Shown: positions 1 through 64,000 of the stretch, one piece after another
How the letters are laid out: every line of letters starts with the position of its first letter
How positions within the stretch are numbered: position 1 is the stretch's first letter
Assembly: GCA_964036045.1 (NCBI GenBank)
Contig: OZ038378.1
Coordinates: 198,028,001-198,092,000, forward strand
Direction: 5' to 3'
DNA from: Eutreptiella sp. 'Long Island Sound 2002'
Lineage: Eukaryota > Protista > Euglenida
DNA: 64,000 nt
Translations under genes and position numbers: made by a program
Notes under the pieces: generated by a model
What the model saw: only the letters and a program-made list of their open reading frames with translations
Databases searched by the model: none
Told to the model about the DNA's origin: nothing

Positions 1-168
1 AAAAAAATTAATTGATTCTGTCCGGCATTGCGTACACATAGTTGAATGGAGCAGCAATTTCCACCGTGTGCCTACAGCACCCTCTTCCCGATGGTCACCA
101 TGCAATGTTTCTTCCGTGTCATTCCTCATGAAGCGGCCGTTCAGCGGTATGCTGCATAAAACGACCAG

Positions 169-618
169 TTGGCCATGGAAGACTTTTGTGGAGGGTTGAT
201 CACTACAGCCATTGATGTTGCAACTCAAGTACAACCAGCAGTGGCACCCCGAAGAATGCCGCCGGGGCGCCCTCGAAGATTGTTGAACATTGAGGTCTTC
301 TTTCGGTCCTTCGTGATGTCCCTCGCGGATAAAGCCGTGGAAGCATCCATCGGAAAGGTTAAAAAGGTGTATCGCAAATGGTCTGATAATGAGAGGGAAA
401 TGGTCTTGCATATGGCCGAAGAAAAGGGGACTAATGGGGCTGCTGTCTCTTTTTTGGCCACTTTGTTCCCTACTACATTTGCGGGGCTCCGCGAGTCCCA
501 CATCCGGTACTTTCGTAAAATGGCTACGAGAGCACAACAGGGTGCTGCGGACAAACGTGGGACCCTTCGCAAATGTCCACCACACTGCCTGGTGGACACA
601 AGTCATGCACTCTATTAG
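169..618 (+). pseudogene. Probable N-terminal helix-turn-helix DNA-binding region of a pogo/Tc1-like DNA transposase, truncated
   Basis: VYRKWSDNEREMVL..AEEKG...A..F......LRESHIRYFRK...DKRG resembles the N-terminal HTH of pogo-like transposases. No DDE domain follows. Confidence 0.4.
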
Positions 619-2375
619 TTTCAACGCATTTCCAACCGCTTTGTTATAAAATGCATTTACAACAATCGGTGGGTATGCCTCATGTGATCATCCTCCTTCT
701 TGGTGCTTGTCTGTGTCATGGACTGCAATACCAGAGTCCACTGGAGCAACGTTGATGTGTACGTGTATGTGTAGCAGTGCCTTGCAACGTGAACCCCAAA
801 AGGCAGCGGCAACAGGCATACAGAAGAAAACCGAGTGGAATCGCCACAGACGCAAAAAATAAAACAAACAAAAAAATTAATTTTTTTCAGCTAATAGGTG
901 TGGTTTTCCCAATGTTCTGCTGCGCAAATGCCACAAAAATCGCAAAAAAAATTAATTGTTGGCAAGATTCATACGCAAAAATGAGGGTTGCCCAAATTTC
1001 AAAAGTTTGCGCAGTAGCATTTGCTGCATTGGACCAATCTTGATAGTAACTGCTTTGCTGGGTGCCTGTGCCTACTTGTGGAATGGAGATAGCGCAAAAC
1101 CACAGGGGGCGCTTACCCGTGAGGCCTAACACCAACACCCCCCCCCCCCCGCGCCCCCCACCCCCCAACCCCTTTGGACCCCCCAACCCATACTAGTCAG
1201 CACCTGTTTGGAACTGGCTACTTGGGCGCTTGTGGCGCGCGGAAAGTTTTTTGAGCCTAGAGAATTGGCAAAAAGAAAAACTTGATTTCCCTCCACTGGT
1301 TTTCATTCAAAATGCTCACAATGATTTAGGAAACCGTGCCGCATGTCTTGTTCTGCTGGCCGGGAAGCCTTCGCTGATTCACAGGTACATCTGTTGGAAA
1401 AGGGGACCTTTTTTTTATTTGTTGTGAGTGGTAAAACCAAATTTCACCCCACTTGTGTATATTCCAAATGCTCAAAATGAAATAGGGAATTCAAAAATGC
1501 CCCGAGAATGGAGAAAACTTTTCGACCCCCACCCCCCCTCAGACCCCCCCCCCGCCCACACCGCGGGGGTTGGTGTCTAGAACTAAACTGCAAACCCCCC
1601 CATGCATAACACTAGTGGGTGCCCCTCATGGGTTCCTCGTGGGTGCTAGTCTACCAATGGGCGATGAGTAGTTACAACGAACTATCATGCACTGATTGGT
1701 CCCATGGGTGGGCCAAATCTCTCACTTTGGCTCACATTGCACCTTCCCTTGTAGTGCGCTTACAAGCATCGGCGGTGTGGGGCTCGTTCTAGGCAGTGCA
1801 CTACCCACGCAACCTCAGGATTTTATCCACACTGCGCTATGGGCCAAGTTGAAAGTACATCAACGAATCTTGCCCATCCCCCACACAAAATGATGCCGTC
1901 TATCCCTGGACAAGGTGGTGAGTGTGCACCATGCTATGCATTGCTGCAAGTTCTTTCCGTATATTTACATGTGCCTTTCTAGGGCGTTTGATGGCCCAAC
2001 GGACGCATGGTGCAGTGGCCCCTTCCATGAGTCTAAACAACTTGGCTAGATTCTGCTTTGGGTAGTCAGGAGGGCCCATTGGACCATTTGCTGCAGGGTG
2101 AATTTTCATAGCAAACCCACCTTACCGGATTTCATCTCTCAATGGGCGATCTACATTGCCTCGCTAGTTGAGTGTTAGCCCTTCAAAACTTACCATCACA
2201 TGTTCATTCTCTTCCTGCAAGCGCTTCACACTTACGATGGCACCTGCTCTATCCCCCGGTTGGGCCTAGGTCTCAAGGGACTAAATTCAGGGGTGCCACC
2301 GCAGTTCAAAGAAAAGTAATAAAGCAGAACATGAGGCCTTGGTGCTAGAATTGATCGCACACCTGGATGCTATGG

Positions 2376-2822
2376 AGGCTCAAGGTTGGACCATTGCATA
2401 CTCTGATGGGTCCGTTGATGTTCTCCCTTGGGGGTGGAGGGGGTCTAGTAGGTGTGTTTGGGGGCAATATCTCTACCCCAGGGTTTGAGTTCGCCCAACC
2501 CCTCCTAATGCTTGAGGTTCAAACGAACAATCAAGTTGAGCTGCTCGCGGCTATTTTCATTCTTGAGCATGCCCCGAGTAGTGTCAGTAAACTCTTGGTC
2601 GCAACTAATTCCAAATGTGTCCGCAACAATATGTAGGGCCCGGCCTATAGATGGAAAGTGGCCCACTGGTGTCCTACTGAGGGGCCGGTAGTGAATGCAG
2701 ACCTGTGGGCAGCGTTGCTTGCTGCGCAGGATGCCTGCCATGCAGTGACATGGTGCTAGACCCCCTCCCATGTCTCCATACCGGGCAATGAGACGGCGCA
2801 TGAGCTCGCCGAGCAAGGAGAC
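2376..2822 (+). pseudogene. Degenerate RNase H domain of a retroelement
   Basis: Across one frameshift and two stops: GWTIAYSDGS ... QTNNQVELLAAIFILE ... LLVATNSKCV ... VNADLWAALL ... TPSHVSIPGNETAHELAEQG. These are the classic RNase HI motifs. Confidence 0.8.
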
Positions 2823-3389
2823 CTCCTCTCGCAATCGTATCAAATAGTGCCAACAACAACACCTATCGTTGAGCCTAATGAAGCAGCGTGCACACCTATG
2901 GAGCAAACCTACCCCTCTAGAGTGTAGCACCACCTGCAGTGCTGCTTCATGTGATAAGGCCCACCGTGTGTCCCCGCTTCAAGGATCCCCCCACATGCAC
3001 TTAGTGTGGAGCTGCTGGGAGGGGTCTTCTGTACCCCGTCCTCGCAATGCTCCGAATGCAGTAAAACTACTGCTGCAACTTTTTCATACGCCCGTATGTT
3101 AATACCTTCTCAGAGTCATTTTGTCGCCACTCCAGCTAGCCTTCTCACAGAGCTAGGGCTGGAACCTATGCAATCAGGCTACCAGTCGTTGGTTGGTCAT
3201 CATGTCATGCCCTATTGCACCCCTTGCCCTTTGCCGGGAGAGCTGATGCAGCGGCAAGCCGCAAAAATCAAATGCAAAAAGGGTATTTTCAATATTGGCA
3301 AGAGATCTGATTGTGCTCTTATGTGCGGCATATGCATAGGCCGTAAGCAACAAATAACGCCGGGAGAGTAAAATTGAGTAAAATGCACT

Positions 3390-4530
3390 TCTTAGCATTA
3401 CCAGAGTGTAAAATAAGAGGCAAATTTTGCACGCCGGAACACCTCAACAAAGGCTTTGGTGGGAGACATATGCCCAATCAACACCCCTAGATGTTTGAAC
3501 AAGGTATTGATCTCAAAAGCAGTGGTGTTGATGCAATCATTTGCAGAGCCGGGCGGCCGTCCTTTCAGTACAAAGGCAGATTTGGTGGGATGGATTTGTA
3601 ACCCAAAGGCCCGTGAAAAGGCCGTAAGGGCATTCAAGGTGACGTTCAAAGCCACACTAATGCCTGCAGCCGAAAAGGTACACAACAAGTCGTCCACATA
3701 CAGGTAAAGTCACGGTGCACATGCGGAAGGCCACAAAAGGCAAAGCAACTAAAAGACAGACTGAATGAGAAGATCCCCTTGAGCAATGCCTGCCATCTAG
3801 TGGAAAACCACAAACATAACAACCGATTGTCCCACACAAAACATGTAAAAACAATGTAGGGGCTGCATTACTAGTTGCACGAAGGCCAAAGGTAGACAAA
3901 CATACTCCAACACATTTTGGATGAACTCATGGGACCGTGACAAGAACACATTCTCATAGTCCACACTTAGTATGGCCATGGAGGCCAACGACTCCCACTT
4001 AGTGTGTACCCCCCAAATGCAATGCAACATCTAGCAGCCCTCAATGTTGCCCACTTGTGCAGAAGGGGTGATTTGGACAAACAACTGTTCAACTTGGATG
4101 AGTAACACGGTCACCATGACTTTTGTTTTACCTGCTAGACTGCGATGGATCGTAGCTTGGGGATGTTGGAGGCCCCCGCAACCTTGGGGATAATGGACAT
4201 AATCCCTGTACCCAGACGGCTTGCAACACTCGATGCATGCTAGGGATCAACATGTCTTGGATAGACCTTCAACGGCAGGCCATCCAGCCCAGGGGAGGCT
4301 GCTACCCCTTGCCTCTCGAAGGCCTCCGCCACTACACTCTCACTAGGGGGGGTCAACTTCCGCACCTTTTGAGGTATCTGCAGAGAATTCAGGTATTTTT
4401 CACGTTTACTCCTCGTGATGCTAGGGTTGGCAGATGAGATACTTGTCCAATGATCTCACAAGGCGCCGCATACTTGGGCAAGGTCCGCCAGCACCCGTCC
4501 TTGGTGATCTCTTACTCATGCCATTTTCTG
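3390..4530 (-). mobile_element. Decayed non-LTR retrotransposon, reverse transcriptase fragment
   Basis: LYVDDLL (YxDD) near 3690, GLQIHPTKS...FKHLGV (thumb), AILSVDYENVFLSRSHEF (DFxKAFD-like) and IMSIIPK upstream. Many stops and frameshifts. Confidence 0.75.
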
Positions 4531-4556
4531 TATTGCTTGCACATTGACCATCATTA

Positions 4557-4849
4557 GGGGGCGTTTTCGCACAGCGCGCGCACAGCGCCAATTATTACGG
4601 TGATTATCCAGGTAACAACCCTGAAAACCACCCACCTGCGGAATCATGCAAAATCAATTCAAAACTCAAAAATTCAAACATCGGATGCTTGCCATGGGTC
4701 CCAGGGACCTAAATTCTGCCCCATATAGCCCCGTCCACTGCAGCAGCCATTCAATGACGTCCTTTCAATCTTCTGAACTTACCGAACTCCCGGTGGTGGA
4801 GAACAGCCAACTTTTCGCACAGCGCGCGTACAGCGCACGGTACGCCCCC
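4557..4849. mobile_element. PIF/Harbinger (Tourist-like) MITE, 293 bp
   Basis: TTA|GGGGGCGT ... ACGCCCCC|TTA gives an 8-bp TIR and a TTA TSD. The motif TTTTCGCACAGCGCGCG(C/T)ACAGCGC occurs near both ends in direct orientation. Confidence 0.75.
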
Positions 4850-5765
4850 TTAGGTCGATATGCTTTTGCCTTTGCTGACTGGAGACCTGGCTCAATTGCT
4901 TATCGGCAACGATGCCACAGGGCAACGACAATTGCTCGAGTCGTATTTTATCCTATGACTGCTTTTCAACAAGGGCAAGTAGCATGGAGTAAGCTGAGGT
5001 GTGGGTCCGTGGCTGCAAGCCTTGTGCAAACAGATGTCTGCAAAGAGATACATCCTTGGGTGGGGACGTGCTGTAGTGTGGCATCCCGAAGGAGCGCGAG
5101 AACCGGGATTGCAATGTTTGGATTGGTTGTTCTCAATAAAGGCTGTCACCTTGGCTTTAATAATGTGTTCTACTTTAATCCACATGTGTAGGGCTTGAGA
5201 GTAGCTCATGGAGGGCAGCGGGGGGTGGGGGGGGCGCTTTTCTCTTCCTGTTGTAACCTCTGGACAGTTGTAACCTCCCACAGAAAGGACGTCGGACAAA
5301 GCCAGCAGTGTGGGTGGGGGTTGAAGATTGGTTGTTGCACCTTCTCAGCGAAGGCCTTATGGTCGAACTTCCCCACGTAAGTAGTGAAAATCCCTGAGAC
5401 ATTGTTAGCCATGTGCTTGGGCACATGTATTCCATTTAACTTATGCAGCAGTGATGCTGTTTTGGCTGGGTTCTTATTGTCACAGTAGGCTGGCCAGGAA
5501 CATTCTCTGGGCACAGACATGTTTATATGGTCAAAATGCACGTGCGGCCAGATATCAAGCAGGCCCAAGCGCCCAAGCGCCGCAACCTCACATTCCTAGG
5601 CGGCAAGCACCTGTTCATCTTCCACCTTGGGGGGGACAATACCGTCATATGCATCAACACCTGAGACACATCCGATAGTTGCGTGCGCTCGCACCAAATG
5701 AGTCTACTGGCGCTAGTGCTCTTTGGGATCAAGATCAAAGTGTGCTGAAGTGAGGCATACCCTCT

Positions 5766-5854
5766 GTTTTTCCGTGTTACTACAAATGAGATAACACGGG
5801 TTTCACGGGTTTTTCCGTGTTACTACAAACAACTGACACAACACGGGTTTCACG
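5766..5854. repeat. Two-copy ~43-47 bp tandem repeat with internal hairpin
   Basis: GTTTTTCCGTGTTACTACAAA at 5766 and 5809. Each unit contains the inverted arms CCGTGTT...AACACGG. Confidence 0.7.
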
Positions 5855-6155
5855 TGGAAGAACAACCTCAATATTCCAGCGACGGTGTACAACAATCAGC
5901 CCCCCCCCCCCCCCTGCCCAGCATTAGACAGGGTGGAGACCAGCTCATAGTCCCAATAGTCCCAAAAAAATTTTTGAAAAATTTTGGTCATCATTCACTT
6001 GTGAGCCCTCAAAAAGAGGACAGGTTGTCAGCACTTTCACCATACAGGTTGTCACCAGGTTCAGGGATAAGAGAAGGCTGATGGACAAGGGTGAGGAAGG
6101 TACAGGCACCCGGGGCGTGCTCGGTTCACGAAGGGCTGGATGTTAAGGGTACAAC

Positions 6156-6797
6156 CTGTCCATTCCAGACAAACAGCGGCTTCACCAAACAGTACAGCAG
6201 GATGACGATGGGGCCGGACCACAGCTGCCGGATGCGCTCCACCGCCTCGAACCGCCCCGGCGTGACCACCGTGATCAGCGTAGCATCCCCCGCCCAAAAG
6301 CCCTGGCGGCGGGTGTCCACAACAGTTCTGAAGCAGCGCTGCGTACAGATGTGGCAGCACTCAACCTTCAGGCCCTCCTTGGTCTTTCTCTGGTATTCCC
6401 CAACGTACGGCGGCAGGGACACCGCATGCTTCCGGGCCAGCGAGTCGGGCGGGAAATCAGGATAGAGATTCCAAGGAGGCCAGGGCTTTGCAAGCGAATG
6501 GTTGACTCCCGACCGATTGACCTTACACCAGCTCAGGCAGTACTGCTGCGCGCCAATCCACTGGTCATAGCGCTTGACAAAGTCGCGCCAGTGGGTCTCG
6601 GTGATATTGGCTCGCTCCTTCCACGAAACTGTACTGTTTGTGCGGGATGAGCGGAGCTCTGCAGCGCTGCCGTTGGTGCCCACTTCCTTTGCGCCCCCGT
6701 CGAAGGCCATTGCACTGGAGGTCCCATTGAGGCCATCGCCGGAGCCCAGAACAACGACAAGGATCCCCAGTACTGCGACCAGTGCAAACGGCTGCAT
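6156..6797 (-). CDS. GT49 (LARGE/B4GAT1-like) glycosyltransferase paralogue 2, exon 1; remaining exons expected left of the window
   Basis: N-terminal hydrophobic anchor MQPFALVAVLGILVVVLG, Cys-rich stem, DATLITVVTPGRFEAVERIRQLWSGPIVILLY. Phase-0 donor CAG|GTTGTA at 6155, the same position as in paralogue 1. Confidence 0.75.
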
Positions 6798-8576
6798 GGC
6801 ACTCTACAGTGCCCTATCGTTGGTCCCTGTTGTACGCACCACCACCACCCAAGCGGATGGCCTGGGCCATGTCTGTCTGTTGCAGCCAGGTTCAGAGTGA
6901 TGTGCAGCAAACCCCATCGTGGTGGCCGGGCTTGGCCCCGCCCATCAGACAACAGGGCCCCTTCATTGTCCAGGTGACTGCGATCATGTTGGATCGTTCC
7001 ACACCTCACCCTGAGCTCTCAGCTCTCACGGAATCCCCCTGGGTTGCAGGGCAGACTGACTGAGATGGCCGCTGGGCAGATGCAGGCGTGGGGGTGTTCC
7101 ATTAATATGTGTGGGATTTACTCATTGTGGGTGGTTGCGTTTTGACAAGTTCATCTTTGGAGCTGCCGAGGCTGAATACTGCTGAATACCAGCTTGTGCA
7201 CAAGCACCCCACCTTGGAGCCCCCCTTCACCCATCCCCAATGGCCAAATAGGGTGGTAAACATAGAAAGAAGGCCTAACATGCTTAGCACATAACATTTA
7301 GTGGTCACCATGTGGAATAGGGTTTGTCGGCTCACCTGGGGTGCAGCCTCGCCATTTGGGTCAATCACTGATTCGCTCACTCACTTATTGGTGGGGGTGC
7401 TGAATGCATGGTAGCTGTCTGTTAAAAAAAAGCATGCTAAGGATCAAATAATGGTGTTGGACTGTGCTTCCATGAAGGCTGATTTTCCTTTGAGTGATGC
7501 AAAGATGTGTTGTGTTCTGTCCCTGACTCACATGCTCTAGCATGACCATGGTGCCTCAAAAAGGCAAGGTGTTGAGGTGTGTTGCTTTTTGCAACCTTTG
7601 AATTGTTTCGATGGGTTTCTGCAAATTTCCGTGGTTTTGTTTCGCACCCCTCGCAAAGCACTGCACTGCATTCCAATGTGTATTCATCGGAACAGTCTTG
7701 TACTGCCCATCCAGAAAGCTCTGAGCAAGGCTCAAAACTTGCGAAACTTTGGGTTTCAGCAGCTTTCCGTCACTGGGTATGCTTTGATGGGTTGCGGTGA
7801 GGGGCAAAGAGATATGGACAATTCGAAGAACGGGGGGAAGATTCAGAGAATTCAAAGACATTCGGATGATTCGGACATTGGGGGGGCATTTCAGACGACG
7901 ACCAACAGGATGCCCTTGGGCATGGCAAGCAAGTGCCTATTCAGCAGCACACTCCCTGTTCTGTGGCCACAAGCGCAGGGGAGGCCTGTGCATCACTGTG
8001 CACTGTTGTGAAGCCATGACATGTGTAACATAGACTGCATCCGATAGTGTAGTGCTGGTGTGTGCAAGAGTAACATGTACGCGGTTTGATTGCACTGGGT
8101 ACACTAGAGACCCACATCCCCGCCCTCCAAGCACAGTGTTGTCTTCAGGGATTTCACAACCGAGAGTCAAAAGCACATTCCTCATTGCCGCACACAACGA
8201 GAGTGTGAGGGCATGACCTGAGACCAAGCCCCAACTGTCCCATGGAAAAATTAATCTCTGCTGCGACATGCTGCACCACTGTTGGGGGTTAGGGGCAAAG
8301 GGCTTTTGGACCAACGCAACAAGACCCACTTCCCACAGGCACACATTCCTGGAACCACAGAACGTGCACAGGCTGGACAGAAATCGCTTGAATCATTGCA
8401 TGTGTGCTTCCTCCCCTTCACATTCCTGCAAACCATCTGTCTTATTGACATACATCATTGCTAAATCTCGCAAACTGTTGTTTCCCACACCCAACCGGAG
8501 GCTGAAAAGAAAAGTATCATCTGGGGCATCAGTTTGGGAAGCCTGGTGTAAGAGGGAACCAACAGAAAATTCATCC

Positions 8577-8718
8577 ATGCTGCGGCATGCTACGGCATGC
8601 TGCTTTTTGCTGCGGCATGCTGCAAACCCCCCCCCCCCCCCCCCGCCTCCAACGGACTCCCACTGGCAGCCGCTGCGGCATGCTGCTTTTTGCTGTGGCA
8701 TGCTGCGGCATGCTGCTT
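8577..8718. repeat. Minisatellite of ~10-bp GCTGCGGCAT units split by a poly-C tract
   Basis: Repeated (T)GCTGCGGCATGC motifs on both sides of a C-run. Confidence 0.65.
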
Positions 8719-10519
8719 ACCATTGGGGCTTGCCTGAGACTTTATTTCTGTTGCCATGAACACTGGCTTTGCTTTCCTGAGACGATGGAGGTCATGCCTC
8801 CCCTTTTTCTGACATGGAACTTTTTTTTTTTTGCAATGCCACATCTTACACTTGCTACACCTGCAGGCTCACGTGGGAGGGGTAATCTCTCCGGCTAAAA
8901 GGGCATGGGCAAGAGCAGAGCACGAAGATCCACGAGCAGTCAAGCCGGTAGCATGAGCCTAGGTTCCCGAAAGCGCGTTTATTTCCCACACGTGTTGTTC
9001 AAACAATGGCACAGTATGCATGCACATTCAAATAGAATTGCCATGGCACAGAGAAAAGGGACGTGCATATCATTTTATTTGACAACCGTAGCACAAGTTT
9101 TTCAGTTGGTTCATCCTTGGGATATCGGTTGCGTTTCCTCTAAAGCCAAAATCAAATCTGGGATATCCCTCAGCTCATGCTCGGGGTCGAATTGCGACCC
9201 ATGCGAAAAAGTCACTTTTCATTTTTCTTGAGCTTTTGTGTGCATCGTACAAAATGCCCCCTTGCCATCTTTGCAGCACCAGCAGAGTTGAAGTTGTGAA
9301 ACGCTTTGGTCTACAGCACAGGCTGCCATTGAGGGACAGGAGTAGATAGTGCCTTGTCCAACCATCACGTCCACAACAACACAGCACCTCGTGCTGGTTG
9401 GACAAGGGCCCGTCTGCACGTACACTTGGACGGCAACAACACAACATCACAAGGTTGATGTCCCTGTTTTGGACCCAACCTCTTCCAGAGTCTGACTCCA
9501 TTTGTGCAAAGTCTGCAGGTGCAGCAGGCTGGACAATATTTGTGTTTTGAAACCACACTGAGCGGACTGCAACGTAGTTTGGGAGGAGTGATGTTGTAGT
9601 AGGCTGACTCTACCCTGTGCACACCACGTTCGTTGGGGCCTAGAGGCACTGACCTAACAGGGCCCATGGTCCATGCTTTTTTTTCGCATCACAAGGTCGA
9701 GGACTTGTTCCAAACACCATGGCATTCTGCTTCCCTTGGTGATGCGAATACGTTCCGCTGGTGGTAAAAGATGCGAAAATCTGAGTTTGTATGCGACCGG
9801 CAAGCAGATCCCATGCCTGTCTCGAGGGGTATTTGCTTAGCCAGCCGTGTCCCACGTGAAAGTGATTCCAGTATCTTTTGCCATCACCCCCCCCCCGCCG
9901 CACTACGGTCCCATGTTAGCACATCATGGTGCCATGAACCAAGGCTGAGGTAGGTGACGAGAGGAAGAAGTTGATGCCAGACCTCTGTTCAGCCCCATCT
10001 CTCTTGACTGTGGGCACTCTTTGGTCTGTGCCTGGCATCCAACGCGACCAAGAGGGTAGAGAAGGGGTTGGGATGGTCAGGTGCCGTTGGCTGTGATGGC
10101 TGGAGAGGGCCCGGAGGGGTGCAAGTGGGACCAGTGAAGGGATTGCAATGTTTGGTGAGATGGTTGGGCAGCGTTCAGGAAGGGTAGGGTGCCGACCGTC
10201 TGGGAGGGCTGTGGGTGTTATGGCGGAGCACCTGAGGCGGTGGATGCAGAGGTGACGACGTCTAATTGTATCTGCAAAGGGTGCCCGTCCACAAGTGGAA
10301 AAACAAAGTGGTGTAATAACCAACTCTATTTTATCAACAAATGTGCCCTCAAATCGCCCAAAGTGCACCTGAAAACCAGGCTTTGGTGGCTTCGGGGCGA
10401 TTGGACCGGCCCCGATGGTGCAACCCTGGCAGCCCCTGGTTCACCGCCAAGGCCCATCCGCGACCGAAAAAAAATTTTCTGTTCTCACTTACCAAAAACG
10501 CGTGCACAGGGCCACAGGC

Positions 10520-10690
10520 AACAGCAGCGGTTGGCCGGTCAGCGACGCTACTCACTATTACCGGACAACCGGCAGCATGCGAGTAAAAGCACTTGGCAGC
10601 AATCGGTGCTTAATCAACCAAATTTGGCCAGTAACCGCAAACTAGCAACCGCTGGTGGTTGGCGGTTAATGGCCAGCGGTTGGCGATGAA
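10520..10690. repeat. Degenerate GGCGGTT(GG)-type simple repeat
   Basis: Multiple CGGTTGGC(C/G)G variants. Confidence 0.4.
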
Positions 10691-11185
10691 GCACGGCCAT
10701 TTGGCGAAAAAGAAACGAGGACAGCCCAACATCCCTTCTCACCGACATCTCCGGAGGGTTCCATCCGCCCTTTCCTGCTGCAGTGGGGTATGCTTAGCCC
10801 CCTCCCCCCCCCAAAATGCACGTGGGTCATGTGCTCATTCGAAAGTCAAAACAAATGAAGCAGATCCTGTGCCACCTTGCGGTTGTGGACTGGACCAGCT
10901 GCCGGGCACGGCACGTAGCCCCCCATCCCCCCCTCCTGCCCTCCGGTGGCGATAAAATGGAGCCCCTGGCATCCGTTACATCCAGGAACGCCGTGCGATA
11001 CAGGCACATGTGCGTCGATAGTCTCGTTGTCCTCTGCGGCATTGCTGTGCAGCGCAGGCACAGACCCCACAGAGGGGGAAGGGCGTTGAGTCAGTTGCCC
11101 TGCAGCCACCGTTAGTGACCACCTGCCGCTGTCAGCCCTAGCCCCGTACTCTCCACTTTGTATGTGATTGCACTCACACACATTG

Positions 11186-11710
11186 TCAAAACTCTTGCAC
11201 CTCCGAATTCTTATGCAATGCCCCTTGTTTGTGCTGCACCGCCTGCAATGCAATTAAATTCTTCGCCGACTTTGCCGGCGCTGCGAGGGTCTGCGGAATC
11301 CGAGGCGTAGTCTGAGGGCGCGGTGGTGGTGGAGGCTTGAACGGCCCGACCCGAGTGGCCCAAGGCATGCCCAGGGCGCGGCGCACCTCTATCACGGTGG
11401 CCACCATGGCCTTCATCATGACAGGATGGTGGGTATACAGCAGCGATGACGTGAAATGATGGAGGCGGTGCGTTTTGTGCACCAAAAAATGGGGGGCGAG
11501 GTTGTAAAACCGGTACCCCAGCGACCGCAGCGTTGAAATCCACGCGACCTTGTTGAAGAACCGGCCCGTGAACACCTCGTTGTATCGGGGCAGCAGACCG
11601 CGGGACTCCACCCGGCTCGTGATAATGTAGGGCTCCCAGCGGTCAATGGCGTCCATACTCAGCGTCTGCGAGTGGGGGATTCCCGCTATGCTGATGCATG
11701 GGTTGTTGTC
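11186..11710 (-). CDS. GT49 glycosyltransferase paralogue 1, exon 3 (C-terminal)
   Basis: Pyrimidine tract plus CAG|GAC acceptor at 11711, phase 0. WEPYII...PRYNEVFTGRFFNKVAWISTLRSLGYRF..LAPHFLVHKTH matches the GT49 C-terminal signature (EPY, PxYxExF, NK, FLVH). Confidence 0.85.
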   Translation of the reverse strand, partial: DNNPCISIAGIPHSQTLSMDAIDRWEPYIITSRVESRGLLPRYNEVFTGRFFNKVAWISTLRSLGYRFYNLAPHFLVHKTHRLHHFTSSLLYTHHPVMMKAMVATVIEVRRALGMPWATRVGPFKPPPPPRPQTTPRIPQTLAAPAKSAKNLIALQAVQHKQGALHKNSEVQEF

Positions 11711-12019
11711 CTGTTGGTGAAAGGGAAAGGGAGGGAGGGGTAAGGGAGGGAGGGAGGGATTTCGGTTTAGGTTTGGGGTGGCCATACAATATTGGCCCTC
11801 TTTGGGCGGTAGAGAGCGGCCTCGGCCACCGGGCACCTCCTGTCACCCTGGAAGGTTGTCCCCCTCACAGTGGGTCTGTGGCAGTTTCGCCCGCACTCTG
11901 CTCCTTCGCGTCGCTCCGCAACCCCTCCTGCGGTCTGTGGAGGGCCTGTGCTCTCCCCGCAAGGCCTGTGCCTCCTCCCCCCCCCCATGTCCAGCGAACA
12001 ATAAAATCCTCAAAAAATA

Positions 12020-12155
12020 CGGTCCGAACAGTAGTGTTCGTTGGACACGTCGTTCAGGACCTAATTAATTAGGTACCGGGGTCAGTACCGAAACCCGGTC
12101 CTTCATTAATTAGGTCCCAAAAAATTACGGTCCGAACGGAAGTGTTCGTTGGACA
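12020..12155. repeat. Small symmetric element: direct-repeat arms around an inverted repeat
   Basis: CGGTCCGAAC.G.AGTGTTCGTTGGACA at 12020 and 12128. GGACCTAATTAAT (12057) is inverted with ATTAATTAGGTCC (12105-12117). Palindrome CCTAATTAATTAGG at 12060-12073. Confidence 0.6.
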
Positions 12156-13478
12156 AAGGGGGGGGGGGAGGGTACTGCAGAGCCACGCTGCAGCAGAGCA
12201 GTGCAGAAACCCTCGGTAGGTGCGTAGGCACGGGCGGCTGAGGGCACCCTACCCCTGAGCAGGCGCAGTCTACAGAGTGTGCAGAAATATTTGCATCCTC
12301 AAAGCAGTGGTCCTGCTTTGTTGAGCATGTCTTTTGATCGCTCAAATGCCATGTTTTGCTGCTATTTGTTGTCGTGCTGCTTCTCTTGAAAGGTGTCCAG
12401 GTAAGATCAACAGAAATGAGGGCTCTTGGACCATCTAAAATGACGGGCCCCGCATAGGCCAGTCTCCGAAACAGAGTCGTTCTGGCTGCACCATGCAACC
12501 ACCCGCTCCACGGGCACACCATGCCCCACTGCAAGGTGCACCGACCGCATGTTCATGATTACGAGTGCCATGCGCCTTCGTGTGGCGTTGACAATTGCTT
12601 GCTGATAGCCTCCCACTGGGTCTGGAGTGCTGCTCCTTGCGTCTCACAGTAATGATGCACACTTGTCAACATGGTACGTTGTCTCCGCCACACTTCAGCT
12701 TTCGAACACGCACCGGATCCTGCTGGAGACAAGGGCGAGAGCGGAGCAGCTGGGGACCGCTGAATTGAACACGGTGAAAGTGCAGAGTAGTCCCCAGAAG
12801 AAATCGGGGTGAGTGGGCTGTGCAAGAGTGGGGCCATTGCAAACGACAACAGACCACTTGCTCCACTGGCCCCCAAGATTCGGGTGACGAAAGCATTCCC
12901 ACTCGAAAATCCTGCAAATCTACTGGATTCTCCTCTTGATGTTTTTGGGCCTTTGGCTACAAATAGAACAGTATCTCCCAGCATCCCCTTAGCCCCTTGC
13001 ACCGCTACCGCAGCATCATCCTCACAACCGTGCTCCGCAACCCCGTAACGACCGCCCACAATCATTCACTCTGCAATGACACGCATAACACAGGATCTCA
13101 AATGTCACCACAATGATCATCCCCAGGCACACACGGCAAAACCGGGCATTAACAAGTGTTGCATGCCTGGCGCAAAACACCTGGGGCCAGGGAATTGCAA
13201 GCAAGACTTCAAAAACTGTTTCCAGATCCCCCATTGTCTCAAACTTTGATCGATGTTTGACAGCCTTTGGCGGAAGTGGCTCCGGGGTGCGGTCACCGAC
13301 CTGATGTACCCGATGCCATTCCAAGACCCAAGGTGGGGTCCAGGGTGGATCCCCTTGGCAGGCAGCAAGCAGTGACAAAATCAGAACTGGGCCCCGGTGG
13401 TTCACATCCATCGTCGCATTATTCAACAACTCATCCTTCCCCGAGATCGACCAAACCCTCTGCAAGATCACAGACTAC

Positions 13479-14123
13479 CTGATCTGCGGCGCAATTCATC
13501 ATCAGTTGCCGGCTGGTACGGAGCCAGCGATTGTATCCGGTCAACTTCACCCCATCGGGATTCATCACCTTCTTTGCCAGTGGCTCAGGGCAACCCGAAT
13601 GGTTGGGCACGTTCAACTGTTCGACCACATTAGCATGGAAGATGTCCTTCGCACTCGCATGGAAGGGTTGGATCACGCCCTGGCTCAGTAGCTCGTAGCA
13701 CTGCTGGAAAGTAGTCGGGTAGTCCTGGAGGTTCGGCATGCGCCACCTTGTCTCGTCCTCCTCTCCGTGGCACTCCACAACCTCGAAGTGTGGCAGCACG
13801 AGACCGAATGCGTTCAGGGTCCGCAGCCACCTCACTGAGGCTATGACGTCCTCGTACAGATTGGCCGACGGGAGGAAGTCTGCGTCCATTGGCAACAGAA
13901 ACCGCGTGCGCACGCGATCCATGGCCGCGTTGCGAAGGGAGTTGATGGAAAGTAGCGGCGAGGTGCTCATCTGCCGTTCTGCAGTGGAGTTGTACCGAAG
14001 AAATACCCTGCGCCTCATGTTGTAGCGGTACTCCATTACAAGCGTGTTCTTCCACCGCTTTACTTTCATGCGCACCGCGCGCTGCTGCTCTTCGCTCTTC
14101 CTCTGGTCTGGGTCAACCTCGGC
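13479..14123 (-). CDS. GT49 glycosyltransferase paralogue 1, exon 2 (catalytic DxD region)
   Basis: Acceptor cctcttcctctcttcacgcag|GCC at 14124 and donor CAG|GTAGTC at 13478, both phase 0. INSLRNAAMDRVRTRFLLPMDADFLPS is the GT49 NxLRNxA...DxDF motif. Confidence 0.85.
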
Positions 14124-14642
14124 CTGCGTGAAGAGAGGAAGAGGTGTGACGGCTAGTACCCCCCTCTTCTCCACCCTCACCGCCTTCATGCCTCTCTGTG
14201 CCATTCTCTATCTCCCCTTTCTCGTATTCTCTGTGAGTCACCAGCGCTTTCCCTCATGCCCTTGTGGATTCACCCCTGCGCAACTAGTCTCTGTCTAGGC
14301 CTGAAAATGTTGCGTCACAAGAGGAGGGCAGAGCGCTAAATTGCTCCTTGGCGGGTGTGGATCACTCGCATGCAGTGCACCGTGAGTGAACCAAACATGT
14401 ACCCGTTTCTCTGATTTGAATCAAGTGGCCTTGTTGTGCAGCGGTGATGTTGATACCCTGAAGAGGGCATGACACCACATGGGTCAGCCCCAAACCTTGT
14501 GGGCCCACCTTTGAGGTGACCACGTGGAAAGAAGGGCTAGAAGGTGGCCCCACCCCACCGCATGAGGGACCTACGGCCAAGTGTGAACCATACACTGTAG
14601 ACAGAGACGAACTGTCGGTTGGTGACATGGAAGATGTTGACA

Positions 14643-15114
14643 GGGGGCGTACTGCACGCTGCGTGCTGTGCGCACTGTGCACAACGTTTGTACAAGACCA
14701 TACCCAAGCTGCATAGTAGTGCCTAGTACCAATAACAATGAGCCTTGTTATGCATCTACATGTGTTGCTTGCATGCTTTGCCCTCATTTCTAGGGTAATT
14801 GTGGGTGTTGCTTTGCATCCTTTCCTACAAGTATCTATCAAGCATTTGGATTTAGATTGGCCCCTTGCCAGTTGGGGATATGCACTGGCCCCTTTGGCGT
14901 ACACTGTGATTTCGGCAATGGCCTCTTTTCCGTACTTTTGGAGCTGTCAGGACGAAAAGGATCTGGATTGCGTTGCCCAACATTGTGGGGGTTGCAGTGT
15001 GGTCTGTATAGGCAAGAATATTGCCAATTGTATTTACTCCCCAATTTCTCCCTGTCATGTGCGTGCTGTGCGCACGTTGTGCACACTGTGCGTGCACTGT
15101 GCCAACACACCCCC
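14643..15114 (+). mobile_element. Non-autonomous PIF/Harbinger-family element
   Basis: Starts GGGGGCGT and ends ACACCCCC. The first ~180 bp are homologous to the left end of the 19256 element, and most of its length to 23460-23899 in reverse. Flanks ACA/AGA (imperfect TSD). Confidence 0.6.
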
Positions 15115-16039
15115 AGAGTGCCACGCGCCAAATCGATTACGAATGCTCAACCGAGAGGCCGCAGTGCGCAATGCACACGCAGGGCCAAAATTAGGGCATA
15201 CCGGAGAAACAAATTGCTAGAAATCACAGTTCGCGTTGATTACTACAAGATATGATGGATATGTAGGGGCGAAAGTCGTATGGGCCGTGCGCATAGAACT
15301 TGGAGCGGTGGAGGAGGTTGAGTCTCACCCCATTTTGCCACTTCTCCCTTGTGTGCAGTCCTGCATTCCTCCTTCATTGGTCTAGTGTTCTAGCAGTGCC
15401 ACGATTGCCGCAAGCTCACCTATCTCCTTCCACATCTCGGGTTTCATGTTGTTCCTAGGTTTCTACAACTATTACTCAAGGTATGTCTGCACGGGAACTG
15501 CCAGCTGTGTGGAAGAACCTGGTAAGAACTTGGGCCAACCAATTGGGCATCCTTCAACGGGGGCTTACTTTTGGGTTTATCGGTTGTACTTCTCAAAAAG
15601 GTGCCCTCTACAGTGCGGTGCCCACTATATTGTGAGTCACCACGCCGGCTGTGCACTGCTTGTGCATTAGACCCATGAATGCAAGGCAACAAAACACATT
15701 GAAGGCAAAATTTAAAAAAAATTGTTCTACAAAGGTGCCTCAATGGGGCACACATGTGTGCAAGGGCGTGGTCTTGCGGGATCACTTGGGCTGGGGGTTC
15801 TGCCACCAAGGTTTGGAGTCCATCTTGGACATGCCAGAAGGCTTGTATGGCGTTCAAGTACGAATATCAGCTTTGGTGCATTGTGTCATTTTCGGGTACA
15901 CAGCTTTGTGCACGCAGACCTGGCACACGTTCCTAGGGGGCATTTTCGGCACAGTGCACGCATAGTGCCCAATAGTAAGGTAGCTTTCCTGTGACCACCC
16001 TGAAAACTACCCACCAGATCAAGGTTGAGAGCTGGTTGA

Positions 16040-16470
16040 GCAGGGAGGTGTTGAATGGGAACTTGGGATGGCGAAAGAGATAGAGTCAATCTTGGAGTGC
16101 CAATCCACCGCCTCTGCCATGCAGGCCGCCAATACCGCGAGGTACATGTCATATAGGACAGGTACTCATGCAGGCGCGTCCACTCCATGCCGCGGGCCAG
16201 CCACAGCAACATCAACCCTGTCCGGCACAGGCACGCCAGCCATCAGTCCGGCGGCCACCAGCTGCGGGAGGCCGGCCGCCGCATCCGGTAGCCACGGGCA
16301 CCACGTGGCCCGGGCCGACTCCCACTCGGTGAAGCCCCAGAGGACATGTTCCTTGTCTTCGTGCCCCGCTCCACAGTGGGGGCACATTGAGGGCTCGCGC
16401 ATACGGTGGCCGCAGACCTGCACCACCCTCCACAGGGCCCCAGTGAGCAGGCCCCAGCAGGGAAACATTC
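16040..16470 (-). mobile_element. Non-LTR retrotransposon 3' fragment with zinc knuckle
   Basis: CPHCGAGHEDKEHVLW (CCHC-type knuckle of LINE ORF2) followed by WCPWL and a frameshifted LHEYL..L..MYLAVLAA-type tail. Confidence 0.65.
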
Positions 16471-16479
16471 GGGACGGGT

Positions 16480-16600
16480 CTGGTTTGTGCTACAGTGCAG
16501 CAAGGCAAAACAATGAACTGAAAGTGGTGGCTATGACCATATGCTTGTGTCACGGCGGTATATGCGAGCTCGGTATTTGCTCATCGCCCCCATATGGCCT
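16480..16600 (-). repeat. Copy of dispersed GAGCTCGCATATACCCCCGTGACACAGGC repeat family
   Basis: Reverse complement matches 24842-24960 and 43485-43545. Confidence 0.65.
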
Positions 16601-17009
16601 CTTGCCAGTTACAGCCGTTTTCACTCTGGGCAGGCTATTTAGTGGCACCTGAATTTTTTTCAAAATTCAATGTTTTGTGTAACCCTTCCGATGGGTTTGA
16701 GGGATCATTTGATGACAATACGGGTACTTGAGCACCCATGGGGACCCAAGTAGTGGTTGCTAGGCCTATGTAGCCGTTGCCATGGGCCCCCAAAAGCCCC
16801 AAGACGTGCCAAGGCACGAAGACCTGCTGTAGTGCAGGAGTGCAGGCATCCCTCCGCCAGGTGCCACACCGGTGCGCGACAGCCCTCGCTGCCATGCTGC
16901 TCTTTAGCTGGGGGCACGCCGGCTGGTCGCCTTTTGGGGCCTAGGCGATGGCGTGGATGGGCCAGCCTGTCGCGCGGCTTTGCGGGTGGCCCCCACGGAG
17001 CTCGAGCAG

Positions 17010-17850
17010 TCTCCTTGAGGTCACCGTGCAAGGCAGCTATTGAATGTTTCATGGGCCACGTAGGTCAGCTCAACCCCCTTCCACGGGTGCCGGTTAGCCG
17101 TAACCCTGCATCTGGGTGCCGGGTGCCAGTCAGCACAAACCTTGCATCTAGGAGCCCACCCCTACCGTACTTCACACAAAAACAAAAGCAACTGCTCCAT
17201 GGTTGGCCGGCCGGGGCTCTGCATTTTGTTTGGGGGCTGTTGCTACTCGTTTCCTCCGTGGTGCCGTACCCACTCCACTACACCGTCTGTGTAAAAGGTC
17301 CAATGCAAGGTGTGACATAACACGTCCTCTTCAGCAGAACCACCACTATGCTTGCCAGCTCAACGTCTCATGTCCACAAGCACTGTCTCAACCATCTCAA
17401 CATCGCATGTCCACAAAAACAGGGGGCTTCATGGCGTAGACCAGTCCCGACCGTTACCTTGAGGTCACCGCGCAAGGTGGCTTTCAAATGGTTCATGGGC
17501 CACCTGGGTTAGCTCTCCCCCCTCTCGCAAGCGCCAGTTAACCAAAAACCTTGCATTTGGGGGTTCACACTTCACCATAATTCACACAAAAACGTAAGAA
17601 ACGGCTCCATGTTGGGCCGGTTGGGGCGGAGCTTTCTGTTTCGGGGGTGTTGTTCGTGTTAACTCCGTGTAGCCATGCTCATTACACTACCCCAGAGAAA
17701 TGGTCCAATGTGGGGTGTGGCATCACAGATCACTTTCAGCACAGCCACCACTCTGCCTTGCAATCCGTAGCACTGTCCCACAAGTAACAGCATGACCCTT
17801 GTGCCGTTACCACGTCTACAAAAACAAGGGGGTTTTGGGGCGTTGGGTGT
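17010..17850. repeat. Diverged tandem duplication, unit ~440 bp
   Basis: CCTTGAGGTCACCG.GCAAGG at ~17014 and ~17457. Further matched blocks include CTTCACACAAAAAC...CTCCATG and GGTCCAATG. Confidence 0.6.
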
Positions 17851-18824
17851 TTCCCCACCTCCCTCGAGATTGGAACCACTGACGACACTCTGTGGAAGAC
17901 TAGGCATGTACCGGTGTATGATGACAGCTCAGGCCCAACGAGGGCTCAAGAGCTGGCATATCTAGGGCTCGACAACTAAGCACGGTTCAGATGAATGCTC
18001 TGGTAAAAGGCAGTAGGGGCTGAGATCCAATCTCCTGCTCTTCCGCACCACTGGAGGTCGCCTCGCGTCCCGCTGTGAGGGGCATTTGGCCCACTGGGCT
18101 CTCATGACAGCCAGACAGCGGTATTTCACCCGACTCTCTGGGCATTGAACGCAAAGAGGCAAAATTGGATGCACACTCCCACATGTGTCCCATAAATCAC
18201 GCCTCTGATTGGGCTTACCACGACCGGGTTTTCACAAATCCAAAGGAAATCGCCCCTCCCCCCCTTTTCTGCTCGCCCCCATCACGATGTCTTTTGATCC
18301 ACCCGCAAGCCACACTATCACCCCGACTTCCCACCCAAAGGGGTGGTGCTGCATGACCTGTGTCTTGATCCACCTCATGTGTCTCACATAGTGAACCTGG
18401 GATTTCACATCCCACGAGAGCCGAGCTAGCATAGAGAAAATTTCCTGTTCACTGATCATAACCCGGTCACCAACCGTAATCAACCCATTCACAAGATGAT
18501 TCACATTCACATGAGCAAAGCCACCACTCCGCCCTGCCAAAGCACCCTTGTGGCGTTCGGCATGCCACCGCTGAGTGTCACTGGCATCCGTGCTACATTG
18601 CTGGCGTCTGACGATAGGCTGTCACACTGCCGGGCCGTATGGGTGGGTGGGGGGGGGGGGTACCTGGAGTTGGGAAGCGCACCATGGGTTAGGGTGTCCA
18701 GAAACAAGAAAAAAGTTCTTCACGACCCAAATACATACACAACGGCCACAATATGCAAAGAAGTTGTGACGCCCCCCCAAAGGGGGAACCCGGGTACGGG
18801 GGGGGGGGGGGCGAGGATCAGGAT

Positions 18825-18990
18825 TGAAAAAATCATTGGGGGATCATTTTTGGTCCTAAAATTATGATTTTACAAGGGGTTGGACGTTAGAAACCACACC
18901 TTGGGATATGCTACGTGAATGACCCCCAAAAACGGGGGGTATACGACGCCTGCGCTTGCGCTTGATCTAACAACCTCTCTTCAAGGTGAT
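18825..18990 (+). repeat. Dispersed copy of the sequence that interrupts the terminal satellite
   Basis: Shares TCATTGGGGGAT, ATGATTTTACAAGGGGTT, ACGCCTGC, TTGATCTAACAACCTCT and AGGTGATT in order with 60980-61155. Confidence 0.65.
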
Positions 18991-19520
18991 TTGGCGAAAC
19001 AACAGCATTGGCTTGGGAATGGAGGAAAACGAGTCCAAAATAACTACTTTTTGGACAGTGCAGGCACAACGCAGGCACAGCACACGGTATGCCGCCCTAT
19101 TGCCATACGGGCACACATCCTGTGGACAAGGTTTGGTGCACGACCGTTGCTTAGCCCTGGATCCTTTGCGAAGAATTTAGTACTTGGTGGGTGACTTGGC
19201 TCCCCATGGGCTACACTCACTTGGCACTTCAATTGGCATGAAAAGCACGTACAATGGGGGTGTTTTGCGCACTGTGCGCGCGCTGTGCACAAAGTTTGTA
19301 CAAGAACGTATCCAACCTACATAGCAGTGTTTAGTACCAATGACAATTAGCCTTGTGGTGCATTTATATGAGTTCCTTGCATGCCTAGCCCTCATTTGTG
19401 TTGCATTTGTGTGTGTTGTTGTGCATGTCACTCTAAAGGGGTACCCGATTTGGTGCTATGGTGATACATTCGGGTACCCTGTTCGGGGGCCTCCATTACT
19501 CTGCCGTCTCTCAGACCTTC

Positions 19521-19922
19521 ATGTCCACATCAATGGAAAGGGACAGCCGCGTGCGGTCCCCTTCACTGCCACCCTCTCCTAGGCAGCCCGCCCTCACTCT
19601 CCTCGCATCACCAAAGGCTAAGCGGCGCGATCCCCCGCCATCGCGGCGACCGAATACACCGTCTACGTCGGTGTCACAGCCACAGTCGGCACGGTCCCCC
19701 TCCACCTCGACCGCCGCTACCCACTCTTCGGCGGCGCAGCGGACATCACCTTCGCGGTCGGCATCGCGGTCGGGACGTTCACGCTCACGGGGTAGGCCAC
19801 CGCCGCGCTCAACATCCAAGCCGAAGCTCAAGAGAGCGCACACATCAAAGACTACGTCCTGCTCTCGGCAAAACGAGAAGGATCGCAACATCATCGTCTG
19901 CCAATTAAAGGATCTCTTCCAG
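19521..19922 (+). CDS. Harbinger element exon 1: Ser/Arg/Pro-rich N-terminal region
   Basis: ATG at 19521 preceded by tctctcag. SR-rich ORF. Strong donor CAG|GTATGT at 19923 joins in phase 0 to the acceptor tttgcag|GAC at 20423. Confidence 0.55.
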
Positions 19923-19969
19923 GTATGTGTGGCCCGGTGATCCCCGCGTCCCATCCCATGTTCGTTCGC

Positions 19970-20390
19970 TCAACCTTTCGGTGCTATTGAGGAAAACGGA
20001 CCCATAAATCCACAAATTTCTAAGGCCCCTTGCGTTGGGGATATGGACTCAAACAATCCACAATCTTTTGTGGCCCCTGGAGTTGGGGATATGGACTCAA
20101 ACAATCCACAATCTTTTGTGGCCCCTGGAGTTGGGGATATGGACTCAAACAATCCACGATCTTTTGTGGCCCTTGGAGTTGGGGATATGGACTCAAACAA
20201 TCCATAATTTTTTGTGGCCCCTTGAGTTGGGGATATGGACAAAAATCCACAAATTTTTGTGGCTCCACAACACTCATTCAACCTTCCGGTGCTATTGAGG
20301 AAAGCGGACCATCATTCAACCTTCCGGTGCCAGTGAGGAAACCGGACCATCATGCAACCTTCCCGTGCTATTGAGGAAAGCACACTCCTA
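19970..20390. repeat. Intronic minisatellites: ~5 x 48-bp unit nested among ~37-bp units
   Basis: GGCCCCTGGAGTTGGGGATATGGACTCAAACAATCCACAATCTTTTGT with period 48 (20071, 20119...). CAACCTTCCGGTGCTATTGAGGAAA at ~19971, 20280, 20317, 20356. Confidence 0.85.
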
Positions 20391-20423
20391 CAATCCACCA
20401 ACCTCTTTGTGTTTCCTTTGCAG

Positions 20424-21295
20424 GACATCACCGCGGAGGATTGGAAGGATGCGATGGAGTGGTTGCATCTCCGTCATGAGAAAAGTGGAACAATGGAGTA
20501 CAACGCTCGGCCTTGTCAACGGGAGGTTTACCAACAAGAATTCCAAACGGCACATCTGAATTTTGGGAAGGACGAGAGGCCGGACTACCCCTCACTCCCG
20601 ATTAAAGCCCCGTCCGTTATTAGATAGATTTGGAAAGTGGGCAAAGGGAAGCACATTCCAAAGGACATGGAAGGGGGGGGGCTTTCCACAAGCATGCGAT
20701 GAGGATGATGGATAGGTCCACTCATGCCCGGCACGGCACGGCACATGTTATAATATGGGACAAATGTGGTCCATCAAGGAAGTTGGGTCTATTCAAGGAT
20801 TTTGAGGTGGGGAATCATGATAGTGCATATAAAGGCCGCATGCATTCGCATACTCCCTTCATCGGCCGCAAGGTTCTCACCAAACGTGAAAGAGAGTATA
20901 ATAATGTGCATGGCTATTATCGTGCTCATGTTGAGCACCTCTTTGCCCATCTATGGCATTGGAAGGTCATTCGCGACATTTGGATGGGTTCCGCTCGTGA
21001 CCTACATGCCAATACACGGATTCTTTTGCACTTCAATCAATTTCAGCTCCGTGGGCAGAAGGTGTATCAGCCCTACGGACCTTGGGAGCATTTCCCTTCT
21101 TCTATTTGGGGCGACGAGGAAGCACCTCCTTTGGAGCCTAACTCGGATGATACGTATTTATGCCAATTGTGTGCACACAAGGAGACTTCAGAGTGCTGCC
21201 AATGCCATCGCTTTTTGTGCAATAAATGCACTCGTGTGACTTGCCAAATGACGAGCCGTAATTATATTGTATTGTTTCTTACCTTCACACATTGA
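20424..21295 (+). pseudogene. Harbinger/IS5-like DDE transposase remnant with C-terminal Cys-rich zinc finger
   Basis: DITAEDWKDAMEW..LNFGKDE resembles 31887-31456 (KDGVEW..LKYGHDD). After a frameshift: HDSAYKG...TPF and EYNNVHGYYRAHVEHLFAHLWHWKVI (N..h...R..VE.lF). Then CQLC..CCQCHRFLCNKC. Confidence 0.7.
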
Positions 21296-21979
21296 GAAAA
21301 AATGCGAATTTCGAATAGTTTCACTTCAGATGTGTTCATTGTGCATGTGCTTCTCATTTTGTTGTAAGGTGCTGTTGAGGATGCAATTTGGGGCCTTGGG
21401 TGGCTTGGGGAGGGGGGTTGGGTGAAACATCAGTTTGTGCAACGTTGTCGTGCTCTAGAATAGTATATATTGACAAAAATATTAGCAGTAGTAAAAAAAA
21501 AAAACCCATTTCCCCCTGCAATAGCCGTGCCGTGCGCGCGCTATGCAATAACGCCCCCAATAGGACCTGTGCTACATTCCACAGGCCTAGACGATTTGAA
21601 TACTACTGCGGTGTTCTCAACAATCACCGCATGCGCGTTGCTGGACCATTTCCAATAGAACACCTCACAAAATCTCTGATGGTCCCCGGGTGTTCATACT
21701 GTGGTCCATTGGTACAACAGGCGTGCTACTTAGGCTGGCCCACAGCCTGTTCCTTCCCACACTACCGCAGCCCGACCGCCACCTCAGACCACAACAGAGG
21801 CCCTCCTTGTTTGGGCTGACTAATACTTGCAAGAACAGCAGGATGATGGACTCTCAAAACTCTCAAAGGCATAGTCATGCTGCTCACAGTTCCCATCTTC
21901 CATTTGCATTGAACCAACAAGGGGAGACTGTATGTGTTTCATGCCACCGCTGTGTTATCACTGAGAAAATGGACAGCAG

Positions 21980-22053
21980 CAAACAAAACAAAACAAAACA
22001 AAACAAAACAAAACAAAACAAAACAAAACAAAACAAAACAAAACAAAACAAAA
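21980..22053. repeat. (CAAAA)n microsatellite, ~14 units
   Basis: Directly visible. Confidence 0.95.
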
Positions 22054-22782
22054 TTGATGACTACTTGAGAACAACGAATGGAGGAAGCAACAACTCCTGG
22101 AAGGTGGGTGCCCATGTCAACAGAATGGTCCAATGCTTAACAGGTGCCAACAGACAACCGTTTGCTTCTATGATCCCCCATCCTGAGCTCCTGTTTGCGC
22201 AGACTTTGGGGGTGGGGCTGGGTGTTGTCTTCCCCTCGGGCGTGGGTGCTGGCTCACGATCAAAGCTCATCCCGCAGCCATGAAACAACAAGCCCGTCAA
22301 AAGCAGCAGTGCCAGAAGAAGCACGCCCGACCAGGGGTCAGTCATCACGAAAGAAAGCCGTTGTGTAGCCCCCCCTCTCCATCACCTCCGGTACGTACCC
22401 CTCCCTTCCCCCTTGCCCTGGCATGGCCAAAGTCAGCGAAAACAACAGTCCAACGGGGATTCTGTGCTTCGACAAGGTCGGGCTTACATGCAACCCACAG
22501 GCATGCAGTTCATGGATATTTTCCTGATTGACAGCCGCTGAAAGCCACAGCAAAACCGCTGCAAGCGCAGTCTCAAGCAGCAATAACTCTTCACCAGCAT
22601 GATCCAGCCCCTCTTTCCCACGACACGCGGCACACACAAGTTATCTTGCACTTGGCACCACAAAACCTGTGGTCAGCAGACAACTGTTGCGACGGGGTCC
22701 GCATGCTTTGGGACGAGGCCGTGCTAACCCACGGGGGCAAGGGTTGGGTCCAGCGAAGGAAGTGTCAGAAGGGGTCAGAGAC

Positions 22783-23343
22783 CTTCCCACCAAACATTAG
22801 GATTGGCTTGATGAGGTAGTACAGCAGGATGACGATGGGGCCCGGCCACAACTGCCGGATGCGCTCCACCGCCTCGAACCGCCCCGGCGTGACGACTGTG
22901 ATCAGCGTAGCATCATCGGACTGGAAGCCCGGGCTGCGGGTGTCCACGACGGTTCTGAAGCAGTCTGCCGTGCAGATCCGGCAGCAGCGGACCTTCAGGG
23001 ACCTCTGGGCCTTGTTCTGGAACTGCCCTGCGTACGGCGGCAGGGACATGGCATGCTTCCGCGCTGATGAGTTGCGTGGGAGATCGGGATAGAGGTCCGC
23101 ACGGAACATGGTGCCCGATACGGACGTCTCATTGACTTCCTCGCACCAGCGCATGCAGTATTGCTGCGAGTGCAGCCAACTGTCGTAGCCCGCTACAAAG
23201 GAGCTCCAGCGGGCATCCAGGTCACGGATTTGTTTCCCCTTCTCTGCTTCGTTGAGGGTGTTGGTCAAATTTATCAGGTGGAAATCACTCGAGGTCATTA
23301 CCCCAATGAACCCCAGCACTAAGACCAGTGCCAGGGGCCACAT
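22783..23343 (-). CDS. GT49 glycosyltransferase paralogue 1, exon 1
   Basis: MWPLALVLVLGFIGVM signal/anchor (the ORF is open to 23412), Cys-rich stem, DATLITVVTPGRFEAVERIRQLWPGPIVILLY. Donor AAG|GTCTCT at 22782, phase 0. Joined CDS 23343-22783, 14123-13479, 11710-11186 gives ~576 aa. Confidence 0.8.
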
Positions 23344-23459
23344 GGCACCTGTGACTGCCTTAGTCCATCTGCAATGAGAGACGATGGCATATTCCCTTCG
23401 TACATCATGCATCAGGCATGCGTGCTTGAAGGCTCATTGGTACAGTTCAAATGTTCCCC

Positions 23460-23899
23460 GGGGGCGCGCTGGAACAGCGCGCGCATGACAGGGAGAAATT
23501 GGGGGGTTTTGCTACAATTGGCAATATTCTTGCCGATACAGACCATACTACACCCCCACAATGTTGGGCAGCCTCATAACGCAATCCAGATCCTTTTCAT
23601 GCTGAAGTACGGAGAAGAGGCCATCGCCAAAATCACAGTGTATGCCAAAGGGGCCAGTCCATACCCCCAACCGGTAAGGGGTCAATCCAAATCCAAATGC
23701 TTGATAGATACCACGAACCTATCGGAAAAGATGCAAAACAACACACACCGATACCCTAGAAATGAGGGCAAAGCATGCAAGCAACACCTATAGATGCAAA
23801 ACAAGGCTCATTGTTCCTGGTACTAGGCACTATTATGCAGCTTGGATATGGTCTTGTACAAACTTTGTGCACAGTGCGCACAACACGCAGTACGCCCCC
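23460..23899 (-). mobile_element. Non-autonomous PIF/Harbinger-family element (inverted copy of 14643-15114)
   Basis: GGGGGCGC...ACGCCCCC ends. The interior is the reverse complement of the 14643 copy. No clear TSD. Confidence 0.6.
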
Positions 23900-24489
23900 C
23901 TTTTCACAAAATGCCCAAGCCACTTCAAACCTCCAACAACCTGATGCGAAAATTTCTGCAGTGTTGCATGGTGCACGTGCCCTCCCCTCCAACACTAAAT
24001 TGGTTCTGGTGTGGATTTTCTCCTGCTTTCTTGCTGCTTGGCCTTTCGTTGACTGTTTGAGGACTTGGAAAATGTACCAAACTTCTCCAACACCTCCCAC
24101 ACTCTGCACCACCCAACCCTTCACTTATCCCCTACTGACCCTACCAACGAACAGTTTTGGAAAGCACATTGTGCCACATCTGTCAGCACGCCAAAACGGG
24201 GCAGTCCCTCAACCCGGGCGCATGGGTCTGCCTGGGTGCACCCCCTTCCTTTGCCCGGGTCAGCCCAGATGCTACCCTTGGTATGCCCACCTCTGCGCGG
24301 ATCTGTACTGTACTACCACTCTCATGAACCTTTCACAAACCCACGAAAAGCAGGTACATACTGCATGAAGGGACAATGATGGTACACTACAAGTAACCCC
24401 CCCCCCCCCCCGCAATCCCCCCCCTTTTGTCAAGCCGGTTCTCCTCCAGGGGGGAGGGAACAGTCATGAGATGAGGAATCCCCCCCCCC

Positions 24490-24960
24490 CGGGGCCATGA
24501 AGCAATGGATACTTAGCTACCGAACGCCCCTGTGTCACAAGCGACGGGTCCCCCCCCAGGGCCATGAGGCAACGGATACTGAGCTCGCATACGCCCCCGT
24601 GTCACAGGCGCATGGTCATAACCACATTGTTCAGTGTTTTTCTCGCTGCACTGCAGCGCAGACCAGTTCTGTACCACACCACCCCCCAGGGGGGGGGGGG
24701 GTTGCACCACAAATCTGTACCATAGTATCACAGTGCAAATCAGCTTCGGCGCCTTGTAAAAATTTCCTTTGACGCCTAGTATTTCCTGTACTTTCTAGGT
24801 CAAGTGAGCGTTCCCCCCCAAAGGGGGGGGGGGCATTGCAAGGGGCCATGAGCAACGGATACCGAGCTCGCATATACCCCCGTGACACAGGCATATGGGC
24901 ATAGCTACCATTCTTAGTTCATTGTTTTGCCTTGCTGCAGTGCAGCACACACCAGACCAG
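24490..24960 (+). repeat. Three tandem copies of the GGGCCATGAGCAACGGATACCGAGCTCGCATATACCCCCGTGACACAGGC repeat
   Basis: Copies at ~24492, ~24560 and ~24842, separated by C/G runs. Confidence 0.7.
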
Positions 24961-27900
24961 TTGCAAAGGGAGGGGGGGGGGGGGGGTACCAGCCCTACCT
25001 GCTCGCGCACCACCAGCTTTTTCCACAGCACGTTGCACATCAACTCTAGCGTGATCATGGGCATATTGGCCCTCCAGGGCGCTAGCCACACCTTGAACGG
25101 CTACCGATCCGTGGGTGCCATTTCACAAAGCCACACACGTTTGGGCAAGTTGTTGCACTACGTGCGCACTGCATGTGCATTGCGTGCCGTGCCCACACCA
25201 TGAAACCTAGCCAAGGAGGAAGGGAGGAAACCACCTTGCATTCATGCAGGCGTCACAAGGGTCTTCATATCCTTGGTGGTTGGTGGCCGTGGCCAAGCAC
25301 AATCTACCATTGCGTGAGTGTGTTGGAAGATGGTGGTAGCTTTCCGGGGACATAGGCATTCTGCCTTGACCCGATTGGGGCCCAACTTGTAGCAATATGC
25401 AGCGCTGTGTGGGCCGTTATTGATAAGCCATGCTATTGATTCGCGATGATCCGAGAGTGTGGATGAAGGGTTCAAGTGCTCGCTCATAAAGAGAATCCAC
25501 AAAGCATATTGTTTCCTAGAAATAGCAAGGCAATGGCCATGAAGGTTGGAATCTGGTTTGGAGTGTGTAACAACCCACCCGCCAATTTGTTGCGTTGTGA
25601 ATGTAGACGACGTCCGGTGATCCCCCATCATCATATTCCACCATCCACCTATAACAAAGAAGGTGCAGCAAAACCGGTTGAAAATGGGCTAAAATTGTTG
25701 AAAATGGGTGAAAATGGATGGCAATTCAAATGTGCCACATCCCCAATGCACAAGAAGCGTAAACAAATGTGGTATGGGACAACAAACTTCTGAAAAGGGG
25801 CCATAACTAGGGTTCAAGTCCCATGAAAGGACGTAGGCCCCTGCTAAAAGACCCCATTGCAAGATCCCCTTTGCCTAATTTTGAGTGGCGCCTGAAGGGA
25901 CTAAAAAGGGAATGCCGTGCACGCAGTGCCCACGCAGTGCAAACTTTTGTACGCCGGCCACTACTCCTTTGAAACGGGTCTTTATCGAAACGGGTCATTA
26001 TCCAGCGGCTTTGATTGATGTACATCATGTTCCCTCCCTAGCTCAGTTGGAATATTCAATCTTGATTAGGATCCCTGCCGCCAACCTTTCGTGGAGTTGG
26101 CCGCTACTTCAGCTAGCATTTCAATTTCACAGTTCATGACCAATTGAATGAATTCACATCTGAAATTGATGATGGAGGACTAAAAATCTACTGGTGAATT
26201 CTCCTTGAGGGGTGCACTTGTGGTGCATTTGTCTACTTGTGATGATGATGAGGCCTCCTCCACAGTGTTGCATTGCAATGGGCTTCAACAATAAAGCAGC
26301 TGCGTCAACATCACCATGTGCATTAGGTTCCTAAAGTGGGTCGCGGTAATGAAACGAAGTCCTCCATTGGTGCAAAATCGGACACCCTACCTGGAAGTTG
26401 TGCATGCACAGAAATACACAAATTGGATTGAGTTTCCACAAACATAACCATGTGTAGAAGTACACATGAACTGATTAGTTTCTCACACATAAATGGCAAC
26501 GAAGGGAGAAAACAAACAATGGCAAGGGAGGCCGTTCATACACGAGATGGACCACGGCACTCACAGCCCAATGGGGTGTCCACGAAACTACTCACCATCG
26601 CTTTCGATGGCAGCACGTCTAATCGTCACTGCCGGACTCATCAGAGGAAGTGGCCACTGAGTCGGAAGAATCGGTCTGAGGTGCAACGGCGGGCTTGTCA
26701 TTGCCTTAGGGAAACGTTTCCAAGGCCCTAGGGAAACGTTTCCAAGATGCCCCTAGTATCACGAAGTATGGATTTCTAGTACGACCAAATGGCCACATAG
26801 TTTGCGAAAGCACAAGAAGACAACTGCTTCAGACAACTGCGTGCACTGCGCCAAGGGCGCCCCCATGGTACTGAAAGTCCGCTGCACATTCTTGCAATGC
26901 CATGGTTGAGGTCAGGTATCAACAAAAGACTGCATTACCCACAGTCAAGAGACTTGTACACGATCATCATATATCACAGTCATATCATACAGTAGCATAT
27001 TCAGTCCAAACACCCCAGGTGCTGTGCCAAACTGCACGAAGATGGAGTTTTCATGCGGGCCGCATTGGATAATGCGAAATGGGACAGCGCCGCCATGGTG
27101 TGTGTTGCATGCTGGGCACAGACTGACTGATTGATTTTGTTTTTGTGCACCCAGCAGTCCTGAGTTCAGCGCCATGTCGGGGATGGAATCCATGCTAAGT
27201 CACGGTCCATAACAGTTTTACATGCTGGTCTGTCCGGGGGTGCTTTGCATAACGCCCCGAATTCCCAAAAGAGGTATGAACAACCATCAGGGTAAGCCTT
27301 GGGGCCACGTGTCTGCTGTCTGATTTGTGCCAAAGGGGAGCAAAATCCCTCCCATTGCAATTCCTCCTCCCCAGCTAGCTCAGCCGCAACATGCCTCGTG
27401 CCCTTCAAGGGCAACCACAAGGCCAGTGCATACTGGTGAATACGGAACTTTCGGCAGCACTGAACAGTTCATTTTGTGGCTGGGGTACATGCTAACCCAC
27501 CACATGTGACAGTAGCAGATGGGAGGTTCACACTCGGTAGGGGCAAAGGGAGAGCAGTGACAGTCTTATCCCGCGAGTCACTGTCACCTTGTTTTGCACA
27601 GTGTTGCTTCTCGGTCCCTCGCATTCATGGCTTCTTCGTTTTTCATGCATCCACCGGTCTTGAGTTCGGCCCTGTGTCAGGGGGTGGAATCATAGCAACG
27701 CCACAGTCTGCAATGGTGTTACATGCTGGGCTGGCCGGGGTGCTGTGCGTAACTCGCCCAGAATTCGCAGCAGAGGTATGAACAATGGGCTTCTTCAGTG
27801 GCAGCAAAGCACGGCAGTCATGGCAGATTCATCAGAGGCCCACACGGGGCACGGTGGTACTTCGCTGGATCCCTAACCACTGAAACCTTGGAGCCATGAA

Positions 27901-28237
27901 TGCGAGGGACCGCACGCAGACATGTGGCCCTAAGGCATACCCTCCATAATATGTGCGGGAGACCGCTCCACACTTCTGCACCATTTGGCACGAAATCGCC
28001 CGAAATTTCTGTGCTCTGTGCATCGGATGCCATGTCTCCGTGACACCGTTTCATGTTATCACCGTGCGGCACGCCACAGAGGCGGCCATTATGAGGCACC
28101 ATTCCGCACATAACACACAGTAAGGGACAGGCAGGGAAGGTGTGAGGGCGAGCAGTATATGGGAGTGGGTGGCGAAGTGTTTGTACCCCCCCCCCCCTTG
28201 TTTTGTTCTGGTTCAGAGCTTGGCAAGCTGGCAAAGC

Positions 28238-28290
28238 GAGAGAGAAAGAGAGAGAGAGAGAAAGAGAGAGAGAGTGTGTGTGTGTATGTG
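28238..28290. repeat. Compound (GA)n(GT)n microsatellite
   Basis: Directly visible. Confidence 0.9.
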
Positions 28291-29249
28291 ACGCCCAATC
28301 ATTTTCGAAATCTCAAAGCGTTCGCTATCATACATCACCTCTCTACAGCAATGTCCGCACTGCAGCAATGCTTGGTCGTCCGCCTCCCGCGGCCTTCCCT
28401 CCCTCTCGGCGCGACACGAAGACTGTGTGTGTGTGTATGTGTATTTAGGAGCATAGGCCGTGCGCTTGAGGGCACATTCTCCCATCTGTGCTTCCCTGGT
28501 GTGTCACATGGCAAGGGTGCCTTCTGCACCGACACAGCTAGAGGCTCCACTGCTGCTTGTCATCATATTGGCAAGCTGGTAAAGCCCTCTTACCAGACGA
28601 TACTCAAGAAAATTCTCAGCATCAGGAATCAGAGCAGTCCAGTGCTATGATCGTCCCACAGCTCAGTGTGGTAGCAGACATCACAAGTAGGAAGGGCGAG
28701 CTAAATCTGAAACCAGAAGATGCAGCAGGAACTGCCACACCCGTAGGCATCCCAAGGTGCTACTGGAGCACATAGGAGACTGAAGACGGAGAAGAATCAG
28801 CGGGTTGCATTGTACACAGCAAGAACATCAGAGAGGGACTGGGAGACAACATGCAGGTAAAAAGTGATTGTATCCCCCCTCCTTGTAACCCCCACAGTGC
28901 CCAAAATGAAAAAAATGATGCCTCCTCCCCCCCCCACCCACCCTCGGTAGGCATATTGTCTATTGCGGAATGGGCTCCATGTGCCACTTTTTCTGGTGGG
29001 AAATTTGACCTTTAAGAGCGGCACATGCTCAACAAGGGCCACAGGGATGGATATAGGGAATGAAGCTCCGGATACTTAGCTAACGTATACCCCCGGGACA
29101 CAGGCATACGCTCATCACTCATCAGACTAGTAGGCTGGTCAGCTCGCCCCCCTCCCGCGAGGCTAGTTCGTACGACTTCCTCGGGCGTTTGGGTGAGAAT
29201 ATCTCTTCAAAACTCTCATCAGACACACTGTCACCCCTCGATTCATTGG

Positions 29250-32200
29250 ATATGTTTAACCCCCCAGACTGAGTGGAATCAGAGTCATATGAATCACGCA
29301 TTTCTTAGAAACCCAGCTCCCCAAATGGCAACCACCTCCTTCCAGGCCGGAACTTCCCATTGTGCTTTCTGGTGCCTTTGGCTGCATTTTGGTCCAAACA
29401 TTCGTTGCCATGTATCCCCACATGAGATGGAATCCGCTGCATAGACAAACTGTCCCCCAGCTGCCCCTGGGACCGGAGCTGAGACCATAGATCAACATGC
29501 GCCACTGGGCCCCTGAATCCCACCCATCTATGTCGACTCCATTCTCTGGTGAGGCACTGGTGAGGCCAAAATACACTAACTCCGAATCCATCACCAGATG
29601 TAGTGGCTGTCCTAGGCACTTTTTCTGGAGCACCCTTAGAGCGGCGGTAACCTCCGCTCTTGTTATTGATTGTCGTTGTGACACAAGGATGGGGGCTTGT
29701 TCATTGCGGCCATCACCCTCCCCAAACCAAATGCCATAGCTAGCAAACTCCACCACCCCTCTCTCATCTCTTGAACCATCAACGAAGGCCGTGTGAAGCA
29801 TTTCCGGCAGCATGTCTGCCCATTTTTCTGTCTTGGGCACTCTCATCTTTTTGGACCTTACTATCACACTCTGGGGTTGCACGGGGAACATTTGGGTCCC
29901 CTCAACAAACCATTCCAAACTTAGCGACCACATCTGCTGCCAACGGCATAAATTTACACCTAGAGAACACATGTCTAATGGTTTCCAAGATAGAGCAACG
30001 GATACACATCGGCTGATGATACACCGCCTTTGTGCGCACCCCTACCGCCAACTTTTTACACGGCGCTTTCCTCATAAAATCTCGTTGCGCCCCCGGCATG
30101 AATAGCCCAAATTGCTTCCAAACGTCACGGGACTGCCTCACCTGTGGTGGCTCCAACGGCCGTAGAGCCACCAACAGTTTGAATGAAGGTTTCCTCCAAC
30201 ACGTCGGTCCAAATCGGCAACGACAATATGTAGGGCACCTCCGCTTGATAGACAGGCTGCCATGGGGGGGGGCAAAACAACATCCTTTCTCAGCCCAGCC
30301 CACTTCCACAATATGACACAAGGTCGGCACTCCTTTTCTGGCCAGCTTAAGCGAGAAATAGCGATGTCCTGCCTCATTGCGAAAATGAACGTTGTGCCAC
30401 CCGGCATGTTCTCCGGCGCCCCTGCCAACGGCGGTGGGGCTGCTTTTTGTTGTAGCCTCGAAAACATGTAGCAAGATGCTTGTAGCCATGTCTTAACTCC
30501 CATGCGCACTATTCCCACCTGTGTGTGCAGTACAAAAGCTGGCACTAGCAACAGACCCACACATGCCGCCCACGTCTGAATGGCTCGAGCCATGACCCTC
30601 AAAAATGCAATTTCTCTCATGACCATTTGAAAGAGTTGTCCAAATTGAAAGGGTACCCATACTACCAGTGGAAATGTAGACACCCCCCCTTGGTCTATTG
30701 GCCGAATCACGAGGTTTTTCCGGCTACTCTAGCCCATCAAGTTGGGATCAACACCACGGTTCATTGGTTCCGCAACCATTGCTGGATTGATATCACATGA
30801 TGACATCCCCAAGGCCATCTTGTAGATGACGTTCAGCGCTAAAAGTACTTTCACAGAGGGTTCAAGGACTTTTGTTGTCAACTGCACCACCAGCCGAATC
30901 CATGTCTTAAAGATTGCTACCTTTTTGCTCAACTCTAACGGCAAAGTCTTTTGGAACGCTACCTGGACATTCATTTTTGCCATAGAAGGGGCGTATACTT
31001 GCTCGGCATTGAGATGTCCAATTTGGACCCCTACGTAGCATACCTTCTCTTTGACCACAAGACCCACATGCGTCATCGGGATCGCCTCTGTTGGTTCTTT
31101 TAGTAAATGACTTCTTCTCATTGACTTGCAGCCCCGAAAACTTCCCAAATTCCAAAAGTTGTGCCATACCCGCTGCCGCTTGTTCTCGCGCCTCGCACTC
31201 TGAACCTGTTATCCAAATGAGTAAATTGTCTGCATACAACATCAATCTCACCCCCGGGTAGGCCTTTTTGAACCGATAAATGAGGAACACCACGAAAAGA
31301 GAGGACATCGGTGGCAACCGCACCCCCCTCGCCAACGACCTAGGGGGAGTCTTTGCACTGCGCGCGCACTGTGCGCGCACGTCGCGCGCACTGCGCGCTA
31401 CTTTTAGACTATGTTCCCCCCAAAGAGCCCCCAAGCACACCCCTTGGAAACGCCCTTAGAAATAAGTGACCCAAACTGCCCCACCTCTTTCCGCCCATCG
31501 AATTTCAGCGACAACACCATTCAAGCAAGAACGAACACAATGCACACTTGCCCACCAAGCCTCCTCAGAGCACCCTGTTGCTCCAAAGAGGAGATGAGCA
31601 CACCTATGAGGTGGAGTGTGCTTGAGGAAGAAAAAGAAGCGGAACAAATGTTCGCGTGGAAGTAAATCATCATGCCCATACTTTAGCCAAAACTCCTCGG
31701 CAGAGTGGGCATCAATACCCATATAACTGATTTGCATCCTTAAGGACCGAGTTCCGCCACAACGCTTAATCCACCACTCAACACCATCTTTTTGCAGGTC
31801 AAGAGGGTGAGCTCCGGTGCTTTTCTCATGTACATGGAGCAACATCTCCAGGATCTTGTCTTCCGTTTGTTTGTTCATTTTTGCCACCTCCTCCTTGGTG
31901 AATGTTCAAGGTTCATCGGGTCACCCCTGCATTCTCAGGGGTCCCCAAACAAAGGGGGACAAAATCAGAAGTCAAAACCTCCGCTAGGGGTCACCATGAT
32001 GCCCCTAGGGGCCCCTAGTATCTCAAAGTATGGGTCTCTAGTACGGCTAGACGCCCAAATAGTTGCATTGCGCGCGCACTGCGCTTGAGGCGCCCCCCTA
32101 ACACAGCTGCGATATCCCACGGCATGCCCAAGTGTTATAGTGTTGCCTCGAAGACGCTGTGTGGGACCAAATCATAAGCTTTAGCAAAATCAATTGATAG

Positions 32201-32340
32201 GAACATACCATCTGCTGCCGATTACCACACGTGTCGCTCAAACACAAAGCACGGAACTTTTGAATTGGACCCGAAAATCTTGGCATTGCTAATAATCTTG
32301 CTGTAAATTTTCCAGCCGGCATGCCAAGCAATCGCTCATG
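29250..32340 (-). mobile_element. 5'-truncated non-LTR retrotransposon, order RT - zinc knuckle - RNase H, interrupted by a Harbinger derivative
   Basis: WKIYSKII and SIDFAKAYDLVPH (~32300-32160). RGVRLPPMSSLF, LYADNLLI and GLQVNEKKS (31320-31120). CIRCSILETIRHVFSRC (~30000). AFVDGS...YGIWFG...RAEV.AAL...VMDSEL...HVDLW...PSHVGIHGNE (29800-29380). Confidence 0.85.
31343..32097 (-). mobile_element. PIF/Harbinger deletion derivative (755 bp) retaining the transposase N-terminus
   Basis: CTA|GGGGGAG ... GCGCCCCC|CTA gives a CTA TSD. ORF 31887-31456 has PREHLFRFFFFLKHTP...W......LNGVVAEIRWAER, resembling the HTH region of ISL2EU/Harbinger transposases. It splits the LINE RT. Confidence 0.7.
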
Positions 32341-34399
32341 AAATCCCTAGGGATGCAAAAAAAAAATTGAAGGGATTTTTCGACCGAAATCCCGACCAAA
32401 ATCCCGAAACTTCTACCAAAGTTGGGAGCGGCCCTTCCGAAATTCCATGGGATGCAAAAACATCGGAAGCGTTTTTGGATGGATTTCCGTCCAAAAACGC
32501 TAAGCATGACAAAACAAAAGCCCCCACCCCCCTAGAGCCGTTGATTTTGAACAAAAAGCCCCCCCCCCCCCCCGGGCTTTGGGCATCCACTCATATACAT
32601 ATGAAAGTACTATACAATGCTCCGCCACTCCTCAAAGAGAATTTGCCCCGGTTACCATGGCCAAATGGGGACAATCACAGGTCCCCAATCCTAGAACCGA
32701 CTCACGGAGCGCCAGGTTCCCCTGCAAATACATAAGAAACTACCATACAATGCTCTGCCACTTCTCAAAGAGAAGCTGCACCGGCTACCATGGCCAGGCG
32801 TGGCCAATCACGGGTCCCCATGTTTGTGCACAAAGACAAAGGACTGGGGTGGTCTTTCAATCGCAAATTCATTAGGTTGTGGATTGCAGGCATTCAAATA
32901 ATGCTACGGTGCTATGCAGGCCCTCCAAGGCCATCCATAGAACCCTGGGGTAGGGGCGTGTTCGGCATGGAGAGGCAGTACTTCGAGCGGGAAAGTCTGA
33001 TGGGTGTGACAAAGCAGGACCTCCCAGGCCACAGAAACCCGTACTTTCAATAGCAAATTCATTCGCTTGTGGCATCCCGTGTTTCCCAGGCATCCAATCA
33101 CTGCTACCTAGGCCCTCGAAGGCCAAAGGCACCTGTACTTTCAATCGCAATGTGTTTTGCCCCATGCCTCCCATAGCCCCTAGGGTAAGCGTATGTCAGA
33201 GGTGTGTAACGGCGTGACAACCTGGCAATAAGATAAAAACAAAAGTTTGGGTGGGTTGTAAGGCTCACGATTCTTGAACCATTCAACCAGCATGGGTTGG
33301 TCAAAGTTGAGGGTGGGCAACACCGTTTTGTTTTGATTGGTGGCCATAAACAACCAATCATCATGAGCCGCAGGATCCTCCTCGGTTACCAACCCTGCCT
33401 GCTCGTCTAGAAGAATCCGTTCCTCGATTGGGAAAGGGCCAATCGCCAAATTTTTGTAGGCGGTGCTCCCCACTCCCCACGGGTCGTGTTTTGATGGGCT
33501 TGTGTCCCCTACGAAATAATTTGTCGTTTTGCACTTGACGGAGAAACGTTTGTTCAAGGTAGTAGGGAAAACATTATTTCGTGCATTTACGTGTGGGTCG
33601 GACGGAAAGATCCTCGCCAAAAGACACTTAAACATATTTGGTTGCACATAGGGCTGAAGCTCCGTGCACTACGTAGTAGCGGGCAAGGATTCACTGTAGA
33701 CGTGTCTGGATAATCATAATGGAAGGTGTTTTCGATATTGACACTATTCGCATCGACAAGGGAGAGAACAACAAACAATCAAAACCCCAACCAAAAACCA
33801 AGCCTGCTGGCAGCAGCCACCCCCCACATAGGCCACGGTAGCACCCGTATTTGTACTCCATCCTTCCCGCCTTAGACCGAGGTCAATCCTGCAAGTAGGG
33901 CGCCCACCGGTGCACCGCGCCTACATCCGGCGGCCTTCGGTTTGTTTGGTTGCACGCCTATTGTCTGCCCCCGCTAATGCCTCTCCTGTTTGTGGCTCAC
34001 CACGGGCCATCTGAGTGAGTGTGCATGTGTCTGGGCCTAGCCGAAGTCACCGCCGTACGGGTGGATGGACAGGGGCGTCGGTTGGGGGTGTGGGTGCCCT
34101 GGCAAAAGCGAAGTCTGTTGTGGGGTTGTGGGGTGCAGCGACAACAACGAGGTGCGCTGGTGTGTCACCGCACCTGGCATTGTGCTTTGACGGGGATGGT
34201 AGTACACACACCTGAGAAGTGTAGTACGAGTACAGGGGCCCCAGACTAGCGGAGTTGCCGGAGTGGCAAGGCACCGGTGCCGTCGTGCCCCTCCCCCCCA
34301 GAGTGTTGCATCCCACCCAATTGGTTGTCAGAGTGGGAGGTCCCCGAGCTGCAGCTCTTGGGACATGCCCCCCAGTCCCCTTGGGACAACGACGCTGAG

Positions 34400-34425
34400 A
34401 CTTAGGCGGCTCTATACGCACGTAG
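34400..34425 (+). repeat. Left terminal inverted repeat of the Academ-like element
   Basis: Exact reverse complement of 40895-40920. Confidence 0.9.
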
Positions 34426-35080
34426 CAAAGTTGCCACAGTTCCCAAATGGGTACCACCCCAAAACGGGGGCTGAAAAACCACTTTGAAAAATTGCACAAT
34501 TGTGCCTTGCAGGGAACACCCCCAAAAACTTGTGAATTATCCAAAATGACTGTGTGTAGGGGGTACAACATGTGCCAGTCAAAAGTCATGTATCCCCTTC
34601 AAATTTGGGCACTGCAGTGTCCATCCAAAGAAAAATCCAATTCTTCGAAATCATCCGCTGCTGCATTTCAAACCACACCGTAAAATGCAACCTGAAAAAT
34701 GAAGCAAGGAGGACGACAGGCAAACACATGCAAAACTCTGGTTTGCTTTTTGTTACCGCGTCTGCTGACCCAGTCACTGTGATTGTATGCGAAGCGTGAC
34801 AAATAATGCACCACCAGTGGTGCCGACAAACAACGGAGGCGCCGCCAGTGCAGCCAATGCAATAATAAATGACGGCAACAATGCCTGCAAAAGAAGTGGC
34901 GCAGCAGGGGTAAAAAAATGGCGAGTCGCTGAATTTGGGCACTGCAGCGCCCAAAATTACCAAAACATGAAAAAGGGCACCAATCTCACACCTGCATAGA
35001 ACAGGACGCGCGACAGTGTGCAAATCGAGGCGAAAAAACTACTGACATGGACACAGGCAGTGCCAACCGCACAACGCAGT

Positions 35081-37754
35081 CTACTTCTTTGGTGGAGCCT
35101 TCTTACCCTTGGCCTGACCTACTTTGGCGTGAAACATATTGAGGGGAGTGCTGTCCTTGGCCTTTTTGGCTGGCCTTTTGGGGGGATCATCAACCTCATC
35201 CCCACTGTCGTCGGAGGACGGCTTCTTCTTGCTGGGGGTGCTCCTCTTCTTGCTGTCACCACCTCCGACCAGCACGATCTCGTCATCCTCCTCTTCCTCC
35301 ACATCGTCCCCCCCCTCCTCATCTTCCCCTTCCCCAGGCCGCTGCACCACAACTGGCATACAGTCCCTAATCCTTGGCATCCAAGCGTCCCGGTTAACCA
35401 AGTAGACACAGTCCATCTCCTGCACATACGCCGCTAGCTGTTCACAGAACTCGTTAAACAAACCCTGGCGCCCAGTGAAGCAAGCTGCCAGACAGGGGGA
35501 CTCAAGAAGGCAGGACAGGAGCTGTGCTGGCAATACAGGCGATGCTGTCAAAAGCAGGAGCCAGACTTCATCCTCGGACTGTCTGTCGCGTCGGGGAACA
35601 ATACCAAGCACACGCAGAAGCCAACCAGCCGCTGCCAGACCAATGGTGCTGCCGTATGCACCCTGATCGCAAATGAAAATATTCGGGACCTTCACCCTAA
35701 ACTTGTCGGGCACACAGAAGCAAATAGTCCTCTCCTCGAACCGATAGGTCGGGTGACCGACTGCCTGATCAAAAAAAGAGGTCATAATATACTGCCAGCC
35801 TCCACACTCCTCAGAGTCGCGCAATTGATTAACCAGGAACTTAACGTCGGCCGCCATTCCACCAATAGCCACAGGTACCAACTTCGCAGCAACCTTCAGC
35901 ACCAGCGGATGGATATCGTCCATTTGTTCCTTCGTACACTCAATGAAGACCTGTTGTCAAAAGCACATTTCATTACAGATGGGCACTGCAGTGCCTAAAG
36001 TGACCAGCAATGCGAAATCGATCCCATTCTTATGCCTAATGGTTGCATACCGCTTTGCACTCCCTCAATGCAATCGTATACGGGATAGCCTTGCCAGGAA
36101 CCAACGCAATTGCCTCTGCCCGAGCTCCGGTTGCTTCAGTCCCATCGTGCGGCTTGTTGAGCCAGATAGTTGTTGATTTCTCCCCATCAGTCGTTGTCAC
36201 TGCAGTTTCCTTGACAGGCCTCGCCAGCGCAATCCTCAAGTCAACCCGTTCCTCATCCTGCCACAGCGGTGCTTTCTGGATGGTGTCCCAGCTTGGTAAG
36301 GGATTTTCGGCACTCCGGGTCCATTTCCCCAGTGACAATTTGGCGGCCCTCAGCGACTTTGCCAGCAGTTTGCGGACTCTTTGCATTTCATGCACGTTCA
36401 CTGTTAGAACAGGAGACCACTGGTACCACTGGGATCGAAACAGCCTTACGTCGTGGGTCCGGGGGGGGAGGGGGGGTCAACAGCGATCGCGCCAGACCCT
36501 GCCGCCCCATAAACATACGTCGAGAAGGATGGATGAGCGTGTTGTCCGGGTGAAGGTACAGCATCTCCCACAGGCGGTCCCGCTTCAATAGTCTGGCCTT
36601 GGCATGTAGTCCTGCGATCTTGGCCCCATCTCCAGCCATGTACAGCAGTATTTCATCCATCTGGTCACCATGCAGTCCCGTCAACGGCCGCAGAGTGTAG
36701 GGGTTGAGCACTGCAGTGCAAAAATTAGGGTCGCATCGAATTTGGGCACTGCAGTTCCCATGATCACCAAAAGACGACGAAAACAGGTGCTCAGAGGACA
36801 TAATACCTTCACCGGCAGTCTTCTCAAAGGTGTCAATAAACTCAGCCACGCGGCCACCAGATATCTGCAGTAATGAAACGAGCGGTCTCCAATTTTTCCA
36901 GATTGAGTCCTGGCAGGGATACAGTGTTGGACAGGCCACAGGTACGCAAAGGACTGACAACGGTGGTCTCATCGTGCATCTCTCATACCACAGATGTTTT
37001 CTCGCCCAGCCGGCCACACTTCCGCAGAGCCACCAGCAGCATCTCTTTCGCTTTGCCCTTCTGCACTTCAGTGCAAATTCGAGCGGCCACTTGTCCCATA
37101 CTCAGCTTGCTCACTGAGTGTTGTACCGCATTGTGATCGCCTCCAATAATCTCTCTGATGCCAACAGGACAGTCGTGTCTGATCTCCTCGCAGTAGACGT
37201 GTTGTAACCAGTCCGGCAGTGCCCGTGACTTCTCACAGTATTCTCGGTGAAGTCTTTGGAGTGCCGTCAGGATATGAGCCCCGCCCAAGCAGTAGGGAAT
37301 TTCAGCTGATAGAAAAATGCACCACAGGGAGATGGGAGATGGGAGATATCAGCGAGATGGGCACTGCAGTGCCCAAACGACCAGACTGTGTGAAAATAAC
37401 GACGGGCGTGTGACAGGATGGTAGTGTACCTTCGTTTCGCCATATGAGAATGTTTGAGATAGGCCGGCAGGGTGGATTTGTCCTCAGGCTTGCGATCCGC
37501 GATAGTACTCAGTCCTCGTCCCTCTCTCTGGTCTGCCCACGCGTGAGGTCGGTGTCAAACTTTATCTTGGTCAGCTGTATCTTGACCAGCTCCTTTTTGA
37601 TCCACGTTGTCCGGAATGTTTCCGTTGCCCGGTCTGTCCCCGTCCGCTTCACTGGAGCCTGCCCCGGCTGCGCCCGTGTCTTCTCTGCTGTGTGAACGGC
37701 TTGCGATACGGTCTGCTGCTCATCCCCTTCCGGCAGTTCGGTATCCGAAGGCAT
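35081..37754 (-). CDS. Six-exon accessory gene of the Academ-like element, ~726 aa, unknown function, one in-frame TGA
   Basis: Exons 37754-37430, 37305-36989, 36864-36807, 36710-36450, 36400-36051, 35950-35081. Five phase-compatible GT-AG introns (124, 124, 96, 49, 100 nt) join five separate ORFs. TGA at 37511-37509. Acidic tract and basic NLS-like C-terminus. Confidence 0.65.
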
Positions 37755-37835
37755 AGCTTAGCAAAGGGGCTAACAAAGGGTCACACGACACACTACAAAA
37801 GGCCACGGGGCTGCAAATTGTTGATTTACAAGCTT

Positions 37836-40141
37836 CTAATGTTGATGACTACTGGCAGCGCTCGACGATTGAACACAGATGGCAGAAATAGCATCACAGT
37901 CGGATGCACCTGGTAAAAATCGAGGGTGAAACTCATTCGGCTCCGAAAGGATAGCCACGGGGGCGTCGGAATCATCACTGTGAACAGACACTGCTTCTGG
38001 AGGGGGGGGGTCCGGGTCCCATCCATCATCACCCACAAAATCAGCAGCCCTCAGGTCTGGATATCCGGCTGCCCCACCAGCGGGGGGGGGGGCTCCTCAT
38101 CACTGTCACTGTCGCCATCAGCATTGGGGGGGGCGGGTATCCGGGCGGGGTCCCTTTGCGCAAAAGCGCGTGCTGGCCGGCGTCGCTTGTACCGGTCTGG
38201 TGTATTACATGCGCGTAACATGTCCTGTGCCTGTGCTACTGTTGTGTCCACATCACCTGGAGGACGTTGTGGCACGTGTCTACCCAGCTCTGTCATCACG
38301 TCAGCATCAACTTTAACAGGTTTAACAAGTGTCTGCAATGTCTTGGCACATAGATCTCGGTAATGCTCTGCAGTGAGCACCGTATCTAGTGCACAAGGAA
38401 AATCCATCTTGGCAGGATCCCACCTGTCTTGCACGATACTCGACTTCTGACTGGACCAGACCAGGGGGGGTATAACACCAACATCAAATCCCGCCATCAA
38501 TCTGGTGAAACGACGATCAACCAGTTGTGGCAGTCCCTTGGGAACATTAACGTACTGCAGGTCCTTTGGGGTCTGGTCTGCAACGGGAGTGAGTATAAAC
38601 AGGTCATGCACCTGTTGCAACGTACAGTTCCCAGGGTGTTGTGCCATTAAGTGCACAACACGGCTTAACAGGGCCTCACACGGTTCCTCACTGTGTGCCA
38701 CACCACGTAAGCGGGCAAACCACTGGGACCACAACAGCCTAGCAACAACAATGGTGCGCACATATTCAACCTTGTCCTCATAACCTAGGGTGAGCCTCAG
38801 AAGGACGTGTAGGCAACGGCTCAACAATGGCCCTGCAGCGTGCTGCTCTCCCTGTGCAGACCAATGACAATCCCTCACTTGCGACCCAATAATAAACAAG
38901 GCTGGAATGTAACCATACAGCAGTGTTACCAACCCTTGCACTTGTGCAAGAAGTGTGCTGTGATTAGCGTTACCCGGTCGGTGCAAACCCCTTAGAGTCT
39001 GTAACTTCTGTTCCAAAGGTTGGCGCCACTTGTGGGCCAAGTGCAAGAGAACCAGAATCATACGCTCCATATAGATGAGTTTCGGAAAGTTGGGCACTGC
39101 AGTGCCCAAATTGAGTGAACCATAGGAAAAATAGGTAAATAAAGGGAAGAATCTTCTGTAGCACAGGGTTACACAATATTTATATGGGTGCCATGTGCCA
39201 TACACTACCGGGGTACGTGTAATGAACAGGGGCACGTTGTACCGAGCATAGCTGATGCTGTAAACGAGCTTAAGGACACGGTAGTGGATATTTTCGTCAA
39301 CCAACAATGGAAGACGGTGCTGTGTGTGCTGCTGCACCTCCTGGAGCCCGTGAATAATAGAGACAAGGTCGGGGGTAGTGGACACAGTTAGGTCTGTGAG
39401 AAAAAAGGGGGTCCAAGCTGGGCTGGTAACATTAGCCCGTTGTATGTCCAAGGGACAACGAACATGTTGAAGGCGGATGGGGTCGTCCATCAACCCTTGC
39501 AAGCCATCAATGAAGTTTTTATGGCTCTGCACCAACAAGTCTGCAGTGTACCCAATCCTCTGCCGCAAGACCGAGAGGCTAGGAAAAGACGGCATAACGT
39601 CAACACGTCGTTTCAAGAGTATGATAGCACCAGCTGTACAATTAAGGGACCGGTTCTCATTACCAGGCACAGGCCGGAAGTTACGTCTATAAAAATTATC
39701 AAACCACAGAACAGCGGGTTAACCTTCCAAGGTCTGCCAAAGACTGGTGCACGCAGTTGCTCCTTGAACTGCAAAGGAGGGTACATTGTAAGAACATTGA
39801 CCCATGTGAGCCAAACACCTACGTTGCACACGACTCTTGGGTTGAACACCTACAGCCCTCTTGGCACGTGGACGACACCTCTTGTGTAGAACAGACCATA
39901 TATTAAAAATCTCTTGCTCAGCAACACGGAACCATTGGTCCGGCAGACAATTAACGGTCCGCCTGTCCCTTTGTTGGATGTATTCACCAACAGACCGCCT
40001 ACTTCTCCACTCCAACCAGAGATCTAACACCCACGTACAAAACGCATCGGCACCCTTATCCACACCCACAGCCTCAGACAGATCCTCCTTTGAAGCATAT
40101 ACCTTCGAACTAAGGAACTGCCGGAAGGGAGCCGCATCCAT
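37836..40141 (-). pseudogene. Academ-type DDE transposase (~770 aa) with one nonsense codon and one homopolymer frameshift
   Basis: ORFs 40204-39719 and 39670-38051 share a frame, separated by TAA at 39721-39719. Motifs: LAHMGQCSY, LWFDNF (D1, ~39700), LNCTAG, LVDENIHYR (D2, 39298), GTWHPYK, EYVR, SEEPCEALLS (E, 38677). An acidic tail continues in another frame after the G11 run at 38082-38092. Confidence 0.7.
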
Positions 40142-40894
40142 GGACAAAAGTCCTGTTCGCAGGCAGCAAAGGTAAGGGGACAAAGAAAACAGAGACACTA
40201 TCACGAAACAAACCTAATGCGGCATAGACCAAAAGCAGCTAGCGAAGATCCAAACAATGTATCCCCCAATGGACGTGGAACGTTCCAAAGCCTGCGTACA
40301 CTCCAAGGTGGCAGTCAGACAACCGGCAATATATTTCCAATGAGCAGAGGATGAGTACCAACGTCCGATGATTCATACGTCCTTTGTCAGGTGTTACGCA
40401 ATGGGAACCAATAGGAGTGAAATACGGAGTTTTCAATTTTTTGGACACTGCAGTGCCCAAAAGTACTGGAAGTCCATTTTCAAGTGCTCATTTGGACAGG
40501 AATGGAAGTGATTGGGCAACGTACATTGTACGTGGCCTTCCGAGTATAACACCGCGGTGCGATGACCCATGGATAACGGGTATGCCAAGTTTTGATGCAT
40601 GTTGCCGCAGTATGACATCACCTGTGGAGATGACTACAGAGGTGTACTGGATAACCCACTGAAAAAAGCCATTTCAAATTTTTGGGCACTGCAGTGCCCA
40701 AAAATTTTAAATGATACAATTTTCAGCCCGGAATAGGGGGTGTATACGTACACCTCTGGAAGCAACAAAAGGCGAGGTTGTTGTATCCCACGATGAAAAT
40801 CCACGTGGGGTTGGCCGAAAAAATGATATGCTTTTTTTAGGTGCAAAAAACGGATGTTGAAATCGCCATGAATCGTGCCTTTTAGCAACGAAGT

Positions 40895-40920
40895 CTACGT
40901 GCGTATAGAGCCGCCTAAGT
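40895..40920 (-). repeat. Right terminal inverted repeat of the Academ-like element
   Basis: CTACGTGCGTATAGAGCCGCCTAAGT. Confidence 0.9.
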
Positions 40921-42269
40921 GAGAAGCCCCGGTCACAGCTGGTTTCCCCGCCACGACCCATCCTGACAGCCCTCCCTCGCCTCCATCCCCACGCTACACG
41001 CCCTCACCACGTCCAATTTCCTTGCCATCCCACCGTACCCTACAACGAAAGCTCGTACCAGCAAATGCCGAATTGACCCCCCGCCCCTCCTTGCAAAGGC
41101 CACTGGCCCCATCCACCCTTGATTAGAGCAGTAGTTGGCCCACTCCCTCGAGTCTCTGTGTGGGTACTTCAACATGGGGTAGGCACGGTATCAATTTGCT
41201 ATGTGCCACAAGGGGCCATTAGCACTCTAGAAGGGGGGGTGGTGTGCCTCCCGCTCCCACTTTTTGGACCACAGTCTAGAGAGGGCACGTGTGATCCTCG
41301 CGCCCACAGTACTCCATCCACCCCCTTTGCAACCCCCGCTGGGGAAAGAATAGGTTGCTGGTATGTGCCAATTCAAAAATGTGGCACCTTGGAACATAAA
41401 ACGGGGCACGAAAAGAGGCAAAGGAAACATTGTGCGGGTGTATGGGGCACAAGTTCAAAGTTGTATGGTCCCACATGGCTTGTGTCCTTACCATCAACGA
41501 CATGAAACATAACAAAGCACAACAAATCACCATGAAAAGGATGAAATTCCGTCCATTTTGCACAAAAAAGCGGCAGTCGCCCATGCCCCTGGTTGACCAC
41601 ACCACCGCACGTGTCGCTCTTCCCTCCTAGCATCCCAACAGGTTAGCCGCCCTCCGGGGCTCCGCACACAGCTTTTCTGAAGGAGGGGTGGGTTGGTGGT
41701 CAGCCAAAAAAAAGGAACCAAAAAAAGAAACCAAGCATTTTGTCAGGGTAGGGATCATCATGGTGTGTATGTCAAATTTTAGTCACGCAGAAAAGTGAAA
41801 AGATCCTGCACTAGCGAAGAGGACATTTGATTTCATAAAAGGGGGCATTCCGGTCGGACCCGAAGAGTTCACTTTGCTCACTTTCGAAAAATGTAATTGG
41901 AAGGAAGGGGTTAGAGGGGTTGGGGCACAATAGCGCAACAGAAACCAGGTTCAATGCAAGAATACAACACACGATTTTCGTATTCGACGAGCACTCCGGA
42001 GACATGTGTGGGGAGAGTACGATTGGTGGGATTGTGCCATGGGATAGGGGAAGCAATTTTGAGAGCGTGGCTCCTTGGAGATCCAGGCAATTGCCGATAC
42101 CCTTTTGGGAGCAGTGCTCTGGAAATGGGGTTAGATTGTTTGCGACCAATCATCGGAAGCCACGCCCCGGAATTCATAAGCATTTTTCCAACCAATTTCG
42201 GCGGCGTGGCTTGTGAAATCCCATGGGATGCAAAATCATCAAAAGTGTTTACAGATGGGATGTTCCCAA

Positions 42270-43400
42270 CACTGCTGCCAATTGACCAATAGATTTTGGA
42301 CGGGACATGCCAGGCAACACGTAGACACCTGCTTTGCTTTTGGGTCTTCCGTACTATCTATGGGTGCGACATGTGACAGCCCTTTGGCCTCCATGATGTG
42401 GTGCAACATTTGCACGTTTTTTTCGGAAACCTTTTTGCCATGGTGAAATCGCCACTTGTAGCACGTCTTCCACAACCACCAAAATGGTGGTTGCCAGCCA
42501 ATTCCAGACAACATTTTGTAATGGAATGAGTCGCATTTCATCCATTGCTTCTGTTGCTAACGACTTCGGAATGTTTCGTTGCAAGCTGACAAGCCAATCA
42601 TTTGGCACTTCGCCTGTCGCCAAGGCCTGTTGAACCGCCGGCGTCATGGGGGACAGGACGATTTCCAGCAGGGGTGCACACGCCTCTACCGGTACTCCGT
42701 CTAGACCTAGAGACGGTCCCCCTTTCATCCGTTCTAGGGCTGCCAGAACGGCTTCTTGTGAAACCGTGCCCCTTAGACGTAGAAGTGCAGAGCTAACCCG
42801 CTTCCGCAACGAGAGAAACTCCATCCATGCCAGGCACTGCTGCATTGTTGTACTTGGCAACTTCATGATACCCGATCAAAAATCTCGAAACGCCTCTACA
42901 ATGTCCGTCGTCGTTGTACACGGCTTTCCGCCCTGAGTTTCGACCCCATGCAACTACCTCTTGGCTTCTAATTCTCTCAACTAAGAATGAATCTTGCCAC
43001 ACTTCTCTACGTGTTACCTCTCTCCTCACAAATCGTAAGCCGCTCTTGCTCCATGTGATGACACACGCTACTTCGTATACCTTAACGAGTGTAACATCAT
43101 ATCACAAGGCGGTTATTGTTTAGATGGCGCAACCTCCGCCGCAAAGAGTGCCACCGAGGTTCAGATCTCCGGTGGAGTTGTTACAAGATGAGTAAGCGAA
43201 GGACAATTTGCTCAACGTGTTTGCAGAGCTAGAAGGGGCACAGTAAGGCACCGCATTTGACCAGTGGAAGAGAGTGGACGGACTGTTGCAAGAGCTGAGA
43301 TCGTAGTGGAGGAGAATGCATCCAGGAGTGGAACATCTGCCATTGTAGGCCATTATGCGGATGTCACCGCCAAGACAAATGATGCCAATGCGGCCTCCTT
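42270..43400 (-). mobile_element. Decayed non-LTR retrotransposon: probable AP-endonuclease end plus RT N-terminal half
   Basis: GDLN (endonuclease motif, weak). MKGGPSLGLDGVPVE, RNIPKS...EMRLIPLQNVVW and ISPWQKGF match LINE RT domains 0-2. Confidence 0.7.
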
Positions 43401-43484
43401 GGCCGAGCAAGGGTTTGAGAAAAAGAGTTCAAGGAAAGCATACGTACTGCTCATGTCGTTGCTGCAACGGGGTCCATAGATGGG

Positions 43485-43700
43485 GGGCCATGAGCAACGG
43501 ATACTGGACTCACATACACCCCCGTGACACAGGCATATGGTCATGGCCCCAAAGCACAGTACGCCCCCCCCCCCCTTGTCGTTCCCCACCCAAGGGAAGA
43601 CGGTCCCCCACCACCCCTTGGGGGACGGTCACCAAGTGACGGTCCCGCAGCCCCCCCTTGGGGGACCGCACCACCACCGTACACGCACATTTGCAGGCAC
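43485..43700 (+). repeat. Copy of the dispersed GAGCTCGCATATACC-type repeat with C/G-run flanks
   Basis: GGGGGCCATGAGCAACGGATACTGGACTCACATACACCCCCGTGACACAGGCATATGGTCAT matches 24842-24905. Confidence 0.65.
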
Positions 43701-43764
43701 AGAAATTGCAAAACAAAAGAATTCAGCAAGGGATGTGTTCAAAGGGCTGCCAAGGTACGGAGAC

Positions 43765-44150
43765 CTACTCATTGACCGGCTCGGTGTAAAATTCTTGGTC
43801 CTGCTCCACTTCAGCTTGAACTCTTGCACATGCTCTCCATTTTCCACCGGAATGCTTTGGGCGGCACTCTTGGGTGGTGGTTTTGCCTTCTTGGTAGGAG
43901 GCCCGTTGCTCTGCTCGGGTCGAGGATGAAGCCTCCGATTGGGCAGGGCGGGGCGGAGAGGGAGCACATGGCAGTGAGAGGCGCCGAACAGACGCACGGT
44001 CGTGCAAGACGGTCGTGCCATCACGGTCATAAGTGATGCGGCGATATGCATCACCATGCTCCGAATGTCCAACGACTGGCGCCAAAACAAGTTCCCCCGT
44101 GGAGCGGATGAACATCACACTTGTCCCAGGGGGAAACATGGTTGTGCTAT
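43765..44150 (-). CDS. Possible small protein or fragment with SH3/Tudor-like beta-rich segment
   Basis: FPPGTSVMFIRSTGELVLAPVVGHSEHGDAYRRITYDRDGTTVLHDRA has a beta-barrel-like pattern. No splice model was established. Confidence 0.3.
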
Positions 44151-45143
44151 CAAGTTCCATTTCACCGAAAGTGAGCAAAATGTCCTACCATGAGTGCAAG
44201 GGATACAAGTGGCTGTGCCCCATAACACAGTCACCCACACAACAACACAATGAGCCGCAACGAAAAATTTTGGGTTGACCAAGCGACGCCCCCCCCCCCC
44301 ACCCCCCGGGAACAACAAGGGGTGGGGAACGACAAGGCGGGGGGGGGGGGGACATTGTTTCGCCTTGCCGCAGTGCAGCGCGAACCAGATTAGCTCTGAA
44401 TGTTTCCTTGACATCACCATAGATGGGGGGGGGGGGCTATGGCTCAGGTCCTTGCTGGCACCCACCCCTGGGGGAACGGGGCTAATATTACTTAAAAAAT
44501 GCATGTGTGCATGTACCACTATATTGCCTCGTTTAAGGATAATTATCCAAATTGCGCACCGCAAGTGCCACAGGACAAGCACCCCCAAGGCCCTCATTGT
44601 CATTACCACCCAAAGAACAACAATGGGCCATCCATTCATGTACACCTGCCAAAGAGTGTCCAAGCATCATGGCCATTATTGCACAAGAGACCCAACTAGG
44701 GCTCAGAGGGTGTTGTCGCACCTTGCGGCACCTTTCGGATGTTTCCGGGGATTTTACCCGGTGAAGAGGCCCGCTACAAACGATTATGGCGAGTGTTCCC
44801 AAATGGCTGTGGATGGTTGCCAGATGATACCTCGTGTTTCTTTCTGCCTTGTAGGGGAATTTTTTTTAATACTTCCGGCGCCACATAAGTTCGAAGTTCA
44901 AAGTCTCACTATGAACAAAGAAGGGGCACTCATAGGTAGGTCGCCTAGCATCAGTACAGCCGTTGTAACTATAGCCACAGGCTTCGTGCGGGTTATGCAC
45001 GTCCATCGAGGACGCCTGTGGGGACAAGTTATCCTACAAGTCGGCTGACAGTGGTGTGCAGATCTGCTCTGCCATAGGCATTGGCTGCCCAGTCCGAAGT
45101 TTCAAGTGATGTTTTTTCTAGTGTGGTGGTAGCAAGCCAAGGG

Positions 45144-48100
45144 TCACGTGCGGTGAGTCCTGGGAGATCCAGTCAGCTGAATCTCCCATGGGTCTGTCGG
45201 TTCAGGGTCCCCAGTAAGGTGGATGTAGTCCGGGGTGTCGGGGTGGTGCGTCCTGTATCGCTTGAAACGCCGACCCGGTGATAAGGCGACTGCACTCGCA
45301 GGCCTCTTTTTCGGTTCCCTGACAAGGCTCCACCGCTCTGCGATTTCCTCCACCCAACCCTGGTACTCCATTAGCCACCGGCTCATGCCGGCCCGCACCT
45401 CCTCCAGTGACTCCTGCCGCCATTGTTTCATGGATCTATGTTGGCTGACGCGGGCAAGTTGCAAGGTATCGCACATGGCTGCGGTCAACCACGTGTCCCT
45501 GTCCCCAAGCTTATGGGTCACCATAGCATCCCATGTGCGGAACTTCTGGTAGGCCAGCTGCTGGTGGCTAATGTTGGCCCGGGCAACTGTGGCCGAGTGG
45601 GCGAGCGCAGAGGGCAGCGCCAGTTCCAGCATTTTTGTGTGCCGCACGACCCTTGTGGTGAGGCGGCGCAGGCTGGAAAGTGTGCCCAACAAGACGCGTT
45701 GACGTGCGCGGTGCGCCGCATAGAGAGTCACGCAAACACTATGGTGGAACCAAAACCGCGTGCGCTGAGCGGACACGGCGAGCACCCTAGCGCAGGCGTC
45801 CACGTGTGAGGCCCATGTCACTGCCACCCTGACGGTAATCTGTCGTTGCGCCAGGATTCCCCTCACGGTTCCTCTGATCAGTGATTGAGCCGTCTGCATC
45901 AGATTATTGGCCGTCATGTAGGTTGCCCCTGTCACCACTGTTTTGTGGGGGTCACAGACGGCGTTCGGTGCATGCATGTGTCCAGGAAGGTTTCCTCCCA
46001 AGTGAGTCCGTCCCCAGTCAAAACCGGTAAAGCCCTGATTACCATGCACGCCCTTGGGACGGTATACGGTTGACGCAAGAGTTTCGCCACCGTGCCCCTG
46101 GTTTCCAGCCTGTGATCTCTTTTGGGTTTCGCAGACCTTTGTTGGCTTCCAGTCACCGCGCGTTTTCGAGGGTTGTAGTGGCATTGTCGGACAAGGCGTT
46201 CCTCGGTAGGGGGCAAGCACTGGGCCATGCGGCGAAAGGTCGTGTACCAGATGGCCGTTCCGCCCGATGAAGAGCGCCGCTCCTTGACCGAGTCCTGCGG
46301 CATGGGAAGATTGTGGCGTAGCTCACCCGCCAGCTTCATGCACTGGTATTGGTGCACCGCCACCCTGTACCGGAAATCGGGCATATGGTCGGGCGGGATT
46401 AACTCCACAAGAGACAGGGGAATGTGGAACTTCGCCACACGGGCAAGGTCGTCAGAAGTGGCTGTAGAGAGCCACTGCCGGTCCATTGGCTCCCAGGGTC
46501 CCCAGGTTTTCGCCCACTCGTCCAGGAACAGCGTCCTCCATGCCCCACACTGCACAAGCCGTGTCTGCGCCGTTCCTTGGTGTGTGGATCCACATAGAGC
46601 ACATGGTTGGGCCGACTTCTTCCATGGAGGCATACACCCTTTCCACCACACGTTCCCCCACACCCACTGTAGCCACAGCCTGCGGCGCTCCGCCTTTAAT
46701 GACAGCCAAGTTGCGATGTGCACCCCCTCCGGAGTGGCATGTGGGCGCATTGCCGTGATCCACTTTTTTGCCGGCGTGGGTGCCTCTGTGCCTCCCACAC
46801 CTATGCCATGTGTCGCATCTGGTGTGTATGGTGTCAATGGGAGCTCGCTTCCCATGGAAGCCAACGAGTCGGAAAGGTTATTTCCCCGTATGTCTTGGGC
46901 TTCCTGAGGCGCCCGCGCCTGACGTTCTTCCCGGTGGCCTAGCACCCACCTGGGCATCAGTGACTTGCTGTGGAGCTCCTGTGCTAATGGCTGGCGGACG
47001 TCCACGTCACAGACTTCATGGTAAGGTGCGGCTGTAGCACAATCCGCTGCTGTCTGATTGTCTAAAACCACCTCGTCAGCAGTGTGCAGGAAGCTACATA
47101 CATGCCCATGCGTTCCGCCCGGTACGGGGTTTGAGGACCCCGCACTCGTCCAATCACGTGCAGTGGCCCGCAGTGAAGTCCGAAACCTGCACGGCAGTCG
47201 CCTATGGCGCCCCCCATACCTGCCGGATTGCCTTTTCTACTTCCATCCGTGTACCATGTTGTCCCCTACGGATCACAGCCGTTGGTGTAGACTTCACAAC
47301 CCCCTGCCACACTGAGTTGGTACCCTTTTGTGACCTGTCCTCCTTCCAGGACATGCCACCGCGGTTTGGCAAGCCCATACCGGTGTGCCATGTCCTCTTG
47401 GCCGACTAGGGCCATTTGATTGTGGATCATGCGACCGTCCTCTGTGTCCTCGCTGTCAATGAGACTCGATCCCGCGGGACGGCGACGGGGGTGCTTTAGC
47501 GATATGCCCGAGATTGCTCCCATTCAATTCAACAAAGTCACGTACGCAAGAAAAGGCGTCTGGCTACGTCCCACTGGTGTGTTGAGGGAGACCCGAAATG
47601 CTTGGTGCTGGTGATGGACAGTCCGCTGCATGGTGGTGATGAATCGCCGTCGGTAGGCCAGGTACAGCTGATGCAGCCCCATGCCTCCGCAAGATACAGG
47701 GGCACTGAGTTGTTTGGTATTCCGTCCCGGGACCATACCTTTCAGTTGACGTACAAACACCGAACACAGGTCGTCTACCTCCTTGTACCACCTGTCAGAG
47801 GGAATGAGCACCGCCCGGTGGAGCCACGTAGGCATCAAGATGGAGTTGACCACCTGTTTAAATTGTTTTTCCCCCCATGGGCTTGGCACTTGCTCCTTCG
47901 CCCCACCAAACCCCATGCACCTCCTTCCACCTCCCCTCACTGCCATCCACGCAGCAGACGAGACAACAGTGCACAGTCGTGGACATTGCTGAACCCAAAG
48001 AACGTAGTGTCGCGTGACCATTTTGCTGCTGTGCCGGCGACACCATCCGTCACCACCACCACCAAGGACCACCGGGGTCCCGTTCCCTGCGATCACTTGG

Positions 48101-48790
48101 GCATGCTATGCTGACATGTAGAATGTGCAGTCGTTCCAGTTGAAGGTCCGCTTGTGGAGGGTCCCGAAGGCCACGACTTGCTCGTAGATGCCCTCCATGG
48201 ATCCCTTCAGTCCATACTTCTGTCTCAGCCGATCTGCCGGTTCAACGGTATCGACTCCCGCTGTCTTTGCCGCCGTCACGAGTCTGTCCGTGTCTTGCTG
48301 AAGCGTAGACGCGTTTAGCAGTTGCGTGGCCAGTTTATGCTGGCCCTACTCGAGGTAATCCTCAAAGCTGATCGGCTGGTTCTCAGACTCAGGCATGGTC
48401 AGGACGACGGCACACCACAAAACAAACAAACACTAGGCGAGTGTTCACGAGGTGCCCTCCTCCCACCCCCTTGCCCAATTTAAACTCAAGTTTACTGCAT
48501 AAACTTTAGTTTTCGTTCCCAGTCATCCATGGGAATATGCGCATATTGTGCCACGTCCGACGTAATCAAGTCCAGGTAGTCCGACCGCGCCTTGTGTGCC
48601 CACTGTGGGTGTGCAATGGTGTGTCCCGGGTAGCTGAGGATGGGAGGCCTCACAGTATTAACCTGTCCGTCCCACAGTAGCTGGTCCACCTTGTAGGTCG
48701 CCGACCAACAGTACACCTCTGTTTTTCCTTTGTTCACATGGAAGCCCAGTGTGTTGCCCAGGTCCGTGACCCGCCTGAGCACGGCCAACT
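45144..48790 (-). mobile_element. Decayed non-LTR retrotransposon, order RT - RNase H - zinc knuckle - long C-terminal tail
   Basis: LGFHVNKGKTE (RT thumb), APVSCGGMGL, TWYTDGSRKG (~47250), PRWVLGH...IRGNNLSDSLA (RNase H end), CALCGSTH...LVQC, then several hundred codons of open sequence to 45144. Confidence 0.8.
48106..48396 (-). pseudogene. Coding-like insert within the LINE RT (96 codons, one internal TAG)
   Basis: MPESENQPISFEDYLE*GQHKLATQLLNASTLQQDTDRLVTAAKTAG...NWNDCTFYMSA lies in a ~600-bp segment that separates WERK (48500) from KQVVNSIL (47860). Confidence 0.4.
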
Positions 48791-50429
48791 TAGTCGATCG
48801 GTCCGGCGAGACAAAAGCAGGGGAATTTTTGTTACTTCTTGGTGGGTTTTCGCAGTTTTGATGGTTAGTTTGATGCCTTCCATTCGTTTCAGTGTCCTAC
48901 TTTCTCCCACCATCCTTAGCATCACATGCGTTGTTCCCAAAGCAGCCACACATTGAACAACGTGGAGTTGTCCACTCATGTTTGGCACAGACTCAAACAG
49001 ATCGCTGAATGACAATACACTCTGTGTATGGCAATAATATAAATCACCAGAGATTGCGGTCACGCACAACGATGTTCCCGAGTTGGGGTTCAAGACTTGG
49101 GTTTGCGCACGTTCGCTTGTGGATATCTCAATTTCATCCAATGTTGCATAAATGGGTAAATAGTCTTTGCCTTGCAGCCTAGGAACAGATGATGCAAGAA
49201 AGATGGTTAACAAGTGTGACCCTGATGGCAGGCATCACAGAAATGTAGCAAGGTGATGGGGAGGGGCTCCTGATGTGAAACTCCATGCGGTGGAGCACAG
49301 CGGCCTCGTGGACAACTACTTTGCCACCAACTTCATATTGGATCTGAAAATAGTCCCCGGGCTACGGTGAGGAACCCAACACAATTGCTGGTGCTCAATC
49401 ATCAGTACTCGCGCCATTGTAGAAGACATGTGTACCAGGGGTGACCCAGGGGAAAGACATGATAAATCCAAGCTGGGGAACAACACACATGACCATTAGG
49501 AACACTACAACAAACAAAAATAGGCAATTAAAGGTAAGGTTTAGTTACAAGCACCCCAATGCAGCCCCCTGTACCATAACCCGGCGCCTTTGAGCTTGGA
49601 AACGGGGGGAAAGAGTGCCCAGGAAAACGCATATATCAAAACTTCGCACGGTGCACGCACGGTGCGTGCAACTCCCTCTCAGCATCCCACAACAACAAGC
49701 ACAAAGGAACGCTATGGAACGCAGGAGGGGGGGGATGCAGCCCTGCCCTTGGTGCATGCCTCTACTACCCTCCGCCCCCCTTGTGATCCCCCCCAAACGC
49801 CAAGCCGGTCCCCCACATGGAGGGGGGCAATAGTCAAGAAGTGACGGTGCCCCCCCCATGGAAGGGGGGGGGGGGGGGCTTGCACCACACAATGGTAGCA
49901 CTAGAACTGCAGCAGTTTCAATTCAGCCAAAAGATTTTTCTTCGGCGTCTTCAGCGCCTAGTATTTCCTATGCTTTTTGGGCCAAGCGACGGTCCCCCCC
50001 ATAGGGGGGTTGATTGCTGGGGGGGGGGGGGTTACAATGGGGGTGGCTCTGTGTAGGGCCACCCACCAAAAACTCTGTGTATGTCATGGGGAACATCAGG
50101 CCTCCCTCTTTTGGAGAAGGGCCAAAATGAAAGTGATCCCTGAGACCGGTGCTGTGGAAATGGTGCAAGAGGCCCCATCCAGACTGAACAGGCATGGGAC
50201 CCAGGATTTAGGGCTTGCCATATGTGCAATGGCTCCCAAACAGGCCGCATTTCTATGAGTTGTGCGTAAGGGAAGGCGGAAGGCGGAAGGCGGGTAGGCA
50301 TTGAAACAGGTTCCCCCAGAGGGAACACCTGAAGGGGGATCTAGTTGCACGGGTGCATGCTGCTGGAGAAGCCCTCCCAGCCCCAGGAAAAGGGGAGTGT
50401 AGGAATAAGTGAGGGTTTCAAATCCAGGC

Positions 50430-50575
50430 ATTCACACACGAGTGTAGACGTCGAGGCAGTATGATTAGGTTTGAATGATTGGCGCAGCGCCTACAGACAC
50501 GGATCGCAAAGAGGCGACCACTGCAACCGAAGAAGGCAGTCGCACAGAACCCAGTCAACAGTGACAGTCCATGGC
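50430..50575 (+). repeat. ~145-bp dispersed repeat, copy 1
   Basis: Near-identical to 53382-53528. Confidence 0.85.
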
Positions 50576-50680
50576 TTTGCCTCTTTTTCTTTATATTTGA
50601 ATTCTGCATTGAATTCTGAGCACTTTGAGTAAGAACATATTGGGGGTGAGGGGGCAAAAAATTACCCCTATCCACCCTAG

Positions 50681-50903
50681 GGGGGAGTATCCGCAGCGCG
50701 CATGCACCGCGCGCGCACCGCGTCAGGTATTTGAACAACTTCTCCAGGAGATGGTCTACGGGGAGAGGAGTTGTAGATGGTACCTGCTGGGCTCTGAGGC
50801 ATTACCATTCCCCCTGATTGGCTCTGCGTGAAACGCTCTACGGAACAACCCCAGTACCCGCACCGCGCATGCACCGCGCGCGCACCGCGTCTGATACTCC
50901 CCC
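50681..50903. mobile_element. PIF/Harbinger MITE, 223 bp
   Basis: TAG|GGGGGAGTATC ... GATACTCCCCC|TAG gives an 11-bp TIR and a TAG TSD. GCGCATGCACCGCGCGCGCACCGCGTC occurs at both ends in direct orientation. Confidence 0.8.
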
Positions 50904-53381
50904 TAGAGCACTCTCGCCCAAATCTCAAAAAATGCTGGGGGGGGGGGGCTGTCGCATAACACAACCGGGCCCGCCCGCCTGCAGTTGTGTTTGCTCTGCT
51001 GGATTGGCCGCCCGCGGATGCCAAAGGGTGACCCTGTCACGCTGGCATTGTGACAGGAGGTCTTTCTGCTGTTTGCAGGGGCAAATAGCAGCAGTTCAAA
51101 GAAGGGCAAGTGGCTTCTGGTATGTCATCCCTTGCTGTCTTCTGTGGCAAGCACCCACCATGAGGACAACGGTGACATCAAGAAGCACTGGAGGGTGGGA
51201 CTCAATGTGGGCACGGGTGCACGGTGCGCACCCTTTTGGGCAGTTACACCCCCCAAACGGTCCATCACAAAAAGGCACTGGACAGCAACATTGGCACCAA
51301 GAAAACAGCCAGGAAATGAGTATCTCATCAGTCTCGTGTAGTCTGAATTGAATCAGGATGACTCTGATGGCACGTTTGACAGAATGTCAAGTCACAGGAG
51401 CATGCACAAAGCAGTCCTCAGGGCATGTAGGGTGAAATGGGGTACCAGCTCACCAACACAGCACATCAGGGGGCATCAACAAAGCAGAACAATGGTGTCA
51501 GGTGAATTATCTGAATAAAAAAGGTGCACGGTGCGTGCTCCTCCCCCATGCAAGGAGGGTGAGAGGGCTAAGAGGCTTGGCGCAAGGGCATACTTGAATT
51601 GATGCTGCACTCCCCGCAAGGGGGGGGGGGGTGAGGCCTAATTAAGTTGAGAAGAATTGGTTTATAGAAAAACAGAGGGGGGGGTAGGGGTCAAATGGTC
51701 ACGTTGCAGTGTCTGCATTAGGATCCGACGCCTTCTGTCAATCATGCCAATGTTCAGCGCTTCCGCAGTGCGAGTTGTGATCTCAGGTTCATCCCTCGGC
51801 CCCTGCTTCCGCTGGCCCCACCGGCGGTCTGGGCTCTACAGGGTGATGCGTGCATCCTGGTCAGGGGTCACTCCCGTCCTGTGCTGCTGTTGCTGCAGGC
51901 CCCATTCGGCCACACTTGGGCTTAGACAGGGGCCTCAGGTTGAAAAACAAGGGGGGAGGGGGGTTGCTGCATCTTGCCCCAAACTACCCCCCGCCCCCTG
52001 CACAAGCACGGCCGCGGTTCCAAAAGTCCATCCAAAACAGCGGTCCAACACCCACCCTTAGACAAGCACATGCTTGTATGTGACTTACACGCCAGCAAAG
52101 CACGGTACGTGACAGCCATGCTGGGAACAGCAATGTTAGCCATGGCCGAAAATCACATCCAAACAGACAGACATGGGGTTGCAATGTGTGGTACAATGTT
52201 AGTATGAACATAATGCACAACCACAGACATGAATGAGCCCCTCTTTCCCTCTACAAGTGTGTCACAAACCAATCCTGCAATCAGGGCCACAAAAAACAGC
52301 GGCCCCAAAAAATCCTGAACACAGCGATTCAACGCCCACTCAGTGCTTGGACAAGCCTGTGCTGGCGCAAGGGGGGCGGTTTGGCACAAGGCCTCAGTAT
52401 TAGGTTGTTTGCCTTTGGCGGTGACTATTGGCCTCTTGCCACTGCTCATTCTGACCCTGTGGGGGTCCGAACGTGTTTTGGTTGTGTCAACGGAGCCCCG
52501 CGATGACTTGTCCTGTTTGACTACTCCAGGGTCGGCTGTCCTGGAGACGGGCTGCTGCCCGTGCCATTGGGCAGGTGCATCCAGATGCACACTCCGAGTC
52601 CATGCTGAGTTTGCCAACTGTGCGCGCTGAGTGTGCATCTGCAGGATAATTTTCCTGACAGGGGCTTCTAACAACCACAATGATTCTTTCCCTCTTGTCC
52701 TTTCCTTCTCCTCCTTCTGCGCTCTGTTTTCGGTGAGTGCGGTCTGCCGTGTCCTGTTATCTCCCCTTGCCCCTCCCTTTCCCTGTGCCCAGTTTCCTCT
52801 GGGCCCTCCCTATTCTTTCTGTCATGCGGGGCCTTGGGTGGCGGGGGAGCGTGTTGGTATGGGGAGGGGGTAGAGGAGGGGGCAGGGTAGGGGAGTGGGA
52901 GTGGGTTCGTCGCACCCTGTCCCCTCCTTCCCCTTGAGGGGGAAGATCCTGGCTCCAGGAGGCTCCTTGTTGGTGTCGGTGTGCCTGGTGTTGGTGGTTT
53001 TGGCAGGGGGGGGGGGGTACCTCTCCAAACCCAGTAGGCTGGAGGGTGGTGTCTGGCAGGGGCAGGCTCTTGGGGCCAAAGAAGACCGAGAGGGGGTCGT
53101 GGAGTTGGCAGAGGGGGTGGGCGTTGGGGAGAGGCCTGGACAGAACACCATCAACCAGCGGCATGGGCCCCAGCCAAGCCTCTGTTATGGCAAAAGAGTC
53201 CACCCAAAAGAAACTTGGGAGGGCAACAAAACCAGTGACTAATTTGAAATACTTTCCTCGTGTTAGTTTGGGTTGCTTCAAGGGGAACTCCAGGGATTAG
53301 AATTAGGGGAATTGGGGCCACTGTTGCATTGGAAGATGGGCAGCAACAGGCGGGGGAGGCAATGCAGGTTTCAAATACAAG

Positions 53382-53528
53382 CATGCACACATGAGTGCAG
53401 ACGTCGAGGCGTATGATTAGGTTTGAATGATTGGCGCAGCGCCTACAGACACAAATCGCAAAGGGGCGACCACTGCTACCGAAGAAGGCAGTTGCACAGA
53501 ACCCAGTCAACAGTGACAGTTCATGGCC
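53382..53528 (+). repeat. ~145-bp dispersed repeat, copy 2
   Basis: AGACGTCGAGGC..TATGATTAGGTTTGAATGATTGGCGCAGCGCCTACAGACAC...CCCAGTCAACAGTGACAGT is shared with copy 1. Confidence 0.85.
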
Positions 53529-54130
53529 ATTTTTTCTAAGGGGTGATCCAGACTACCCCCACAGCACAAATAAACCTGCAACGGATGTTGATGATGACCA
53601 AAATCGAAGATCATTCCCGCAAAAACTGTGCAAAAGTGAAAGCAAAAATATGCTGTATGGGTGCAGGCGCCCTCTCATGGTTTGCACACGGGTGCACTAC
53701 CTGCGCAGGGGCATGTTCCCGGATATGCAGTCCGGCAACGAGGTCGACTGAAGGTAACAAAGGTGGTTCAACAATCGCCTCTCAATTCCCTCCAGCAGGT
53801 AAACCCAGGGAATTGTTTTTCGTTTTGGCACCTCAACAGGTGCAGGCTAAAGTGGTGGGAGCACGGAATGCGATGCAAGGGAGATAAAGCGGGGACTCTA
53901 ATGAAATCTGAGGACGGCAGTGCACTGATTGGAAGGGAAAATGGGGGAAACAGAAGGGAAAGGGATGCCTAAGAAAAGGCCTGCAAAGCGGGGTATTATC
54001 AGCCCCGGTAGGCGGCGAGAAGCCCAAAAGCCCCAGAGGTGACCCCCGCCCCCTCCTTGAGGGGCTCAGGGGTTTTTTTCAGCGACTTTGGGGGAATCCT
54101 ACTGTCAACGTTCTGAGCATTGGGTATAAT

Positions 54131-54170
54131 ATACATAATAATAATATAATATAATATAATATATATTATA
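54131..54170. repeat. AT-rich (ATAAT)n microsatellite
   Basis: Directly visible. Confidence 0.7.
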
Positions 54171-54817
54171 GCAGTATTATGGGCTCTAGGTACATAAGAA
54201 TGCCTTGGAAGAATGATGAAAGCAACCAGTTGTGCTTTATCTGTGGAAGAGGCTGCATATTAGGCAGGAGGAGCTGTGGAGAATGGCAGTGTGCTAATAA
54301 ATTTGAGGAGGGGACCGAAAAGAGAACGCGTTTGAATACTGTGCGCCCTTTGAATGAAGATCTGTCAATGAAATACGCCATCCATCTGAACCTGATCCAC
54401 CCCATCCAATACTTTGAAGTACACCCAAACACGTTGCTCACACTGGGGAAGAGGGGTTGCCTGCGAGAGGACTAGGGTCGGCACAGATCAACACTGGCTC
54501 CACATTACGACCCCATTCAACAAAACAACACTGCAATGCCTGGGGCAATGGTACACATGCCTCGGACTGGGGTCCGGATCGGCAAAGCAGCATGGTGGAC
54601 GTTGCCCACCTGCGGCCAGAAGACGAAGAGAGTGCTCCGCCGATACAATGGTTACCCACTCCCCGTCCCAGATCCCGTTGTCCCAGCCCCGCAGCCGGCG
54701 CCCTGCCTGTCCCCGTGATGGGGTCAACGGAGTGAAAAGGGGGCTTTGCGGGGGACTCAGAGCCCACTTGTGCATCGTAGCCGTCCTCATCTGCAGCACA
54801 CTGGGGCTGCAGTCCAT

Positions 54818-56329
54818 TCAGTGGGTTCGCTCCTGCACAGAAACATCCGGCAACGTCATGAGGACCTCAGCCGTGAGTGCAGGCACTGTCTTCAATGCAG
54901 CTAGCGCTCGCAGACCATCCGCTCCAATCTGCGTGTCCTGCAGATTCAACTGGAGGGCTTTCAAGGAGGGCGCGCCCTTCAGTGCAGCGAGCGCCAGTGC
55001 GCCTTTGTCCCCGATTGGGGTATGCCTCAGGTCCAAATCAAGCGATGTCAGAGACGTCGAGTCCTTCAGCGCAGCTATTCCCTCAGCACCATGGTCCCCA
55101 ATTTGGGTCCCGCTGAGGTGCAGGCCGAGGGTTGTCAACGATGCAGCATCCGCCAGCGTAGCCAACGCCTGGGCACCATCGTCACCAACTGCGGTTGCAG
55201 TCAACTGCAGGACTAGGGAACGCAGTGAGCCTGCGTCCTTCATCGCAGCAAGCGCTCGCACGCCGCGGTCACCCACTTGAGTCCGGCTCAGGTCCAAGTG
55301 CAGAGAGTGCAACAAAGGCGTGGCCTTCAGGGATGCGAGGGCCTTTGCCCCAGCATCTCCAATGCGGGTGCTGCCCAGATACAGACCCACGGACCGGAGC
55401 GATGATGCATCCTTCACCGCAGCGAGCGCCCCGGCGCCTTGATTTCCGATTTGGGTGCTGCCCAGGTACAGATGGAGGGAGTGCAACGCTGGCGCCTCCT
55501 TCAGGGCAGCAAGTGCCTGCGCACCTCCGTCTCCAATTTGAGCAGAATGTAGATAAAGAGTAAGGGCTTGCAATGATGACGCATCCTTCAGAGCTGCCAG
55601 GGCCTGTGCGCCGTTGTCGCCGATGTGGAACCCCCCGAAGGTCAGGCTCAAGGCTTTCAAAGACGGTGCATCCTTCAACATTGCCAGAGCGTGGGCTGCC
55701 GGGTCCCCAAGGTGAAAGCTGTAGAGATCCAAATGGAGGGTCTCTAACGAGGCGGCATCCTTGAGTGCTGCAAGTGCTGCTGCACCACTGTTCCCAAGCG
55801 TGCTGGTCCTCAGGCTCAAAGTAAGTGATTTCAGTGACCGTACATCCTTCAGCGCCGCGAGCGCCTGCGCGCCATTGTCCCGCACTCGGGTGCCGATCAA
55901 GTTTATGCTCAAGGAGTGCAAGCGGCGCTGAGCGCACAGCAGGGTCGCAAGTGCATTTGCACCGTTGTCTGCAATCCGAGTGCACATTAGATCCACTTCG
56001 AGCACCAGCAAAGGTGTGTTCTTGAGTGCAGCAAGCACATGTGAGCCATCATCAGTCATGCCTCTGGAGGTGATGGTCAGCGTACGTATTGCCCTGTCAC
56101 TAAGCATTGCCATTGTCTGTGAAGCATTGTGACGGTCCGCATCCCATGCCACGTGGCGTTTTTCCAGGGCGAGCCACGTCGCATGGCATACATGGCTCAA
56201 CACAGAGGACTGCAGGAAATCTGAGATGCAACGCCACTCATCGGCACATAGTCGCACAGCCATGTCCTGCATGCGGAGAGGCAGTACAGTGGCAAAGGTG
56301 CCAGCAGGGGCAACCGACATAAGAGGCAT
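54818..56329 (-). CDS. Leucine-rich repeat protein (RI-like, ~14 x 29 aa) with F-box-like N-terminus, 503 aa, intronless
   Basis: Repeat consensus IGDxGAxALAALKDAxSLxxLxLxLxxTx. N-terminal LCADEWRCISDFL...LSHVCHATW resembles an F-box. The start codon is uncertain (several Met). Confidence 0.9.
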   Translation of the reverse strand: MPLMSVAPAGTFATVLPLRMQDMAVRLCADEWRCISDFLQSSVLSHVCHATWLALEKRHVAWDADRHNASQTMAMLSDRAIRTLTITSRGMTDDGSHVLAALKNTPLLVLEVDLMCTRIADNGANALATLLCAQRRLHSLSINLIGTRVRDNGAQALAALKDVRSLKSLTLSLRTSTLGNSGAAALAALKDAASLETLHLDLYSFHLGDPAAHALAMLKDAPSLKALSLTFGGFHIGDNGAQALAALKDASSLQALTLYLHSAQIGDGGAQALAALKEAPALHSLHLYLGSTQIGNQGAGALAAVKDASSLRSVGLYLGSTRIGDAGAKALASLKATPLLHSLHLDLSRTQVGDRGVRALAAMKDAGSLRSLVLQLTATAVGDDGAQALATLADAASLTTLGLHLSGTQIGDHGAEGIAALKDSTSLTSLDLDLRHTPIGDKGALALAALKGAPSLKALQLNLQDTQIGADGLRALAALKTVPALTAEVLMTLPDVSVQERTH

Positions 56330-56343
56330 ATTGACCCCACAGC

Positions 56344-56348
56344 CTCTC

Positions 56349-56416
<68 letters not shown>
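56344..56416. repeat. (CT)n microsatellite immediately upstream of the LRR gene
   Basis: Directly visible. Confidence 0.95.
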
Positions 56417-56420
<4 letters not shown>

Positions 56421-58904
56421 AATGTTGTTTATTGCTGGTTGTGGTCTAGACATCACTGCGGATGGATGTCGTTTCTCCCTGGTTTTGATTTGGACATCAC
56501 TGTTCTTTTTTTTCTACAACTCTCAATGGATGTTGTTTCTCCCTGGTTGTGATCTGGATACCATATTTATTTTCTTTTACAACTTTGGACGGATGTTGTT
56601 TATTCATGGTTCCAGAAGTCACCACCTGCAACACACTGTGGCATGGCACGTACACCCACATCCCGGGCAATGTGTATTGTCTACAACAATGCACAGGAAA
56701 GCTGATTGTGCATGTCTTACAACGTGCGTGGGCACAATTGCCCAACTGCAAAGTAATGGGAAAGGATATCAGAAATTTGGCGGTCACTCGGATCCCTCTC
56801 TCTCCCTACTCTTTCCTCTGCTGAATTTAGACATGGCTTCTCACATTAGGGTGTGGCTGCTTGGCCCAGACGCGCCTGAGGGTGCAGTTTGGATGCATTC
56901 TTCCAATGTTGCCGCGTCCCTCCGCTACGTACCAGAGGAAGGATGGTCTGCATCCAGCACACTCAGGTTTATTAGGCTGCCACTGCCTATGGCAGAGGCT
57001 TGTGCTTTTGCTGCAGCAAGATGCTGGCAAGATGCTGCCTGGGTGTCGACAGTGCAAGCTTTCTGATCAACAAGGCAGCTAGCTTTGGCCTGTGTGCAGT
57101 ATTTTTCATTCGGTCTGCATGCTGTGGGGACTTGAAATGCTCTCACATTGCATTTGCTTGGTCTCAGATGGCCATACCACATTTAGAAGTGACTTTCATT
57201 GTCAGCTGAGCAGCAGAATTACACTGGGGACCAACGAAGAGGGGAAACAGAATCAGTGACTATGGGTTGGGAAAACATGAGCACGTGGTGCAGCACTGTT
57301 GGCTCTCACCCCCTAATTATCAATGCAATTTGCGGGGCATTTGGGCTGGTGGTACAAGGGTTCGCAAAAGTGTCACGACCAGAGTTCTCCTAAAGGGGGG
57401 GTTAGGTGGGGTCCTGGAACCCAAAAGTCCAAAAGTTTGTGTACCAAAAACAGCCAAATCAATATCTCCTTTAGCAAAATATCATTTTTCCCACCATGAA
57501 ATCCAGGTCCGACCCCTCCCCGAAAGCTGCACTGAATGAAAAGTCAGTGTGCCAATGTACCATTCGCGCCCAACCCAAGGGCCTCAATGCATGTGTCCTA
57601 CTGCATCTCAGAAGTCCTCCTGCCCTCATGTTCGTTGGTGGCCCATGAGTTGCCGTAACAGCCCATAAAACCCCAGAAAACCTTAGTTGCAAGCACACCA
57701 CCTCCCTTTTGTGGTTGCCAATAATTCCCAAAGGCTTCTGGGTAGTTTTTGTTCTTTCCTGGAAGCCTCTTGATGGTTGCAATTATCACTGGGAGGGGCC
57801 CCAGATATACCCAATGTTTGCATCGTGCCCGCACGGCACCCACACCGTGGCAACAGCGCCCTCTCAGCCAAGGGGAAATGCTTCCTGCGTGCTGCAGGCA
57901 CACCGCAGGCACCGCAGGGTAACGGTGATTAGCTGTGGGGTAATTAGCACTGCGTTCATTTTCCACCATTTTGGGTGCAGGAAGGAGGTCGAACGGGCAC
58001 AATGGCGAGGCACAGTACTCAAAACGGACAAAAATGTTGCGATAGCCACTCCCCATTCAAAAGTACGGTTCATAAAGGGTACAATTTCCCCTGTTCCATG
58101 ACAATTACCCAAACTGCGCACCGTGGGGTACACCGCAGGTGCTGCAGGCACCGGAGGCTTAGCGTTCCCAGGGCATGGTATGTAGTTTCGGAGCCCCCAC
58201 CCCTCACAGGGCCTACAGAACCACAACAGTCCAAAAGGGGGCTTTCTGGCCAATTTTTGACTTCTCAACTTGCCGCACCTGCAGCCAGCCACCATTGCTG
58301 AGGTTTCAGCTCGAAGGGTGTGGAAATCTTCTTCACTGAACATAGCAGCATCTGCCAGGGCGCAAACCGTACAAGTAGCCTTGTCCTAATCTCACATGTG
58401 CTTGCTGCTGCTTGCTGATAGGGGAGAGGGGGGGGGGGCTTACTGGCTACACCGGGTGGGTGAATATTTTTTAGTCTCACAGCCTGCTGGCAATGACCTG
58501 CAGCGTAGGGCTCCCTTCAGGCAGACTGCATTCGAAACAAAACATTACACTCACAGAAATGTAGGCTAAAGGCAACACCGCGCATTCAGCAGACATGCGC
58601 AGCACGGTCAAAAGGAGATGCTTCACGAAATCAGGATCCATCCACAACCTCTCTGAACTCCAACTGCCACGCATGCAGGCGACTTAACATTCCACCACAT
58701 TTGCATTGTCACAGTTGGTGAACAGACCAAAAGTCACTGAAAAGTAGGCCACGTGTAAGTGTAAGTGTCCGGACGCCAGAACGCCAGGATACAGCCTGGC
58801 GCACTTTGGAACCCCCTAAACACACCCCCACCGTGACCCTTTGACAGACCCGTGGTTAAAGCCGTACACGTACGGCGGCGTACGGCTGAATCTTTTTCAG
58901 TGCA

Positions 58905-60520
58905 CACACCCTAAATAGGGTAAAAAATATATAAATACAGGCTAAAATATGCTTTACATAGCTTGGATGGTCATTTTAGGTGATCACAATATCAAAAGAA
59001 CAAGTTTCGAAAACTTCGATTTTGGAGGTGCCTAGGGTGACAAACTGTATAAGCAGGTTGTGTACCAATCTCTTGGAAGCCCCGCCCCCCCCCGGACCGA
59101 ATACCCAAATAGGGTGAAAACCACGTAAATACGGCCTAAAACATGCTTTAGATACCTTCGATGGTCATTTTAGGTGGTCACAACATCAAAAAAACTGCAT
59201 AAGCAGGTTGTGTACCAAGCCCTGGGGAGGACCCCGCCCCCCAGACCTATTACCCAAACAGGGTGGAAAACATGTAAATACAGCCTAAAGCATGCCTTAC
59301 ATACCTTGGATGGTCATTTTGAGTGGCCATAACATAAAGAAAACAAGTTTCAAAAACTTCGATTTTTGAGCTGTCCAAGGTGAAAAACTGCATAAGCAGG
59401 TTGTGTACCAACCCCTCGGGAGGGACCCCCCCCCGGACGTATTTCCCAAATTGGGTGAAAACCACGTAAATACGGCCTAAAACATGCTTTACATACCTTC
59501 GATGGTCATTTTAGGTGGTCACAACATCAAAAAAACTGCATAAGCAGGTTGTGTACCAATCCCTGGGGAGGACCCCGCCCCCCAGACCTATTACCCAAAC
59601 AGGGTGGAAAACATGTAAATACAGCCTAAAGCATGCCTTACATACCTTGGATGGTCATTTTGAGTGGCCATAACATAAAGAAAACAAGTTTCAAAAACTT
59701 CGATTTTTGAGCTGTCCAAGGTGAAAAACTGCATAAGCAGGTTGTGTACCAACCCCTCGGGAGGGACCCCCCCCGGACGTATTTCCCAAATTGGGTGAAA
59801 ACCACGTAAATACAGCCTAAAACATGCTTTACATACCTTCGATGGTCATTTTAGGTGGTAACAACATCAAAAAAAAAAGTTTCGAAAACTTCGATTTTTG
59901 AGCTGTCCAAGGTGAAAAACTGCATAAGCAGGTTGTGTACCAACCCCTCGGGAGGGACCCCCCCCCGGACGTATTTCCCAAATTGGGTGAAAACCACGTA
60001 AATACAGCCTAAAACATGCTTTACATACCTTTCGATGGTCATTTTAGGTGGTAACAACATCAAAAAAAAAAGTTTCGAAAACTTCGATTTTTGAGCTGCC
60101 CAGGGTGAAAAACTGCATAAGCACGTTGTGTACCAATCCCTTGGGAGACCCCCCCCCCCGGACCTAATACGCAAGTAGGGTGAAAAACACGTAAATACGG
60201 CCTAAAACATGCTTTACCTACCTTGGATGGTCATATTGTGTGGTCACAATATCAAAAAAACAAGTTTTGAAAACTTCGATTTTTGAGCTGCCCAGGGTGA
60301 AAAAACTGCATAAGCAGGTTGTGTACCAATCCCTTGGGAGACCCCCCCCCCAGGACCTAATGCCCAAATAGGGTGAAATATACGTAAATACGGCCTAAAA
60401 CATGCTTTACATACCTTGGATGGTCATTTTGGGTGGTCACAATATCAAAAAAACAAGTTTCGAAAACTTCGATTTTTGAGCTGCCCAGCGTGAAAAACCG
60501 CATAAGCAGGTTGTGTACCT
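58905..60520 (+). repeat. Satellite array 1, ~190-bp monomer with a ~340-bp dimeric higher-order repeat
   Basis: Monomer CCTAAAACATGCTTTACATACCTTGGATGGTCATTTT...TTTCGAAAACTTCGATTTTTGAGCTG...GTTGTGTACCAA..poly-C..CCCAAATAGGGTGAAAA. 59121-59461 is repeated at 59462-59801. Confidence 0.9.
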
Positions 60521-61155
60521 CCCCATTCACTAGGCCATTATTGGTGGAAACAGCCATTTCGCGTCTTTGGCACGGGTTGTGACCGGCCCTACGCAAGGCT
60601 AGAGACTGCAAAAAAAACGTCCTTCCGTAGCCTAGTAGGCATATACTGTCACAACATCCCCACTCACACCCCTCAGGGTGGGTACCACGGGGTCACCGAG
60701 GTTGCCAAAACCGCCAACATTACAAAAATGGCTCAAAACTGCATAAACTGCATAAGCGCTCGTCCCACTCCGCCCCATACAAACCCTATGGAGTCGGGAC
60801 CCGGAAACACTTTTTCAGCTCAAAATCGAAAAAAACCAAAAGATTCGTGATTTTCGACCCAAAAAAAGGGGGGGTCATTTTTTTCGACATTTTTGACCCC
60901 CCCCCAACCCCCCCCCCCCCCCCACCCCCCCCTCAAAAAAGTGGGTTTCAAGTGGGGGGGGTCTAGGGGGGTCCGGACCAAAAACTCATTGGGGGATGTG
61001 TTTATTGGACAAAATAATGATTTTACAAGGGGTTAAACTAACCATTCAACCCCTTGGGGTAGGGACGCGAATAGGCCCAAATGGGGGGGTATGTGGCGTT
61101 TTCCCCATATATACGCCTGCCCTGGCTTTGATCTAACAACCTCTGCGAGGTGATT
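60520..61155. other. Non-repetitive spacer interrupting the satellite, partly homologous to 18825-18990
   Basis: Lacks the monomer. Long C/G runs. Ends in the inverted repeat CTCTGCGAGGTG...CACCTCGCAGAG, which leads into a variant monomer. Confidence 0.6.
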
Positions 61156-64000
61156 CTATTGCCTTCGGCAAGTCCACCTCGCAGAGATTCTACCCCAAGC
61201 CACACACACCCTAAGTAGGGTAAAAACTACATAAATACGGCCTAAAAAATGCTTTACATACCTTGGATGGTCATTTTAAGTGGTGACAATATCAAAAAAA
61301 CAAGTTTCAGAAACTTCGATTTTTGAGCTGCCCAGGGTGAAAAACTACATAAGCAGGTTGTGTACCAATCCCTTGGGAGACCCCCCCCCCCCCGTGCGGC
61401 CAATACCCAAATAGGGTGAAAAACATGTAAATACGGCCTAAAACGTGCTTTTCATACCTTGGATGGTCATTGTAAGTGGTGACAATATCAAAAAAAAGAG
61501 TTTCTAAAACTTCGATTTTTGAGCTGCCCAGGTTGAAAACCTGCATAAGCAGGCTGTGTACCAATCCCTTGGGAGACCCCCCCCCCCCCGGACCTAATAC
61601 CCAAATAGGGTGAAAAACACGTAAATACGGCCTAAAACATGCTTTACCTACCTTGGATGGTCATTTTAGGTGATCCAAATTTCATAACAACCAGTTTTGA
61701 AAACTTCTATTTTTGAGCTGCCCAGGGAGAAAAATTGCATAGGCAGGTTGTGTACCAATCCCTTGGGAGACACCCCCCCCAGGACCTAATACCCCAATAG
61801 GGTGAAATATACGTAAATACGGCCTAAAACATGCTTTACATACCTTGAATGGTCATTTTAGGTGATCACAATATCATAAAAACCAGTTTTGAAAACTTCG
61901 GTTTTTGAGCTGCCCAGGGTGAAAAACTGCATAAGCACGTTGTGTACCAATCCCTTGGAAGCCCCCCCCCTCCCCCCCGGACCTAATACCCAAATAGGGT
62001 GAAAAACATGTAAATACGGCCTAAAACATGCTTTACATACCTTGGATGGTCATTTTGGGTGGTCACAATATCAAAAAAACAAGTTTCAAAAACTTCGATT
62101 TTTGAGCTGCCCGGGTTGAAAAACTGCATAAGCAGGTGGTGTACCAATCCCTTGGGAGACCCCCCCCCCCCCCCCCCGGACCTAATACCCAAATAGGATG
62201 AAAAACACGCAAATACAGCCTAAAACATGCTTTACATATCATGGATGGTCATTTTGGGTGGTCATAACATCAAAAAAAAAGTTTCGAAAATTCTATTGCC
62301 TTCGGCAAGTCCACCTCGCAGAGATTCTACCCCAAGCCACACACACCCTAAATAGGGTAAAAACTACATAAATACGGCCTAAAAAATGCTTTATATACCT
62401 TGGATGGTCATTTTAAGTGGTGACAATATCAAAAAAACAGTTTCGAAAACTTCGATTTTTGAGCTGCCCAGGGTGAAAAACTGCATAAGCAGGTTGTGTA
62501 CCAATCCCTTGGGAGACCCCCCCCCCCCCCCCCCGTGCAGCCAATACCCAAATAGGGTGAAAAACATGTAAATACGGCCTAAAACATGCTTTACATACCT
62601 TGGATGGTCATTTCAAGTGGTGACAATATCAAAAAAACAAGTTTCAAAAACTTCGAATTTTTGAGCTGCCCGGGTTGAAAAGTTGCATAAGCAGGTTGTG
62701 TATCAACCCCTTGGGAGACCCCCCCCAAAGACCTAATACCCAAATAGGATGAAAACACGCAAATACAGCCTAAAACATGCTTTACATACCTTGGATGGTC
62801 ATTTCAAGTGGTGACAATATCAAAAAAACAAGTTTCAGAAACTTCGATTTTTGAGCTGCCCAGGTTGAAAAAATTGCATAAGCAGGTTGTGTACCAATCC
62901 CTTGGGAGACAGCCCCCCCCCCCCCCCCCCCCCCGTGCGGCTAATACCCAAATAGGGTGAAATATACGTAAATACGGCCTAAAATATGCTTTACATACCT
63001 TGGATGGTCATTTTAGGTGATCACAATATCATAAAAACCAGTTTTGAAAATTCTATTGCCTTCGGCAAGTCCACCTCGCAGAGAATCTACCGCGCGCAAC
63101 ACACACCCAAAATAGGGTGGAAACTACATAAATACCGGCTAAAACATGCTTTACATACCTTGGATGATCATTTTAGGTGATCACGGTATCAAAAAAACAA
63201 GTTTCGAAAACTTCGATTTTTGAGCTGCCTAGGGTGACAAACTGCATCAGCAGGTTGTGTACCAATCCCTTGGAGGACCCCCCCCCCTTGGACCTAATAC
63301 CCAAATCGGGTGAAAAACACGTAAATACGGCCTAAAACATGCTTTACATACCTTGGATGGTCATTTTAGGTGATCACAATATCACAAAAACAAGTTTCAA
63401 AAACTTCCATTTTTGAGCTGTCCGGGTGAAAAACTGCATAAGCAGGTTGTGCACCCGTCCCTTGGGAGACCCCCCCCCCCCCCCCCGACCTAATACCCAA
63501 ATAGGGTGAAAAACACGTAAATACGGCCTAAAACATGCTTTACATACCTTGGATGGTCATTTTAGGTGGTCACAATATCAAAAAAATATGTTTCAAAAAC
63601 TTCCATTTTTGAGCTGTCCGGGGTGAAAAACCGCATAAGCAGGTTGTGCACCCGTCCCTTGGGAGCCCCCCCCGCCCCCCCCCCCCCCCCCCCCCCGACC
63701 CAATACCCAAAAAGGGTGAAAAACACGTAAATACGGCCTAAAACATGCTTTCCATAGCTTGGATGGTCATTTTAAGTGGTCACAATCTCAAAAAACAAGT
63801 TTCGAAAACTTCGATTTTTGAGCTGTCCGGGTTGAAAAACTGCATAAGTAGGTTGTGCACCCGTCCCTTAGGAGACACCCCCCCCCCGGACCCAACACCG
63901 AAATAGGGTGAAAAACACGTAAATACGGCCTAAATCATGCTTTGCATAGCTTGAAATGTCATTTTGGGTGGTCACAATATCAAAAAAAAAAAAGTTTCGA
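61155..64000 (+). repeat. Satellite array 2, ~190-200 bp monomer, continues past the window end
   Basis: CCTAAAAC at 61631, 61823, 62020, 62219 etc. Length variation comes from the poly-C tract. A variant sub-unit ATTCTATTGCCTTCGGCAAGTCCACCTCGCAGAG occurs at ~61153, ~62290 and ~63050. Confidence 0.95.

Follow-up and report, generated by a model that had tools for sequence, protein, structure and literature searches.

A two-gene DNA transposon of Eutreptiella with a 5-bp target site duplication, a predicted spliced companion gene and family-specific palindromes, probably at most distantly related to Academ

Few superfamilies of DNA transposons are recognized, and what separates them is the transposase, the length of the target site duplication (TSD) and the termini. 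In Transib, the TSD is 5 bp and the termini read CACTATG, and in P element and hAT transposons the TSD is 8 bp. Academ, reported from fungi, cnidarians and lancelets (PMC5751038), comprises lineages that differ in TSD length, 3-4 bp in AcademX and 9-10 bp in AcademH, and in accessory enzyme, an XPG nuclease or an SF2 helicase (PMC10045372). ParB-like accessory genes have been described in two algal transposons, Plavaka PAG3 in Bostrychia and Sola1-1_Ec32 in Ectocarpus (bioRxiv 10.1101/2025.02.11.637652), and DUF3723 is a conserved accessory gene, of function unknown, of the fungal mobile elements called Starships (PMC9156397). The element compared here with these systems lies in the window, which is the whole 64,000-nucleotide stretch of Eutreptiella DNA analysed and to which all coordinates refer unless stated otherwise. 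Its outline is as follows.

34401 to 40919, minus strand: whole transposon, 6519 bp, with both genes on the minus strand
40895 to 40919, minus strand: 5' terminal inverted repeat (TIR) in gene orientation, 25 bp, CTTAGGCGGCTCTATACGCACGTAG, perfect complement of 34401-34425
34401 to 34425, plus strand: 3' TIR in gene orientation, 25 bp, perfect pair of 40895-40919
34396 to 34400, no strand: left TSD copy, TGAGA, 5 bp
40920 to 40924, no strand: right TSD copy, TGAGA, 5 bp

The perfect TIRs, of the pattern CTTAG...CTAAG, lie where the preliminary description had placed them, and their match was found in 0 of 100 shuffles. Their length, however, is 25 bp and not 26 bp, because the apparent 26th pair is formed by TSD bases, the final A of one copy and the initial T of the other being complementary by chance. 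The GAG flanks had likewise been read as a 3-bp TSD, but the actual duplication is the 5-bp TGAGA. A 5-bp TSD was found in six of six elements from three families (the window element and, from the same assembly, L001, L003, L004, L005 and L013); no usable ends could be read from L011 and L012, which stand outside this tally. The ends are fixed by a sister copy, L001 (positions 5223-11743 of that locus), which is 97.6% identical to the window element along its full length and flanked by a different TSD, CATGT. Homology between the two breaks off exactly at both ends, at CTTAGG/CCTAAG. Another genomic copy ends on the same terminal bases, and the TAG...CTA ends offered earlier as an alternative are wrong. 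An internally deleted derivative carries a GT microhomology at its deletion junction, which argues for a cut-and-paste habit, and the family counts hundreds of copies in the Eutreptiella genome. The two genes are co-oriented, as had been described. The window element is a real TIR DNA transposon, structurally complete, and we regard it as very probably a copy of a high-copy, two-gene element mobilized by cut and paste.

The upstream gene encodes the transposase.

38051 to 40141, minus strand: transposase gene, intronless, 696 codons plus stop, with predicted catalytic residues D148, D282 and E486

The motifs listed in the preliminary description (G.CSY, WFDNF, N.TAG, VDEN, GTWH, EYVR and EEPCE) all lie in this reading frame, and a sister copy supplies an intact 696-aa product, P0001, in a cluster of 288 members. 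The AF2 model of the transposase (pLDDT 84) has an RNase H fold interrupted by a helical insertion domain. Across 45 sequences, D148, D282 and E485/486/489 do not vary, and the catalytic triad D148/D282/E486 is predicted from this invariance and from secondary structure rather than from side-chain superposition. All top matches among solved structures are DDE transposases; over residues 117-525, these include the P element (VIA Z 9.6), Hermes (9.2) and Transib (7.8) enzymes. Together, the model, the fold matches and the invariant residues point to an RNase H-fold DDE-type transposase, as had been proposed. The nearest folds are clusters of DUF6589 proteins (TM 0.57/0.55 over 497 residues; Foldseek E 1e-8), with about 500 residues aligned, against about 330 for hAT.

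The matches to solved structures, at Z 8-10, could be taken to mean that the transposase is unrelated to Academ and lies in, or nearer to, hAT, P, Transib or Mutator-like elements, its resemblance to DUF6589 being a matter of general architecture. The P element and Hermes enzymes do share with it an RNase H-like core in which a helical insertion domain precedes the catalytic Glu, and the 5-bp TSD is that of Transib, which has the same general fold class. However, in the search that gave 0.57 for DUF6589, the hAT, IS66 and Mutator clusters reached TM values of only 0.28-0.36 (hAT 0.36), and the Transib fold match is weaker than those of DUF6589, P and hAT. None of 52 distinct family members matched any transposase model in Pfam, including those for hAT, P and MULE, and the hAT dimerisation domain (PF05699) found no match among the members scanned. 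The window transposase also differs from those of P and hAT by having no THAP, BED or hAT dimerisation domain, by an identity of about 10% and by a TSD of 5 bp, whereas it is the CTTAG ends, in place of CACTATG, and the two genes that set the element apart from Transib. A place in or near these groups is improbable.

The preliminary description had instead taken the motif pattern to fit Academ and suggested a possible new Academ lineage with a DUF6589-like transposase. DUF6589 is presumably the Academ transposase, an equation made in that description. The best fold matches of the modeled protein are indeed to DUF6589 proteins, but membership by sequence did not hold: PF20231 matched 0 of the 52 family members scanned, 45 of these at E<=10, and none of the window's own ORF pieces. 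The stated lack of both an XPG nuclease and a helicase was borne out, as Pfam scans of all reading frames of the element and its sister elements matched neither. Like Academ, this is a eukaryotic TIR cut-and-paste element with a long DDE transposase, and Academ elements often bring an extra enzyme gene. Furthermore, the DUF6589 fold neighbors come from fungi, cnidarians and lancelets, the taxa from which Academ has been reported (PMC5751038). It is conceivable, if rather unlikely, that the element is a true Academ member and represents, next to AcademX and AcademH, a third lineage, in which the XPG or helicase partner was lost and the TSD shifted to 5 bp. DUF6589 proteins are clearly its nearest folds, and TSD length and accessory enzyme already vary within Academ (PMC10045372). 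On the other hand, a 5-bp TSD is neither 3-4 nor 9-10 bp, both accessory enzymes are absent, none of the 52 members scanned matched PF20231 (our proxy for Academ proteins), and the step from DUF6589 to Academ is itself presumptive. What the element has in common with Academ is the DDE RNase H fold; what it has of its own are the 5-bp TSD, a predicted spliced ParB-like gene and private palindromes. Of the earlier proposal, the "new lineage" remains reasonable, be it inside Academ or beside it. The putative link to Academ is one of modeled fold similarity to DUF6589, and we place the element as a distinct DDE transposon lineage, probably at most a distant relative of Academ.

This lineage belongs to a large and unnamed transposase family. 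Its profile matches 1,791 representative clusters, or about 1,800 clusters at 50% identity in public data. A profile search of PDB sequences with the transposase returned nothing, the viral contigs scanned contained none, and a metagenome scan yielded two short loci only.

The companion, gene 2, lies downstream on the same strand.

35081 to 37754, minus strand: gene 2, six exons, five GT-AG introns, 718 codons, with an acidic/basic C-terminal tail
37430 to 37754, minus strand: exon 1, carrying a private stop
36989 to 37305, minus strand: exon 2, with a Y-C-L-G-G-A-H motif
36807 to 36909, minus strand: exon 3, same model in L001
36519 to 36710, minus strand: exon 4, with its donor at element position 4402 kept in L001
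36051 to 36400, minus strand: exon 5, same model in L001
35081 to 35950, minus strand: exon 6, stop codon included

The preliminary description had seen a separate spliced gene beside the transposase, and the sequence comparisons favor this prediction. Applied to L001, the exon model yields a 718-aa reading frame without interruption and with every GT..AG site present, and the exon blocks are conserved with L003, L002, L004 and L007, at 25-45% identity across families. Two candidates were rejected in building the model: a donor of intron 4 at element position 4471, which is not conserved in L001, and an apparent "exon 3" in frame 0, a DNA-level match in the wrong frame. Among contigs of four sequencing runs mapped to the element, two of the runs looking like DNA, no splice joints were found, and metatranscriptome contigs cross intron 1 of gene 2 unspliced. 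A search for spliced transcripts with exon 6 and the L007 ORF returned genomic relatives only.

HMM searches found no known domain in gene 2, as might be expected of a host gene captured as a passenger, without a role in the life cycle of the element. We consider this very improbable. The place and orientation of gene 2 are constant across families whose transposases share 30-42% identity, and the gene is also present in contigs from other samples (L002, L006 and L007). In addition, its divergence between copies is 1.7%, as low as that of the transposase, against 3-4% in the non-coding parts.

For two divergent members of gene 2, language-model features place DUF3723 (0.94-0.95), ParB_N and DUF6551 as the nearest named families. 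The top DUF3723 match has a model that itself resembles ParB_N proteins, and gene 2 members conserve the motifs GQ(I/T)R ... G(Q/A)H as a pair. When every ORF piece of the element and the ORFs of sister elements were scanned with Pfam, PHROGs, NCBIfam and PADLOC, no meaningful match emerged. Neither these libraries nor a profile search of the PDB linked gene 2 by HMM to ParB_N or another model of the ParB/Srx N-terminal domain superfamily, phage records contained no tblastn match to gene 2, and the AF2 model of the N-terminus (L007 orthologue, 11-row alignment) has a pLDDT of 33. The N-terminus of gene 2 thus looks ParB/DUF3723-like by language-model features only. Starships, whose DUF3723 is its nearest named family, differ in using a tyrosine recombinase and not a DDE enzyme, and gene 2 has no HMM match to PF12520. 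Plavaka PAG3 and Sola1-1_Ec32 belong to other superfamilies (Plavaka/EnSpm and Sola1), and their ParB domain is fused to a recognizable oxygenase or methyltransferase, whereas no enzyme domain was found in gene 2.

The element also carries nine copies of a palindrome.

40684 to 40699, no strand: copy 1, GGGCACTGCAGTGCCC, 5' subterminal
40443 to 40458, no strand: copy 2, 5' subterminal
39092 to 39107, no strand: copy 3, within the transposase coding sequence, encoding GTAVP
37359 to 37374, no strand: copy 4, gene 2 intron 1
36744 to 36759, no strand: copy 5, gene 2 intron 3
36706 to 36721, no strand: copy 6, degenerate with 3 mismatches, its central CTGCAG forming the intron 3 acceptor
35981 to 35996, no strand: copy 7, gene 2 intron 5
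34937 to 34952, no strand: copy 8, 3' subterminal
34607 to 34622, no strand: copy 9, 3' subterminal

Eight matches were observed against 0.09 expected, every one of them inside the element. The palindromes are family-specific and 16-22 bp long. Their sequence is private to each family, relatives from other samples included, and their positions are conserved between families. For example, the relative position of copy 4, in intron 1 of gene 2, is occupied in L003 by the palindrome of L003 itself. The repeats of Plavaka PAG3 and Sola1-1_Ec32 are, by contrast, tandem arrays by the gene, and here the palindromes stand singly, spread over introns and subterminal regions. The TIR and the palindrome have no sequence in common, which suggests two binding specificities.

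We propose the following mechanism. The transposase, through its predicted triad, would bind the TIRs, excise the element and insert it elsewhere through cuts made with a 5-bp stagger. The palindromes would be binding sites of a dimeric DNA-binding protein and are most likely, as putative sites, those of the gene 2 product, acting via its ParB/DUF3723-like N-terminal domain. Coating or bridging the element, this protein could aid transposition or mark the element's own DNA.

There is, however, an appreciable though lesser chance that the transposase itself binds the palindromes as subterminal or internal enhancers, as in P, Ac and En/Spm, or that their function is that of RNA hairpins or splicing signals, with gene 2 having another role. 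Two copies lie about 210-220 bp from each element end, one palindrome supplies an intron acceptor, and in short contigs of distant relatives palindromes flank the transposase gene and sit inside it with no gene 2 visible. Binding by the transposase agrees less well with the unrelated sequences of TIR and palindrome, and some palindromes lie far in the interior, at conserved positions within introns. Moreover, ParB-like accessory proteins stand beside inverted-repeat arrays in other algal transposons (bioRxiv 10.1101/2025.02.11.637652). We therefore retain the gene 2 product as the probable palindrome binder.

The transposase, the 5-bp TSD, the companion gene and the palindromes match no named transposon group among those testable. 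We tentatively propose, as a possibility short of an even chance, a new eukaryotic DDE superfamily, a deep sister of Academ with a partition-like module. In such a module, a ParB-type protein would co-evolve with private parS-like palindromes, maintained in introns and in subterminal DNA, and load along the whole element to join its ends or mark its own DNA; this would be the defining trait of the superfamily. The family bears a consistent signature: ends reading CTTAG, a TSD of 5 bp, a companion gene and palindromes of its own. Were it shown to stand apart from Academ, transposable element annotation of algal and marine protist genomes would need another category. With positions that stay and sequences that change, the companion gene and the palindromes offer a directly testable case of a transposon DNA-binding protein co-evolving with its own sites, and gene 2 adds to recent descriptions of ParB-like accessory proteins from transposons of red and brown algae.

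The preliminary description had called the element complete, which is true of its structure but not of its coding capacity, since each gene has one in-frame stop, private to the window copy.

39719 to 39721, minus strand: nonsense codon TAA in the transposase, Lys in other copies (P0001 reads K)
37509 to 37511, minus strand: nonsense codon TGA in gene 2, TCA (Ser) in other copies (L001 reads S), the differing position being 37510

The window copy is genetically dead, and it would be mobile only when intact sister copies provide the proteins. At position 39721, all covering contigs, which come from three of four sequencing runs, carry the alternative base.

The boundaries of the element in the window (34401-40919) follow from its sister copy (L001:5223-11743), which we retrieved via its intact transposase, P0001, and which is 97.6% identical to the window copy across all 6519 bases. 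Identity ends exactly at CTTAGG... and ...CCTAAG, so that this other genomic copy stops at the same ends. The perfect 26-bp terminal inverted repeat (TIR) of the preliminary description is real as a repeat (arms 34400-34425 and 40895-40920, 100% complementary, with the 26-mer at these two sites only and in none of the shuffles), whereas each of its arms had been drawn one base into the flanking DNA: the supposed 26th pair is the final A of one target-site duplication (TSD) copy and the first T of the other. With the corrected ends, the GAG flanks taken for a 3-bp TSD give way to a direct repeat of TGAGA (34396-34400, 40920-40924); in L001 the corresponding TSD is CATGT. Four more elements of the same assembly (ERZ25074135) start with CTTAG or CTCAG and finish with CTAAG, all with a 5-bp TSD:

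L003: TTGTA
L004: ATGCC
L005: CGGGT
L013, an internal-deletion derivative: ACTTT

All six of six elements thus have a 5-bp TSD, a match that any one of them would show by chance with a probability of about 1 in 1,000. The 4.3-kb derivative (L013:6678-10997) belongs to the window copy's family, with its left terminus mutated to CTCAGG, and fuses element positions 1-2300 to 4500-6519 at a 2-base microhomology (GT), the kind of junction that interrupted gap repair would leave behind once an element is excised. An additional right-end TIR copy inside L004 (L004:9446-9470), right after its truncated transposase ORF, suggests nesting or rearrangement. A fourth family is represented by a copy (L011:9001-12269) that an LTR retrotransposon interrupts, with RVT_1 and RNase H domains immediately downstream.

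The window transposase is interrupted once relative to the sister product:

40141-38051, minus strand: transposase gene, 696 codons, intronless
39719-39721, minus strand: in-frame TAA, where P0001 has Lys

Four public runs were mapped; the contigs covering position 39721 came from three of them and all carry the Lys version of the base, so this stop is private to the window copy. P0001 represents 288 sequences clustered at 90% identity, and a profile from 15 relatives matches 1,791 clusters at 50% identity. The preliminary description considered the enzyme DUF6589-like; in Pfam, none of 52 distinct family members (45 of them scanned at E<=10) matched DUF6589 (PF20231) or any transposase model, nor did the window's own ORF pieces. 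The AlphaFold model is confident (pLDDT 84, pTM 0.81) and was compared with solved structures, where the best 30 entries are all DDE transposases aligned at transposase residues 117-525, led by the P element (Z 9.6), Hermes (Z 9.2) and Transib (Z 7.8), with Tn5, an IS256-type enzyme and RAG1 below them; the enzyme therefore has an RNase H fold interrupted by a helical insertion. Among predicted structures, the leaders (Foldseek E ~1e-8) are DUF6589 proteins and unnamed Rhizophagus, cnidarian and lancelet proteins, a DUF6589 cluster reaching TM 0.57/0.55 over 497 residues vs 0.36 for hAT and ~0.3 for IS66 and Mutator. The acidic residues invariant in 45 sequences are:

D148: in WFDNF, strand 1
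D282: in LLVDEN, after strand 4
E485/E486/E489: at the helix start past the insertion domain

We infer D148, D282 and E486 as the predicted catalytic triad; in the Hermes and P alignments, the spacing between E486 and the alignment end is consistent with the known catalytic Glu of each enzyme.

In Academ elements, TSDs of 9-10 bp (AcademH) and 3-4 bp (AcademX) are tied to an encoded helicase or nuclease, respectively (PMC10045372). In contrast, the window element has a 5-bp TSD, encodes neither an XPG nuclease nor a helicase in any frame, as had been noted, and its transposase family falls outside DUF6589 by sequence. It is thus safe to state that the element departs from Academ in three testable respects, and that DUF6589 is, on the modelled structure, the nearest known fold family. 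The taxonomic spread of DUF6589 (PMC5751038) makes it a plausible candidate for the Academ transposase itself.

The proposal of a separate spliced gene was supported by conserved blocks in changing frames 3' of the transposase, seen by translated comparison with elements at 30-42% transposase identity; the blocks keep one orientation throughout, both in the window's genome (L003, L004 and L005) and in other samples (L002, L006 and L007). In the window family and L003, intron 1 interrupts the gene at one shared residue, with AAG|GT donors and CAG acceptors; it is absent in L004 and L007, whose continuous frames fit the spliced junction residue for residue; the other junctions were set by the same comparison. 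In the resulting sequence-predicted model, this gene 2 is split into six exons by five GT-AG introns of 79-124 nt; on L001 the model yields an unbroken 718-codon frame with all splice sites retained. The window copy has a single stop:

37509-37511, minus strand: TGA, where other copies have TCA (position 37510)

Divergence between the window copy and L001 is 1.7-1.9% in coding vs 3-4% in non-coding sequence. No gene 2 splice joints were found among the mapped public runs, and metatranscriptome contigs read through the intron 1 donor. The estuary metatranscriptome contigs (runs X1 and X2; window 34930-40919) are short, unspliced and 90-97% identical to both genes, and might represent pre-mRNA of relatives or carried-over DNA.

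The gene 2 product had no match in HMM libraries or PDB profiles and gave no confident predicted structure. Its N-terminal third retains I.ID...GQ(I/T)R..DDV....PP.P...W followed by [YF].(L/I).G(Q/A)H...A. Language-model features of two members at ~31% identity both placed DUF3723 first (0.94-0.95, 150-184 shared features), followed by ParB_N and DUF6551 clusters, and the top DUF3723 match has a model like ParB N-terminal domains. A ParB/Srx-type fold is a fairly probable assignment, as a lead and not a demonstration. Fungal Starships carry DUF3723 as an auxiliary gene whose role is unexplained (PMC9156397), and red-algal Plavaka elements and an Ectocarpus Sola1 element are reported to encode ParB-like accessory proteins close to inverted repeats (bioRxiv 10.1101/2025.02.11.637652). 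The last ~120 residues (window 35084-35440, minus strand) comprise a strongly acidic run and then lysine-rich stretches (KKRSTPSKKKP, PKRPAKKAK) resembling nuclear localisation signals.

The palindrome GGGCACTGCAGTGCCC, mostly lengthened to TTTGGGCACTGCAGTGCCCAAA, occurs in eight copies at <=2 mismatches (0.09 expected), with a ninth, degenerate copy, all confined to the element:

between 5' TIR and transposase start: two copies
39092-39107, transposase coding sequence: one copy, encoding GTAVP
gene 2 intron 1: one copy
in or at gene 2 intron 3: two copies, one supplying the acceptor AG
gene 2 intron 5: one copy
past gene 2: two copies

At window 36706-36721, the acceptor AG lies in the central CTGCAG of the degenerate copy, where a putative binding site overlaps a splice site. 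GTAVP also stands at the same spot in P0008, a 39%-identical relative; coding sequence may have given rise to the palindrome here, or have received a copy of it. Other families have different palindromes:

L003: AATGAGCCATGGCTCATT
L004 and L005: GTGCGCGAGGCCTCGCGCAC
L007: CACCGCGAGGCCTCGCGGTG
L015: GACGGCGAGGCCTCGCCGTC
L014: TCTGGGCGCGATCGCGCCCAGA

The last two are contigs of another metagenome, ERZ888423, with transposases only 26-28% identical and several copies of their own perfect palindromes (L015:75-126, 1332, 2075, 2447-2611; L014:321, 937, 3235), some in coding sequence. Sites of the window family and L003 correspond in element coordinates (3546/3545, 4924/4917, 5968/5952) despite unrelated sequences, which points to the palindrome as a putative site co-evolving with a dimeric binding protein. 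Since TIR and palindrome have no common sequence, two binding specificities are needed, a modest argument for the gene 2 product as the protein that binds the palindrome.

The element thus has a DDE-type enzyme and defined ends, uses a target staggered by 5 bp, is present in high copy number and has given rise to a deletion derivative with microhomology. Catalysis would be carried out by the transposase via the predicted residues, while the companion protein would bind the palindromes and might pair the ends, keep hold of excised DNA or mark the element; the window copy can only move in trans. In the literature searched, we found neither this transposase family nor any CTTAG-ended element with a 5-bp TSD described. 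Among the long neighbouring ORFs elsewhere in the window (54818-56329 and 13431-14204, both minus strand) are those of a leucine-rich-repeat protein (LRR_6, E 8e-28) and of a piece resembling Glyco_transf_49 (E 2e-11).
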